Translations under genes and position numbers: made by a program
Source: Eutreptiella sp. 'Long Island Sound 2002'
Taxonomy: Eukaryota > Protista > Euglenida
Direction of reading: 5' to 3'
DNA length: 64,000 bases
NCBI GenBank assembly: GCA_964036045.1
Contig: OZ038379.1
Span: 23,994,001 to 24,058,000, forward strand
Shown here: in pieces, positions 1-64,000 of the stretch
How the letters are laid out: each line of letters starts with the position of its first letter
How positions within the stretch are numbered: the stretch's first letter is position 1
The notes under the pieces: model-generated
Told to the model about the DNA's origin: nothing
What the model saw: the letters and a program-made list of their open reading frames with translations, nothing else
The model's database searches: none

Positions 1-299
1 GGGGGGGGGCAACCCTGACCCCCTTCTATCGGCTAAAGGTCAGCCGTGCTGACAGTTTTTGCTGCCATCCAAATGGGCCTCTGATTGGTTATAATCTGTC
101 ACAAGCTTACATAAGCATTCATAAGCTGTTATAAGCTGTCATAGCTGAGGCCTCACCATGACGTCCTGTGGACGGGCAGGCGGCAAACATGTGGGCACTT
201 TGCATATTTGCCGCCAGGGGAAAGAACACCGCAGTGAGGCAGACACAATTGACACAAAAAGGACCAGCACCTGCTTACAAACACTGGTCTCTGATTGAA

Positions 300-2300
300 T
301 ATCTGGTCACGCTGCAGCCACAAGACGAGCTAGAGCAGAGGTGGGACACACACGCACACACGCACACGACACGGCAGAACACACCATAGCACACGACACC
401 ACACCACACCACACCACACCACACTACACACACACACATAAACAAAGACACACACCAACTGACCACACATGCCATCAACTGACCATGCAGGAGGGTACTT
501 ACTGGACCCCTGACTGGGAGGCATTTTCACGGGCCCTGCAAACGTTGCAGTAGGGGGGCCACTTTAGGGAGGGCCACCGCGCATGTCCAGCCCTACAGTG
601 TCATCAACGTTGTAAGTGCCCCCTTGCACTAGACGACCAACCTCAATGTGCACATGGACACGGCAAACAAGGGCGATCCGGATGTGGCCCTTACCTGGCC
701 GCTCTAACATCCGTATGCCAAGGTGTTGCCGCAGCCATCTAGGGACCAATGCGAGCGAGCACCCCCACAGAGCACCCCCACACATCCAAGAGTGGCTAGC
801 CGAACAGGCAGCAGCCCCACAGGTGTGATCCACAAAGACCACTGGGAGTTCCACCACCAGCCAAGGCTTGGCCTCCCTGTGAACTGGTTCCACTCAGACG
901 AGCAGTGGCATATCACTACACACTGCATGAGGAACTTGCCCACCATGGTAGTCTTGGTGGGGTGGAGCAAGCTGTGCTCTAGCATATGATGCTGGACACC
1001 ATGTGCATGCTCTGTGGATGCACATGCAAGCAGACCCAGTCTGCTAGAAGCGCCGGGACCTTTGAGGCAGTGCACTGCAGAAAACTGGCCCTAATCTCCA
1101 ACCTCCCATCTCCACATTCATTTCCCTCAATTCACTTGCCTCCACTCCAGCCCTGAGAGCTAGTGGGGCAACCCCTGCAGGCCTAGGCTTCTGTGCGCAG
1201 GCGGAACCTTGGCAGCAATTTGTAGCATTGCCCCCCTATGGCTGGGGGGCAGCATTCCCGATTGGTAGAGGGCTGCACCCGGGTCTTCTGGCCATGCCAA
1301 CAGACAATAATGCACAGCACATCAAAATGGGTGCACCAATGAGGGGAAGAGGCTTTGTTGCATTGGGAGTGAGGAAGCTGCAAGAGAATGCTTTTTGCGC
1401 ACCACAGGGTTACAAAAACCTGATTTATTGCAGATTATTGAGGAAATGAACCATACAACTAAGAAACAATGCAAATTGATCTTTTGACACCGTCGCTCCA
1501 CCAATAAGATTACTACGCTTGGCTCAACGTGCCAGAGCGTGGATGTGAATCTCACCCTTCTAATGTGGTTCTGGAGGAGGGGCGTTACTCCCTCAGTCAG
1601 AAAAAGCAGAGCCCCAATACTACTTCTTTCCCCGTACCCCTTGGATCAAGCATCATGATCCCTCACTGCACATACCAACAAAATGCCCAGTCATGTTGCT
1701 CTCGCTAACTGAGCCTACAAACACAGTGCCTACTCCTGTCATTCTGCGGCGAATGCTTTCCTGAGTGCCTACTCCCATTGTTCTGTGGCAACTGCATTTG
1801 GTGAGGTTTAGCTTTGAGCACATGCATTTTTGGGTTTGGGCTCATGGCCGCTTTTCCAACCGCTGATGTCCACCCCAACCCCCCATATTAACTGGATCTT
1901 CCCCTCAAACACATCCCTACCCCTCCTTGTGTCATGGGCCACTGGGCTGCAGCCTTTCATCAAACAATTTCCACCTCCAGAGACCAGCACGCAGTTCAGG
2001 CAATATTCCCACGGTGACAATGGTTGCACAGCTCGCCCATGGTGCAGCGATGCACTGTCCACGTGCACACGTTTTTGCACTCCAATCGGGGGCAATGACA
2101 GCCAAAACCCTCTGCCCGTTGGGCCAAGGATGTTTCCTCTGTAGTGGGGGTTCATTGGCCTCTCGATCATTGTGAGCACCCCTCATCCTTGCTGGCTCAA
2201 CACAACTGCAACTCTACACTACATGCGTTCCTCAATCAGAAACTGTTCTGTTCTGTGTCACAAGTCGGACAGCAACGGATGTGGTTTTGCTGGCTGGCTC
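300..2300 (+). mobile_element. Heavily decayed non-LTR retrotransposon-like remnant (region 3' of RT)
   Basis: Broken ORFs with many stops and frameshifts. Shares the motif ggccctgcaaac (~530) with the RT-like remnant near 22075. A possible Cys/His knuckle (C..C.....DHCEH-like) lies near 2100-2180. Pattern-level resemblance only; boundaries approximate. Confidence 0.22.
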
Positions 2301-3814
2301 AGATGGACTGCTATCCAGTTCCTAACCGCCACATGCCACGACCAGTCGTGCGATTGGAGTGAAGCGGATGATATGATGTCGAGGGCAGTTTTTCATGATA
2401 GCTTCCAACAACATTGGCGGCAGCTTCTTCATTCTTTGCGTCATGAAACTCTCAGTACGCACAAATTCTCAGATTTCATTCAGCAGTTCAGCAGTAGGGC
2501 TGCAAATTCACCATGTGCCACAACACACGTTAGCAAATCCACAACACATTAGCAGGCCAAACCGCCCCTGCCTTTTCGTAGTGATGACCCTGAAGCAAAA
2601 TCCCTGGAATGATGACCACACAGTGGGACTGGAAGATCCCTCTCCTCTGATAATCCCAGCAATAATACATCCTTCTGCACAGTTCCAAACAGTGCAGTGA
2701 TCAGTGGTCATCCTCAGGGCTCAAACATGAGAGGGAGCAGACTGAAAACTTCGGATCTTCTGAGATTGAACCACTTGCGTCATGAAGTCTCAGTGCGCAC
2801 TACACTAATGTCGTTCATCCTCAGGGCTCAGACCAAAAACACGTTTCTGAGCAGAAAAAATCACAAGATCTACTAGCAATCCCAAACCATGCATTGAAAC
2901 TGCCGGCTGCCCAAAGATGAGGCTCGATGTGTGGTTCATCCCTCCAACCCAGGAGCTTCAAGTAGCAGTGATACCTGCGCTACGCCCAGGCGGAGCTGAT
3001 GGAGCAGCTGAGGCACCCTTGCCTCTACCGGCTGAGGACGAAGAACCTGGATCTGTAAAATCTCTTAACCGCGGTGGTTGCGCACGATCGTTCCTGGATG
3101 GGTGATGAGAAGGTGACGCTCACAGCAGGGGCTGCACATTTCGATGCAAAACATGCGTATGTCAACTCTGAGGTTGTTTGGGTTGCTTTGCATGCGGCGC
3201 CCTCTACGGATGTCATGCATGCCCAAACGTCCAGTGTTGACAGTTTCCGGAACCCAAGCCCCTCAAGATTCCGCATCTGTTCCTGGGCTGATCCGTTAGA
3301 CCGTTCAGTAGAAAAAAAAATCCCGTGGCATTCATCAAGCCAAAATTGAGCTGAACCTGCACCACTAGGGCCTTGTTGATGCTGGGTGCGAGAGCGGGGT
3401 AGCTCCGCCCGACGCCCTGAAAGAAGACACATGCATCTTACTCGGATACACACGCGCCGTGCCCCTAACCCTGACATAGGCTACGCTGGGGCTTCGGGGG
3501 TGTAATGTGACGTCCATTGCTGCGTTCACCAAATCACTCGAAGATGGCTGGACACGGCAGTCAGTGGAAAGGACCGACTGGATACGGCGACCTGGATACG
3601 GCCTGCTTCCCTTCTTGCTCTTTACTTCTGCCGGCCCTGGGTTAAGGGTCCGTCCAAGGAGGAGGGAGAGGTTTAGGAAGTAGGAAGAGGAAGGGGAGAA
3701 CCGAGCAACCGCGTGGAGGACAGCAGGGTCTCAGGCGAGCCCATGGTTGCACGAGATGCCTTTGGATGATACAACACACAAAGTGCTAGCATGAAAAGAA
3801 AAGGAGCTGGATAC

Positions 3815-6800
3815 CTTAATTTGTTTGTCAACGCAGGGGTATTGAACTCGTTCTTCAATTCGAAAACGTAGAGATTCGACCCAGCAAGCGTAAAGGAATC
3901 GGCGCTGAAGAAAACAAACCCTGCAACAGGCTTTGCGTTGGGGCCAGAGTGTGTCCAATATTTCCAGTTTGCATTGTTCTTAGTTTGAATCTGAGGCATC
4001 TGAAGCTGCAAATGAAGCCTTTTCCAACTGTGTTGCCACAGTCGGCATGGCTGTCGCTTGTATCCCGGTCTAATGTGCAATAAGACGAGTCGCCTGAGAT
4101 TTTGTGGGGAGCAGCCCCTGGCATTTGGAAATGGGGTCATGTGTTTGTCGGCAGACTCTACGTCGCAAACTATTGCTGATTACTTTGTTCCCAAGCATAG
4201 GCAGCCGAAACCCATTCCTCGGCCTCCAGGTAAAGCCGTCTGTTCAAGATAAGTTGCACCACCAGTCATTGCAAAAAACCAGAGCAGTAAAGTGGAAATG
4301 GGTGGCTTTAAGCAACGCTAACCCTCAAGCAAGATATTGCTATGCCCACAGAGAACCCACCATCAAACGGGCCCCCTTTCCAGTACACTCACCTCAAAAT
4401 GATGTTGACTTCCATTTGGGAGCGCAAAAGCAGTCCCAAAACTTCCCAACAAACGACAGCACCGCGGAGTTTCCTTAGACAAGACTTGGTTGTGCAAGAG
4501 TAGGTGTGCCTTTGCCAAGCGCCATGCCGACCTGCCCTGCCCTGCTGCCAGGCGAACAGGTCACTTTGTTGATAACAATTATAATGGCAGCAAACAAGCA
4601 ACCCACAGGCCAAGAACGAAGGTAGTTCCCAGCTCGGGGTCGCAAGAGTCGCGTGGCTGCGGGAGTTTCAACACTCCCCATATTAGCGACGCAGTGCAAT
4701 AGTTTCCAGGCCACCAGGCAACATTAACGACATCAGCACAGCTCCCCCTGGACGCAACCACATTAGAAAGGACAGGAATAAGCATGACCTACCTGTTCGT
4801 GCATTTCGGGGAGTAGGTGGGGAAGTCTGGGTATGGCAGAGGAATGGTCTCAACCAAATCGATGTATGGACAATCTGCTCCCTGCGAAAAATGAAAAACG
4901 CGCAAAAAAATGTCCGAACACAGCTTCATACAAGCTACGCAAAAATTCCCAACGTGACATTGCACAACGGACCCAGCGAAAACTGTTGCTGTCATATTCT
5001 GGAGTCGGGAAAGCAACGTCACCAACCTGAACCCCATCGAACAGCCAAACATTGTGCCATTTTCACTATGGGAACTGTCGCAACATGCCGAGTAAAAAAC
5101 TGTCTCTTGATCCATCCAACAACCAACAAGCAAGCATCTACCACACAACTTCGATCAAAAGTTCGATCAATACATGTATTGATCCTAGCTAGACGGAAAA
5201 AAACATGCTGGCAGAAGAGAACTCTGCAGAGAACTATACCTGTGGCTACCCGGGAAGCCCGCTGTCCCGTCAGCCATGTGTCAGCCAGAAAATGAGCAGC
5301 ACTACACTCCAACCCCAGCATTCTGCTGCCTCAAGATTGGTACGTGCATCACGGAGTGCACCGGCCAAGCAAGCCGCCTCGTAGTCACCCTTTGTCCTTT
5401 ATTGCCCTGAGTCAGTGACTTCTCTAACTATTCTCAACCCTGCTCAAATACGCTGGTGGCAAAAAGGTGCCGCCAATTCACCATGCTGGTGTGTATGCCG
5501 CGGATGGCGCGTTGTGGGAAGAATCTTCACCCGCAGACTCCAACCAGAAAACGAGATCAGACAAGCATCGTGCTACTGTGTTGTGAAACAGACTTTGCCC
5601 TGGACTTGGAGAGTTGGAGCACCCTCAGAAGCGTCGCCCAGTGCTCTGCAGGGCTCCCTGCAGAGAAGGTAGGCGCTGGACCTTGTGGGCTAGATTCCAG
5701 AGAAGCAAAAAACCACAAAAGAAAACAAAAACCAATACCCCCCCCCCCACACCATGGCCCTGTCTCGCCACGAAAGCGGTTTTTTTTTGCCACGTTGCGA
5801 GCGACTAAGTCTGGTCATGTTCAGCGCGCTGGCGCTGGTTGCCTCCCGTCCCACGTTTGAACTCCTTGCATATGTCCTCCTCACTTTTTTTTTTTGGAAA
5901 AGCACCTGCAACTGACAGCTCAGCTAAACCATTCGCGGGGGCTTGCATGCCTGCTGACAGTAGACGGAGATCACCGAAAAAAAAAAAAACATTCTGACGA
6001 AGTCAAGATGCAAGTTGCAAAGTGTTTGGAGTCGCAGTGCGGCAAATTATGGCACACTACCACACTGCGCACACCAGGACGACGAGCAATTCGGGGGAAT
6101 GCCCAGTTCCATTCGATTCGGTTTGATGGGCTGATAGGGCTGGAAAAACGGCCCGCAATAGAACCTCGAACGTCACATACTCTGGTCACGTAAGAAGCCA
6201 GAAACAAGGAAGGACTTGTGCCAGCGAGTGGAGACACCAAAGAGACAGATTTTACCCAACGGACAGATTTTAGCCGGGATAGGCGACTGTCGGCAACTAA
6301 CAACCTCCGGCATACCTGCAATCTGAGGACATTCTTCGCTGGTGGGGCAAGAGGACTTAAGGTATATGGCGACCATTCCGCGGCTTTGGGGAAACACTTG
6401 GGGACTGTGCATCAAGCACTGAAAGTGTGAAGACACACCTGCTTTTTCACGTCCCAAAGGTCGAAAGGCCAACCAGTTTTCATAGCAACGTAGATTTTAC
6501 CATGAGGCATGAGAAGTCGGGCTCCTTCATAGAGAAACCCTGCCAAAAGATACTGGTTGTAGGGAACCGCAAGTTCCAGCTCATCAGGCCCCGTCACAGT
6601 TTCGGGGAAGTTGAAGACTATTTTATCAAATTGAAGATCCAGCTGCATGAGCTTATTCGTCGTGCAGTCCAAATCATAGTTCACAACAGCACCGTACTTC
6701 TCTGCAGCAAAAGTGCGGTATTGATGGTATTCTGTATTGGGAGAGGTGCGAGAAAATGCCGAGCATCGTGCCATACCAAGAGCGGAAATATTCGCCGTCG

Positions 6801-7017
6801 CACCGGGATAGATGCGTGTGGTCTCTTGGTAGCCTGACAATGTCGAGGATAGAATGTTGCTCCCTCCAACAGTTTGTGCGAGCTTCAGGGAAAAGGAGAA
6901 ATCAGACTCACCGATAATCAGGATGTAGTCAGTGTTACTGAATAGAGTATTCTTTGCGGGCTGCGGCCTCTTCGCAGGCGGTGCCCCTCGGTTGCCGGCA
7001 TCGAAGGACCTTTTCAT
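3815..7017 (-). CDS. DUF2431 / BMT5-like 25S rRNA (uridine-N3) methyltransferase-domain protein, spliced; 3' end uncertain
   Basis: Exons 7017-6777, 6701-6439, 4881-4793 and 3904-3815, all with GT-AG introns and matching phases. Family motifs: ILIIGESDFSFSL; NISALEKYGAVVNYDLDCT (after removing a 75-nt intron at 6776-6702); FDKIVFNFP; WDVKKQ|GADCPYIDLVETIPLPYPDFPTYSPK; SFTLAGSNLYVFELK. A donor at 3814 implies at least one further exon (candidate acceptor at 3760). Confidence 0.82.
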
Positions 7018-7165
7018 CTTCTGTCAGCGCAAAAGCGTGGGGTGGAGTACACATAATGTCTGGTCCCATTTTCGCATTCCCAAAAGCTTGCGGGACGTGC
7101 AAAGTGGAGTATACATAACGTCTGGTCCCTTTTTTGCATTCCCAAAAGCTTGCGGGACGTGCAAA
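7018..7165 (-). promoter_or_regulatory. Putative 3' splice / trans-splice acceptor just upstream of the ATG, with a 62-bp tandem duplication
   Basis: Minus strand reads ...ctccaccccacgcttttgcgctgacAG aag ATG (AG at 7022-7021). Two near-identical 62-bp units start at 7042 and 7104 (gtggagta..cataa..tctggtccc..gcattcccaaaagcttgcgggacgtgcaaa). The acceptor role is inferred. Confidence 0.4.
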
Positions 7166-9049
7166 CTCACCGCGCCCATAGGTGACAAAGGCGAGGAAGT
7201 GGAGCGGAGCAAAGGCACCAAGACAGAGGGGAGCCCTCCCAGCCCATCCCAAAGCGTCCAGCGCACAAACGCTCACATGTATCATGAAAGATATCATGTG
7301 CAGTCTACTTCTTCTAGATGTCGTTCAACACCTGTTCTTGTGAAATAGTGATTCAGATGAAAATTTGTTCACTGGCCCTACCAGCGGCGCTGCAATACTC
7401 CTCGGGAGCCTGGGTCACAGGTAACCAGAGGTGGAGTGCAAGGCAAGCGAGAGCAACAAAGCTCCTCACTGAGGTCCTCCTCACTAGTGCATTATGGCTT
7501 GAGCGTGTCTTCGCACGAAACTCTGGACGGAACAGTTGCACAGCGCAGGCGATGGACTTGCACGCTTTTGCCGATTTGCTGGTGCCGAGTCACCGAAGCC
7601 TCTGGAAATTTGTTTCGGATGCTTCCAAGGTGCTTTATGCGTAGATGAAATGCAGGAGTATGCAGTTGCTGGAATTTGATACATCAAGTAACAGTATTGA
7701 AATTGGGCTAAGTTTACCTTTGTGAAGCAACATTGATCAGCAACTCCTTTGAAGCCTCTTGCTAGGACCACGCAATGTCGAGGAACAATAAGGTTGAGTA
7801 CATGGTGGCCAAAATGTGTATAGTTTTGAGACATGGCTGCGCGGTTGAAGTGAACCATGGCTTTGGGACCCTCAAAATGATTGCTAGTGAGCAAGAAAAA
7901 GTCTGAAAGAGGCATATCTTGTAAAACCACCCATGCGGACCCACTGCTAGGCAGGGTTATCTCTAACCGGCATGATTTGGGGTTGTGTTTTCAAAGGATA
8001 ACGGAAATCCGACAAATATATATACCCATGTGCATGCTTCACCCGGACCAATGGATCTAGGTTGCACACTTCGAAACATATATACTGGAAGAAACATTGG
8101 GTTTTTGGGTTAATTGGTCACTCACTGGTTATCGGCCACAACACAAAAAAAATCGCACCAAATCAATTATTTTTCAAAACAAGCTGCATTCGCTTCGAGT
8201 ATTTTTCTAGATCACATGTTACCTAACAAGCGGAGGGAGGCTCCACAATAAGGGGTAAAGAAGTTGGGTGGCATGGGGCTGACATTGGTTAGGCCATGGA
8301 GTCATATTGGATGATGTCAGATGTATAATGATACGCATATAACGAAATGGGATGAACATGTTGAGACGCGTGGACACAAGACACCATACATGAAATCATA
8401 TTAAATGTTTGTGGAAAAGAAAATCTAAAGGAATTTGTCATGCTTCGTTCAGTTTTTATTTTCAGCTTGCCAAGCACCATGGAAGAAAAAGCTTTGCAAC
8501 ATTACAACACTTCGGGTTCCCACTTTGTGCGCATCATGTAAGGTAAGGAAGCCAATAGGTGTACCATTTTGCATGCTTTTAAACAATTAGCTAGCATTTG
8601 AGTTTTTTGGTAGTAAGTTTGCAATGGGAAGTACAAAAGTTGAAGTTTGAAATAAAATCTTACTTGTTGGAAAATATTTCCTTGGAGCTGAGAAATTTAC
8701 AAAATAAGGGACGTCATGTAGGCGCTGGTATATATATTTACTTATATGGAAAATGGACGCTAATGGCAAGTAAGATAGAAAATTTCATCTTAAGCAAAAA
8801 TATTGTCAACATTTCATTCGATGGCTTGTATATCATCCATTTTAACCGAAGAAAGGCGGGCCAACTGAGCAAAATGATACACAGAGCGTCAATACAACAC
8901 AAACCGAAACATTCATAACTCGGGCCTACTTTGTCAAGTTTTCATGAACCAATTTTGAACGGACCGGGCAATCAAGAGCTATCACTGATGACGCGGTCAG
9001 TTGCCATATGTCGGGGTGGGTTGAGGTAGCTTCGGGTGCCATGGGGTTG

Positions 9050-12000
9050 ATTGGGCACAGGCGAGGGGTTAAAGACCATGCAGCTGCTTGGGTGCAATGG
9101 GCACCTTGGGGTGGGCTACAATTTCATGGTATGCATTATGGTAAATTGAAGTAGGTCACGGTATGTGGTGATTGAAAAAGGCGAAACTCGGGTTACTTGG
9201 TGGTTGCTTTGGATGGCTCGGGTTATCTTGTGGTGGGATGACACATCTTGGGTTTCGGTTGTAGTATGTTGTAGCTGATTGGCAAAAGAGGGTGCCTTTG
9301 GGTGCTCTACCGTTTTTTTTTTTACGAATGGTGGTCAAGGTGGTCTATTGGGGTGGTGCCTGCTACCTTGGGGTGGGTTAAGAACCGTGGCGTTCGTTGG
9401 AGTACGATGCATTGGATTGTAGACTTGGAGAGTGGTGGTAAGTTGAAAATGTGTTGGGGTACTTCGGTATTGCAGGCGTCCACGGGTACCTTGGGATGCC
9501 GTGAGGTATCTCGGAGTTTGAAGTGTGAACGCAGTCCACGACACACTGGTTGGCGAACATTTTGTTGGTGTTAGGTGGCTCGGGTTACCTTGGGGTTCAG
9601 TTGAGGCGCATTGGGGTACATTGGGGTGGACTGGGGAAGTATAGGGCAGGTTTGGATAAAGTGGGGTGGGTCGGGCTGCGTTGAGGTACCCCTGCATGGA
9701 TTGGGGTACCTTAAGGTTGGTTGGAAAGGGTTAGGGTGTTGAGGTCCCTTAGGCTCCATAGAGGTTGTGTACCCATCCCTTGGGAGATCCCCCCCCCCAG
9801 CCAAATACCCAAATAGGGTGAAAAACACACAAATACGGCCTAAAACATCCCTTACATACCTTGGATGGTCATTTTAGGTGGTCACAACATCAAAAAAACA
9901 AGTTTCTAAAAATTCTATTTTTCAGCCCTCCAAGGTGAAAAACTGCATCAGCAGGTTGGTGAATGTGGGGTGGCTTTGGGCAACATAGGATGTGTTAAGG
10001 TACCTTGATGGGGTAATGCGGGGCGGGCAGGGGGACCTTGGGATAGGTGGGGATGGGTTGGGATACCTTGGCCTGGGTTGGAGTACCTAGGGTTGGTTGG
10101 GGAGAGTTTCGGTACCTTACTTTGGGTTAGAGTACCTTGGAGTAAATTGGGGTGGCTTGGGATACCTTGGGATGGATAGCGGTGGGTGATGGCACCGTGG
10201 GCCGAGTCAAGAGGCGTAACCACGCACACAACACACGAAACCTGGACTACGTGCTTCTTCGGGTCGTCTTACACCCACTGAAAACGAGCCCAGGCAGGGA
10301 TGAGCAACACAAAGTGTTTAGGAGGGCTTCGGCCCACAACTTCAGCCCCCAAATGCCAGAAACCAAAGGTTGATGAAGATACGCGATGCGTCCCCCCCCA
10401 TGCGTTATCTGCCCAAAGGAGGGAAATGCGAAACTTAGGTCAAGCATTAGGCTACCCATCTCAGCAGAATCCGCTATAGGGTGCTGCCCGCGGCGCTGTG
10501 CCCTTCTTCCATGTAGAGGAGCCGCTTTTTGGGGTGTGTGACGCTATGGTCGAAAGTGGGCGACGTAAAGCCCCTCGGTAAACCCCCCTTAGAGGCAACC
10601 CTAGTCCCGACGGCTACCTACCTACCTATCTACCTACCGACCTGTTGGTCATGACGCTGCCATTGCACATGTACCTCAACAGGATTACTATATTAAAACG
10701 GACAAAAAGCTATTGGTAAGCAAAATACTCCAAAAAGCGCAAACAGCAACACACGCGAAATGTACTCGATGAAATCTTGGATTGTATGCGCAACAAATGA
10801 TGTATTACATGTACACCATGGTCAACTAATCAATCAATTTCAACCTACATAAACTTACACTTAAGAATGATGACCACACAAATCTTTTGTCTTATGTCCC
10901 TTGTTGTTAGCCGCACAAGATAGAAAGCTGCAAAAACAGGTTGTGCCCCAACCCCTTGCCTCAGTCGGGTGAAAGACACAGAGAAGGTCCAAAACATGCT
11001 TTAAATAGATTCGCTTACCATTGTGAATGGTCCGAATTGCTAACGAAATTTCCATTTTTCAGTTGCTAAGGGTGAAAATTTGCATTAGCAGATCCCTTTG
11101 AAGCCGCCTCAGCCCCCCTCCAAACAGCCAAATAGGATGAAAACCACACGAAGACGGCCTGGAACATGCTTTCAATAAAATATTTCATCATTGTGAATGG
11201 CCAACCTATCTAAAAAATCGGGTTCGAAAACTTCCAATTTTGAGCTGCCGAAGGTGGAAGGCTGCATAAGCGGTTGTGCCTCAGCCCCTTGCCCCCTGTT
11301 TTGTACCAAAAAAACCCCTACTTGTACCATAAAACCCCACTATTGACGTTGCCAAAATGGACCCTCACAGATCTAACATGCACCAACAAAAACACGCTTT
11401 CTACCAAAAAAAAGAACAGCTATCTTCCCCATAGATGCTATACTTGTGGACCGTTTTGTGCCAAAAAGCCAACTTGGTTGCCCCCTTTCATACTAAAAGA
11501 CCCGAGGATGGGTTACCTTGGGGTTTCCTCCTTTCCACCACTTTCTATAACTCACACCCCCCTCCTGCACCCAAGCAAAACACTGAGAAGACACTTATAT
11601 TCAGTTAGATGACCTTCCATTCCCCCTCCTACCTCCATACCTGAAATCTGCCTGAATGGAGCAGCCACATGCACTACAAACAAAGCTAGACCTGGGCATA
11701 CGAGGGGGGGGGGGGTAACAGTTCTGAGGATGCACCTAACACCCTACTTGGGCTCCCACACCCCACTCACTCCCGGAGGGTATTAAAAAAAATACCAGAA
11801 ACTGACCAGACAAAATGTACTGAAAACCCCCAGATGTGCACTTGAAACCCCCTGAATAGTAACATAAACCCCCCTAATTGCACCACAAAACCCCCCGAAT
11901 TGTACCAAAGTCCCCCCAAAAAATGTACCATAAAACCCCTTGAAATGTACCAACCCCCCCCCCCCCGAAATGTACCAAATAAACCCCCCAAATGTACCAA

Positions 12001-12560
12001 AAAGCCCCCCCAGGGAGGTTGTTTGGTACATTTTGGGGGGTTTTTTTGGTACATTTTAGCCGAGGGGGTTTTTGGTACATTTTGCGCCAGAACAGGGTTT
12101 TTTTTGGTACAAAGTGGGGGGTTTTTTGGTTTTCACCACCCTTGCCCCCACTGCCACTGACCCACCTCCAAACAATATTGGAGGTTTCGGGGGGCCCATG
12201 GCCCTAGCTACACGGTCCTGATACCATTACGTGGGTCCCTAAGGGTGCTCAAGTCCCCCTATTGTCACCAAATGATCACCCAAACCCATCCCAGGGGCGA
12301 CAGAAAGATTTCAGAAAAAAATCGACTTTTGAAAAATTTTCCGGTGTCACTAGACAACCTACACATCAGCTTTTGGGGGGCCATGGCTCGAGTTACATGG
12401 GCCCAGCGGCCACTACGTGCTTCCCCATGGGTGCTCAAGTACCCGTACTGTCTCAAAATGATAACCCAAACCCATCCCAGGGGTGACAGAACATTTTTGG
12501 AAAAAAATCAAATTTTGAAACCTTTTCAGGTGCCACTAAACAGGCCCATAGCGACCGGGG
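9050..12560. repeat. Block of interspersed repeats: G-rich ggtacc subrepeats, a foldback segment and a ~187-bp direct repeat
   Basis: Related cores at ~9800-9950 and ~11070-11170. aaatgtacc subunits at 11810-12010 are mirrored at 12020-12135. gggtgctcaagt..caaatgat..cccaaacccatcccagggg occurs at ~12243 and ~12430, and a related copy lies at ~32160-32340. Confidence 0.6.
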
Positions 12561-15340
12561 GTACCCAGAATTTGGACGTCCGGTGCCATGGGTTAGGGGG
12601 TTGACAAACAAGAAAAAAGTTGTTTCGGACCCAGGTCCAAATCCACACACAGCAGCTGCAATACGCAAAGAAGTTCTGACCCCCCAAACTCCCAAAATGG
12701 GGGACCCGGGTACGGGGGGGGGGTCAAAATTGAACAGTTTATGGGCAACGTTTGTTGTTTGGCTTGCACTCCTTCTACTGCCCTGTCAACCCATTTGCGG
12801 TGGGGCTGCAGTGTTTGACATGGCTTCTGGCAGGATGCTGCAGATTGGACTGGCATACATTGTCAAATACAGTCATTGAACAGAGGTGTCAATTATCTTG
12901 CCGGGCCTGCTCATCCTTTCCCTTGCCTCCTGCACTCTCGGTCCTGGCCAGAAGTTGGGATGCGCAAAAATTTTGTGCTGTCCCCCAATTGCAATGCCCG
13001 TCCCGGTGCCCTTCCGGTCCAGTGTCGGAGGTGAAACAGAAAACTAAAAAGAAGAGAAAAAAGTGATGTGATTCCATTGTTGGAATCAGCAAGGATGGGA
13101 GGATTGGGAAAATCCGTCCTGTAAATCACCTTTGACCAATACTTGGATCGAACCAAGCCTGGCCGAAGGCCACAAGGGACAAATAAATTTTGGTTCCCCC
13201 TATGCATCTCCTGATGCAAATGGGGCAGAATAGGGCCTGTGGGCACCACTAGGCAGGTGGGCCTAAATGGTGCAATATGGGGTTTGTATGTGCTTCATGA
13301 CCCAGGGATTGTCAGGGGTCATCCCAAGATCGCCCAATCACGTGGGCCTGAACATGGCAAAATACTCACCAGTGGGGCGCCAAGGAGGCAGAGCGAGAGC
13401 TGGGGAAGAGATGACAGGACCCAAGACCCCTACTATCAGCGTGGGGGTCCAGGTCAACATGGAACAAAAGGCTGGCGTGGGCCTGGGTCTGGATTGACTG
13501 GTGGCAACCGCTATTGGCAAATCACGTGTTGCCTCCTACCCCCTACCCCCCAAAATGGGTTTTCGGTTTGGGGATCCGGGCAACCAAAACCTCACTAGGG
13601 GATCCATTTGTTTCATAGGCCAAGTTGGTGCACTGCGTGCGCACTGCGAGCGCACTGCGTGCGGTGCCGACACAATGAAACCTAGCCAGGGAGGAAGGGA
13701 GGAAATCCCCATGCATTTATGCAGGCGTCACAAGGGTCTTCATATACTTGGTGATTGGTGGCCGTGGCCAAGCGCAATCTGCTGTTGCGTGAGTGTGTTG
13801 GAAGATGGTGACTGCCTTCTGGGGACATAGGGGGAATCTTTGCACTGCGCGCGCACTGCGTGCGCACTGCACGCTACTTTTAGACTATTCCCCCCCCGAA
13901 GAGCCCCCAAGCACACCCCTTGGAAACGCCCTTAGAATTAGGTGACCCAAACTGCCCCAGCTCAAGAAAGTCGCAAACTACCTTCCCTTCACATAACACA
14001 CATCATGCACAACTAGAAAAGCCATGAACAGCGCATTGGTTGCCACCCTCAACAACACACAACTGTCTTTCTGTTCCATTGTTGTTTCATATTAACATCT
14101 GCAGACTCGCGCGTGCTCAATGCGAGATCGCGGAAGATCAAGGAAGGTTGGGGCCCAAAAGAGGGGGGAAATGCTACGTCACCCCTGCGTTCTCGGGGAT
14201 CCCCAAACAAAGGGGGACAAAATCACAAGTCAAAACCTCCGCTAGGGGTCACCATGATGCCCCGAGGGGCCCCTAGTATCTCAAAGTATGGGTCTCTAGT
14301 ACGGCCAGACGCCCAAATAGTTGCACTGCGCTTAAGGCTCCCCCATAGGCAGTCTGCCTTGACCCCAATGGGGCCCAACTTGTAGCAATATGCAGCACTA
14401 TGTGCATGCTACTGATTCGCAATGATCCGAGAGTGCGGATGGAGGGTTCAGGTGGTGGCTCAAAGAGAATCCACAAAGACATTGTTTCCTAGAGATAGCA
14501 AGGCAATGACCATGAATGTTGGAATCCACTTTGGAGCGTGTAACAACCCACCTGCCGATTTGTTGCATTGTGAATGTACACAACATCCGGTGATTCCCCA
14601 TCATCATAATCAGCATCCACCTATAACAAAGAACGTGCAACAAAACCGGGCAAAAATGGGCTAAGATGGCTGAAAATGGGTGAACATGGGTGGGAATTCA
14701 AATATGCCACATCCTTGATGCACAAGAAGCGTAAAAAATTCTGTTATGGAACAACCTACTAGTGAAAAAAGGCCAAAACTAGGGTTCAAGTAGTTGCCGA
14801 CATACAAAAGTTTGCACTGCGGGCGCACTGCATGCACGGCATTCCCATAAACCAATGATATTATAAAGGGATTCAACTCCCAATGCCACCCCTTCCAGCT
14901 GATGGGGTATGGTGCGCGAACCGTCTAGGTTGTATGGCATGTCCCACATGTGCAGGTAAGCCTGGTTTTGATCCAACAAGTTCTGCGGAGGAGGCTTCTC
15001 TGCCAGCCAGCCCAGTATGATGCATGCATTAAAACCAAGTCACGTTGCCCCTACCACATGTGTGCGCGCGCATGTGTGCATTAGATCCGTGCGTTAGACC
15101 GGAGCACCAAACGGTAGACCTACTCCACCTCAATGGGGTGCCCCACCCAGTCTCATAAGAAGGAGAGGGCCAATGTCTGACGAGGCCCAAAATGCTATTG
15201 TGATTTAGGGCGCCTTTGGCGCAGAATTCCATGGCGAGCTCAATGGATCCCGACCCAGAACCCACACCAGTGTTGGGGAATTGCATTGACCCCTGCAACT
15301 TGACTGTCCCCGTTCCTTGTCAGTCCGAGTCAGGCAAGCC

Positions 15341-15748
15341 TCAGCACTCCACTAGACCCGGGACCCCAGTCACTGCCCCCTGCAAGGCGTTCAGCACGCG
15401 GTCCGGCATATGGTCCCTCAGCATATGAGGCATTGTGATTTGGATCTCCCCCAGGCCCGGCCCGTCCGTCCATGCCATGTCCCATCCCCCGTCAGACTTG
15501 GGCTTGAGATGCACCACGTTGCCGGGGGGGTAGAGCGCCACCCTGTCCTTCTTCAGCTGCTCTCCCACTTCCTGCAGCCCTCGTTGGTGCTCAGAGTACC
15601 GCTGTGCGGCCTGAGTCCACTGTGCGCTTTCCCCCGTGGCCATCACCGGGGGAGCAGGTGCGCAGCAGCAGCAGCAGCAGCATTTCCACAGCCACTGCCA
15701 CATGAGGCGGTTCTTGTTGGTGCGGCAGAAATACGCGTACACAGTGGC
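15341..15748 (-). CDS. DAGL: DAGL-like exon 6 (last): Cys cluster, LYPPG, DHMP catalytic His
   Basis: Acceptor ttcctgcAG|GCC at 15750-15749; stop ends at 15341. Confidence 0.88.
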   Translation of the reverse strand, partial: ATVYAYFCRTNKNRLMWQWLWKCCCCCCCAPAPPVMATGESAQWTQAAQRYSEHQRGLQEVGEQLKKDRVALYPPGNVVHLKPKSDGGWDMAWTDGPGLGEIQITMPHMLRDHMPDRVLNALQGAVTGVPGLVEC

Positions 15749-18700
15749 CTGCAGGAAAGGGGAAGGTGCGCGTTCAAGCCTCAGGCAAAACCACAGCGCA
15801 CCGCAACATGGTTTCAAATGGTGGGTGAAACTCACATACACAAAGAACGTGCTCTGCAAACAATTTTGGGCCACTTTGGGCGGTGACAATCTGAAAAAAA
15901 TTCGGTTTCGGAAAATTTCTTTTCATGAGACCCCAATATACACAAACCCCTCAACAACAGCAGAGACACACCCGAGGGTCGTTTTGTTGGTCACTTTGGG
16001 CGTTCACAACATCAAAAAAGCCCGTTTTCCAGCCGCTTGGGCGGAAAATAGCGTCTCTCAAGGAGCCCCCCAAGCGCCTTCAGGGCCAAAACAGCGGGCA
16101 CAACGTACAAGGAGGGTCGGAAACAAGCCCCAAAAGTGATCTCTGGTCGCTGCAGATGGTCCCAACAAAAAAGGATCGGTCTCAGGAGTTTGACTGGGCT
16201 CAGTGGCTATGTCCTGAGGCGAGTCTTTTTCAGGACCTGCCCCACAAGCCCCCAGGGCCCAAACGAAGGACGCACGCATCAGGAGGGCCAGAAACAGGCC
16301 GATTAGTGAGGCTTCATCGCCCCAGACATTTCGATCTGAAGCCCCTGCGGCTCAGTCCTGTGTGCCCCACTGTCCAGACCTGTCACACAACACGTGGCCC
16401 ACAAAAGTGGCCCGCGGGCGCGAACAATGGGATGTTCGCATCCTTTTAATGACCAGTTTAACGAGACGCCAGCCCAAAATGGCCGCAGAGCTTGAGCTTT
16501 TGGCGCACAAAACTCACCAGAAACAGACACGGAAAGCAGTCGAAGGGCGACGGGGGGGGGGGGGGGGGGCTGCAGGTATCGCCCAGAAGACAAGGGCCAT
16601 GGGCATTCTTCCAAAGACGAGGCTGACCGCTCCCGTAAGCGCCAACGGTGGAGGGCGAGGCCAGCCCTGACTCCCTTGGGAAGCCGCAGGGGGAGGCTTG
16701 GACGAGGAGGCATGGTCCCTTCGTGAGGCGTCCAGCATACGTATGCTCGGCGCTGGTGTCGGGGGTCGGAGCGCAGTGTAACCCGCTCTCTGACTCTTCG
16801 GCCTACTCCTCTGCACTAGCGACTTGGGCCGTGGCAGACATTGGCCCTCCTTCATATGAGACGGGGGGTGGGGGGTCATTGAGGCGGGGGAAGTTTACCG
16901 GTCCGGTGTACCGCACTTCATTGTGTTTTGTGGAGGCCAAATATGTAGCACACACGCACACACACACACACGTGGCAGGGGCAGCAGGATTTGGTTGTAT
17001 TGCATGTGTCAGGCTGGGCTCTGGGCTGGCTGGCAGAGACTGCTGTGAGGCAGTGAGTCAAACATTGCTGCGGTGCGGACAGAGCCGTGGAAAAGCGATG
17101 TCCAATGGCCAGTGCTATGGTGTCGTTACCTTGACAAGCACACGCCCACACCCACAAATGTGTGGGCATGTGCCACTGGCTTCGGGAGGCGGGGGGGGGG
17201 GGGGGCACACTGGGCCTGTCCGGAGCAGAAGCAACAGAAGCACCTGGTCCAGTAGCCACTTGATGTTCTGGATGTGGAGGCGAGGGACCAGGTCCGCGCC
17301 GAGCACCACCGAATACGTGAACCCCGTGCTGTGCTGCACGGCGTTGTGCGAGAGGAGCCCCCCGGGGGGCGAGTACGCGTAGCACTGCACCCGCGCCGCG
17401 AAGGCCTTGCCCTGAGGGCCCTCGCGCAGCAGCAGCGCGAGGAGGGCGGCCGTGCCGGCCCCCAGAGAGTGCCCCAGGACCACGACGCTGTAGTCCTGGC
17501 GCTCCTCCGCGGCGCGCTGCAGGACGTTGCAGATCTCCGCGAGGATGCGCTGGGCCGCCATGAGCATGCCCTTGTGGGCCTGGATCGTGCCGAGCGAGGG
17601 GAGCTCGAAGTCCACAGGCTCTGCCACGAGGTCTGTCAGCACGTCAGCGAGGGAGTTGGTCCTGGAGGCAGAGGACGGGCTGTGGAGAGCACACGTGCCC
17701 CCTTTGTCTGGCAGGGGAAGAGAGCCTCTGCGCAGGCCACACCTCTGTGCAGGCAAAGGCAGGGGGCGGATTCGTTGATAACTGCATTGAGATGGGACGC
17801 CCCCCCCCCCCCCTCCATCCATAGATCCGCAGTATCCCAGGAACGACAGCCCCTCCCCCTGGAAAGGCGGGGGGCACTCAGGGGGACGCGAACATGACAC
17901 TTCCGAGACCTTCACTGGGAAAAGCCAATGCTCGAGGCTCTGTACAAAGATTGATTAAACAGGGTAACTAGGTAACAGGGATGGGGTGGGATGGGATTGT
18001 CCATCACCAATGTTCTGAACCAGCGCATCCATCATGGCAGTGCAGGCTCCCAGGCATTGGGCTCGGAGCCGAGTGCCACGGCAGACCGTCAGATGCAGAA
18101 AAGCCTTGTGTGGGCACACCACGGACACCTTCATTGACCTCTAGAAAACAAAATTTAGATATTAGGCAATGTTTTGGGGCGACTTTAATGTGGTCAGATC
18201 TTCAGAAGCGATTCTCGGTTCGTCCCAAAACCTGGGGTTCGTGCTGACCACACGATGCAGAACACGAGATGCAGGGGCAGGGGCGCAGCCCAAACTTGGA
18301 TTCGCACAGCACGGGGCTGTGGAGCTAGAGCCGTTTGCTGCCGCCGTGGGGGTACTTAAATTGTTGTCATACCGTGAAAATAGCATTTTACACTCCTGCT
18401 GCTGTCGCAGGTTTTGAGCCAGCACAACTGCAGTGCACACCGGAAGTGGTATTTTGGGCACCTGTATTTCTTGGGTTCGCCATCTAGACAAAGTTCACGC
18501 CAAACACCGCCCAACGGCGTCTTTTTTATTGCTGCCGTTGAGTCATTGATTCTTTCTGCCATTTCCGCGCACTACGCCTCCCCGGCAACCAATGGGCCCA
18601 CTGGAGGGCAAAACGTGCTGAGATGGGACAGGTGGACATGCGTACAGATTGTCCCAACGTTCATCAATGACCGCTGCCGCAACACCGGGTAATGACACCA

Positions 18701-21700
18701 TGGACGCTGGTGGCCAGACTCATGGAGCGAAATCAGAGCTGTGATGCGCATTTGAATGCGCTGCTGCAGTCTATTTACCACTGTTTAGTGATGCACTACT
18801 ATGATCCGGTTGCCACTAGACTCTCACTCTGTGAATCTCAGTCCATTTACTGCCATTGCATTGCGCTGTTGCAGGCTGCTTGAATCGCCCCCCCCCCCCC
18901 CCTCCTCCGCCAGTACACAGTTATCCCCTCTGCCCACGTGTTGATGGGGTCAAAAATGCCGGGAAAAATAGGGTTGGTACCCGCGAATGGCGACGACAAT
19001 GGCTTTCTCCTTGTGATCCAGTGCGATGAAATATGAGGGCTCAAACACGGGATTCTTGAAGCTGACCAACAGCAAATCGTTGGGGTCCTTGATCTCTGTG
19101 AAATGCAGGAATGCCAGGGAGCAGAATCGAGACGACGACCAATCATGACAGCAGGAGCACTGACACCGTGCTCCAAAGCTGTGTGCATGGCCTCACACAC
19201 GGTACGAGTCACAGGGGCACCTTTTGGAGGCGAGGCCGTCAACACAGGGTGTCAACCGAACGAGCAGTAATTTTTTGGGACTGCCTTTGCCACGAAAGGT
19301 TGTGCCTGTCATATAGAGGGAGTGTCTACCCTGCGTGCGGGTGACGGGCATATCACAACCCACCGCACCGCACCACCCACACCAAACCAGCAGAAGTTCC
19401 ACAGCCCACTTGGCTAGGCAAGCTCAGCTAGGCGTCGGCCGCCTACGCCGTGCGTATCTGAGACCAGTTGCGCATCACCAACTTCGCGGTACGGGTTCCG
19501 AGCTACCATCTCAGTAGCTGGGAAGGGGGCGCCATCGAGGACCCTGTCCCCCCGGGCTTGGGCTTCATGACCTACTTTGTTGTGGAGGGCCGGTTAGATC
19601 TGAAACTTGCGGGGGGAGAGCAAGCTGGTTAGTGGCTGCAAGCCATGGCCTAGAGGGAGTATCTGTGCCATGCGCTCGCCGCACAACTTTTCTGATGTGT
19701 TTACTTGTAAGGGGCTGGCTTTGACACACCTCCCAAAATGCCCCCTAAGGAGAGATAACCCTTGGGTAACACACACCGGGGCTGAGCTTCGAGGGCGGGA
19801 TCTTCAAGGAGCAACAAACAACATTCGTATAGCACCTCATCTTGCACGATCGCGTGCTCAAAGCATGGACGCTTTGATGAAACAACTTAGTGCAATACTT
19901 CAACTCAAGAGTATCACGGACTCGGCTCGAAACCCCCGGGCCCCCGGGACAGAAGTTGCAGTTGCTTGGTCAGGCCAAACCGCTAAATCTCCACGCCGCG
20001 CGCACGGCACGTCGGGTGCTCCCCCCTACATGTACGCTTGGAGCGCCCCACCGCCCCTGCTGCAGGTGCCCCCGGAGACACAGGCTCTCTTGATGGTCAT
20101 CCGCCACCCGCTGACGCCCCCCCGCCCGCAGGCCCTACCGGCGGTACACCCCATGCCCATCCTTGTCTAGAAGCGCAACCGCTTTGAGGTGGTGGCCATG
20201 GTAGATGTCCGCTAGGAGGGTGGACATTGGGTCCTCCAACCCACAGGGGCTGTGGGGCTAACAATCCATCCCGATATGATCGCCCGGGCTGCGTGGGAGG
20301 TGGGCAAGAGTGCCCTGGGTGGCCACTACGCCATTACCCCCAACACCCAGGGGGCCCACGCGAAGCGGGATGCGGCGTGGAGGGGCCGGGGGCCCTCTTG
20401 GTGTGTGTACGCCAGAGAGTTGCTGCCCACCAAGCCAGCCCCCTTTGAGCTCCGAGGAGCCCTAGGTGAGGCATTGAAGAACTGGCTCCAGCCATGGCTG
20501 CCTGGCGACAGTCTTGCGAGTACGCAAAGCCCGCTACACGTGTTTGGGGTCCTCTGAGACAACTTAGCCGGCAGCAGACCCTGGCACGGCCACCCACGGC
20601 ACGGAGACGGGGCTCCAAAGTTGGGTCTCCCCTCAACGCCGTGCAGTGCATGGTGACTGGCGCCCGTGCTATGGGATACTTGTGGCTCAACATCTGGTAT
20701 TGGGATTTGCTCCAACGGCTGCTACCCCGGGCTGTGCAAATGGCGCCCCGCTACCCAAATAGTATGGTCTTGGCGAAGAGCCAAGGGACTGAGGGGAGGA
20801 AGAGCCCCCCTTTGAAGGGTACACCTGCCACGTGGGCGTCGGCACGGGGAGGGCGGGCACAAGCGTTGATGTCCACGTCCGCGAGGGCATGGCCACTAGG
20901 CCCGTCCTCCGGTGGGACCAAGGTGACGGCAATGCTAGGCTAATGGAAGTCGAGGCCCCCACACGCACATCACGGAGGCGCCCTGGCCAATAGGCTACCG
21001 TGGAACGCTCGGGAAACCCTAGCCTCCCTGAGGAACAGCTGCGAGCGTCTCCACGGGCATCAGTACCGCATCCATAATGACCAGAGGCGGTGGCAAGTGT
21101 TCTAGACCTACTTGCATCCTTGCCACGGGCCCCACACTAGGAGCTTAGAGACTATGTGCAACCCCGGCACTTGCTCCAAGTGCTGTCGGGCAAGCCGTGA
21201 AGGCCGGACCTAGCCCTCTCGCACAGGGATGTATGCACGTGGTACCGCCACCTCGGCGAGGAAGACGTGCGCACCCTCTGCTAGGTCATGCATGTGTGCG
21301 AGCGGGATGCCGAAAGGGGCAGGGTGACACTCCTCCTCAAAAACTCAAGCCAGCCTGTCGAGGAGGCCAACCTCCAGGGAACCTAGGGGGCGCACAGTCC
21401 ACGCCATCCGGGGCTAGCTCCACCAACATCGAGAGAGCCTACGCCCTCTTGGAACCAGCCCCCCCCGTTGGCTGGCACCATGCCCCCAAGGACGGGGCTC
21501 CGGACCCCATATGTCCTTGCCAGTCTATAGCGGTCGTCGTTGGCCGTGATGCTAAGACCACCCGAGAGCGGGTTGTCTACTAGCAAGGCCGCACAGTCCA
21601 AGTCACCATGGCCATGGAGGGTGTCATGACCACATTGGGATGAACCGTGGTACTCCCGGTGTGCGAGCAACCCACGAATGACCTCCCCAGCAACACACGC

Positions 21701-24700
21701 TTGCATAGGCTGCTGGTGAGCTTGCTAGACATCCACGTGCAGGTGGAGCCCCCCTTGCATGCATGCCTCTAGAAGGACCCGCAAGTGGTCACACCCCCGC
21801 AACTCCAAGCTAGTGGCACGGAGGGCCCTACCATGGTATGGCACCGAACGCAGCCGGGAGACCGCATTTGGGAGTGGGTGTCCCAAGCACAGCACCCGTT
21901 GCTTACCAATACAACCGGCCGCCAGAGCCGTGGATATAGCTCCAAGCAGAGGCAGTGGCACTTTTCAGGTACCCGGCTAGGTGCGTGACAAACAAGTGCA
22001 CGGGGCACCCCAACAAGGGACCTCTGTACATAGCCCTCCACACCCTACATGCACTGCCATTGGAGTTGGCCCCGGCCCTGCAAACACACTTGCGGAAAGA
22101 TTTGGGAGGCTATGCGGCACTACATGAGGGAAGTGTCGCGCGAGTGACTCGCTTGACACTCAGAATATCTATATAATCTCACGATATCTATGTACCCTCC
22201 CCCCCCCTTGCAAAGTCCCGGGGTAGCGCGCGACGGTCTCCCGGGTGGGGGGGGGAGACGGTCACCAAGTGACGGTGTCCCGGGGGGGGGGGGAGATTGC
22301 AAGGGTATCTCAAGGCAAACTGTGGTACCCTCCACTGACGCAAGCAAAGAGAACACGTGTGAAGCGACTTTCGCGTTGATGCGGTGCCAATGTATTTCAT
22401 CCAACACAAATGTTATTGAGGATCCAAAGGAACGGTAAAGAACTTCTGGGTACGAGAACAACACACTTTGAATTGTTGCACATGCTCGGTTTGCATGACA
22501 GGTATGTGGATTGCAAGCTGCGCTTCCGGGGCACATTTGCAGCCATAGTGGGTTGTGTAGGCTGTGCCGGTGTTTGGGGTTGCGGAGACATGGGCGTAAC
22601 ATCCGGTGACTCTAGCGACTTGGGGGATTCAACCGCCACAGCCTCTAGCCCTGACAGTTGAGCACTCTCATGATCCACCGGAGTGACCCCACCAGGGCGT
22701 ATGTACCGAATGTGGCAAAACTGGAACGGGAAAACATCTTGGGTCTGAAGTGGCAACACAACACACCCATACAACGCCTTTGGAGAGAGAATATCACAGA
22801 ACATACACAGGTGCTTGATTTGTAGTACTGGGAAAGCAATGCAAGGCCATGCGTAAAGCAGATGGGCAACACAAACCAGCACAATTCATGTTAACTAGAA
22901 AAACATGGAAGTGACGGTGTCCCGGGGGGGGGGGGGGCTTTGCAAGGGGGGGGAGGGTATTACTGCACCCCTCTCCCCTTAAATCTAGCTAACAACTAGC
23001 AACAAGCAACAAGCAAGCACAAGCAAGCACTTCTCCATTCCGTTTTGGCCGTTACTCTGTTCCAACGCTTCAAGCTCTACTCTACTAGAGCCATCCTAGA
23101 GCCTAGGTGGTGCCCTTGCCAAATCCAAGTTTTGAGCCAAAAACTCACCGGTGGCACCCCGGGGTGGGGCCGCCAAGTCGGGAGGTGCCCTCTCAAAACT
23201 GCGCATTTTGTGCCCCAAAACAGCCTTTTTTGGTCCAAAACGGCCCTGAAACGGAGTCAAAACGGACAAAAGAAGGGAAAACATAGCGGCTCCTGCCAGA
23301 GAAACACAAACGCGCACGTGTGCCGGGATGCTGGGATGCTGGGATGCCGGGATGCTCACATTGCAGCATTCTGCCCCTAGGGCGGCTACCCCCTAGCCGG
23401 CACTGGCAGGGGATGCACTACGGCATTCCAGCCTGTGAAGTTCGGAGGTGCTCACCACATGCAATGGAAACATTGTACCGCAGGGCCAGGGGGATACACC
23501 ATGTGTCACGCATCTGTGGTACGCCCGCAGTGTCACAAGTGGAATACCTGTGCCATGTGCTCAGGCTGAGGATCCGTGGACCAATGGAGTCCGAGTGCGG
23601 AGCTGTGTGTTGTGTGTGGGGGGGGGGGGGTGAGGGGGGGGCAGCTGCATGGTGTGTCTGGTTCCTCAGCCGATCCATGTGCTCACAGCACCATGACGTT
23701 CTGGTGTTTTGGTGACTGTTCCCCGGACGTGTTGTGCCCATCACCCCAGCAGTGGTCAACCCTGAGCCTTGGGGGGGGGGGGGCAAATGGTGACGGGGGT
23801 TTCGGGTCCGGCAAACAGTCATCCCCTAGGGGGGGCTCTGGAAGAGGGGCTGGCACGCGGGAGCGATGCGAGCGGCGGCCATGTTGAGGCGCGAAGGGCT
23901 GACCCAGACTTCAGGCCCGATGGGCCGCCGTAGTCGACAATCTCAACCGCATGTACAACCGTTGCATGACATCTACACCACAGTCCAGTCTGGGACAGGG
24001 AAGGTGTGATGTGGTGTGGTGTGGTGTGGTGTGGTGTGTCGCCCACCGCAGGTACGGGGGCTGCAAGAGCTGGTTGCCCTTGGTTCCCCTTAATTTGCTC
24101 TTGCCAGCCCCTTGCAGCTGCACGTTGCCACCGGTGCAGTATTGGCAATGTATAGGATATGACCACTGCTATCTCAACGCTGCGCCACCAGTTGCTGTCA
24201 GGCTGGGAGACGTGGACGGGCCCTTGGACCCCTCTTCTAATGCCCTCTGGCGATGATCACCAAACCTGACCCACATACCAAGGGGATGGGCTTAAGCCCC
24301 TTTGTCGATCCCCCCTCCAGTGTTATGGGGGGGGGGGGCTCCAAAAGGCCTCCCCATAGTTCCTTTTGAGGGGGCGTTTGGGCTGTGGGATCAGGGGGTG
24401 GGGGTGCTGAGTTTTTGAGGGGCCTTTGGTGTGGTCGAGGGGCCCCGAGGATAACAAGTGATCGTCGCAACTGCAAGTTGGCGCCGTGGACGTCGAAGAC
24501 ATATGTGGCCCAATCACTTAAGAGGGGGGGGCAAAGCCCAATTAAGGTGACCTAAGCGAAGGTGTAGGTGGAACCTCTGGGAGACTGACCCTGTTTAATG
24601 CAGCCAGCCACCATCACTCCCTCCCTACAATCACATAAGACGGGGGGGCTGGGGATGGAGGGTATTTTCAGTTGTTCAAAGGACCTCTGCCCCCCCCGCC

Positions 24701-27700
24701 ATCCCACATTCGATTTTCAGCAGCCCAGAGCTCACACCTGCAAGCCAGCCCCCAAATCGGCAAAGAAATCCCAACAAACCGGCAAACAAATCGGCGGACC
24801 AATTTTTCGCCAAAACAGGTTGCCAGTCACCTGGATCTCAGTCCCAGGGCCCAAACACACCTTCCTTTTGGTTGCTCAGTTGTTGGAGTCATGTGGTAAC
24901 CCAAATTATGTCTCAATTTTCAAAAAAAATTTCGTCTCTCGGTCTGTACATGGTCCCTGAGCAGTAATATGGCAGCGTAAGGTGGTGGTGGTGGTCTAGT
25001 GGTATACACCCAGACATACAGAACTGCTGGCATGGGTTCAATTCCCACTGTTTACAGATCGGAATTTCTTTGCACTTTTTGTCACCTGTCTTGCTGAGAA
25101 AATTGGTTTTCCATGCACAAACAAAGCCATCCAGAAGAAGATCAGTGCACACAGACTGGCCATTTGCATCTCATTGTGTGCTGGGTGGGTGTGCAGCTCT
25201 GATCTGCAACCAAATTTTCGGTCTGTACATGACCAGCATCAGGGTACTTGTCCCGCAGAAAAGTTAAATCATCAGGGGACAATGAATCCCAGGGGACCAC
25301 AGACTCGTCTTTTTGTGGGCAGTAAAAACACTTCACGGTGCCAATCTGAACAACCAATATAGAAAGAAAAGGTATTATCAAGCGTCCCAAAACAAATGAT
25401 GCACATTTTACAGTGACACCTCCCAATCAGGTGTCCTAGAATCCCAGAAACCCCAACAAGTCGGCGAAATGAATCGGCCAAATCACAGAAACCCCACAAA
25501 TTGGTAGAACAAATCGGCGGAATTCACAAACCCAACAAATCGGCAGAACAAATCGGCGAAATCGGCCGAATTCAGCCGCTGATTTGGGGGCTGGCTTGCA
25601 CCTGCGGTCAGCATCAGAGCCCGCGTGTGTTTGCTGTGCCGCATGGCGCCCGTGTCCTCGCTGAAGCCCTGATAGAGGCGTGGGCGGCAGCAGCACATCA
25701 ACGGGCCACAGCATCGCCAGCGGCAGCAGTGCATGTACATGTACATGGGCCATCCATAGGCTGCCACGAAGTACTTGGCAAAGACCTCCAGCCGCACCAC
25801 CACGTCCCCAAGGGCCGCTGCGGGCGGCGCGAAGGCGGAGCGGCCGGTGTTCAGGGCAGGGGGGCGCGGGCAGACCTTGTCCAGGTCCTGCAACGCCAAG
25901 TCCCCCTTTTGGGCATGCGAAAGGATGGCGAAGCCTGAGTGAAGCGAGGGCCGGGCGGACGCCTGAGGACAGGCGGGGCGGGGCAGGCCCCAATGACACA
26001 AGCACTGGGCCCTGTTGCACTGCACACGGGACGCATGCGTCATGCGTCATGGCAGCGGCCGTCAGTGCCCCCGCGTCCCACAAAACGCCATCCGTGAACC
26101 GGATGCAGTGCAGTGAGTGCGCCCGCAACAGTGCCCCTGAAGCGAGGGCAGGTAGACTAGAGCCAAGTGCTCATAAACGTGCTTTGCAAAGGCTGTGGCA
26201 CGATGCTGGGGCAAAGAGCCCACAAAAGTGCGCATGCAAGTGCCCACAAAGGCGCAGGGGTGAAGTGCCCGCCTTTGTGCCCGCAAAGCTTGGGGCAAGC
26301 GGACTGGGGTAAAGGGGACGTTTCTGCACAGCGCACGCACAGCGCCCGATAGTCAGTTAACTTTGCCGTGACCACCCTGAAACTACCCACCAGATCGAGA
26401 TCAAGGGCTGGGTGAGCAGTGAGGTAGTGAATCGATCTTGGAGTGCCAATTCACCACCTTCACCACATCTTGATAATATTCCAAGTGAACAACTCCTTCT
26501 GGTGCAGTCTCAACCACTCTGGCAGGGACTTGCACACCGTTGAAGCAGGTGTAGAACACCCCATTCCCAATACTGAGATCCACGGAGAATGAAATAGTGG
26601 GTCTAAGCAGATGAGGTGGAAATTATGATGTCCTGTGGCAGGCACTATGAAAATGTATCACCACAGTTGGCCGCAACAGCAGTGGCTGAGGAACCGCTGC
26701 AGTATCGAGGAAAACGGGTCCGAAATAGCCTACTTTTCGCACAGCGCGGGCATAGTGCGGGTTACGCCCCCTAAGTTCATGCAAAGGTGTCCCAAAGGTC
26801 GTGGCACGATAGCAGGCAAGGCGCCCACAAAGTGCCTGCACAAGTGCATCCAACCCCAAATGACATTCGCCATTACCGGCGCCGGTAGAAGGGGGGTGTT
26901 CCCCTTCAGCACTGCTATGGCCAGACGGTCATCATGCGAATCCTGACCTTTAAACCGCGGTGCATCACACACGAGGCCATCCTGGGCAGCCCCTGAAAGG
27001 TGACGAAACTGCGCCAGTGTGGTAAGCTCTTCCAGAGGGTGCCCGGGGCAGACGGAAGGACTTTTAGCCCCAAGCTGCACTTGGCAACAGCAGGCCAAAG
27101 CAAACAGGTGAGCAGTGGGACAAACGTTCTACTGCAGAATTGCACACCCTCCCCCTTGTCCCAACTCTCCCCACCTTCCCCCTACCCCTACACCTCGACC
27201 ACAAGCAGGTCATAAACAAGACCCCGGTAACCAACCAGTCTTCATGGAACAGCCTCTCCCTCCTCTCTTGTGGGCCTTGGGCCTCCGCTCCAAGATCTCC
27301 GACGCCCTTTGAATTTTTTTTTTCACTTTCCCATGAGTACGCCCATCGTGAGAAAAAACCCCTGCTTCCCCCATCACCACCCTCCCCACTACGTCGTGCA
27401 ATACGCCTGGACAGACCCGGTGTTTGGTGTTGAGGTGCTCAGCACGTGCCGATGGGAACGTTGTCGACACGCTCTCCCTGGACAGACCTAGGGGGTGGTG
27501 TTGCCATAAAGGCCACATATGCACTATTTTGAATTTTCAGGAGAAAAGCCGCTGGGGCAAACGATTGGTAGTGGTTGTCTCTGCTCACAAGTACTGCTTC
27601 TGCCCCTTGGTGTACCTCCCATGCTGGCACCGGCATGCTTCACATTCAGTCATTTTCACGACAGTGAAGTTTGGAGGGTGCCCTCCACCACCGATGTCGG

Positions 27701-30375
27701 AAATGTAACACAAAGCACGGGGTTCCGATGTTTCCCATCAGTGGTGCACAGCCTTGCCAGGCATTTTGCCGTCGGTTCTTTTCGTTTCTGTTCGTGCGGC
27801 GTGCAGCGGCAGATGGGGTCCACAGCTCCATGACATTTGTCACGGGCGGACAGGATCTACCCAAGCGAGCTCACAAGGGTACAGCTCCTTTCCACGGCGG
27901 CCCGGATCAGCCATACGTTAGCGCATGGGTCGCACTACTGATGCAGTGCCTTTGTCAGCAAAGCGTCCCTCCACGGTCATTGCTATCCCCATCACCCCGT
28001 CGGTTTCACACCCAGATCCGCCTCTTCAGGGACGCTAACGGGACAGGTCTGTGTGGTGGGAGCCTGCTGGCAAACCGCACCCGTCTTAATTGCTTTGCGC
28101 CCCCTGGAAGTCACCCCAAAGACGCACCACCGACCAGGAGCGCATGCAAGGGGATGCAGGGACAGAGTTGGGCAAGGTTCGCTGCACCTGCTAGCAGTGG
28201 CAGCCCAAGCCTCGGAAGGTCCAGTGAGCTGTGCTAGGCAGGCCCTCAGGACTGTGGTGATCGCCGCCACGCACATCCCTGGCACAACCCCAAGGTAACA
28301 CCTTCCCCCTCTCCCCCTTCCAAAACCTCACAGTCTACCCAGGCTCCACGGTAGGGCCCTGGTGCAACAAACACCGGAAGCACGCAACTGCCTTGGTCCC
28401 GCTGCAGGACCTTCGTGGAGGGGAGGGGAAAAAACACCCAAAGCGCACAGCCACCCCGGGCCCCAGGCCCCACGCCCATTAGTACCTTGGCCCGACCGCA
28501 TGGAATAAACGCCTAAAGCACAACTGGGCTCCACCACAGAGCCTTTGTTCAACAACTTTGGAAAACCTTTCAACAACCGGTGAGAAAGGCCCCCCAGCCC
28601 TCGGTCTCCTCTTCAGGCGGTGTAAGAGAGGCATGAGCAGTCGTCTGGGGCCCGGGCAGTTGGATGAATCTACTGACGGTACCCCGTACTGTTTGCTAGG
28701 GACGAGGAGGAGGCGTGCAAACAGGGGTTCAACGGACACAGCGGTGTGGCAGACCTGCCAACAGGTCTGACACAAGCATCTGAGAGCCCGCACGGGCTTC
28801 GCACAGAAGGGCTGCCAGGTCCTCCATGACCCATTCCATGTTGTTAAGCCCGAGGCAGTTGCAGCGCAGACAGCGCAGTCGGCGGTGCCACATCCTCCGG
28901 TGCGCATCAACATCTGTTGTGAATGCAGACTTCACCCCCACAAGGGCCGTGCCCAAGATCAGCAGAAAGATGTCCAACCACAACAAAACTACAGCCAAGA
29001 AAAGAAAGGCCCACTGACTGTCATTACTAACGTGCAACTCGGTGAAGAGCAGGACCGTGCCCGACACTGCCACAGCGACGGTTGCCACCTGAAGATGACA
29101 ATATACCACCCGCAGCAACACAACGGCATGCAAACACCTGCTGGTGGCTCCATGGAGAGCAGCCCCCCGCTCCTGGACCCCACCCTTCCACTGATGGCAA
29201 GGCACTGACATTTGAACCTTCACATTACTTGTGCTGGCACTCGCGCTGACAGCAGACGCGCCACCACCCAGGAGCTTGTCCCGTGCAGGAGGACCCATGG
29301 GTGGGCGCAGCTGATCAAGACACCTGCATGAAGTCCCTTTTGGACCCTCTACATGTCCTGTACACCCCGGTTGGCCACCAGCAACAATCCAGGACACGTG
29401 GGCTCAGGAGGGCAGGGCGGGACGCGCAGGCAACTTGGGCGGAGGCATGCAACTTGTTGTAAAACTGCACACTTGCAGCCCCCACATCTTTGGCTGATCC
29501 GCCATTAAACTGCAGAACAGTTTGAATTTGTTTGGCACAACTTTGAACCGGAGAGATGTAGCGAGCGAGGTCAGGGTCCAGGCCCAGCCCTGCCAAACAC
29601 ACGGTCAGTGTGAAAAAAGTAGAATGACAACCGCCCACAATTGAAATTGGTGACTGCCCAACCGCTGTGGATTTGGCGGGTGTCCAGGACTTTGTGAACT
29701 ACACCGTGCCTCCGGGTCGCACACAACGGTCCTTTCACAGGCGCTTGCGTTGGCTGTGTGGCTATACTGGTGGGGAGGCGGGGCCTGTGGGGTGTATGGG
29801 GGAATGTTCCGGATTGGATGGGGGACTGAGAGACAAATAAGCGCCTTAGATCACCACCCAATGCTGTAGGCGGTTCCACGAGTGGATGCCTGGCGAGCCT
29901 GGGCCCTCTCCCCTGCTTGACACAAAGACACAAAGGGGGGTTGGTGATGAACACCCTTAAGCCCCCCACAAATCCGGAGCTATTGCTGTTGGCATGCACC
30001 CCCAAATCTTGTGTCACTGGTATCCCAGGGCACATAGTTCGCAAACTGAAAAGACGGCAAACAGACCTCCATGAAAACCAACAAATAGAGCAGCCCGGGC
30101 ATGTAGCGCCTTGGGTGCTCATCAGTGATGCTTCCGCGAGACGCAATGCCTGCAGCAATCAGAAGGAACAGAGCCTTGACGCCACAGATCAGCAGCGCGG
30201 CAATGTAATAAGACTGAACGAGGCTGCAACACTTCGTGGTGAGCACACCCATGCGAACAGCGAGCAGAACCGGCAGCAGGATGCCGCTCTGGAAGGCGGC
30301 CTTCTGCAGCGCAGGGCAGAAAACATCATCGCTGCCCATGCGCCAGCGCCGGCCAAACAGCACCAGGGCTGGCAT
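15341..30375 (-). CDS. DAGL: sn1-specific diacylglycerol lipase alpha/beta-like protein (N-terminal TM region + class 3 lipase), 6 exons, 638 aa
   Basis: Exons 30375-30067, 29088-28755, 25934-25602, 19095-18981, 17661-17244 and 15748-15341 total 1917 nt with consistent phases and all GT-AG introns. The N-terminus MPALVLFGRRWRMGSDDVFCPA matches the animal DAGL start (MPG.V.F.RRW...SDD). Other motifs: SDLLAGFAIL, AAYGWPMY, YFIALDHKEKAIVVAIRGTNSLADVLTD, GHSLG (Ser), DLVPRL (Asp), LYPPG, DHMP (His). Confidence 0.92.
17244..17661 (-). CDS. DAGL: DAGL-like exon 5: lipase core (GHSLG, DLVPRL)
   Basis: Acceptor cctccAG|G ACC; donor CAG|GTGCTT; GC-rich coding composition. Confidence 0.92.
18981..19095 (-). 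CDS. DAGL: DAGL-like exon 4 (EIKDPNDLLLVSFKNPVFEPSYFIALDHKEKAIVVAIRG)
   Basis: Acceptor atttcacAG|AG ATC; donor CGC GG|GTACC; not called in this frame by the ORF track. Confidence 0.88.
19600..22170 (+). mobile_element. Degenerate LINE-like reverse transcriptase remnant inside DAGL intron 3
   Basis: Stop-riddled reading frames with eroded RT-like motifs in the expected order: a GLR.G.P-like segment ~21495, and FRYP(G), resembling FRYLG, at ~21963. Weak evidence; boundaries approximate. Confidence 0.3.
22195..22957. mobile_element. MITE (~760 bp) with ~20-bp TIRs and TA target-site duplication
   Basis: Left end TA|CCCT-C9-TTGCAAAG (22195-22215); right end CTTTGCAA-G8-AGGG|TA (22938-22957). 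Internal gtgacggtgtcccggg(G)n is repeated near both ends; no coding capacity. Confidence 0.75.
22985..23300 (+). repeat. Interspersed repeat family headed by a caagcaag microsatellite (related copy at 48920-49900)
   Basis: Both copies start with (caag/cag)n followed by a similar caaaactgc...ccaaaa(a)cagcc.tttt.gg.ccaaaa segment. Confidence 0.5.
24986..25052 (+). ncRNA. tRNA-like sequence (tRNA pseudogene or SINE head) with Pol III A and B boxes
   Basis: A box TGGTCTAGTGG (24992-25002), B box GGTTCAATTCC (25035-25045), T-arm-like atggg/cccac. The anticodon and acceptor stems do not pair cleanly, so this is not called a functional tRNA. Confidence 0.5.
25602..25934 (-). CDS. DAGL: DAGL-like exon 3 (FAILSHAQK...AAYGWPMY...Cys-rich insert)
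   Basis: Acceptor cttcactcAG|GC TTC; donor GCA G|GTGCAA; phase 1-1. Confidence 0.88.
28755..29088 (-). CDS. DAGL: DAGL-like exon 2 (TM helices, SDLLAG)
   Basis: Acceptor tcatcttcAG|GTG; donor GCA G|GTCTGC. Confidence 0.85.
30067..30375 (-). CDS. DAGL: DAGL-like exon 1 (MPALVLFGRRW..., TM helices)
   Basis: ATG at 30375; donor GAG|GTCTGT at 30066. Confidence 0.88.
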
Positions 30376-32429
30376 CAAATGCGGCTCTGCACAGTGGAGT
30401 GCCGCAGGCACAGACCGTTGTGGAATAGGCCCCGCTCCAGCAGATGAGAGGGATGATGGGGGCTTCAAAATGGGACCCGCGCAATTGTTTTTTGATTGGT
30501 TTGCTCTTTGAAGGCGAGAGACGTTGCATGGATGTAATCAGAGGGGCATTGGTACGGTCATGATACCTCTACTGAGAGGAAAACGAGGCACAGGCTGGTC
30601 GGTCCATATAGAAGAAAAAAGTGGCTTGGAACCAGGGTCTAAATCGACGCACAGTGGCAGGTATAAGCCAACCAACTTTTGCCCACCACGGTGCAAACAA
30701 GCCCACAACGGCGCGTTTGGGGGCCAATGAGCCTCACTAAGTGTCTAAAGTCACTAAGGGCCTGGTTGGTGCTACATGGCTCCCCTTGGGTTTATCTGCA
30801 CACCGTCACCAAAATCAAGCGTCGCCAGAAAAAGTGTATGTTTCACCCAACACATGTAGGCCATTTTTAGTGGAAATGGTCATTTGGCGTCTTTCACACA
30901 GGCCATGGCCAGCCCTAGGCAAGGATAGAAGCTGCAGAAAACGTCTTTTTGTATCCTAGTATGCGTATACTGTCACAACATCCCTAGTTGCAGCCCTCAG
31001 ACTGGGCACCATGGAGTCACTAAGGTCGCCAAAATTGCCCGGATCCCAAAAATGGCTAAAAAAACTGGATAAACTGCATAAATACACATCCCACTCTGCC
31101 CTCACAAAACACTATGGACACAAAATCAAAAAATCCACTTGATTTGTGGTTTTTGACCCTAAAAACGGGGGGGATCTGTTTTGACTCCCATCCCCTTTCC
31201 CCCCTTCAAACAAGTGGGTTTCAAGTGGTGGTTGTTGGGGTGGGGGTCTAGGGGGTCCCGACCAAAAACTCATTAGGGGAAGCATTTATTGGACAAAACA
31301 GTGGTTTTACAAGCAGGCATCGGTGCTCACCTCCACCGAACTCAACAACTCACCAAACTCGGATTTTGGAGTCCCGAAAAAAGGGAAAATGGGGAAAATG
31401 GAGAAAACCGGGGGACAATAGGGGGAAATGGAGAAAAACTGGGGAAATTGGCAGGGAAAGGGGTCATAGCACACGGGATGGGGGTTGTGGAGGGTTGTGG
31501 TGGGATGTGGTCAAGGAAAATGGGACAAAAATGGACAAAAATGAGAGAAAAATGGGACAAAATACCCATTTTTCACAATCCCCTTTCCCCCATTGTTCCA
31601 GAGGTTGCAGACCCTAAGTTCCCTTTGCAATAATCAGCTCACCACACTCACCGACGGAAAAATGGGATTTTTTGCCACTCACCGAAACTCACTGAAACCC
31701 ACCGCCACGGCAGCCAGTGCGGATGCGTGTACAAGGGATTGCACCAGCCATTCAACCCCTTGGGGTAGAGTTCATAAATAGGCCCCAAAAGTGGGTTTGT
31801 GATCTTTTCCTATGTATGCACCCCTGCGTGGTTTTGATGTCACAACCTATGCAAGGTGATTTGGCGATCCTCCGTCATCATCATCATCATCATCAGTCCA
31901 CCCCCAATCAAGGTCACCATCTTAGATTCCCAACACAAAACTCACTTTCACACCAAACTAACGTCAGATGAGTTCTATTCGAGACATATTACAGGCATAG
32001 TTGCATATTAGGTTGTTGAATCTGCTTCACGGGGAGTAGGTCCAATTTTGGGGTCACCTACGATCATCAACAACTACCCACCAACATAACCCCAATCGGT
32101 AGTGTTGGTAAAGGCGGTCAATAACCAATAGACAGGTCGAGAAGGTGCTACATGGCTCCCCATGGGTTTGTATGCACCCCCATTGTCAGCAAATGATCAC
32201 CCAAAAGCAGCCAAAGGGCCCCTCGGGGTTGTCGGAGGTCACCCGGGAATCGCGGGTTTTCAACCAACCCATGCCGCCCTAAAAACGGCCAAGTCCTCAC
32301 CGGTGGGGCCCCATGGGGGTCCAAATAGAAGAAAAATCTGGAATGGGACCAAGGTCCCTCCAGCGCGATAACCATTGCTAGGTTTGTGAAAAGGTTCCAT
32401 GGGGCCTTAGTCGTTTTGGCGGTGGCGCT

Positions 32430-32781
32430 AGCCATTGCACCCGTGCGGGGATTAACTGCCGAGGTGTTTGTTTTGGTGCCATGCCCTGGCTCATATATCT
32501 CGGGCTCCACAAAGTCTATGGCTATGGAACTGAATGGAAAGGAGGGAAAAGGCAATGGACAACATGAGTGTGGATGTGGCCCACGCCTTGCTCTCGCTTG
32601 GGCGCACACCACACAGTCCCCTATAGCCTTGTTGACCATTTGCTTCAACCTCGCGTTGGGGATAGTAACACTGAAACGCCTGAGAAACAGCTCCAAGGTC
32701 TTGGATTGACCTGTGTGAGCACAAGCATGTATCACCCTGACAACCTGAGGTATGATGGGCCCGTGGGAGCAAATTTTCCCT
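32430..32781 (-). mobile_element. LTR retrotransposon (Ty3/gypsy-type) integrase fragment: HHCC zinc-binding domain + start of catalytic core
   Basis: GKICSHGPIIPQVVRVIHACAHTGQSKTLELF...CVVCAQAR...PLPFPSFPFSSIAIDFV. The sequence degrades after DFV and joins an unrelated repeat. Confidence 0.75.
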
Positions 32782-33629
32782 CATGATGAATATGCGGGAG
32801 CGATCGGTTTTACCCGGCAACGTAAAGGATTGTTGGTTGAGTTGGTTCTAAAGCCAGCTTTGTGCAACCAAAAGGTACAATTTTTAGACTTGCCCCAGAC
32901 TAGTGAAACCAATGGAAAAACTGTTTTTCACTAAAAAAAAAAAACAAAGCGTAGCACATTAGCACGAAGACAATTACACACACAAATACACACCAAACAT
33001 TGGTGGATCTCAAAACTGTGACTTGCAACCACTAAAGATAAGGTTTGAGGAAAAAATGTTGTGAAAATTTAATTCAAGGCCATGTATTGGGACCAAATAC
33101 GGTGATAAATGGGTACCTAAGAGCACAGCAAACATGGTCTCAAGAGGGCACCGGAGCTGATCCACTTTGGGGACCCCTTGACCTTGGGTGATGGCTATTG
33201 GCGGCATATGCCCCAAATGTTTCAACATGCTGCTGACTAGGGCTGGCGGGTCACCCCTTTGGCCACTGAGTCCCTTACCCCCCCACCACCACCACCTGCA
33301 ACCTAGTGGCCCTACTTGCCTAGCTTTCCCCCTCCACTTTGCGTTATACCAAAACACCCCCTCTCTAATGTAGACCTCCAAAAACACGGGCAATTTTGAA
33401 ATAAACACCCCGCCCCTTTTAGACCACCCGACATATAGATCACTTGAACTGCATCCCCCCCCCCCCCCGGAAGCTTCAAGAAGATCAGCTTTGATGAGAC
33501 GATTGGATCAACACCGCATAGACTTCCGAACCGATAAATTTGGAGCTCACACATCTCATCCCAGATCACTGCCTTTGACTTGTTTTGTAGTCTATGGGTG
33601 TGGCTAGTATGGGCTCATGGTGTGCTCAT

Positions 33630-35574
33630 GGTGTGGTATGGCTGAGGGGCCATCGACCGAAAATGGGGCACAACTGCTTACCCCTGGCCATTCGTTTCAC
33701 GAGGCGGGCGTGCCACCTCTTGATTTTTGGAAGGCGGTCAGACAAAGGCTTCCTACTGTTAGTTTTGCGACGCAAGGAAATGCCCCACCTGCGGCAAAAT
33801 TTGAACCTTCAGGAAAGGGTGGATTTCCAATCCTTTGCTGCATCGTCACCATGCTCCTTACTGATCAGTTTTTTCATGTGTATCCGGATCCATTTCGTAG
33901 TCACCCTCAAACCCTTAGCCCTTTTCGTGCGGATATCAGTGTACAGTTGTTTTTCCAAAAGGGGATATTTACCTGGTCTTTGCTTCACAATGCAACTGAT
34001 CCGCTTCCTGGCTGCCCCACCCTTTTTCAGGGCCTCTTCCAATTGCCTCTCCTTTGCACCCCAATTAGAAACAAGACTCTGTGATATGTTAAACACATCA
34101 GCAACTGTTTGCTGTGGGCTGTCCAGTTCCTTCAACCTCTTGAGTTCCTCCATGTGGCGCAACTTATTGACAACCCGAAGCTTAAACTTCAGCTTATATA
34201 CTGTCCTGACTGGCATCCCCTTATTTCCCTGGCGCCCTTTACCCTTGCCTTTGGTTGCTGGCATTGATGAGGAGGAGGAAGAGGCTGGCATTGATGAGGA
34301 GGAGGAAGAGGCTGGCATGGATGAGGAAGAGGAAGAGGCGTCCTGAGGGTCCTGAGGTTCCTCCACAGCCTGATGTTCCTCCACAGCACAGGGGGCAGGA
34401 GGTACGGCTCTAGTGAACTTGAAGAAAGGGGTCAAAGGTGTCGTCTTCTTACGCAGCACATCTCCGGCACACCAATGTGCAAGTAGACGCAATCAGCAAC
34501 ACCATTCAGCAGGCCTCGTGCGCGACGGCTTCACCATTTAGCTTTGACGAGCGTAGCGCGACGAAAGAACTCATCTCCTCAGCAGCACAGCAGTCCCCAT
34601 GCGCGACGGCTTCACCATTCAGCGAAAAAGCAGTCCCCAAGCGCGAAGGCTCACCATTTAGGTCTCATGTAAGTAGCGCGACGAAGGAACGCGTCTCCTC
34701 AGCAACACAGCAGTGCCCATGCGCGACGGCTTCACCATTTAGCTCTCACGAGTCTAGTGCGACGAAAGAACGCGTCTCCTCATGCACCACAGAATACCTC
34801 GTCTGATGTGCTTGTCCTTGTGCGCAGCTAAGGCAGGCGCGTGGCTGAAGGTCTGTGTGCATCCTACGTACGGACATGCCAAGAGGGCCGCCTTCTTCAA
34901 TTCTGGCGGCTCTTTCACTGCGTATACTGCACCATCTCTCTGACGAACGAAGGTTTGGGTCACCCCAAAAGCAGTGAGGGTCTTCTGCTTCTTTACACCT
35001 GGTTCTTGTGGCGGCACTGTTGGTGGCAGCGACTGTTGGCTCTCCTCTGTTGGCGCCTCCTCCACATGAGGCTGTGGCGGTGGACCGGATGCTTGCTCTG
35101 GCTCCTGTAGCACATATATTGTTCCACTGAGACCAGTGCACCAAGCTGCTGTACCATGCAGGACAAGCGAAACAGAATACCTCGCCCTCCAACGCCGCTG
35201 GCAACTTGTGGCCACAACTGCGGCAGAACTTGTCTCCATCTGCAGCCTGGGCACCACACTGCCCGCAGAACCCCATTGACAAAGCCTGCAGGCGGAAACA
35301 GGCAACAGATACAATGCTGCACTTAAGCTGCAGAAAAATTAGTGCCAAATCTGTCGCTTTTGGATTTTGATATTGGTTTCTGCAGTGTGGGCGTCCTAAC
35401 CATTGATTTCATCCATTCTGGCATTGATCCGCACTAGCAAGATCGCGGCGGAATTTACCGGAATATACAGCTGCTGGCGCTAGCCTTGCACCATTGTCGT
35501 ATTCCGAAATTTTCGTTGGAACATTAACAGGCTGGCAGTTGGAAAACGGCATTCTTCCTGGCGCGATTGCACTG
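33630..35574 (-). mobile_element. pogo/Tigger-family DNA transposon, 5' half: TIR + spliced zinc ribbon, C2H2 finger, HTH and HTH_Tnp_Tc5 (CENP-B-like); pseudogenised
   Basis: TIR ends at 35574 with TA at 35575-76. Exons 35276-35181 (MGFCGQC...FCRSCG), 35104-34798 (CPYVGC...H...H) and 34461 onward (acceptor less certain; YKLKFKLRVV...GKYPLLEKQLY...). In-frame TGA at 33811-33809, then RFKFCRRWGISLRRKT...FGRWPLSH, where homology stops. Confidence 0.8.
34510..34790. repeat. Intronic repeat (gcgcgacggcttcaccatt core x4) in the pogo 5' half; adjacent 27-bp coding repeat x3 at ~34255-34340
   Basis: Cores at ~34520, 34601, 34641 and 34721. The 27-bp unit ggctggcattgatgaggaggaggaaga encodes MPASSSSSS on the minus strand. 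Confidence 0.7.
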
Positions 35575-35599
35575 TACCAGGCAACCAGCCTTAACCTTG

Positions 35600-37400
35600 G
35601 ATTTCTTGTTAGACGACCACTGTACGGCAGGAATCATCCCTAGGTCCCAACGTTCACACAGCCTTGGACCACCGTTAATAAGCTGTGGCAACCCTTTTGG
35701 GATATTACAATACGTGAAGTCCTTGTTGTTAGCATCAAAGGGGGGAACAAGTACAAACAAGTCATGTACCTGCTCAAAACTATCCATGTGGGGATACTAG
35801 GAAATCTTGGCTACCACGGGGCTCGTTCTCAAGCACAGAGGCAAATCTTCTTTTGGTGGACACTGGGTTGTGCGCAATAGAATCCGCAGATGCATCAATG
35901 TGATTATACCACAAAAAGGGAACTTGAGTCATCCAGGAGCTGAAAGACCTACAAAGATAGGTGGCAAACAGCAAGTGGCAAAGAAGCTTTGCTTGTTGGT
36001 GGGGAGTTTTTGTGATTGGTGGGCGAGCTTTGCCAAGGTGTTCAAAGGTACACCACGCCTTCTGGCCAAACAATATGGAATTAGCATGTGTTACACACCC
36101 TCTCTCCAACCCTCAATGTGTTGGGTTACAAACACAACGATTTTCAGTGTGGTGTCGTTTTTGGAGGGAGGTCCCATTTTTTGCATACCAACCATTTGCA
36201 TAAATGATGCAAGGCCTCACGCATTTGTAGATGTGTTTGGTCCTTTGCATCCATTCACTGATTGTTGCTAAGTGTTCACATGCATAGTTGGCCTTCGGTA
36301 GTTGTGAATGTGAAGGTTGCGAGGGCCACACGCGATGCCCTATGGCATATTCCTTTTCGCCATCCACTTGCCACTTTTGCGACCTATGTTTTCATTGCCG
36401 TAATTGAATGGTTCATGTGGAGGGGGGTGAATGATTCCCGTCGCTATAGATCTTTACAAAGCATGATTTGGATAGCGGGATTGTTAGCGCTTTTGCACCA
36501 AGCTCAAAGTACATGGAAGCTAAACCGCATGCCTAATGCCAAAAAAGGTGGTGTAACTATGACTTGCACAAATACCTAAAACAAGTGGGTCTAGGTCACG
36601 GGAAAGATTTGAATCAACAACATTGGGCTTGCGTGGCTTGGCTTGACACACTAGGTGCGTGCGCACCATGCATTTGTCAAACATGGAACCAACACTCCAA
36701 AAGGTAGTAGAGTCCTTGGCACTTCTTTCCATGAGCGACCGTTTGGTCGCATGTTCCCTAACCTTATTGACGGGGCTTTGCAATCACTTTCCTCTCCTCA
36801 TGTTCCTAGGTAAGTTGCTTGCGCTCTTTTTTACTTGGGAAATCGTTAGGGTAGTTTAAGTTTGGCCACTACTGCACCTATGCCAAGGTTGCAAGGGTCC
36901 GGCAGTCCCATCCATTCCGCCCAGCGCCGCAACGGCCGCAAATTTAGTACACATCCAAATGTCTTGCATTCCGAAAAAGCATTACACAGACATTGGGCCA
37001 CAAAATGTGTATGAAGTTCCTCGGTCGCCATGCAAGGCACTCGGCCATGGCACCCTGAGAGGCGCGGTGTAGTGATGGAGCAATGTGTGGTGAGTGACTC
37101 CTCTATGTGGAGGGCGTTGTTCGAGCACCTGCGGAAAAAGATGTGGCAAACGACACACTCAAATGACACATCCATGTGCCCACTCCGTCGGTATATATTA
37201 CTACAGCCGTGCGTTACGTGAGCGACGAGCTTCCCAAGCCTAAGATCCCCTCCTCTTGCCTCATCTGTACAATCTATTGGAACCTCGTACAACCTGGTAG
37301 AAGGTGTTCCCATGGCAATAGACTTTGGGTGCACTCTGCCTAGTTGTGTTTGCGGATTAGGTGCATGAGGAACACGTGGACAAGGCCACAAATGTGCCAT
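35600..37400 (+). mobile_element. Decayed non-LTR (LINE) reverse transcriptase remnant
   Basis: CINVIIPQKGNLSHPGAERP (~35890-35950) resembles the LINE RT start motif IPKKGD...NWRP; the downstream sequence is broken by stops. Confidence 0.35.
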
Positions 37401-38934
37401 TCCCTCATGTGCAAGCTACTTTTGTGGATTAGAACAAAGATTTGGCAGATGCGCATACACAAAAGATTGTAAGGACGGGGCAAGGCCACGTAGTGTGCCA
37501 GCAAGGACAAAGCTGCCGATTCTCACACCCTGTCAGCGACACTCTCATTCGGAAGCGACATCGCACCACAAATTGATATTGCTGAAAGTCAGTTGGCAAT
37601 TTCGGTACCCGCTGGTGTTTGGCTACGGTAGTAAAATGCTGGAACAATATATTTACATCCGTAGTGGGCAATACCGGCCGAACAATGCTGCATGTACGGT
37701 TGATGGCACGTTTAATATTACGCAATGTTGCCTGCATTTCAAGATTAGGTGGCAACCCGTTGGTGCCCGCAATCTTCGTAGAGAGTTCTTGATCTATGGG
37801 GGCGCCTTACTACAAGAACACGTCACGCACCGTGTCTTCTCCAGCTAAGTACAAACCACACAAGCCTCTTTCCCCCCGCTGCCACCAATGTCAATGGTGT
37901 GGCGCAAAGAGAAATTTGAAGGCCAATGGTGACCTTTCTGCAGTCTAGAGCACTGCGAAAGCGGACAAGAACAAGACAGGGGCACACTGTGAATGCATTC
38001 AGCTTATTAGCTCTCTTCTTCACTAGGCATGCACCGTAGTCAACCTTGGCCGTTTCAAGCACATTTCAAAAACCCAATAGTTTTAGGGGTGTTGCTTGCC
38101 CAAGCAATGCATTACAAAAACCCAATAGTTTTAGGGGTGTTGCTTGCCCAAGGAATGAGGATGCTCTCCATGTCCACCGGAGACGCTTTGATCTTCACCT
38201 TTCGATGGTTTTTGGGGATGGTGCCCTCACAAAAAATGGTCGGTCCTAGGGACCATTGCTGGTGAGTGTTTGAAGATCGGCCCTTACGGTCAAATCCTGC
38301 AGCACCAGGGAGCACGGGCTCCCGGCGGCAGTCCCCCGGGTCCGTGAGGGGGTGACGGGAAATGGGGCCGACGATGGGCATACGCTGTGGCAAAGAGTTA
38401 CCCCCTCCCAAGTCCCCCGCGCGCCCGAGGCCCTAAGCCGCAGAGTGCAGCGGTGGAAAGGAACGAGAGGGAAACAAATTTGGGACTCAATTTGATGTGT
38501 TCAATTCAATGCCGCTCTGCCAATAGCGCCATTGTCCGGAATTCCTACTATTGTAAATTGACAATGTGTCTCATCCTCTCCTGGCCAAAACCCGCACGAG
38601 ACACACCACCAGTCTTCCACAAAATGCTGCCACATGTCGCGAGAAGTGCAGTGTAGTTTTGGATAGCCTTCATGAAACGTGTGCATGCATGTGCAACGAT
38701 TGTTGTCCAATGGAGTTGCCAAAACAAGGGGTGCACAGGCATAGGCGACGGTACAGACGTCTGCTTGTGGGTACGGTCCACGTAGACCTCGCACCCTACT
38801 GCAGGCTACCGACCCCAGCCAGGAGGCACATCGCATGGAGATGCACACTTCCTAGTGGAGATACATACTTCTTTTGCACGCTTTCGCTCTCCCATACCTG
38901 AATTCTACTGAACAACATTTTCTCTTTTGAACCG

Positions 38935-39103
38935 AGGCCCAGGGCTGCCGTAGCGTTGGAGGGCCCGTTCTTCGCCCCGGTGTTTGCCTGGCAGAGCACG
39001 GCCGCCCGGGAGTGCTGCGTCATGTCCAGTGAGCACTGCGAGTTTGGGGCGCGGCCCTGCGCGCTGGCGCAGGGCGTGGAGTGCGGCAGCACAGCCAGCG
39101 AGG
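38935..39103 (+). pseudogene. 169-bp inverted fragment of the kinase-RING1 junction of the gene at 45483-48484
   Basis: Matches the reverse complement of 46151-46319 with about 11 mismatches, many of them C>T or G>A. Translates as PRAAVALEGPFFAPVFAWQSTAARECCVMSSEHCEFGARPCALAQGVECG. Confidence 0.9.
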
Positions 39104-42100
39104 TGACAGGAATAAAAAGCCAATGAAATTGTTTTCCACTCTCGTTGATTGTGGTTGACGCCAAAACTGACCTCCAAACCAAAGCAAGCAACGAGCCAAG
39201 ATCTCTCTCAGTGTATGCTTGAGTTTGTGTGGCAACACTGGGGCCTGCAGCACTGGTGCAGAGTCCGGGCAATCTGCCTGGGAGCCTAATTGCTGCTCAC
39301 CACAGGACTACTGCCAAAAATATAAAAATTCGCCACTTGCTCCTTTATTTTCCCTTGTCCCTTTGCCCTTTTGTGTATGTCCAGCGGCTCACAAGAAAAC
39401 CCTTGGTGACCTGGCCGAGCGCACCACCACTTGGGCTTTGGAGCGCTTGTCCCCCAAACAAACATTGTACCTCTTGTGCTGCCCTAAGCAAAGCCATTGG
39501 CACTCTGAAGGGACATGGGCATGAAGATGATGTGGCGGTCAGGTTGACGTGAGTACGCTCGCAGTACAGCGGTCAATGGCCATCCAAGGAGCCCCCGCCC
39601 CCCGTTCACCCATCCTCAGGCTGCCTTTATCGTGCAGGCCCCCCGCCCCTCTCCAGAGTGCAGGCTACACTGCCTGTCTACCCACATGGACTGTCTGACC
39701 TGACGTGGCGTGTACCGCATGTACGCACCGACTTGTCCCTGGGCCTCCCAGGTTCACTCCCCTGTTTGGATGTGTGAACGTGCCAATGCGCGTGCAGACC
39801 CATCGAGGCTCCTCGGACCCCCTTCCCCCCCCGGATTTATACCTCAAACCTACGTGGTCAAGCTCCGGCCCCCTGCCCCCATGACCTTCCCCTGGCTCAT
39901 CTACCCCCTGCCTTGCGAGAGCAACGCCCTTGTCAGAGCAACAGTGGGTGTTGTTTCTGGAACTTTTGGGGCCGTGGAATTGGGCGGTTCCTGTTTCTGG
40001 TGGTCCATGAAGATCACATTTTTGCGGTGATTTGAGGCTGGGGGATGGTATTCTAGGGATATTCAATACTTTTAAAACAAGACATGCCAGTAGTGTCCGG
40101 CAGGGGAGCTGAGTTCCGTTAGGAATCAGCCCCGTACCATGTGCCACTCAGTAATATCTGCTCCTGTCGCACCCGGGGCTCAGTAGGAACCAGCCGCGCC
40201 CTGTGTCGGACTCAGTAGGACCCAGCGCCATCTGATATCGGTTGCTATCCTGCCACCCACTTTCGCCTCCTTCTTGTCCTTTGGGGGTGGAGATTGGGGA
40301 ATCACCTGACGACTAGTACATTCGTGATGCAATAGTCACCGCTTGTGACCCCCTTGTCAGAGCAACAGCAGGTGTTGTTTCCGTCAAATCTTGGAACTTT
40401 AGTGTTGCTCTCGCCAGGGGGTGGGGGTAAGAATGTCCGTGTCCGCACTTTCGGCGTGTCCTTGGCTTTGAGGACAATATATTTCTTTTGTTTGCTCACG
40501 CTTCAGACACAAAGTCACGGTCCAATGGCGAAGACCAAGGAAAGCCCGCCATCCGTGTCCGACACCAGACACCCCGTCGGGTCCCAGTAGCTGCTGAGGT
40601 GTACCATGCGGACCCCTTCTCCTCTTCAATCAGGTGTCGTGAGGCTAAGGTACTGATCAGTAATGGAAGGATGCACGCATTATTACCCCCCCCCCCTTGT
40701 ATAAGCTACGCCCTTGTCCAAGCTACAGTAGGCGTAGAGACCGTATTAATTTGGGGCCTAATTTTAATTCGGTACCAAACGTAGTGCAGCCGCATAAGGC
40801 ATGGGTTTGGTGACGGATTTGCGAGTCACATAGAGTCATGGACACATTTGTTGTGAGTGTTTGCCATTTGAACCCAGCTAGCTCTGATTTTTGGGATGTT
40901 TGTGCATTATCACTTCCAACTTTGGCTCAATCAGTGGCCGAGCTAGGGCTGTTCACAAGTCTATCAAGTCAATGTCATTCCATAATGGTGCCTTGCTCAC
41001 GGAATTCCACCAAGGATACGATTCTTCCTTTGACCCATTGTATCTCCCCAAATTCAGCTTGGTTGCACGTGAGGCACGACCCAACAGTTTTCTGATTGGC
41101 TGCATCTCATGGGGATTGACTATAAGAGGCATGTTCGTCACTGTCTTCTCTATGACAGGCGATCCGCACTATATCGTGACCGCGGCAACAGGCACACATA
41201 CATCTCGTTGGGCAAACAATATTGTTGGTGATGTCATATCCGGCAATGCTGGCCACCGTTGCTCAGTGTGCAAGAACGGCTCGACACCACATAAAGCAAC
41301 CTGATTCTGCACGCCAATACCACCGACAGCAACAAGACTATGTGGCATTGCACACCGTCCAAACAGACGACGCTTGGGAGTGCCTATGCGGGGCAGAGCC
41401 ACTCAGCGGCATTCTCCTCCATCTTTCATATGCTCCATGACCTCTCCATTGTTCACGTCGCGTATGGTTCCAAACAAGCGAGGGCCCACAACCAAGAGGC
41501 CAAGGTCACCAGGGTTATCGCCATTCACAACCAGGAATGGGCAAACGGGGGTCCATTCCACAAAACCTAACATCACCTCTAGAATCTCCAGAAAGCGCTG
41601 GGGACCCCTTCTTGTGCTTGCTATGATATGCTCATTCCATACTATCATCGATTCTGAAATCACGGGCGGCGCTCTGAGCGACTTTGCTCTCGCGGGCACG
41701 CTACATCGTCCTCCATGTACTCTACATCGTGTTATCCCGCTTTTCTCGTTCTGAAAAGTACAACCTATGCCATAGAATCTGCGCATCTCACGGATTTTCA
41801 CAAGAATCAACAAGGTTGAGTCTCAATTCGTGCTAAATGAAGGGAGTGAAGTGTTCACAAAGATTGAAAACAAGGACAAGTGTGGTCTATAGGTCCTCAG
41901 GGAACAGAAAACATCAGCGCCGACAAGGTCAGGCTAAGCCGTAAACAGATCTGGAGGGAATGAGGAGGGATAATGACTAAGCAAACCTAGATACAAGACG
42001 TTTTGCCGCCGATGAAGCTTCAATGAAGCGGAATGTCTGAGAGCGAAACAACTACTGGCCTTGTGGTGTAGGTAAAATAATTCCCATAGTTTGTCTTTCT

Positions 42101-42618
42101 TGGGGTTCCGAGCTTTCCTCTTGAGCATATAGAAGTCGCATCGGATCCACACCGACAATTTCGTCCATTGGACCCCCATGCACTCCAGTGATAGGTCGAA
42201 GCGCAAGCGGTGTGACAGCTGGTGTACAGGGACAAGTAAGCAGAGAATGAGCTGCTGCGGGTTAATTGGTGTCCACCATCATCATCATCATCATCACCAT
42301 CCTCATTGCCAGAGTTCCCCAATCTATCTGTCGCCCGCCCCCTCCAAGGACTCACGTCCATAGCTGGCAAGCACTATCGATGTGCTTGGTACCGGACCGG
42401 GTTGTTGCAACGCCGAAGCATGGCTCGAGCTCCGTGGATGGTAGCTTCCATGAGGCGCGGGGGGGGGGGGGGCTGTGGGGACGTGACGCGTGAGGGCTAT
42501 CAAGACATCATCTCAAACACGAACCGGGCTCACCAAGGTTTGCAACGTCTTACCAAAGATGTCATTCAAATGCTCAACAGGTAGTACAACTTGAATGGAA
42601 CCTAGGAATTGTAGGGTA

Positions 42619-44162
42619 CAGTGCCACTGCTCCAGGAAGAATATGATTATAAGAATATGCAGGCGACAAAAAATCCAAAAATTTTAAGAATATGTGCAGC
42701 CTAGGAATTTCGCCCGTATTCCATGATTTCATCAACTTGGCATGTGCATGAAACAAGAAGGTCACCCCTACCACCTCAAGGGCGGAGGTACCATGCTCCT
42801 TGTTTCATGCGACATTCACATCCAAAAAAATGCCAACACATGCTACATGCACATGCAAGAAATTGCCAACACATGTATGTCCAATAACTTCCAACTCTTG
42901 TGCGTTTCGTCCTCAAGGGGGAGTGCCTTGCAACAACACCCATTTTCCCTTTGGCCCATATTCCTCCAAGGGAGGCAATGCTTGTTACCACAACACCCCT
43001 TCAAAATTCAGGACATATTCACCCTTGTGGATGCCCGTGTGGTACAATTTTGAAAAACGGCCAATGTCCCACCCCACTTCGCGGCCGTAATCCAATGCAA
43101 TGCACAACTTGAGTTTTTTCAAGTTGTGCATTGCCATGTCCTCAGGGGGTTGGGGGACTATCTCAGCCCATGCGGGCTTCACGAAATGCCCTTGTTGGTC
43201 AACATTCACGGGCCCAAGCACATCCGAACCATCTGATGCCCCATCCGAATCAACCTCATCCACCTCATTCTCATCATCACCGCCTTCCTCTTCATTTGCA
43301 TCATCATCTTCCTCTTCATCTTCCTCCTCTTCATCTTCCTCCTCCAAATCACTTTCAGATGGAACATCACCACCATCATCCAAGCTGAAAGTGTACTCCT
43401 CCTCCAAACCTTGGAGCTTAATGTCCTTTTGGTTGGAGAGGTCTTTTGCCAAGCCTGAACCAGTTTTCAGGGCCAACCTGTCAAAATCCATCTTTGCACA
43501 CACGTGGTCCCAAGCATCGCCCAACCACTTTGTCAACAAAATCCTTTTTTCTGAAACAGGGACCTGTCCATTCACTATACGATCATTGTTATCCTCCTCC
43601 TCCAACCACTCATCATATGCCCTGTGCATGTGATTCTTACACATTCTTCCCACCCCTGCATCAATCACAGCAATCTCATCAGTGCATTCTGCTGGTTCTA
43701 AGTGCTGCTTTGTGTTGCACTTACGCCGCAGGAGGCGCCTGAATCGTGCAGTGGTCTGTGCTGACAAGTCGTCGGAAAACAGGCAAACCTCCTCTCGTTG
43801 GTTGATGGACTGCAAGAACGGCTTGAAAACCCGGAGGACCCACTCACATGCAATTTCTTCATTGACCCATGCCTTTTTCTGCCAAAACACTACAACTCTG
43901 TTGTCATACTGCCGAGTCTCTACTTTAGGGATTCTTTGCCCAGTGCCCTTGAACACAATCCCTGCCTTTGGCTGCACGCCCCCTTTGGGAATGAATCTGC
44001 AGCAAAGCTGCAGGCTGCAGTCCCTCTTAACATCAGTTCCACTGTTGGGGGGCAACCTGACCCGTGGACCATCCTCCTGACAGTGCAGTGTGACAGGGTC
44101 TTTATTTCCAAAATAGCAGGGCACTTGGTCCACATCATACCCAAGGAGGAGGGGGGCGCCCT
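42619..44162 (-). mobile_element. pogo/Tigger-family transposon, 3' half: DDE_1 catalytic domain, acidic linker, C-terminal barrel-like domain, TIR
   Basis: DDD motifs VDQVP, LFSDDLS and VIDAGV, plus QKKAWV. Open reading from ~44140 to 42985, with one premature TAA before the tail LPPLEEYGPKGKWVLL (ends 42913). TIR TA|CAGTGCCACTGCTCCAGGAAGAAT at 42617-42642 matches the reverse complement of 35551-35577 at 23/27 positions. Confidence 0.88.
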
Positions 44163-45482
44163 GATGTGACTGGTGACTCACAGGAAAGGGAAAGTGTGTG
44201 ATCATCGTGGGTGGCTGGCCTTGAAAAGATCGCCGACCTGTTGGGAGTGGCATCCCAGAAGGAAGGAGGCGTGGTCACTGGGTGCCTTCATGTGCGTGTG
44301 GTGGTACCACCGCAGTTTTCCGGACTTAGACGTGTGCGTGCGTGCGTGCGCGTGTGCGTGCGGCATCAGGAGGTGTGCATGCGTGCGCACGTTCGTGGGG
44401 GCATCAGGAGGATTTTACCCGATCAGCATGTGGTGCTGGAACGGTGTGGCGATTTATAGGCTATTTGTACCGTTGGATTGTGTAAGGGCGGAACAAGTGA
44501 TGTAGAGAGGGTCCATTCAAATTCATAGAAAATTCAACTATGAAGGTCTGGTCGGCTGAGGGATCAGTTGAACGGCCACATTCCGGATCGAAGGGGCTGG
44601 TCGAGGTGCTCCAAAAAAACACCTTTCGAGCGAGCGGTCAAGCAGGGGCGAGTGGCACCACGTTTCCGGGAACAAGGACATGACATCGGGTTTCAGCGGG
44701 TCGGGCACCTGCATACATCCCACGGGCGAAGGCTGCATCGCGAAGGAACTTCAGGTCAGGACTCAGGCGGGGGTGGGTCGGGCGGTCCTGAAGGAGGGTG
44801 ACACCAGAGGTCCCATGTTGAGGGGTGCGGTGTTGTTTTTTTTTGGAGCACCGTGGAAATGTCGACTGTCCTGTTCACAAGAGCCGGGGGCGGGGGCGGG
44901 CGACTGCCTTTGGTTCCTCGGAAGCGGCTGCGACGCTGGAGCGGTAGGCTGAGCGGACGATGTGGATGGCGGAACTGAAAGGAATGGGGTGAACGGTTCT
45001 TTAGGAGCGGGTAGGGGGGGGCGGGGGAGGGGGGGGTGAGTGCAAACCACAGGGGCATACGGGAAAAGCCCTCCATACACCACTCGTCCCAGCCCCCCGC
45101 ACTCCGTGAGCGTCACAATCCACTTCAGAAAGTCGCCCTTGGATGCCAATGCCATGGGAGCACGACGGGGTGCAGCTACTGCCCCCGGGCGGTGAGTGCG
45201 GGCTGCCCCGTACTGGCCCCCAGGGGATGGTCCCGGTTGCCTGTGGGGGATGGGGAGGACGCAATGCGCTGGTGTGCACCCGTACAAATACACGTGCAGT
45301 TGTCGGGTCGGATGAGACTGCATCGGCGCAGGCAGAGGGACGGTGCGGATGGATCCTCCGGCAGGGGCGGACCGCTGAGCCATGGCGCGGGTTGGGCGCT
45401 GCCGGGGCCTACCGCTCCCTGCCATCCGCCTTCCCTGCCCTCTTCCTGCCCGTGCGGTCCATGTGGGGGGTGTCAAAGGGCG

Positions 45483-48400
45483 TCACGCCACGCCCAACTC
45501 ACGAAGTTCGGCGTGCAGCTCCTGGCAAACGCGTTGCCGAATGGCAGCGGGCAACTGATCCAGGTACGCCCGCGCCAGCCTTTGACACCGCTGGCGACGG
45601 TGCGCGCTGAAGGCCTCCCAGGGTCGAGGGAACAGACCGTCCACCCCCTGCGGCCTCTCCCGGCAGCGGGCCACATGAGCGTGCGCATCGGACCCACAGT
45701 CCGCGCCACACCACGCGCAGAACGCGCAGGGGCACCTGCTGCATTTCAGGGCGCAGCAGCCATCGAAATCGATGTACGCCTGCCCGCACCGTGGGCAGTG
45801 GGCCGTGAGGACCTCCTCCACGAGATGCTTGCGCGCCTCCCCCGTCTTGCGCTGCTGTTCGTCCATCTGCCTCAGCTTCTCCAGTTCGGCGGCCACCATC
45901 TCTTGGAACCGCTTCTCGTGAGCCTCCACCAGCCGCTGCTCCATCATCCGGATCCGGACCTTCAGGTAGTCTTGGAATAGATCGGACGGCACATGCCCCG
46001 CCACCCGGTCATCCGCAAAGGCGCACCCCTCGCACTCCGACGGGAACTTGGGGCAATGCATCCGGCCCTCGCGCAGCTGCTGGACCCGGACGTCCTCCTT
46101 CAGGAAGGCCCTCACGCACTCCACAAAACAGGCGTCGCACACAAAGTGCGCCTCGCCGGCCGCGCCGCCGCACTCCACGCCCTGCGCCAGCGCGCAGGGC
46201 CGCGCCCCAAACTCGCACTGCTCACTGGACATGACGCAGCACTCCCGCTCGGCCGCGCTCTGCCAGGCAAACACCGGGGCGAAGAACGGGTCCTCCAACG
46301 CCGCGGCAGCCCTGGGCCTGGGCGCAGGCTCGTCGCTGCACAGCCGGTCCGCCAGCCGCGCCCCGTCCTCCTCCAAGCCGACCAGCCCGAGACCCTCCAG
46401 GACCTCCCCAAGGCACCTCAGCACCGCCCCAAGGCTGTACATGTCGCTGGCCGTCGTCGCCCCCGTGTGCAGGAGCTCGGGCGCCGCAAACCCGCGGCTG
46501 AACCCGACCCTCTGCGTGGTGGTGCAGATGTGCGTCACCGACGTCCGGACCGCCAGGTCCACGGCCACATCGAAGTCCGCCAGGCGCACCCGGCCCTTGG
46601 CACACACCAGCACGTTGGAGGGCTTGAGGTCGCTGTGGATGATCCCGATGCCGTGCAGGTGGGCCACTGCCTCGAAGAGCTGCAGTAGGGCGCGCCGCAC
46701 TGACACGGCGTCGGGCCGGCGCGCCGCCAGCCACTGGTCAATGGGCCCCTCGTCGTAATACGGCATCTGGAGGCAAAAAAAGTGGTGGTCGCAGTCGTGG
46801 AAAACCGCCACGACCTCCACGACGTGGGGGTGGGCGGCACGCACCAATCGGCCCGCCTCCTGCAGACATATCTTCAGTCCCCCCTCCGACACAGGGTAGC
46901 ACTTGATCGCAAACTGCTCGGTGCCCAGCGCCGCCTTGTACACTACGTTGCGTGAATGGGTGCCCAGGGGCTGTCTATCATCAAAGTGGTCCAGCCGTCG
47001 GTCCGCTTTCCACAAATGGAGGATGGCCTGCGGGATGCCCAGCCCCATGTACCCCACAACCTCCGGAAACTCGGCCTCGATCTGTGCAACGGCCTTTGTG
47101 GCATCCGTCAGAGCAGACTGCCGTTGCCGCACCGTTCGCTTGGCTGTCTCGAGTGTCTCGACGAGGTCCTCGGTGGGTCTGCCACGGCGCTCGGCGCGTC
47201 TCAACGCAGCCTTTGCATCATCGAACTCCTCTTGGGCATCCAGCAAAGCCTCTTTGGAATCGGCCAGGGCCTTCAGAGGGCCGTCACGCCTTTGTGCATC
47301 CACACCGGGCTTCAGAGCGGCGATCTCCTTCTCCCACCTCTCCAAATGTGGCTCACATGTCTGAGTCAAGAAGGCAATCTCCTGCCGGTATGCAGCCAAT
47401 TCCTTCTGAGACCCCCGCAGAAGGACCTCTGCGGGAAAAAGCGCGACCGGGTCGAACTCCCTTCGATGCCTCAGCTCAGCCTCCATCGCCCCATCTGCCT
47501 CCACCATCAGCCGTCGCAAGCTCTCCATGCCATCCAGCGTCTCGCATGGGATGTCCCTCCGCGGAGGCAGCGCAAAGCAGTCGCACGTGCGCAGCGCGAG
47601 CTGCACAGCCTTCAAAGCCTCATCAGTGGCGTTTGCAATGGCTTCATTGGAACAGTGCTTGACCCACGAGTCATATGCATCAACAACCTTTTGCAGATGG
47701 ATCCCCGGGCACACCTCGAGCCCTTCCGCAGTGGGAGACTGCCAGTGGACTTCAAGATGTGAGCCATGGATCCAAACACTCCGCCGCCCACTGTGAAGAG
47801 CCTCCTGCTCCCATTGCCCGTTCTCAGGGTCCGTGGCACAGCCAAAAACGTGCCACTGACTCCCAAGGCGTGGGCCTATGTCACTCCTGGATGAAGCGCA
47901 CTCGGATACGGCGCTTTGCAACTCGCGCTGCATCTGCTCCAGACGTTGTATGCGCTGCCGTATGCGACCAACCGCCCGCTGGCCCAGGTCATCATTGGCC
48001 TGCGCGACTGAACGTGACACCAGTCCTGCCCCCTGGACAAAATCGCAACGGATCTCCTGCACCTTCCGCCACAGGTCTGCACGGCAGCGATCGCGGCCTC
48101 GCACTAATCCATCGATTGCTTCCTCGACATCGGCAACCGAGGATTTCGGAGGCATTTCCGCCGCTCTTTGGCGGATGCTGCTTTGTTTGCGGGAGAGGCT
48201 CTCACGGTGCCTTTGGAGCTCCATTTCCAATGGCTCGGGGCTCAGAATACGTACCCTATCAGCCCTCAAGGGTACGGCGCACCTTAACCTGTCCACCAAT
48301 GTTAAGAAAGCTGCAGGTATGCCCTGGAGCATGGCACCACCGTCTTGGGGACGCTGTTGTACAACGTCATGGAACTTCCGGTGCAGATGGAACACGGACT

Positions 48401-48484
48401 CTGATGCGGGCACATACCCCCCAGGGATGGTCTGTACTCCTTGTTCAGCAGTGCAGGGGCACGCAAGGCCCTGCATGGGCTCTC
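45483..48484 (-). CDS. Large terminal exon: coiled coil + protein kinase + RING1 + Rcat/RING2 (RBR-like E3 ligase)
   Basis: About 1000 codons open. Kinase motifs FAIK, QEAG, HSDLKPSN, DFD, GFAAPE and DMYSLG. RING1-like C..C..HFVCDAC..CPKFPSEC. Rcat-like CPRCGQAYIDFDGCCALKCSRCPCAFCAWC. Phase-1 acceptor catctgcttttAG|GA at 48486-48485 (alternative at 48441-48440); first ATG at 48476. Confidence 0.9.
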
Positions 48485-48928
48485 CTAAAAGCAGATGGTG
48501 CGAACCATGTAAGGCACAAGGGGGACCCAGGAGTCTAGCCCAGCATGGGCCTGTACCACGAGCACAGGACACCCCAAACAGTCCAGTCCACAACCCCACC
48601 CCAAAACCCGGATACTTGTGACTGGTGCTTGTGCCAGCCGGTCGGGGGGGGGGGGGGTTCCTGCCGGGGGTCAGGGGTCGGGGGGGGGGTTCCTGCCGGG
48701 GGTCGGGGGGGGGTCTGGCCGGGGGGTCAGGGGGGGCGTCCAGCCAGGGGTGAGGAGGGGGGGGTTAGGGTTAGGGTTAAGGGTAGGGTTAGGGTTGGCC
48801 CTAGGGTTAGGGTTAGGGTTAGGGGTTAGGTAGGGGTTAGGAGTTAGGGTTAGGGTCACCGAGCTGGTGGAACCAGTCTTGGTTTTATAACCCTTTTTAG
48901 TGTCTAGGGTGGACCTAACAGGTTTAGC

Positions 48929-48959
<31 letters not shown>

Positions 48960-51900
48960 GCAAGCAAGCAGCACGCGCGAAATGGGCCAAAATCAGAACT
49001 CCGTCGTGGTGCTTTGGATTTGGTTGAAATTTTGGTGCATGATACCTATGGGTGTGAAGTACAATCACACAAAGTTTGAGCAGGAAACTCGACAGTGGCG
49101 GCTGAGAACGGGCGTCGCAAGTGGCGGACCTCAGTTTCAAAAACTGCAGTGTAGGGCCAAAAACAGCCATTTTTGGGCCAAAAAAGCCGTGGAACACATT
49201 CAAAACCGCCAAACGAAGGGAAACGGTGGGTACACTCCACGTGCGGCTTGACTTCCCCGTGTCAACGAGCTCTTTGCGGCCTTCTAACTCCATGATATGT
49301 CCCGGAAACGGCCCAAAAAGGCCCCCAAAAGCTCCAAATGCCGACAGCCACAAACCAAGAATAGGCCATATCTTTGGCTACATGGCTCAAAATGCGATTC
49401 CGAGGGCACCTACTCCACCCGCAACCCCCCACTTTTTGTGGTTTCCACCCCTCAGAATTGCCCAAACGGACGCCTACACCCCAATACCTAGGCCCACTAG
49501 GCTGCAGCAAGCTGCAAGCTCAAGCCCAAACAAGTGGGTGCCCAAATGGGTCAACAGGGTCCAGTAGGGGCAAAAAGATGACTTTTCTCAAAAATGATCC
49601 TACACCATGTGCGACGCTAAAACAAGTGTTTTTGGACCGTTTTGAGCTTGTGGTGGCCCATTATGGTCCTCCGAAAATCCCAAAATGCCTTGAAAATGGG
49701 CTATTTTGGGACCAAAACTGGGTCAAAAATGGGTCAAAAACACATTTTTCCAAATGTCATCCTACACCATTTGGGGTGCACAAACGGGTGAAATGAGCCC
49801 ATTTTGAGCCCATTTTGGGGCATTTTGGCCCCTCACAAGTCCAAAAAGCCTTGAAAGTGGGCCTCGTGGTGATGGGGTTCACTTGCAAGCTAATTTCACT
49901 TTGTCAAGAGCCATGAATGTGTGAATCATTCTTGATGCCCCTCACCAATCATAGTTGATGTTCCCTCCCCCACCAGCTCGGTCCCAATATTTAGTCTTGA
50001 TTAGGGCTAGGGTTGCTGTTAGGGCTTGCAGCCCTCCTGTAGCCCTCCTTCAGGTCAAAAATTTTTCTTGTTGTTTCAACACAAATATGAATTATCTACA
50101 AAATTTTGAGTATTTTGAGTATGAACACATAGTATGAAAAAAAAATTGGCGCCTTCGGCGCCGGACAGTTTTCTCTAGGGACACTTGTTGAGGGCCGACC
50201 CGGCACCACTATCTTTCAAAACCCGGGGGGGGGGGCTGGGGGGGGGTCGCATACAAGGACCCGGCCCGGCTGCCCCCCCGGGGTGCCAGCAGAGAAGGGG
50301 GGCTGTAGGGACTGAGGGGGGCTGCAGGGAGGGTGCAGGGGGTGTAGGGACAATGCAGCGGGGCTGTAGGGGGGGCTGTACAGGAAGGGGGGCGCAGAAG
50401 AGGGCTGTAGGGGGGACTGTGGGAGCGGCTGCAGGGCGGAGGTACAGGGCCTGCAGGGGGGACTGTAGGGGGCAGGGGGGGGGGGCAGAAGAGGGCTGTA
50501 CGGGGGACTGTGGGAGGGGCTGCAGGGCGGAGGTACAGGGGCTGCAGGGGGGGCTGTAGGGGGGCTGTAGAGGAGGTTCCAAGGGGTCTCCAGGGGTCTC
50601 CAGGGGTCTGCAGGGGGGCTGCGGGGGGTTGTATGGTTGTGGGCATATACAATGACATCACATTACAATTGTGCTCGCAATGAATCCAAACTGCCTTCGC
50701 CCACCGGCTGGGGCCCCATCCTGCATGGCAGTGCGTTTGGGTATTGTGTTGCAACTGAACTGCTGCAGCGATGCTCCATTGGGGTGGCGTGACGGAACCC
50801 AGCGACTTTTGTGGTGCAATCCCAAAGGGTAGCCCAAGCCCCTAGCGCCCCTCAAACAGCGTCCTCATTCAGCCCTTATGGCACCCCCTGGCTACCACCG
50901 ATAAATTCATCCGCATCGGGGGAAACTTATGTGACCGAGAACATGGCATAATGACAGGGTACAGGCCATGAAGGCACATGAGCACATGGAGCTGTGCCAA
51001 AGGCCTGGGGCCACACATGACATGCAGCACCTCCGTTTGCCAACGAGGGCCTGGCAGCCGCACGCCATAGCGACCACGACAACACAAAAAGAAAGAGCAG
51101 CAACCCAAGGGTCGGTTGCAGGACACGCTTCATCGGTTTGACGACTCGTGTCTGTTGCGTGACGAGGGGGTCTCGTGAACGTCGCCTGCACAGCGCCCTG
51201 TCGTTTCACTACGCCCCCCCCCCCCCCCTGCGTCGCCATGACGAATGTGCCCGAACTTCGGAGTCCCAGTGTCGCTACGCTGAGGCAAAGCCCTTCTTGA
51301 GACATGCAAGGGCACCCCCACAGTAGGCGAGCCCAACCATCACAGCGCCTGCGCTCCGGATTGTGACGATACCATTGGGATGGCTGATGAACGATTCTTC
51401 TGAATCACCCCCGACCCCACCCCACGCACACACCCTCACTGGGCACTGGCACAGTGGTACGCCTGAGGTCTGTGGGGCCCACGCACTCTCAAATGGGACA
51501 AGGCTGCACTGCCCCCCTCCGAAAGGGGAAGGGGGTGTGAAGAAGCGGATGGCGGAGTTTGGGGCAGGGCTGGGGCCACAGGGGCTGTGCCATTCAACCG
51601 CCTCCGTGCCCGTGGGGATGGGACAGCACCTGATATTGCCTGCACCACCGACAGCGCAGGTGACACTGCCCACAACCCTGGTCCGTCTGTTTCCTTCCAA
51701 GTCTTTGCCAGAGTCGGCAGTGGCAACTCCGTTTCTGCAGAATGTGCCAAGCCCTTATCATTGTTTTCGGCCTTGGAGGCGTTATTACTGACCGACCAAG
51801 ACCCGTTTTGTTTCACATAGCGCAGGTACTTGTCCGGGTCGGACCTCTTTTGGTACAGAACGTGATCATTGTACAACTCGTCCACAGGCACATACACGCC

Positions 51901-54900
51901 GTTGATCACTGACGCATTTGGCCCCTTGGCGCCTGAAAGAGGGAGGGGCAGGGGCAGGGCAGCGAGACACGGCATCGCACTCCGTGTGTGTGTGCCATTG
52001 ATCAGGGGGGGGTCTCTCCGCCCGGCGTTTGGGGCTCCGTCCCGCACGGCCTCCCGCTGCCTTTGGGGCGTGCGTTTCACTTCAACGGCTGCAGTGCCCC
52101 TCCGTTTGGGCGGCGTGACGTGACCCCGGGCCTGTGGTGGTGCTCAGCCCCTGGAAGCGCTGCGATTCGGGAATGCCCTGCTGTCGCTCGGGGGCCGGGC
52201 AGGTACTCTGGCGGTCACGTCATATGGACCCGATCCGCCCAGTGGCAGCCCCCGTGACCTGACGTGTATCAGTACTTGGGAGGGTGCTCGGGGGGGGGGG
52301 GGGGGCTCGGCAGGTTTCCCCGTATCGGTACCGGTCCAGCCTTCCATCGTGAGGGCGGCAGTGCCCTCCCCCCCCCGCCCACCGCCAGCAACGCGTCGCA
52401 GCGTTCAATGAGGTGTGCTGGTGGTAGGGCCCTACAGAAACGCAAAGCCCAAAAAAGCCTTCGTCATGTCTGGACTCTGCTGCATCGATGACTCCCTCCG
52501 CCTCAGGCCCATTGATGTGAGCAATGCCCCGCGCACTGCCTGGGGATCGGACGTCAATATCCTGACCACAAAACCACGGCGCATTGCGTTGCAAGTGTGA
52601 CCAAACTCGACCCGTGACCAAATGGTATGTGACAAAGATGGGCCACATGGTGACGGGCGCGGACCACATGTTCTGGGAACTGCCAAAAGATGGCGCCGGA
52701 TACACAATGCTGAGCACACGACACCGCACATGCCGTGCAATGCACACGGTACGCAGTGGAATGCCTTGCGATGTGTAGACCATTGTTCACATGTATGCAC
52801 CCCCCTCCCCGGCCGCATGATCACGTGTATGTGACACGCCCCCCTGTAAGGCATGTTGACCCTAAGTCCATGGAATCCACTGACTGCTTACCCCTCTCGG
52901 GTACACAGCACGTACGAGGCGCACAGCTCGCAGGCCACATCTCTCTGGGACATCTGTTATACGCCAACGCGGAGCAAATTCGCACTTTTTCGGGGGTTTC
53001 TCAAGTTTTGATCCCATGCACCAAAAATACGTTCCCCAAGGGGGGGGGGGGGGTAGGTGGTCACATGTTTGAGCACAGAGCTGCAAATGGGATGATGCAC
53101 AGGATGGAGCAATGCTCAATGGACCAGCGAATAGACTGAATCCAAGTCATCCAAGTCAACGGCAAATGCACCTCGCCAGAAATTCGGGCTGGGAAACCTT
53201 GTGGGGGTGCTCTTTGTGATCCCAAAAATGGGCTGCAAAAGCAGTGGCCTCAGCAGTGGATAAAATCTGGTGTTCCTTGTGGGGGCATGCAGGTTGCTGT
53301 GAACCGGTTGTACGAGGCTTTTTGGCCTGCCTGCCAGGCTCCTGGGTCACCTTCACCCAATCTGCGTCCCCAGAGCGTGCTCTTTTGCGCACCAAAAGTT
53401 TCTGTGGCGCATCGGGTGAAGCAACAGCGTGAATTTGTATGCGGACATGGTAGCTGCCTGTTGACAAAAAGAGGCAGCAAGCAACACAGGCACTGTCCAA
53501 AACGGACGAAAACCTCAAACATATCGTCAGCACAGCATGCAGACCCAGGGTGTTCCAAATAGCCCTTTTTAATGGCTTTCCCACTACACCACACATAACC
53601 CCCCCCCCTGTGGGACACTCAGGGGGCACAAATGAGGCAACAACGGCACCAACCCCTGAAAAAGCTCCGTGTTGGCGTAAAATCCGACGACCCCAAGAGA
53701 TATGTAGTGCCGCTCAGCCGCTCAACCGCCACCATTTTGGAGGTCCCCCCTCCACAAATCCCTGTGGCACATCTTCTGGAGAATGACATCAGGAGCTCAA
53801 ACACATCCTTCCAATGGGATGTAAGGGGCACCGCTCATTTCCTGAACAGCACGACCAGCCTCACGGCCCCACTCACACAGCGGCAGCAGGGGTCCTGTGC
53901 ATCCCTCAGGAACACCTGCCGACCCCCCCCCCCCCCAGCGGTGCATGCATGTAGCATCATGTCAGGGTACAGGCCGTGGAGGAGGGACAGGCCGTGCCAC
54001 AGGCCTGGGGCCACACACACACACACACACACACACACATGACATGCAGCACCTCCGCTTGCCAACGAGGGCCTGGCGGCCGCACGCCATGGCGGCCACG
54101 ACAACGCACAAAGGAAGAGCCACAGAACAAAGACGCAAATGGGTCGCTTGCAGGACACGCTTCATCGACGTGACGACTGGTGTCTGGTGCCCGTGGGGGG
54201 GCGGACTACAACCGGTCCTGATGCGAGACCTCCCCCAGCTATCTGTCAAAACTTGCGGGGGGGGGGGGGGGGGTCGGCGGGAGGGTGGGGGGGGGGGGGG
54301 GGGGGGGCTGCACGCAACCCACTACCACCACATGCATACCTCAAGGGGGTGTGTGTGTCTGGGGCATGGGGGTATGGAGGTATGTATGGGATAATAGCCA
54401 TAGTCTTTGCCAGGAAGAAAGTCTTAAGGGTCGTAAGGACGAAAGGCATAGTACCCCTCTCAACTGAGCATGGGACAAAAAATGGCACCCACACCGCTAT
54501 CTTTCAAAACGCGGGGGGTGGGGGGGGGGTGGGGTGTGTCGCAGGACCGGGCCCGGCCGCCCCCCCCCCCGGGGTCTGGTGCGTGACGAGGGAGTCTCGT
54601 GAACGTCGCCTGCACAGCGCCCTGTCGTGTCAGTACGCCGGTCCCCCCTTATACGTCGCCGTGACAAAAGGCCCATTTATGTCACCAATGCCCGTGCCTG
54701 GGGATTGGACGTCAGTATCCTGACCACAAAACCACGGCGCATGCCGTGCAATGCACACGGTACGCAGTGGAATACCTTGCGTTCTGTAGACCATTGTTCA
54801 CATGTATGCACCCCCCCCACCCACCCCCCAACCACGTGTATGTGCACACCCCCCTTCAAGGTATGTTGACCCCCGTCCCAAAAAAATATGTGTATGGCCC

Positions 54901-57547
54901 CCCCGCCCAGGCCATATGTAGTACCGCTCAGGCATCAACCGCCAAGGTTTTAAAGGGTTCCCTCCACAAAACCCTGTGGCACATCTTCTGGAGAATGACA
55001 TCAGGAGCTCAAACGCATCCTTCCAATGGGATGTGAGGGGCACCGCTCACAAGGCACACGGTTTCCTGAACAGCACGACCAGCCTCACCAGCTCGACCAG
55101 CCGCATGCCATAGCGACCACGACAACACAAAAAGAAAGAGCAGCAACCCAAGGGTCATTTGCAGGACACGCTTCATCGGTTTGACGACTCGTGTCTGGTG
55201 CGTGACGAGGGGGTCTCGTGAACGTCGCCTGCACAGCGCCCCGTCGTTTCACTACGCCCCCCCCCCCCTGCGTCGCCATGACGAATGTGCCCGAACTTCG
55301 GAGTCCCAGTGTCGCTGCGCTGAGGCAAAGCCCTTCTTGAGACATGCAAGGGCACCCCCACAGTAGGCGAGCCCAACCACCACAGCGCCTGCGCTCCGGA
55401 TTGTGACGATACCATTGGGATGGCTGATGAACGATTCTTCTGAATCACCCCCGGCCCCACCCCACGCACACACCCTCACTGGGCACTGGCACAGTGGTAC
55501 GCCTGAGGTCTGTGGGGCCCGCGCACTCTCAAATGGGACAAGGCTGCACTGCCCCCCTCCGAAAGGGGAAGGGGGTGTGAAGAAGCGGATGGCGGAGTTT
55601 GGGGCAGGGCTGGGGCCACAGGGGCTGTGCCATTCAACCGCCTCCGTGCCCGTGGGGATGGGACAGCACCTGATATTACAACGGCCGTGGCCTGTACCAC
55701 CGACATCGCAGGTGATACCGCAAATATCGTTCCGTCTGCTTCCTTCCACGTCTTTGCCAGAGTCGGCAGTGGCAAAAACGTTTCTGCACAATGTGCCTTG
55801 CCCGTTTTGTTGTTTGCGTCCTTGTCGGTGCTACGACTGACCGACCAATAGCCGTTTTGTTTCACATAGCGCAGGTACCAGTCCGGGTCAGATCTCTTTT
55901 GGTACAGAACATGATCATTGTACACCTCGTCCACAGGCACATACACGCCGTTGATCACTGACGCATTTGGCCCCTTGGCGCCTGAAAGAGGGAGGGGCAG
56001 GGGCAGGGCAGCGAGACACGGCATCGCACTCCGTGTGTGTGTGCCATTGATCAGGGGGGGGTCTCTCCGCCCGGCGTTTGGGGCTCCGTCCCGCACGGCC
56101 TCCCGCTGCCTTTGGGGCGTGCGTTTCACTTCAACGGCTGCAGTGCCCCTCCGTTTGGGCGGCGTGACGTGACCCCGGGCCTGTGGTGGTGCTCAGCCCC
56201 TGGAAGCGCTGCGATTCGGGAATGCCCTGCTGTCGCTCGGGGGCCGGGCAGGTACTCTGGCGGTCACGTCACATGGACCCGATCCGCCCAGTGGCAGCCC
56301 CCGTGACCTGACGTGTATCAGTACTTGGGAGGGTGCGCGGGGGGGGGGGGGGGTCGGCAGGTTTCCCCGTATCGTTACCGGTCCAGCCTTCCATCGCGAG
56401 GGCGGCGGTGCCCTCTCCCCCCCCCCACCCACCGCCAGCAACGCGTCACAGCGTTCAATGAGGTGTGCTGGTGGAAGGGCCCTACAGAAACGCAAACCCA
56501 AAAAGCCTTCGAGATGCACAGCTCGCACACCATATGTAGTACCGCTCAGCTTTCGCCGCCAGCGTTTGGGAGGTCCCCCTCCACAAAACCCTGTGGCACA
56601 TGTTCTGTAAGGGGGGCACCGCTCACGAGGCACACGGTTTCCTGAACAGCACAACGAGCCCCACGGCCCCACTCACACAGCGGCAGCAGGGGTCCTGTGC
56701 ATCCCTCAGGAACACCTGCCGAGCCCCCCCCCCCCCCCCCCCGGCGGTGCATGCATGCAGCATCATGTCAGGGTACAGGCCGTGGAGGAGGGACAGGCCG
56801 TGCCACAGGCCTGGGGCCACACACACACACACACACACATACGACATGCAGCACCTCCGTTTGCCAACGAGGGCCTGGCAGCCACACGCCATGGCGACCA
56901 CGACAACGCACAAAGGAAGAGCACCAACACAAGGGTCGGTTGCAGGACATGTGTCTGTTGCTTCACGACATGCGGGAACCCGAACACTGATGACCCAGCC
57001 CAACCACCAAAAGACCCCAGGGGCAGATGCGGGGCTGCAGTGACAACACACCGCCACGCTGACATACAGCCCATCTCTAGTCCACCAATCAACCCCACCG
57101 CCCTGTGGTCTGGTCATTGGGCCCCAAATGGCGCTGTCTGCGGCAGAGTCGGGTGTTCAAAGGAAAAAGGCCCACCGTCCGGTACACCCCACCGCAAGAC
57201 GTTGAAGATAGTTGACACTTGGTACAAAAAAGACAGTGGCTGTAGGTCCACAAATGGCAGTTTGCGGGTAACCGACAGCTGCCGGTTAACCGGCGGCGGT
57301 TTGCAAATACCCAGCGTCAGGCCATCGTCCGTGGCTGGGTAAGCGTTGGCGCTGTGGCGAAAATTGTTAAAACCCCGAAAAAAAAAGAAAATGCCATGGA
57401 TTGCGGCACCGGCTGAGGAAGAATGGGGTATATGTTCTGGCGAGTCTGGGTTGCTGTCTGCGTCTGCGGAGGCGGCACCTGTGATCACAACGCATTCCGT
57501 CGGATCCACCAGCGGCATGCTCTCACCGTGTAAGAGGCATTCGGGTG
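45483..57547 (-). CDS. Inferred spliced gene: [small exon]-[variable repeat domain]x2-kinase-RBR-like; 5' end not found
   Basis: Exons 57547-57479 (69 nt), 55981-55670 (312 nt), 51932-51630 (303 nt) and 48484-45483 all have phase-1 boundaries and GT-AG introns. The joins read VVIT-G-AKGPNASVINGVYVP..., VVIS-G-AKGPNAS... and IS-G-EPMQ...IPGGYVPASE, the last echoing INGVYVPVDE. Confidence 0.6.
48765..48855 (+). repeat. Interstitial telomere-like (TTAGGG)n tract, degenerate
   Basis: About 14 perfect or variant TTAGGG units, preceded by G-run repeats (gggggttcctgccggggg) at ~48645-48730. Confidence 0.85.
48900..49900 (+). repeat. Interspersed non-coding repeat element (caagcaagc head), intronic
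   Basis: Microsatellite head at 48928-48972; related to 22985-23300; no credible ORF. Confidence 0.5.
50290..50630. repeat. G-rich degenerate tandem repeat (gggggctg(c/t)aggg)
   Basis: Recurrent ggggctgtag / ggggctgcag units separated by G runs. Confidence 0.65.
51055..52463. repeat. Segmental duplication unit A (paralogous to 55097-56511)
   Basis: Near-identical flanks around a diverged exon; offset ~4040-4049 bp. Confidence 0.92.
51630..51932 (-). CDS. Repeat-domain exon A (unnamed ~100-aa, probably beta-rich domain)
   Basis: Acceptor ccctctttcAG|GC; donor TCA G|GTGCTG; 303 nt, no stops: AKGPNASVINGVYVPVDELYNDHVLYQKRSDPDKYLRYVKQNGSWSVS...WKETDGPGLWAVSPALSVVQAIS. Confidence 0.75.
55097..56511. 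repeat. Segmental duplication unit B (paralogous to 51055-52463)
   Basis: About 6 substitutions in ~500 bp on one side of the exon and about 2 in ~350 bp on the other, relative to unit A. Confidence 0.92.
55670..55981 (-). CDS. Repeat-domain exon B (paralog of exon A)
   Basis: Same splice sites as exon A; 312 nt, no stops: AKGPNASVINGVYVPVDEVYNDHVLYQKRSDPDWYLRYVKQNGYWSVSRSTDKDANNKTGKAHC...IFAVSPAMSVVQATAVVIS. Confidence 0.75.
57479..57547 (-). CDS. Small phase 1-1 exon supplying the first strand (VVITG) of the repeat domain
   Basis: Acceptor tgtcctcctcaAG|CA; donor ACA G|GTGCCG; encodes (A)PECLLHGESMPLVDPTECVVIT(G). Confidence 0.55.
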
Positions 57548-60500
57548 CTTGAGGAGGACAAAGGCACACACAGAAACGGGGCCTGAAAGGCGGCACCATT
57601 CGTAGGAGCACAGGGCACGTGTCCAGGCTCAGGCACAGTCCTGTGGGCTGTGTGCAGCCCTGGACCCTCGGCTGCCGTTATGCTGCCGTCGTCCTAGCAA
57701 CCCCCGCCCCCCGCCCCCCTTATCCCACACACAGGTCCATAGGCCTTCAACACTGTGTCTGCTGCAAAAGGCAGGCACCTGCATTGAGACATTGTTTCCA
57801 GTGCCCCCACACCTCACACCGGGGCCTGTGAAACATATGCTGTGTTCTCGCCCCCACCGCCAATTTGCACCACAACACCGGGCACAGGGGGGCGCTTCAG
57901 CTCAGTTCCAGACCCCAACCCCTGCAGCGTGGCCAAAGGGGTCCAGAGGGAATGAAATGTCGGATACATAGCTACCATGTGCCCCCGCGTCACAGGCATT
58001 CGGTCATCGCCAATCAGTTCTGAATGCTGCCGTGAGTTCGCCATCTGGCGATCGAATGTTTCATCGTCTGGTCGGGTGAGAGGTGTGGTCGCTTGTCAGG
58101 AGAGGGGTCCAAAGGGGAAGGGTTCAAAAATTTCTCAGGTTTTTGGGGCATTTTTGAATTCCACGTGTCATTCTGAGCATTTTGAATGGACGCAAGTCGG
58201 GCAAAAATTTCTGTTACCATTCATCAAAAATGAATAATGGTATTGTATTCTGGCAGGCGCACAATTGGACAAGCAAAGGCATCACAAGCACCAAGGTAAG
58301 ACACAAGGCAACATGGACGACTGCAATTTGATACATCCCATTGTTTGCATGTGGTCCTTGTCCCCTCCACCGTCCATCCATATGCACAACTACATATATA
58401 AAGACATATGAATGTATGTTTATGAACAACGAAGTGAGGCACCGAAAAAAATGTTTGGCAATGCCATACACCAGCCTACACTACATGTGTCGATCTATTA
58501 TCATTCACTTGAGTTACGCAAAACTCAACAAAAACTATTCCCCGGAGAGAAAAATTTCAAACTCAAGACGCAACAAGGAAGGATGCCCAATTGACCACAG
58601 ACTGCGCAGGTGGTTTTGCTGAAGCAAACAGGTATCCACCGGGTACCATATTGCACTGCTGGATGTTGTACAGTCTTGCCGCACATCCCAGACAAGTGAC
58701 CCTCAGATGCACGCAGCATCGCAGTGCAGCCCCCCCCCCCCCTGTAGCTCTCGTAAACCCTCTCAATGTCCACAGGGATTTCTTTGGGGGGGGGGGGTGG
58801 CGGACGGGGGGGGGGGGGGGGCAAACGCCTCGGTCGTGCCTCCGCATGACTTTTCACCCGGTGTCCGCATCGTTCTTTGGCGGGTCCACACCGACGGGAG
58901 GCGGGACAACAGCCGTGGATCACAGGGCTGAGGGTCGGTGGGTGACGGGCAGCGGGTCCTGGCGACCAATGTCACCCACTTTGTCAGGAAGGACCAGCAC
59001 TTGTCAGGAAGGCTAAAGATACGTGGCGTGCCGTCGCCCGCCATTCATTGATGCCCCCCCTCCCCCAAACATCGGTCACGGGCTTCAAGTTCTCGGCTGG
59101 GAATCCATGGAAATGGTGTGCCGTCGTCTTGGTGTTGCGTGTTGCAGGACACGGGATCAAGCACTGGCTCAATGAAATCAACAAAAAATCAACTGCACCA
59201 CTATTTCAGAACTAGCCAGCGACCGTTGTTGGCGCTCTTGAGTTTTGCTATTGGAAACAGGAGGCATACTGGAGACCTTGAGCCCAGCTCCCAAACCCTG
59301 GTCCCACGCATGCGATGTGACTTTGTTCCGTGCGATTTTATTTTTTGCGCGATTTCATTTTTTGCCTGCGTCAAATACAACATGGGCCACACCGTTCTTC
59401 CTCTCCTTGCTGAGGCTAGTGATAATGACAGTCTTGGGGCAGGGGGGAAGACTCTGCTGATTGGGGCCGATGGGGCTCTGGGCAAAGGGTTCTCTGAGAG
59501 GAGGGCAAACAATGCGGGTGCCACAGCACATGACGTGCGAAGAAGGAGTGCGGGCTTCCTCTGTCTTCTTGGCATGTTTGCTGGGCGTTGGGCAGAGGGG
59601 AATCAAGTGTGCGACTTTGGGGGCGTTTTCGCACAGCGCAGGGACAGCGCGGGCACAGCGCCAATTATTACGTTGTTTATTCCAGGAACACCCCCTGCAC
59701 ACCACCCCCCCTACAGAAGCGTGCATGATCCATTCAAAACAGCCTCGGGGGTGCTGAGTTCAGGACCCTGGGACCCGTGGCTACCGGCGGTGGAAAACAG
59801 CCGACTTTTTGCACAGCGTGCGGTGTGCCCCCTTTCTTGCCCCCGGGTGTCATGCAATCCTGCATGCGTGACTGTGTTTTGTTTGCGGGGTTGTGACTGG
59901 GGCGGGGTTTATCTCATTTTGTGGACTGTGGCACGAACCGATGGCATACAGCCTCATGGGGCCGTCTCAATGGGGAAAGCAACTTCAGGGTGCACTTGGT
60001 CCCACGTTCTGGGTCCATATTGGGGTACCCCTGGCGTCAAAGAGACACATGGCCGCATGAGCCCTGCTGGATTGGGGGGCCCAAAGCGGGCGATTCTCGT
60101 CCCGCGAACAGAAAAGGCCTCAAGGGGATGATGCACGAAGTAGACGTGACACGCTGCTACACGGGCTCTATGTGGGCATGCCTTTGTGGTGTCGGACCCC
60201 CCCCCCCCAAAGCCACGCCCCCCCACCGGCCCATGTCACATCCTCACCTAATGACCCACAACATACCACATCAACCCTCAGTCAAGATATACACCAACAT
60301 CCAACCCCATCCCCGGCACTGCACTCCCACCGCGCGGGGGGCCATGAGGCATGTAGCACTTGGGGAGTTTTTGGGTCCCCACTCCGTAGGGTTTTGTGCG
60401 GACAGAGTGGGACGAGTATTTCTAACCTCCACGGCTGCCCAGGGGCGCGTGACCTCACCGTGGTGTGGGGGTGAAACCGGGGGGGGGTCCCCCCCGGGCT

Positions 60501-61024
60501 AACACGCAATCTGGGGGGTGACCTGGTCCAGCCGCGGCGGCCAGGGCACGGGATCGCACGCCCCACCCCTCGCCGGCCACCGTGGGAGAGTCACGATGGC
60601 ACAGGGCGGGCTCCACCGGGGGGTGGCGGTATGCAGGAGTAACCCGGGTCCCCCTGTGACCCAGCCCTCTCCAGGGCTCGTGTGCGCTCCCCTACCCCAA
60701 CCCACTGCACCTTGTGTTTTGCACAGGTACATCATGGGGTGGGGATCTCGTCCTATCCGACGGGACCGGAGCTGGGAGGCGGTGGAATAAAGGGGAGACA
60801 GCGCCGGGGCGGAGGTAAGGGCCAGCGCCTGCCGCTACGGTGCTCACTGCGCCGGGGTAATGGCACCTGCCTGCAGCCTCGACGTCTGGCTCCCCAGGAA
60901 GTGCAGTGAAACAAGGGGAGGCCCCCCGTCCCTGGTCCTCCGCCCATGCAGGGGGGAGCGGCCTGCCTTGGCGACACAGTACTGAAATAAGGGATGCCCC
61001 CCCCGTCCCTGGTGGATCCCTGGT

Positions 61025-61490
61025 GAGAGACGATAATGAAACAAGGGGTGGCCCCCCAGAGACTGACAGGGGGGGCGCCAGCCCCCCCAAGAGCCCCTGT
61101 CGACCTGTGTCTTTGAGAGACGATCATGAAATAAGGGGTGCCCCCCCAGAGACTGACCAAGGGGGGCGCCAGCCCCCCCAGGAGCCCCTGTCGACCTGTG
61201 TTTTTGAGAGACGATCATGAAATAAGGGGAGGCCCCCCAGAGACGGACCAGGGGGGGCGCCAGCCCCCCCAGGAGCCCCTGTCGACCTGTGTCTTTGAGA
61301 GACGATCATGAAATAAGGGGTGGCCCCCCAGAGACTGACCAAGGGGGGCGCCAGCCCCCCCAGGAGCCCCTGTCGACGTGTGTTTTTGAGAGACGATCAT
61401 GAAATAAGGGGAGGCCCCCCAGAGACGGACCACGGGGGGCGCCAGCCCCCCCAGGAGCCCCTTTCGACCTGTGTTTTTGAGAGACGATCA
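61025..61490. repeat. 91-bp tandem repeat, ~5 copies (degenerate precursors back to ~60905)
   Basis: gagagacgatcatgaaataagggg occurs at 61115, 61206, 61297 and 61388 (partial at 61479; variant at 61025). Confidence 0.92.
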
Positions 61491-61492
61491 TG

Positions 61493-62430
61493 CCCCACAC
61501 AGCGGCGGTTACACCCGAGTTCCTCCGGTCCTGCCTGGGCCGCGGAGGGATAGGGACGCCCCGTGGGTGCATAAGGTATTCTCCCTCCCCACACAACGGC
61601 GGTTACACCCGAGTCCCTCCAGTCCAGCTTGGGCCGCGGAGGGATAGGGACGCCCCGTGGGTTCGTCAGGTATTTTTCCTTTCCCCACACAGCGGCGGTT
61701 ACACCCGAGTCCCTCCGGTCCAGCCTGGGCCACGGGGGGATAGGGACGCCCCGTGGGTCCATAAGGTATTCTTCCTTCCCCCAAACAGCGGCGGTTACAC
61801 CCGAGTCCCTCCAGTCCAGCTTGGGCCGCGGAGGGATAGGGACGCCCCGTGGGTTCGTCAGGTATTTTTCCTTTCCCCACACAGCGGCGGTTACACCCGA
61901 GTCCCTCCGGTCCAGCCTGGGCCACGGGGGGATAGGGACGCCCCGTGGGTCCATAAGGTATTCTTCCTTCCCCCACACAGCGGCGGTTACACCCGAGTCC
62001 CTCCGGTCCTGCCTAGGCCGCGGAGGGATAGGGACGCCCCGTGGGTTCGTCAGGTATTTTTCCTTTCCCCACACAGCGGCGGTTACACCCGAGTCCCTCC
62101 GGTCCAGCCTGGGCCGCGGGGGGATAGGGACGCCCCGTGGGTTCGTCAGGTATTTTTCCTTTCCCCACACAGCGGCGGTTACACCCGAGTCCCTCCGGTC
62201 CTGCCTAGGCCGCGGAGGGATAGGGACGCCCCGTTGGTCCATAAGGTATTCTTCCTTCCCCCACACAGCGGCGGTTACACCCGAGTCCCTCCGGTCCAGC
62301 CTGGGCCGCGGGGGGATAGGGACGCCCCGTGGGTTCGTGAGGTATTTTTCCTTTCCCCACACAGCGGCGGTTACACCCGAGTCCCTCCGGTCCAGCCTGG
62401 GCCGCGGGGGGATAGGGACGCCCCGTGGGA
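61493..62430. repeat. 96-bp tandem repeat, ~10 copies, two alternating variants
   Basis: acacagcggcggttacacccgagt recurs every 96 bp; tails alternate between gttcgtcaggtatttttccttt and gtccataaggtattcttcctt. Confidence 0.95.
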
Positions 62431-64000
62431 TCACCGAGGCCCCCGCCGCTGCGGCGAGGGGGCCTCCTTCGCATTGGGATCACCGAGGCCCCCGCCGCGT
62501 GGGCGAGGGGGCCTCCTTCTCTTTGGGACAACCGAGGCCCCCGCCGCTGAGGCGAGGGGGCCTCCTTCGCTTTGAGACCATCGAAGCCCCCTCCGCTAAG
62601 GCGAGGGGGCCTCTTTGGCTTTGGGACCATCGAGGCCCCCTCTGCTGAGGCAAGGGGGCCTCTTTCGCTTTGGGTTCAGCGGGGCCCCCGCCGCTGAGGC
62701 GAGGGGGCCTCCGCCGCTTTGGGACCACCGAGGCCCCCGCCGCTGAGGCGAGGGGGCCTCCTTGGCTTTGGGACCATCGAGGCCCCCTCCGCTGAGGCGA
62801 GGGGGCCTCCTTTGCTTTGGGACCACCGAGGCACCCGCTGCTGAGGCGAGGGGGCCTCCTTCGCTTTGGGGCCACCTAGGCCCCCGCCGCTGAGGCGAGG
62901 GGGCCTCCTTCGCTTCGGGACCACCGAGGCCCCCGCCGCTGAGGCGAGGGGGCCTCCTTCGCTTTGGGACCACCGAGCCCCCCGCCGCTGAGGCGAGGGG
63001 ACCTCCTTCGCTTCGGGACCACCGAGGCCCCCGCCGCTGCGGCGAGGGGGCCTCCTTTGCTTTGGGACCACCGAGGCCCCCTCCGCTGAGGCAAGGGGGC
63101 CTCCTTCGCTTTGGGACCACCGAGGCCCCCTCCTCTGAGGCAAGGGGGCCTCCGCCGCGTTGGGACCACCGTTGCCCCCGCCGCTGAGGCGAGGGGGCCT
63201 CTTTCGCTTTGAGAGCACCGAGACCCCCGCCGCTGAGGCGAGGGGACCTTCTTCACTTTGGGATGACCGAGGCCCCCGCCGCTGAGGCGAGGGGGCCTCC
63301 TCCGCTTTGGGACAACCGAGGCCCCCGCCGCTGAGGCGAAGGGGCCTCTTTCGCTTTGGGACCACCGAGGCCCCCGCCGCTGGTGCGAGGGGGCCTCCGC
63401 CGCTTTGGGTCCACCGAGGCCCCCTCCGCTGAGGCGAGGGGGCCTCCTTCGCTTTGCAACCATAGAGGCCCCCTCCGCTGAGGCGCGGGGGCCTCCTTGG
63501 CTTTCGGACCATCGAGGCCCCCGCTGCTGAGGCGAGGGGGCCTCCTTCGCTTTGGGACCACCGAGGCCCCCGCCGCTGAGGCGAGGGGGCCTCCTTCGCT
63601 TTGGGACCATCGAGGCCCCCTCCGCTGAGGCGAGGGGGCCTCCTTGGCTTTGGGACCACCGAGGCCCCCGCCGCTGAGGCGAGGGGGCCTCCTTCGCTTT
63701 GGGACCACCGAGGCCCCCGCCGCTGAGGCGAGGGGGCCTCCTTCGCTTTAAGACCATCGAGGCCCCCTCCACTGAGGCGAGGGGGCCTCCTTGGCTTTGG
63801 GACCACCGAGGCCCCCGCCGCTGAGGCGAGGGGGCCTCCTTCGCTTCGGGACCACCGAGGCCCCCGCCGCTGAGGCGAGGGGTCCTCCTTGGCTTTCGGA
63901 CCATCGAGGCCCCCGCCGCTGAGGCGAGGAGGCCTCCTTGGCTTTGGGACCACCGAGGCCCCCGCCGCTGAGGCGAGGGGGCCTGCTTCGCTTTGGGACC
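62430..64000. repeat. 49-bp GC-rich satellite, ~32 copies, running off the window
   Basis: Consensus ccgaggcccccgccgctgaggcgagggggcctccttcgctttgggacca. The 49-aa periodicity in the ORF track corresponds to 3 units. Confidence 0.97.

What the first reader, a model, noticed from the sequence alone, without database searches (positions are those of the whole stretch)
45483..57547. Candidate receptor-like modular protein: variable repeat domains + kinase + RBR-type ubiquitin ligase
Seen: four minus-strand exons with compatible phase-1 GT-AG junctions. The small exon ends VVIT-G and each repeat exon ends VIS-G or AIS-G, so the domain start is split across exons. The big exon begins with an echo of the repeat (IPGGYVPASE vs INGVYVPVDE). 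Inference: a single ~1200+ aa cytosolic protein couples variable sensor domains to phosphorylation and ubiquitination outputs. I do not recognise this architecture as a named family, and it could be a protist innate-defence or self/non-self system.
Basis: inference. Interest (0 to 1): 0.8.

Follow-up and report, generated by a model that had tools for sequence, protein, structure and literature searches.

The report
Variable-domain kinase ubiquitin-ligase gene, euglenid
This euglenid alga carries several copies of a gene that most likely joins fast-evolving binding domains to a protein kinase and an unusual ubiquitin ligase, the layout expected of a cytoplasmic sensor, but no RNA evidence yet shows that the pieces are spliced into one message.

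Summary
Four minus-strand coding blocks have canonical, phase-1-compatible GT-AG junctions (57479|55981, 55670|51932, 51630|48484).

- **Big exon.** It encodes a helical region, a Ser/Thr kinase (Pfam E 5e-28) and a Cys-rich end. Fold search, a profile search and language-model features all place that end with RBR ligases. It has RING1, a 60-residue helix and an Rcat domain with a candidate catalytic Cys, but no IBR/BRcat.
- **Wider family.** This helical-kinase-RING1/Rcat core is an undescribed protist family (euglenids, Chromera, Hondaea). Its N-terminal modules vary: LRR, ankyrin, SH3-like, Gly-rich.
- **Repeat exons.** They belong to a large unnamed family of tandem beta-domains (1368 representative proteins). 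Elsewhere that domain is fused to FYVE-kinase-PARP.
- **Diversification.** Across 11 copies the flanking introns differ by 2%. The exons differ by 7-18% in nucleotides (22-28% in residues against the distal exon). dN/dS is 3.3 in a variable patch and 0.4-0.6 in the framework.
- **Splicing.** The exon-joined junction (VVIS|G-AKGPNA) reproduces the contiguous inter-repeat junction of homologues.

Splicing onto the kinase exon is inferred, not shown, because no transcripts of this species were available. The scan noted the exon/intron contrast before, on this same stretch (s1-216462). Verdict: a new variant of known kinds, and a plausible recognition receptor.

The parts
57479..57518 (-). Exon 1, coding part: M-PLVDPTECVVIT plus the first base of a Gly codon. 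The donor is CAG|gt. A candidate spliced-leader or cis acceptor (cctttcag|) ends at 57583.
   Evidence: Sequence. The same small ORF lies upstream of the distal repeat exon at C13A, C13C and C180, at 95-98% identity.
55670..55981 (-). Distal repeat exon (312 nt, phase 1-1). It encodes one 103-residue all-beta variable domain.
   Evidence: AlphaFold2 pLDDT 84. The profile finds 1368 representative proteins.
51630..51932 (-). Proximal repeat exon (303 nt, phase 1-1). It encodes a second variable domain, about 76-79% identical in residues to the distal one.
45483..48484 (-). Large 3' exon (stop codon at 45483-45485): helical/coiled-coil region, kinase and RING1-helix-Rcat. The alternative acceptor is at 48439. 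The first in-frame ATG after the acceptor is at 48474-48476.
   Evidence: Four copies are 98-99% identical and all are intact.
46974..48482 (-). Helical region with no Pfam family. Homology to the family core starts about 50 residues after the acceptor.
   Evidence: Conserved in paralogues and in Euglena transcripts.
46410..46973 (-). Protein kinase domain (ORF residues 543-730). K566, E581, HSD D657, N662, DFD D675 and APE are present. The Gly-rich loop is degenerate.
   Evidence: Pfam PF00069 E 5.1e-28. Motif positions.
46023..46241 (-). RBR-type RING1 (ORF residues 787-859).
   Evidence: VIA-align Z 8.7-7.0 to the RING1 domains of RNF144A, parkin, ARIH2 and HOIP. Invariant Cys and His.
45807..46013 (-). 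Long linker helix that stands where the IBR/BRcat domain would be. It has no Cys.
   Evidence: Model helix 103-162. Only four His and no Cys in ORF residues 860-934.
45663..45797 (-). Rcat-like two-zinc domain (ORF residues 935-979). The candidate catalytic Cys948 lies at 45756-45758.
   Evidence: The profile hits the CUL9 Rcat at E 0.002, with Cys948 aligned to the catalytic Cys. RNF216 helix-Rcat at Z 6.0. Spacing C-x2-C-x9-C-x4-C.
45495..45620 (-). Conserved C-terminal helices that follow the Rcat domain.

Best explanation
**Gene model.** This is one copy of a small, recently amplified euglenid gene family. In this copy four exons most likely encode a cytoplasmic protein of about 1,220 residues. 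Its parts, in order, are:
- a 13-residue leader that supplies the strand preceding the first domain;
- two tandem all-beta domains of about 100 residues, with a conserved framework and a hypervariable patch;
- a helical, probably oligomerising, region of about 500 residues;
- a non-RD Ser/Thr kinase with DFD in place of DFG;
- a C-terminal ubiquitin-ligase module made of an RBR-type RING1, a 60-residue helix and an Rcat domain (candidate catalytic Cys948), with no IBR/BRcat.

**Proposed mechanism (inferred).** The variable domains bind a fast-evolving ligand. Binding changes the oligomeric state through the helical region. The kinase autophosphorylates, or phosphorylates the ligase module, and so relieves RBR-type autoinhibition. 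RING1 recruits E2~Ub, Cys948 takes ubiquitin as a thioester, and ubiquitin passes to a target.

**Shown here:** the domain identities, the family context and diversifying selection.

**Inferred:** the splicing of the repeat exons to the kinase exon, both enzymatic activities, and the sensor role.
For: **Splice sites and phases.**

**Junction match.** The exon-joined junction equals the contiguous inter-repeat junction in homologues.

**Linkage.** Exon 1, repeat exons and the big exon lie in the same order at C2 and at C13A and C13C. At C13B one repeat exon lies upstream of the big exon, and its exon 1 region was not fetched.

**Selection.**
- The repeat-exon framework is under purifying selection (dN/dS 0.44-0.57).
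- The variable patch is under positive selection (dN/dS 3.3).
- The flanking introns differ by only 2.2%.
- The exons are therefore coding sequence under selection.

**Family core.** Fuller-length relatives of the helical-kinase-RING1/Rcat core carry a binding-type module, or at least extra sequence, upstream of it:
- cold-shock-like motif (seen by eye, no Pfam hit) plus LRR, and LRR alone, in E. gracilis transcripts;
- ankyrin and LRR in Hondaea;
- four SH3-like repeats (weak, sub-threshold Pfam hits) on contig C27;
- a Gly-rich region on contig C4.
- Homology to that core starts about 50 residues into the big exon here.

**Same domain next to a related kinase.** The repeat domain sits N-terminal to a kinase of the same DFD subtype in FYVE-kinase-PARP proteins of other organisms.

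**Kinase.** Pfam E 5e-28, with catalytic residues present.

**Ligase module.**
- Foldseek top hits are RBR ligases: RNF216, RNF144A, HOIL-1, parkin, HOIP and ARIH2.
- VIA-align gives Z 8.7 for RING1 and Z 6.0 for the RNF216 helix-Rcat.
- The profile hits the CUL9 Rcat at E 0.002, aligned on the catalytic Cys.
- The nearest named clusters by Atlas features are RBR/IBR/Rcat_RNF216, at 0.90-0.92.
Against: - No transcript or spliced protein fragment of this gene was found.
- None of the 270 proteins fetched carries both the repeat domain and the RING1/Rcat module.
- The big exon could stand alone. Its acceptor at 48484 could take a spliced leader, and an ATG follows 8 nt later.
- At C180 the same exon 1 and four repeat exons are followed by only 28 nt of the big exon and then by unrelated sequence.
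- The loci on C2 and C13 are recent block duplicates, so their shared order counts as one observation.
- Every ligase hit is weak taken singly (Foldseek E 5e-3, profile E 0.002, no Pfam hit).
- The kinase Gly-rich loop is degenerate.
- The variable-patch boundaries for dN/dS were chosen after seeing the alignment, and the pairs are not independent.
Confidence: 0.55

Rival explanations
1. There are two transcription units. The helical-kinase-RING1/Rcat exon is a gene of its own. It would be trans-spliced at 48484 and start at the ATG at 48476, giving 997 residues with no N-terminal module. Exon 1 and the repeat exons would belong to another transcript or to a decaying one.
For: - The acceptor is followed almost at once by an in-frame ATG.
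- C180 shows the repeat cassette without the kinase exon.
- No spliced product is on record.
- The 'echo' of a repeat at the exon start is not significant.
Against: - The last repeat exon ends in a consensus donor with no stop codon. Read through, it runs 60 or more codons into the intron.
- The phases are compatible, and the junctions reproduce a natural inter-domain junction.
- Fuller-length relatives have a module or extra sequence upstream of the core.
- The exons are under protein-level selection, so they must be expressed as part of some protein.
Confidence: 0.25
2. It is one gene, but the repeat exons are cassette exons used in varying subsets by skipping or mutually exclusive splicing. 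One locus would then yield several receptor variants.
For: - All repeat exons are symmetric (phase 1-1) and have near-identical flanking introns and splice sites.
- Any subset therefore keeps the frame.
- The number of repeat exons differs between loci, from 1 to 4.
- A frameshifted copy at C13C would have to be skipped.
Against: - Homologues elsewhere carry 2 to 12 domains in tandem within one protein, so constitutive inclusion is the simpler reading.
- There are no RNA data.
Confidence: 0.12
3. These are non-functional recent segmental duplicates. The exon/intron contrast would be an artefact of gene conversion or of assembly of collapsed paralogues.
For: - The big-exon copies differ by only about 1%, with dN/dS 0.55-0.95, which gives little power.
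- One repeat exon is frameshifted.
- A transposase ORF and rearrangements lie next to the gene.
Against: - Ten of 11 repeat exons and all four big exons are intact.
- Substitutions cluster in a patch with dN/dS 3.3, beside a framework at 0.44. Neutral decay does not produce that pattern.
- Independent ENA assemblies hold the same exon variants.
Confidence: 0.06

Closest known systems
RBR (RING1-BRcat-Rcat) E3 ubiquitin ligases, nearest RNF216/TRIAD3 by fold. CUL9, parkin and ARIH1 are nearest for the Rcat by sequence profile.
   Same: - A C-terminal module with an RBR-type RING1, including the 'hCP' seventh ligand.
- A helix leading into a two-zinc domain with the spacing C-x2-C-x9-C-x4-C, whose third Cys aligns with the catalytic Cys.
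- As I recall for RNF216, there is no His two residues after that Cys (own knowledge, not tested here).
   Different: - There is no BRcat/IBR. A Cys-free stretch of about 75 residues, mostly one 60-residue helix, takes its place. A 2014 review states that the three domains are always found together (PMC3940038).
- There is no Pfam IBR or Rcat_RNF216 hit.
- It is fused to a kinase.
PINK1-parkin and phospho-regulated RNF216: a kinase that switches on an autoinhibited RBR ligase.
   Same: A Ser/Thr kinase and an RBR-type ligase would act in one pathway. Phosphorylation is a known RBR activation route. PDB entry 7m4o is a phosphorylated RNF216 (listed). The PINK1-parkin relationship appears in the abstracts listed.
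   Different: Here the two enzymes are in one polypeptide. The kinase is not PINK1-like. No Ubl or ubiquitin-binding element was identified. Nothing was tested biochemically.
Protist FYVE-kinase-PARP proteins that carry the same repeat domain (P0126, P0142), and the kinase-PARP family noted elsewhere in this genome (s1-193005).
   Same: - The same ~100-residue repeat domain, in tandem, N-terminal to a kinase of the same DFD subtype with an FPE-type lead-in.
- Within this genome, the kinase of P0142 matches the kinase-RING1/Rcat genes best.
   Different: The effector is PARP, not RING1/Rcat. A FYVE finger is present. These proteins come from other, unnamed organisms.
Recognition gene families in which the exons outrun the introns or carry hypervariable repeat positions: MHC peptide-binding exons, and fungal HNWD/NLR repeat genes (own knowledge).
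   Same: A conserved framework with patches under positive selection, homogenised flanking sequence, and multi-copy clustered loci.
   Different: The domain fold is different and has no solved relative. There is no NACHT or NB-ARC. No ligand or phenotype is known.
Receptor kinases and IRAK/Pelle-type non-RD kinases that work with separate E3 ligases in plant and animal innate immunity (own knowledge).
   Same: A binding module plus a non-RD kinase (HSD) plus ubiquitin-ligase output.
   Different: The protein is cytoplasmic, with no membrane span. The ligase is fused. The kinase is not shown to belong to that clade.

Membership tests
RBR E3 ubiquitin ligases | N-terminal RING1 with a C3HC4 cross-brace, the E2-binding domain | tested here: met
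   Model residues 6-124 align to the RING1 domains of RNF144A, parkin, ARIH2 and HOIP at Z 8.7-6.5. The Cys and His ligands are invariant or nearly so in 19 relatives. E2 binding itself was not tested.
RBR E3 ubiquitin ligases | A BRcat/IBR zinc domain between RING1 and Rcat | tested here: not met
   ORF residues 860-934 hold no Cys and only four His. The model shows one helix over residues 103-162. No Pfam IBR hit at E up to 10.
RBR E3 ubiquitin ligases | An Rcat domain with a catalytic Cys that is not a zinc ligand | tested here: met
   Profile A3 hits the CUL9 Rcat (E 0.002), and more weakly the parkin and ARIH1 Rcat/RING2 domains. Cys948 (Cys179 of the fragment) lies on the catalytic Cys. 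That Cys is invariant in 19 of 19 and 9 of 9 relatives. This is sequence and fold evidence only.
RBR E3 ubiquitin ligases | An E2-to-Cys thioester relay (enzymatic activity) | not testable with these tools
   Needs an in vitro assay with a Cys-reactive E2 such as UbcH7.
RNF216/TRIAD3 subfamily | A match to the subfamily's own Rcat and RING models | tested here: not met
   No Pfam hit at all in the C-terminal 269 residues. The resemblance is by fold only: Foldseek E 5e-3 and Z 6.0.
Eukaryotic protein kinases (PF00069) | A domain match above the curated cut-off, with the catalytic Lys, Glu, Asp, Asn and metal-binding Asp | tested here: met
   98.6 bits against a cut-off of 31.7. K566, E581, D657, N662 and D675 are present.
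Eukaryotic protein kinases (PF00069) | A canonical GxGxxG loop and DFG motif | tested here: not met
   The loop reads G-T-H-S-R-N and DFG is DFD. Related kinases show the same features. Activity is therefore plausible but unproven.
Unnamed protist tandem beta-domain family (profile A1) | A full-length profile match and tandem arrangement with the junction VVI(S/G/A)-G-x-x-GPNA | tested here: met
   1368 representative proteins at E<=1e-3, with 2-12 copies each. Junctions are shown. ESM Atlas TM 0.75-0.82. No Pfam hit and no PDB relative.
NLR/STAND immune receptors | A central NACHT or NB-ARC NTPase | tested here: not met
   No such Pfam hit in any exon.

The most novel reading that the evidence does not exclude
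Euglenids, and perhaps other protists, may have a cytoplasmic recognition system built from hypervariable domain cassettes. Selection would keep those cassettes diverse while gene conversion homogenises their introns. The cassettes would be plugged onto interchangeable enzymatic outputs: a kinase plus an IBR-less RBR ligase here, kinase-PARP in relatives, and possibly an ADP-ribosyltransferase at the C180 locus. This would be a protist counterpart of innate immune or allorecognition receptors.
Probability: 0.25. Interest if true: 0.85.

Novelty: new variant of a known kind. Interest (0 to 1): 0.66.

Why it matters
Almost nothing is known about how free-living protists recognise viruses, parasites or non-self. 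This gene family would give a concrete, testable candidate receptor, because it couples domains under strong diversifying selection to two signalling enzymes. The ligase module would also be an exception to the rule that RING1, BRcat and Rcat always occur together. It could therefore show whether the in-between domain is dispensable for the RBR mechanism. The kinase-ligase fusion is a natural single-chain version of kinase-activated RBR ligases such as PINK1-parkin.

Tried and rejected
- **Pfam on each exon.** Only the kinase was found. Nothing hit the repeat exons, exon 1 or the C-terminal 269 residues.
- **Single-sequence search of the PDB with the C-terminus.** Only non-significant hits.
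- **Fold searches for the repeat domain.** No convincing solved relative: Foldseek E>2, and the best Z of 5.1 is within the noise.
- **Search for transcripts or spliced fragments.**
  - Kinase-ligase region, 550-1750 aa.
  - First 320 residues of the big exon, 176-560 aa: nothing.
  - Repeat exon, 57-180 aa: only four read-through ORF calls of the P0152 kind, three from ENA assemblies and one from this window itself.
  - These blanks are uninformative, because the assembly is not the E. gracilis whose transcriptome is public. EG_transcript_598 matches this genome at only 45%.
- **A protein with both the repeat domain and RING1/Rcat.** None among the 270 proteins fetched.
- **The 'echo' of a repeat at the start of the big exon.** Not significant.
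- **Literature.** No paper found on kinase-RBR fusions or on this architecture. One search served only for the RBR definition.
- **Earlier notes of the scan.** Nothing by sequence or words that bears on this gene.
- **Fetching more of C13, C180, C1572 and C1184.** One search of the window's own genome failed on the server.
- **The joined four-exon protein.** Not built, searched or folded. All searches were made exon by exon, by reference.
Full report
**Setting.** Earlier notes of the scan identify the genome as a euglenid alga. It is 2.28 Gb and the window lies on contig C2. It is not the Euglena gracilis of the public transcriptome, because EG_transcript_598 finds nothing better than 45% identity in it.

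**Observation.**
- Exon 1 runs from the ATG at 57518 to 57479 and ends VVIT plus one base, with donor CAG|gt.
- The two repeat exons span 55981-55670 and 51932-51630. Each starts after ctctttcag| and ends ATATCAG|gtgctgtccc, in phase 1 at both ends.
- The 1038-codon ORF at 45483-48599 has a good acceptor (cttttag|) at 48484, in the frame a phase-1 junction requires. A poorer acceptor lies at 48439.
- The two repeat exons sit in a 4.05-kb tandem duplication.

**The large exon.** Pfam finds only a protein kinase, at residues 543-730 (E 5.1e-28).
- The catalytic Lys566, Glu581, Asp657 (in HSD, so a non-RD kinase), Asn662 and Asp675 are present.
- DFG reads DFD, and the Gly-rich loop is degenerate.
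- The 500 residues before the kinase are helical and have no family.

**The C-terminal 269 residues.** They have no Pfam hit, but four lines converge on RBR ligases.
- An AlphaFold2 model built on 19 relatives has pLDDT 88. Its top Foldseek hits are almost all RBR ligases: RNF216 (E 5e-3), RNF144A RING1, HOIL-1, parkin, HOIP and ARIH2.
- VIA-align gives Z 8.7-7.0 for residues 6-124 against RBR RING1 domains, and Z 6.0 for residues 137-262 against the helix-Rcat part of RNF216.
- A profile of nine paralogues hits the CUL9 Rcat at E 0.002, and the parkin and ARIH1 Rcat domains more weakly. The invariant Cys of G-C-x-A-L-x-C (ORF Cys948) lies on the catalytic Cys.
- By language-model features, the nearest named Atlas clusters are RBR/IBR/Rcat_RNF216, at 0.90-0.92.

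Between RING1 and Rcat there is no Cys in 75 residues, and the model shows one 60-residue helix. The module is therefore RING1-helix-Rcat with no BRcat/IBR. A 2014 review says the three domains are always found together (PMC3940038).

**Family context.** The helical-kinase-RING1/Rcat core is a real, conserved and undescribed family.
- Members covering 98-100% of the query region come from E. gracilis and E. longa transcriptomes and from unnamed environmental eukaryotes. Chromera velia covers 92%, and two Hondaea proteins cover 70-86%.
- Fuller-length members carry different N-terminal modules:
  - a cold-shock-like motif (by eye) plus LRR (EG_transcript_598), and LRR alone (EG_transcript_262);
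  - ankyrin or LRR (Hondaea);
  - four SH3-like repeats, with only weak sub-threshold Pfam hits, in a single 1268-codon ORF on C27;
  - a Gly-rich region in the ORF on C4.
- Homology to EG_transcript_598 starts about 50 residues into the big exon here, at residue 442 of that protein.
- The family pattern therefore predicts an N-terminal module upstream of this exon.

**The repeat domain.** The exon encodes an all-beta domain of about 100 residues (pLDDT 84).
- It has no solved relative.
- It has close predicted look-alikes in haptophyte, diatom and ciliate proteins (TM 0.75-0.82).
- A 13-sequence profile finds 1368 representative proteins at E<=1e-3, usually with 2-12 tandem copies.
- In those proteins, and in one ORF on contig C10, successive domains meet as V(V/T)I(S/G/A)-G-x-x-G-P-N-A. 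Joining exon 1 to the distal repeat exon, or the distal repeat exon to the proximal one, produces exactly that junction.
- Two long members have six repeats, then FYVE, then a kinase, then PARP. Their kinase shares the DFD motif and the lead-in segment. Within this genome it matches the kinase-RING1/Rcat genes best.
- None of the 270 proteins fetched combines the repeat domain with RING1/Rcat.

**Copies and selection.**
- The big exon occurs four times at 98-99% identity (C2 and three on C13), and all four copies are intact.
- Each has one or two repeat exons upstream. Exon 1 was seen at C2, C13A and C13C; the C13B exon 1 region was not fetched.
- Contig C180 has exon 1 and four repeat exons.
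- Across the 11 repeat-exon copies, the 300 nt of intron on either side are 94-100% identical (mean distance 0.022). The exons are only 82-93% identical in nucleotides for all but two near-identical pairs, and 72-78% in residues against the distal exon.
- Ten of the 11 are open; one, at C13C, is frameshifted.
- dN/dS is 0.44 in the first 33 codons and 0.57 in codons 73-85, but 3.3 in codons 34-72. It is 1.3 over the whole exon.
- By contrast the big-exon copies have dS about 0.01 and dN/dS 0.55-0.95.
- The exons are therefore protein-coding and under diversifying selection on a conserved scaffold.
- Caveats: the patch limits were set after seeing the alignment, and the pairs are not independent.

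**What is not shown.** No RNA evidence could be obtained.
- The weakest link is the junction 51630|48484. An in-frame ATG lies 8 nt after that acceptor, so a stand-alone, spliced-leader-capped kinase-ligase gene is possible.
- At C180, homology to the big exon stops 28 nt past the acceptor. A coiled-coil ORF and an ART-like ORF follow several kb downstream (Pfam ART E 1.6e-4, just under the cut-off).
- Everything was done exon by exon.

**Verdict.**
- The most likely reading (0.55) is a single cytoplasmic protein with variable binding domains, a kinase and a thioester-type ubiquitin ligase.
- A defence or self/non-self role is a reasonable but untested inference.

Noticed in passing
L042:9290-9421, L010/L004/L005/L002 (C180:10637-18340) and L043:2233-3528, 6093-7091: Contig C180 carries exon 1 and four repeat exons at 2.5-kb spacing. 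Homology to the big exon then stops 28 nt past its acceptor. Between 2.5 and 7.3 kb further on lie a coiled-coil ORF and an ORF with a near-threshold NAD:arginine ADP-ribosyltransferase match (E 1.6e-4). The same variable cassette may be attached to a different effector there.
   Followed up: partly
window 42985-44253 (-) and 40035-44130: A pogo-type DDE_1 transposase ORF (Pfam E 1e-10) lies just downstream of the gene, in a stretch of about 4 kb that the C13 copies lack. Beyond it, the homology to C13 resumes in inverted orientation (window 38685-40034).
   Followed up: partly
window 38935-39103 (+); also L039:932-1100, L040:976-1144, L041:1953-2121: A 169-nt fragment of the big exon (residues 760-816, the kinase/RING1 boundary), 92-93% identical, sits downstream of every gene copy. 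In this window it is inverted relative to the gene.
   Followed up: no
L011 (C13:3857099-3857368): The proximal repeat exon of copy C13C is 325 nt long and frameshifted after 17 codons. It is either a dead exon or one that must be skipped.
   Followed up: partly
G000:C24:13254156-13254497, C8:3200152-3200493, C7:85267705-85268043, C2:3326979-3327323 and others: At least ten further loci encode only the helix-Rcat-C-terminal-helix part (39-48% identical). RING1 and the kinase are absent from the matched ORF. These may be isolated Rcat proteins or exons of other genes.
   Followed up: no
G000:C1184:37257-37460 (-): A weak match of the repeat-domain profile (E 2e-7) lies inside an open frame of 2267 codons. 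It could not be fetched.
   Followed up: no
window 50387-50597: G-rich tandem repeats with a period of 91 nt lie in intron 3. They give long Pro-rich ORFs on the minus strand that are probably not coding.
   Followed up: no

What the first reader, a model, noticed from the sequence alone, without database searches (positions are those of the whole stretch)
51630..55981. Duplicated exons are far more diverged than their own introns: hypervariable cassette domain
Seen: exons A (51630-51932) and B (55670-55981) sit in a ~4.04-kb duplication. Their flanking introns differ by about 1% (hand count: ~6 substitutions in 500 bp and ~2 in 350 bp), while the exons differ at roughly 20 of 100 residues plus indels. 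Changes cluster in patches and often involve several bases of one codon (AAG>TGG K/W, GAG>TTT E/F, NNASKAENNDKGL vs RSTDKDANNKTGK). The scaffold (GPNASVINGVYVP, HVLYQKRSDPD, LPLPTLAKTWKE), reading frame and splice sites are untouched. Established: one-repeat-per-exon arrays with conserved introns and hypervariable residues are known in brown-algal (Ectocarpus) LRR-ROCO and NB-ARC-TPR candidate immune genes. Inference: this unnamed domain is a ligand-binding module under diversifying selection or targeted diversification, with introns homogenised by recombination.
Basis: partly seen in the sequence, partly recalled or inferred. Interest (0 to 1): 0.88.

Follow-up and report, generated by a model that had tools for sequence, protein, structure and literature searches.

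The report
Hypervariable domain exons, kinase gene
Two tandem copies of one exon in an algal kinase gene differ about twelve times more than the introns around them, because a fifth of their codons change amino acid very fast while recombination keeps the introns alike, as in immune-type recognition genes.

Summary
Minus-strand exons A (51630-51932) and B (55670-55981) are both phase 1-1 with AG/GT borders. They differ at 43 of 300 aligned bases plus indels; their flanking introns differ at 11 of 945 (Fisher p 2e-18). All differences lie in a 239-nt tract inside the exon, flanked by 346 and 156 identical bases.

Eight further copies come from four syntenic contigs (alleles or recent paralogs) carrying 1, at least 1, 2 and 4 copies. 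The exon exceeds its introns in all 45 pairs. Codon position 2 is the most variable, then 1, then 3. My own M1a/M2a test gives LRT 110, with omega about 11 at 21% of codons and about 0 at 48%. The base spectrum shows no targeted mutator. Recombination is abundant.

Exon silent divergence is also raised (A/B dS 0.175 against 0.012 in introns), so the exon cores are older lineages than their homogenised introns.

Metatranscriptome contigs match both exon cores exactly and splice A to the kinase exon.

The 100-aa domain folds confidently as an all-beta module. It has no Pfam, PDB or Swiss-Prot match, but 547 representative relatives. Ligand binding and surface clustering remain untested.

The scan noted this stretch once before (s1-216502).

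The parts
57479..57599 (-). First coding exon. In-frame ATG at 57599, with an alternative at 57518. It ends ...VDPTECVVITG with a GT donor after 57479. The 5' limit is unknown.
   Evidence: An RNA contig in X6 runs from the acceptor of exon A/B into 57482-57511. Frame and ATG.
55670..55981 (-). Variable domain exon B: 312 nt, phase 1-1. It is the most divergent copy of the ten.
   Evidence: An RNA contig covers 55746-55923 with 0 mismatches.
55111..56500 (-). Duplicated unit B: exon B plus its homogenised flanking intron sequence.
   Evidence: Alignment of the two units.
52451..55110 (.). Non-duplicated spacer inside the intron. It holds high-copy repeats (53171-53814, 54298-54619), a (CA)n tract and poly-G/C tracts.
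   Evidence: DNA-run word depth reaches 9586.
51068..52450 (-). Duplicated unit A: exon A plus its homogenised flanking intron sequence.
51630..51932 (-). Variable domain exon A: 303 nt, phase 1-1.
   Evidence: An RNA contig covers 51748-51916 with 0 mismatches. Contigs in X8 and X12 end at the donor and continue into the kinase exon.
51638..51876 (-). The tract that holds every A/B difference: 53 differing alignment columns.
48485..51629 (-). Intron between exon A and the last exon.
   Evidence: Loose ends at 51629 in X8 and X12 match 48454-48483.
45483..48484 (-). Last exon, about 1000 codons: helical region, protein kinase domain (about 46410-46973) and a Cys-rich C-terminal region.
   Evidence: ORF. 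Pkinase E 5e-28. The C-terminal region has no Pfam or PDB match. Against L004: dS 0.0127, omega 0.53.

Best explanation
Exons A and B each encode one copy of a roughly 100-residue all-beta domain. They sit at the N-terminus of a cytoplasmic protein of about 1245 aa: short leader, variable domains, helical region, protein kinase, Cys-rich tail.

The locus is highly polymorphic and varies in copy number (1, at least 1, 2, 2 and 4 domain exons on five syntenic sequences). About a fifth of the domain's codons are under strong diversifying or balancing selection for amino-acid change. These are concentrated in residues 42-63, with further sites at 5, 8, 34, 81 and 86-88. About half of the codons are frozen.

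Unequal crossing-over and gene conversion between tandem units and between alleles keep the introns near the background divergence of about 1-5%. Exchanges that would erase the differences in the exon core are not retained. The exon cores therefore persist as old lineages embedded in young introns.

Shown: the divergence contrast, the codon-level signal, recombination, copy-number variation, transcription, and splicing of exon A to the kinase exon.

Inferred: that the variable residues form a recognition surface and that the protein is a sensor coupled to a kinase.
For: - Exon divergence exceeds intron divergence in all 45 pairs of 10 copies, by 1.1-12 fold.
- For A/B the odds ratio is 14, p 2e-18.
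- Nucleotide diversity: position 2 0.141, position 1 0.095, position 3 0.070, introns 0.039-0.049 over the full flanks and mostly 0.01-0.03 in the 50-nt bins of the first 300 nt.
- At least 73 nonsynonymous against 17 synonymous changes. Hypervariable codons have 3-6 amino-acid states, mostly with a constant third base.
- Codon ML: M0 omega 1.9; M2a against M1a LRT 109.9, p 1e-24; omega2 11.5 at 21% of codons, omega0 about 0 at 48%; 17 sites with posterior above 0.9.
- Control, same gene and same haplotype pair: kinase exon dS 0.0127, dN 0.0067.
- Upstream and downstream intron relationships are discordant; Rm is 23 per unit.
- The loci are syntenic and vary in copy number.
- No base-specific mutation bias.
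- RNA contigs and splice junctions.
- In-frame gene model without a transmembrane segment.
- The same columns vary more between sister repeats in 28 other family proteins: 0.40 against 0.24, p 3e-4.
- Confident fold, pLDDT 87.
- Relatives carry kinase, PARP and FYVE by Pfam here; TIR, WWE and calpain appear in the names of AlphaFold DB structural matches.
Against: - Whole-exon dN/dS is only 0.8-4.2, and 0.78 for A/B.
- Silent sites inside the exon are about 3 times more polymorphic than the adjoining introns (7/33 against 44/596, p 0.0125). A locally raised mutation or exchange rate is therefore not excluded.
- The site-model test is my own implementation on one tree. Recombination inflates such tests.
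- There are only 10 copies, and alleles cannot be told from paralogs.
- No coordinates were available to test surface clustering.
- No binding partner is known.
- No transcript was seen that joins B to A.
Confidence: 0.62

Rival explanations
1. Old exon lineages are protected from homogenisation, without positive selection. This is the L/M-opsin type. Gene conversion homogenises the introns, and purifying selection merely preserves two functionally distinct domains. The excess exon divergence reflects age only.
For: For A/B, dS 0.175 is at least as high as dN 0.135, and both far exceed intron divergence of 0.012. This is the same relation reported for gibbon L/M opsin exons (PMC3213168). A-position copies wA, L2 and L4b cluster and share the short 'AIS' ending.
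Against: In opsins dN is at most dS. Here most pairs have dN above dS, position 2 is the most variable, codons show 4-6 amino-acid states among 10 copies, and M2a is strongly preferred. Alleles at the same position also differ by 3-14% in the exon against 0.4-5.6% in introns.
Confidence: 0.15
2. An exon-confined diversification mechanism is at work. Candidates are short templated conversion patches, conversion from spliced cDNA, or a local mutator. It would raise change inside the exon regardless of coding effect, and selection would then filter the outcome.
For: The divergent tract lies wholly inside the exon with perfectly identical flanks. Silent exon sites are about 3 times more polymorphic than adjacent introns. 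L001 copies 2 and 3 have 0/947 intron differences but a two-base change in the most variable codon. Many codons carry multi-base changes.
Against: Variable sites are equally frequent at A, C, G and T majority bases, and ts:tv is 49:54. There is no adenine-specific or deaminase-like signature. No third or template copy is in the window. No near-identical donors outside this locus appeared among 5.8 billion proteins. The conserved blocks inside the exon are almost invariant, which a region-wide mutator would not spare at silent sites.
Confidence: 0.1
3. A and B are mutually exclusive alternative exons, as in Dscam. Each transcript would carry one of them, so they diverge as alternative isoform modules.
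For: The exons have the same phase and similar length and lie in tandem. No B-to-A junction was seen, and the exon-1 junction contig fits either acceptor.
Against: Both lengths are multiples of 3, so joint inclusion keeps the frame. Relatives from other organisms carry 2-12 tandem copies of the domain in one protein. Haplotypes with 1 to 4 copies exist. This rival concerns splicing only and does not by itself explain omega well above 1.
Confidence: 0.1
4. The pattern is an assembly or alignment artefact, or comes from decaying pseudo-exons.
For: The comparison contigs come from a mixed-coverage assembly. Poly-G/C tracts break many contigs nearby.
Against: All 10 copies keep an open frame and their splice sites. 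About half of the codons are frozen. Independent RNA contigs match both exon cores exactly and show splicing.
Confidence: 0.02

Closest known systems
Ectocarpus ROCO-LRR and NB-ARC-TPR candidate receptors (PMC3341825)
   Same: One repeat unit per exon, exons that can be added or removed in frame, positive selection at a subset of residues, and an intracellular architecture with a signalling domain. It is also an algal example.
   Different: Here the unit is a roughly 100-residue all-beta domain with no Pfam model, not a 24-residue LRR or a TPR. The introns are phase 1, not phase 0. The signalling part is a protein kinase, not ROC-COR or NB-ARC. There are only 1-4 units.
Fungal HNWD NLRs (het-d, het-e) with highly conserved WD40 repeats (PMC12222747)
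   Same: Near-identical repeats are maintained by concerted evolution or unequal crossing-over. A few sites are hypervariable under diversifying selection, and repeat number is polymorphic between alleles.
   Different: The fungal repeats are not split by introns. Their sensor is a WD40 propeller attached to a NACHT domain, and their role in allorecognition has been shown experimentally.
Primate L/M opsin tandem duplicates (PMC3213168)
   Same: Exons are more divergent than introns. Intron divergence lies below both exon dS and exon dN, because gene conversion homogenises the introns and selection opposes it in the exons.
   Different: In opsins dN is at most dS, so a few tuning sites are preserved by purifying selection. 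Here dN is at least dS, with omega about 11 at a fifth of the codons and many amino-acid states per site.
MHC peptide-binding-region exons (established knowledge; not tested against a paper here)
   Same: Diversity is concentrated in one exon, dN exceeds dS at contact codons, silent diversity is raised in that exon, and flanking introns are homogenised by recombination.
   Different: The fold, the architecture and the organism differ. Whether these sequences are long-lived alleles is not established.

Membership tests
One-repeat-per-exon LRR/TPR receptor arrays (Ectocarpus type) | The repeat is an LRR or a TPR | tested here: not met
   No Pfam family at E up to 10 for either exon, and none shared by the 89 family members. 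The model is an all-beta domain of 100 residues.
One-repeat-per-exon LRR/TPR receptor arrays (Ectocarpus type) | One unit per symmetric exon, so units can be gained or lost in frame | tested here: met
   All 10 exons are 300-315 nt, phase 1-1, with AG/GT borders. Haplotypes carry 1, at least 1, 2, 2 and 4 units.
One-repeat-per-exon LRR/TPR receptor arrays (Ectocarpus type) | A ROC-COR or NB-ARC signalling domain | tested here: not met
   Pfam finds only protein kinase families in the 1038-aa ORF.
Diversity-generating retroelement | Variable positions correspond to adenines of a template repeat next to a reverse transcriptase | tested here: not met
   The variable fraction is 0.28, 0.24, 0.26 and 0.28 for A, C, G and T majority bases. 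Only 50 of 78 variable sites include an A. There is no third copy in the window.
Mutually exclusive exon cluster (Dscam type) | Each transcript contains exactly one exon of the cluster | tested here: inconclusive
   RNA contigs show exon 1 joined to an A or B acceptor, and A joined to the kinase exon. No contig spans B to A or B to the kinase exon.
Exon-over-intron divergence through intron homogenisation (opsin/MHC pattern) | Intron divergence is below both the synonymous and the nonsynonymous divergence of the exon | tested here: met
   A/B: intron 0.012, dS 0.175, dN 0.135. 4-fold sites against introns, p 0.0125.
Genes under diversifying selection (site-class test) | A codon class with omega above 1 is significantly supported | tested here: met
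   M2a against M1a LRT 109.9. This is my own implementation on a single tree with recombination not modelled.
Protein kinase (PF00069) | Match above the Pfam gathering score | tested here: met
   98.6 bits against a cut-off of 31.7, residues 543-730 of the ORF.
   No Pfam family at E up to 10 for the last 305 residues. No PDB relative with E below 0.04. Cys-x2-Cys motifs are visible by eye only.

The most novel reading that the evidence does not exclude
The locus is an algal self/non-self or pathogen-recognition gene. Its sensor would be a previously undescribed beta-domain, diversified by an exon-confined exchange process such as short templated patches or conversion from spliced cDNA. This would give MHC-like allelic lineages embedded in young introns, and a new class of variable intracellular receptor kinase shared by many protists.
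Probability: 0.12. Interest if true: 0.85.

Novelty: new variant of a known kind. Interest (0 to 1): 0.62.

Why it matters
Fast-evolving recognition genes are well described in animals, plants, fungi and brown algae. They are hardly described in unicellular marine algae, whose main enemies are viruses and parasites. This locus gives a concrete and testable candidate: a transcribed kinase gene whose N-terminal domains carry an MHC-like signature of selection and vary in number between haplotypes.

The domain has no Pfam model and no solved relative. Even so, it has hundreds of representative relatives. Some of those relatives also carry kinase, PARP and FYVE domains (Pfam), and structural matches in AlphaFold DB are named for TIR, WWE and calpain domains. 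Defining this domain could therefore annotate a large set of 'hypothetical' protist proteins and point to an innate-immunity-like toolkit.

Tried and rejected
- Pfam on the exons, on 89 family members and on the C-terminal region: nothing.
- PDB by sequence profile: nothing meaningful.
- Foldseek against PDB: E above 1.
- VIA-align wide search: best Z 5.2, below the noise guide.
- Swiss-Prot models: nothing.
- Search for further copies in the window by tblastn: only A and B.
- Near relatives among 5.8 billion proteins: only the 9 read-through ORFs of this locus and its variants.
- DGR-like or deaminase-like mutagenesis: rejected on the base spectrum.
- Artefact or pseudo-exon: rejected on RNA matches and intact frames.
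- RBR ligase label for the C-terminus: not confirmed.
- Mapping selected sites on a 3-D surface was not possible, because the model's coordinates are not exposed. Only secondary-structure placement could be given.
- The organism's name is coded in the tools and was not pursued.

Full report
**The observation**

On the minus strand, 51630-51932 (A, 303 nt) and 55670-55981 (B, 312 nt) are open reading segments. Each is bounded by an AG acceptor and a GT donor and is in phase 1-1. They encode 78%-identical copies of one domain.

The repeat period is 4040-4049 nt. Only about 1.4 kb is truly duplicated: 51068-52450 and 55111-56500. The remainder is a spacer full of high-copy repeats.

A and B differ at 43 of 300 aligned exon bases plus 12 gap columns. 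The 398 nt upstream differ at 3 sites and the 547 nt downstream at 8. Fisher odds ratio is 14, p 1.7e-18. Every difference lies between 51638 and 51876. That tract is flanked by 346 nt and 156 nt of perfect identity.

**More copies**

Read-through ORFs of the same exon occur on four other contigs of one public assembly. These contigs are syntenic with the window. The upstream region is 93-99% identical, and where the last (kinase) exon is present on a contig it is 93-99% identical too. They carry different numbers of the exon:
- L002: one copy on the syntenic stretch (it lacks unit B; the contig ends just after the copy)
- L003: at least one copy (the contig ends)
- L004: two copies
- L001: four copies

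Whether these are alleles or recent segmental paralogs cannot be decided here. All ten exons are 300-315 nt, in phase 1-1, with intact splice sites.

**Exon against intron across the set**

In all 45 pairs the exon is more diverged than its flanks, by 1.1-12 fold. Copies at the same position in different haplotypes show the same contrast. For example, wB against the L003 copy has exon divergence 14.4% against introns of 2.3% and 0.4%.

Nucleotide diversity by class:
- codon position 2: 0.141
- codon position 1: 0.095
- codon position 3: 0.070
- introns: 0.049 (upstream) and 0.039 (downstream) over the full flanks, and mostly 0.01-0.03 in the 50-nt bins of the 300 nt next to the exon

This is the reverse of the order expected under purifying selection.

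At least 73 nonsynonymous and 17 synonymous changes are needed to explain the alignment. About 20 codons have 3-6 amino-acid states among ten sequences, usually with a constant third base. Blocks such as INGVYVPVDELYNDHVLYQKRSDPD and LPLPTLAKTW are invariant or nearly so, even at the nucleotide level.

**Codon models**

Pairwise Nei-Gojobori dN/dS for the whole exon ranges from 0.8 to 4.2. For A/B it is 0.78, with dS 0.175 and dN 0.135.

I wrote a GY94/F3x4 likelihood implementation and ran it on an IQ-TREE topology:
- M0 gives omega 1.9.
- lnL is -1169.5 for M1a and -1114.6 for M2a. LRT is 109.9, p 1e-24.
- Under M2a, 48% of codons have omega about 0, 31% have omega 1, and 21% have omega 11.5.
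- 17 sites have posterior above 0.9. In exon A residue numbers these are 5, 8, 34, 42, 44, 46, 49, 52, 55, 58, 59, 61, 63, 81, 86, 87 and 88.

Two caveats apply. The code is my own, and it uses a single tree. Recombination is clearly present and is known to inflate such tests.

A control that needs no tree points the same way. Between the window and L004, the kinase exon of the same gene has dS 0.0127 and dN 0.0067 over 990 codons. The variable exons of that haplotype pair have dN of 0.105 (A against the second L004 copy) and 0.176 (B against the first).

**Recombination and mutation spectrum**

Upstream and downstream introns give conflicting relationships. For example, the first L001 copy is 1% from wA/wB upstream but groups with the other L001 copies downstream. 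The four-gamete test gives Rm 23 over the 1.25-kb unit, of which 8 lie inside the exon.

Variable sites are equally frequent whatever the majority base: A 0.28, C 0.24, G 0.26, T 0.28. Transitions to transversions are 49:54. This argues against adenine-directed (DGR-like) or deaminase-like mutagenesis. No template-like third copy exists in the window.

**A nuance that remains open**

Silent sites inside the exon are also more variable than the adjoining introns. Among 4-fold sites of invariant codons, 7 of 33 are segregating, against 44 of 596 intron sites (p 0.0125). The A/B dS is about 15 times the intron divergence.

The simplest reading is that the exon cores are old lineages and the introns around them have been homogenised. 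The same relation is reported for primate L/M opsin duplicates (PMC3213168). There, however, dN does not exceed dS.

The drop in diversity at the exon edge is sharp. Two L001 copies are otherwise identical (0 of 947 intron differences) yet differ by a two-base change in the most variable codon. Together these leave room for an exon-confined exchange process, which I cannot exclude.

**Transcription and gene model**

In estuary metatranscriptomes:
- Contigs match the variable cores of A (51748-51916) and B (55746-55923) without mismatch.
- Two runs have contigs that stop at the donor of A and continue into 48454-48483. This places the acceptor at 48484, inside the long ORF.
- One contig runs from the shared start of A/B into 57482-57511, the end of an upstream exon.

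Joining exon 1, B, A and the last exon gives an uninterrupted 1245-codon frame without a transmembrane segment.

No contig spans B to A, so joint inclusion is not shown. It is likely, because relatives carry 2-12 tandem domains in one protein.

A DNA-like run of the labelled organism covers the introns but not the variable core of B at 95% identity. This is consistent with polymorphism.

**The domain**

- A profile of the ten copies finds 547 cluster representatives at E up to 1e-3. Many have several tandem copies.
- Two long relatives combine the repeats with FYVE, protein kinase and PARP domains.
- With an 89-sequence alignment, AlphaFold2 gives a confident all-beta model with pLDDT 87 and pTM 0.81.
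- There is no Pfam family, no solved relative by sequence or by fold, and no Swiss-Prot model.
- Matches are uncharacterised proteins in the AlphaFold DB clusters and in Atlas clusters labelled haptophyte, diatom, ciliate and cnidarian. These are fused to modules such as TIR, WWE, calpain, SRCR, fibrinogen-C, EGF and TSP1.
- The selected sites fall on the beta3-beta4 hairpin tip, alternate residues of strand 44-49, the short helix 50-55 and the following loop. Further sites are at 81 and 86-88.
- The same columns are more variable between sister repeats in 28 other family proteins: 0.40 against 0.24, p 3e-4.
- Surface clustering could not be tested, because coordinates are not exposed.

**Comparison with known systems**

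The behaviour matches known fast-evolving receptor repeats:
- Ectocarpus LRR/TPR exon arrays (PMC3341825).
- Fungal WD40 NLR sensors, which combine concerted evolution, hypervariable sites and repeat-number polymorphism (PMC12222747).

The locus is not a member of either family. It has no LRR, TPR or WD40 repeat and no NB-ARC, NACHT or ROC-COR domain.

**Verdict**

The best reading is diversifying or balancing selection on a recognition-type surface of a new domain, with introns homogenised by recombination and with copy-number variation. This is a new variant of a known kind. Its function as a sensor is inferred, not shown.

Noticed in passing
window 61024-64000: Three adjoining G+C-rich tandem arrays with periods of about 91 nt (61024-61521), 96 nt (61491-62558) and 49 nt (62328 to the window end, at least 29 copies). 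They have long open frames on both strands.
   Followed up: no
window 53171-53814 and 54298-54619: Segments of the A-B spacer reach word depths of 1000-9600 in a DNA-like run, against about 35 for the flanks. They are therefore very high-copy repeats. RNA libraries also cover 53332-53653.
   Followed up: no
window 52289-52310 (and 54240-54310, 56340-56355): Long poly-G/poly-C tracts at the edges of the duplicated units. Hundreds of DNA contigs break there, and many spurious joints start there.
   Followed up: no
L003:4262-6547 and L002:1-44: A reverse-transcriptase/RNase H ORF (761 aa; zf-RVT, RNase_H) lies a few kb upstream of the locus in these two haplotypes. It was not looked for at the matching place of the window.
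   Followed up: no
window 45486-46400 (-): The C-terminal 305 residues are rich in Cys-x2-Cys motifs but have no Pfam or PDB match.
   Followed up: partly
window 48639-50451: About 1.8 kb of the intron between exon A and the kinase exon has no match on L001 (an insertion or deletion between haplotypes). It includes a G-rich short-repeat block at 50387-50597.
   Followed up: no
window 55488-55637: An intron segment downstream of exon B appears as a 151-nt contig in an RNA library. This could be unspliced RNA or DNA carry-over.
   Followed up: no
window 42985-44253 (-): A 422-aa ORF with an acidic tail. It belongs to the pogo-like transposon region noted earlier (s1-216651).
   Followed up: no
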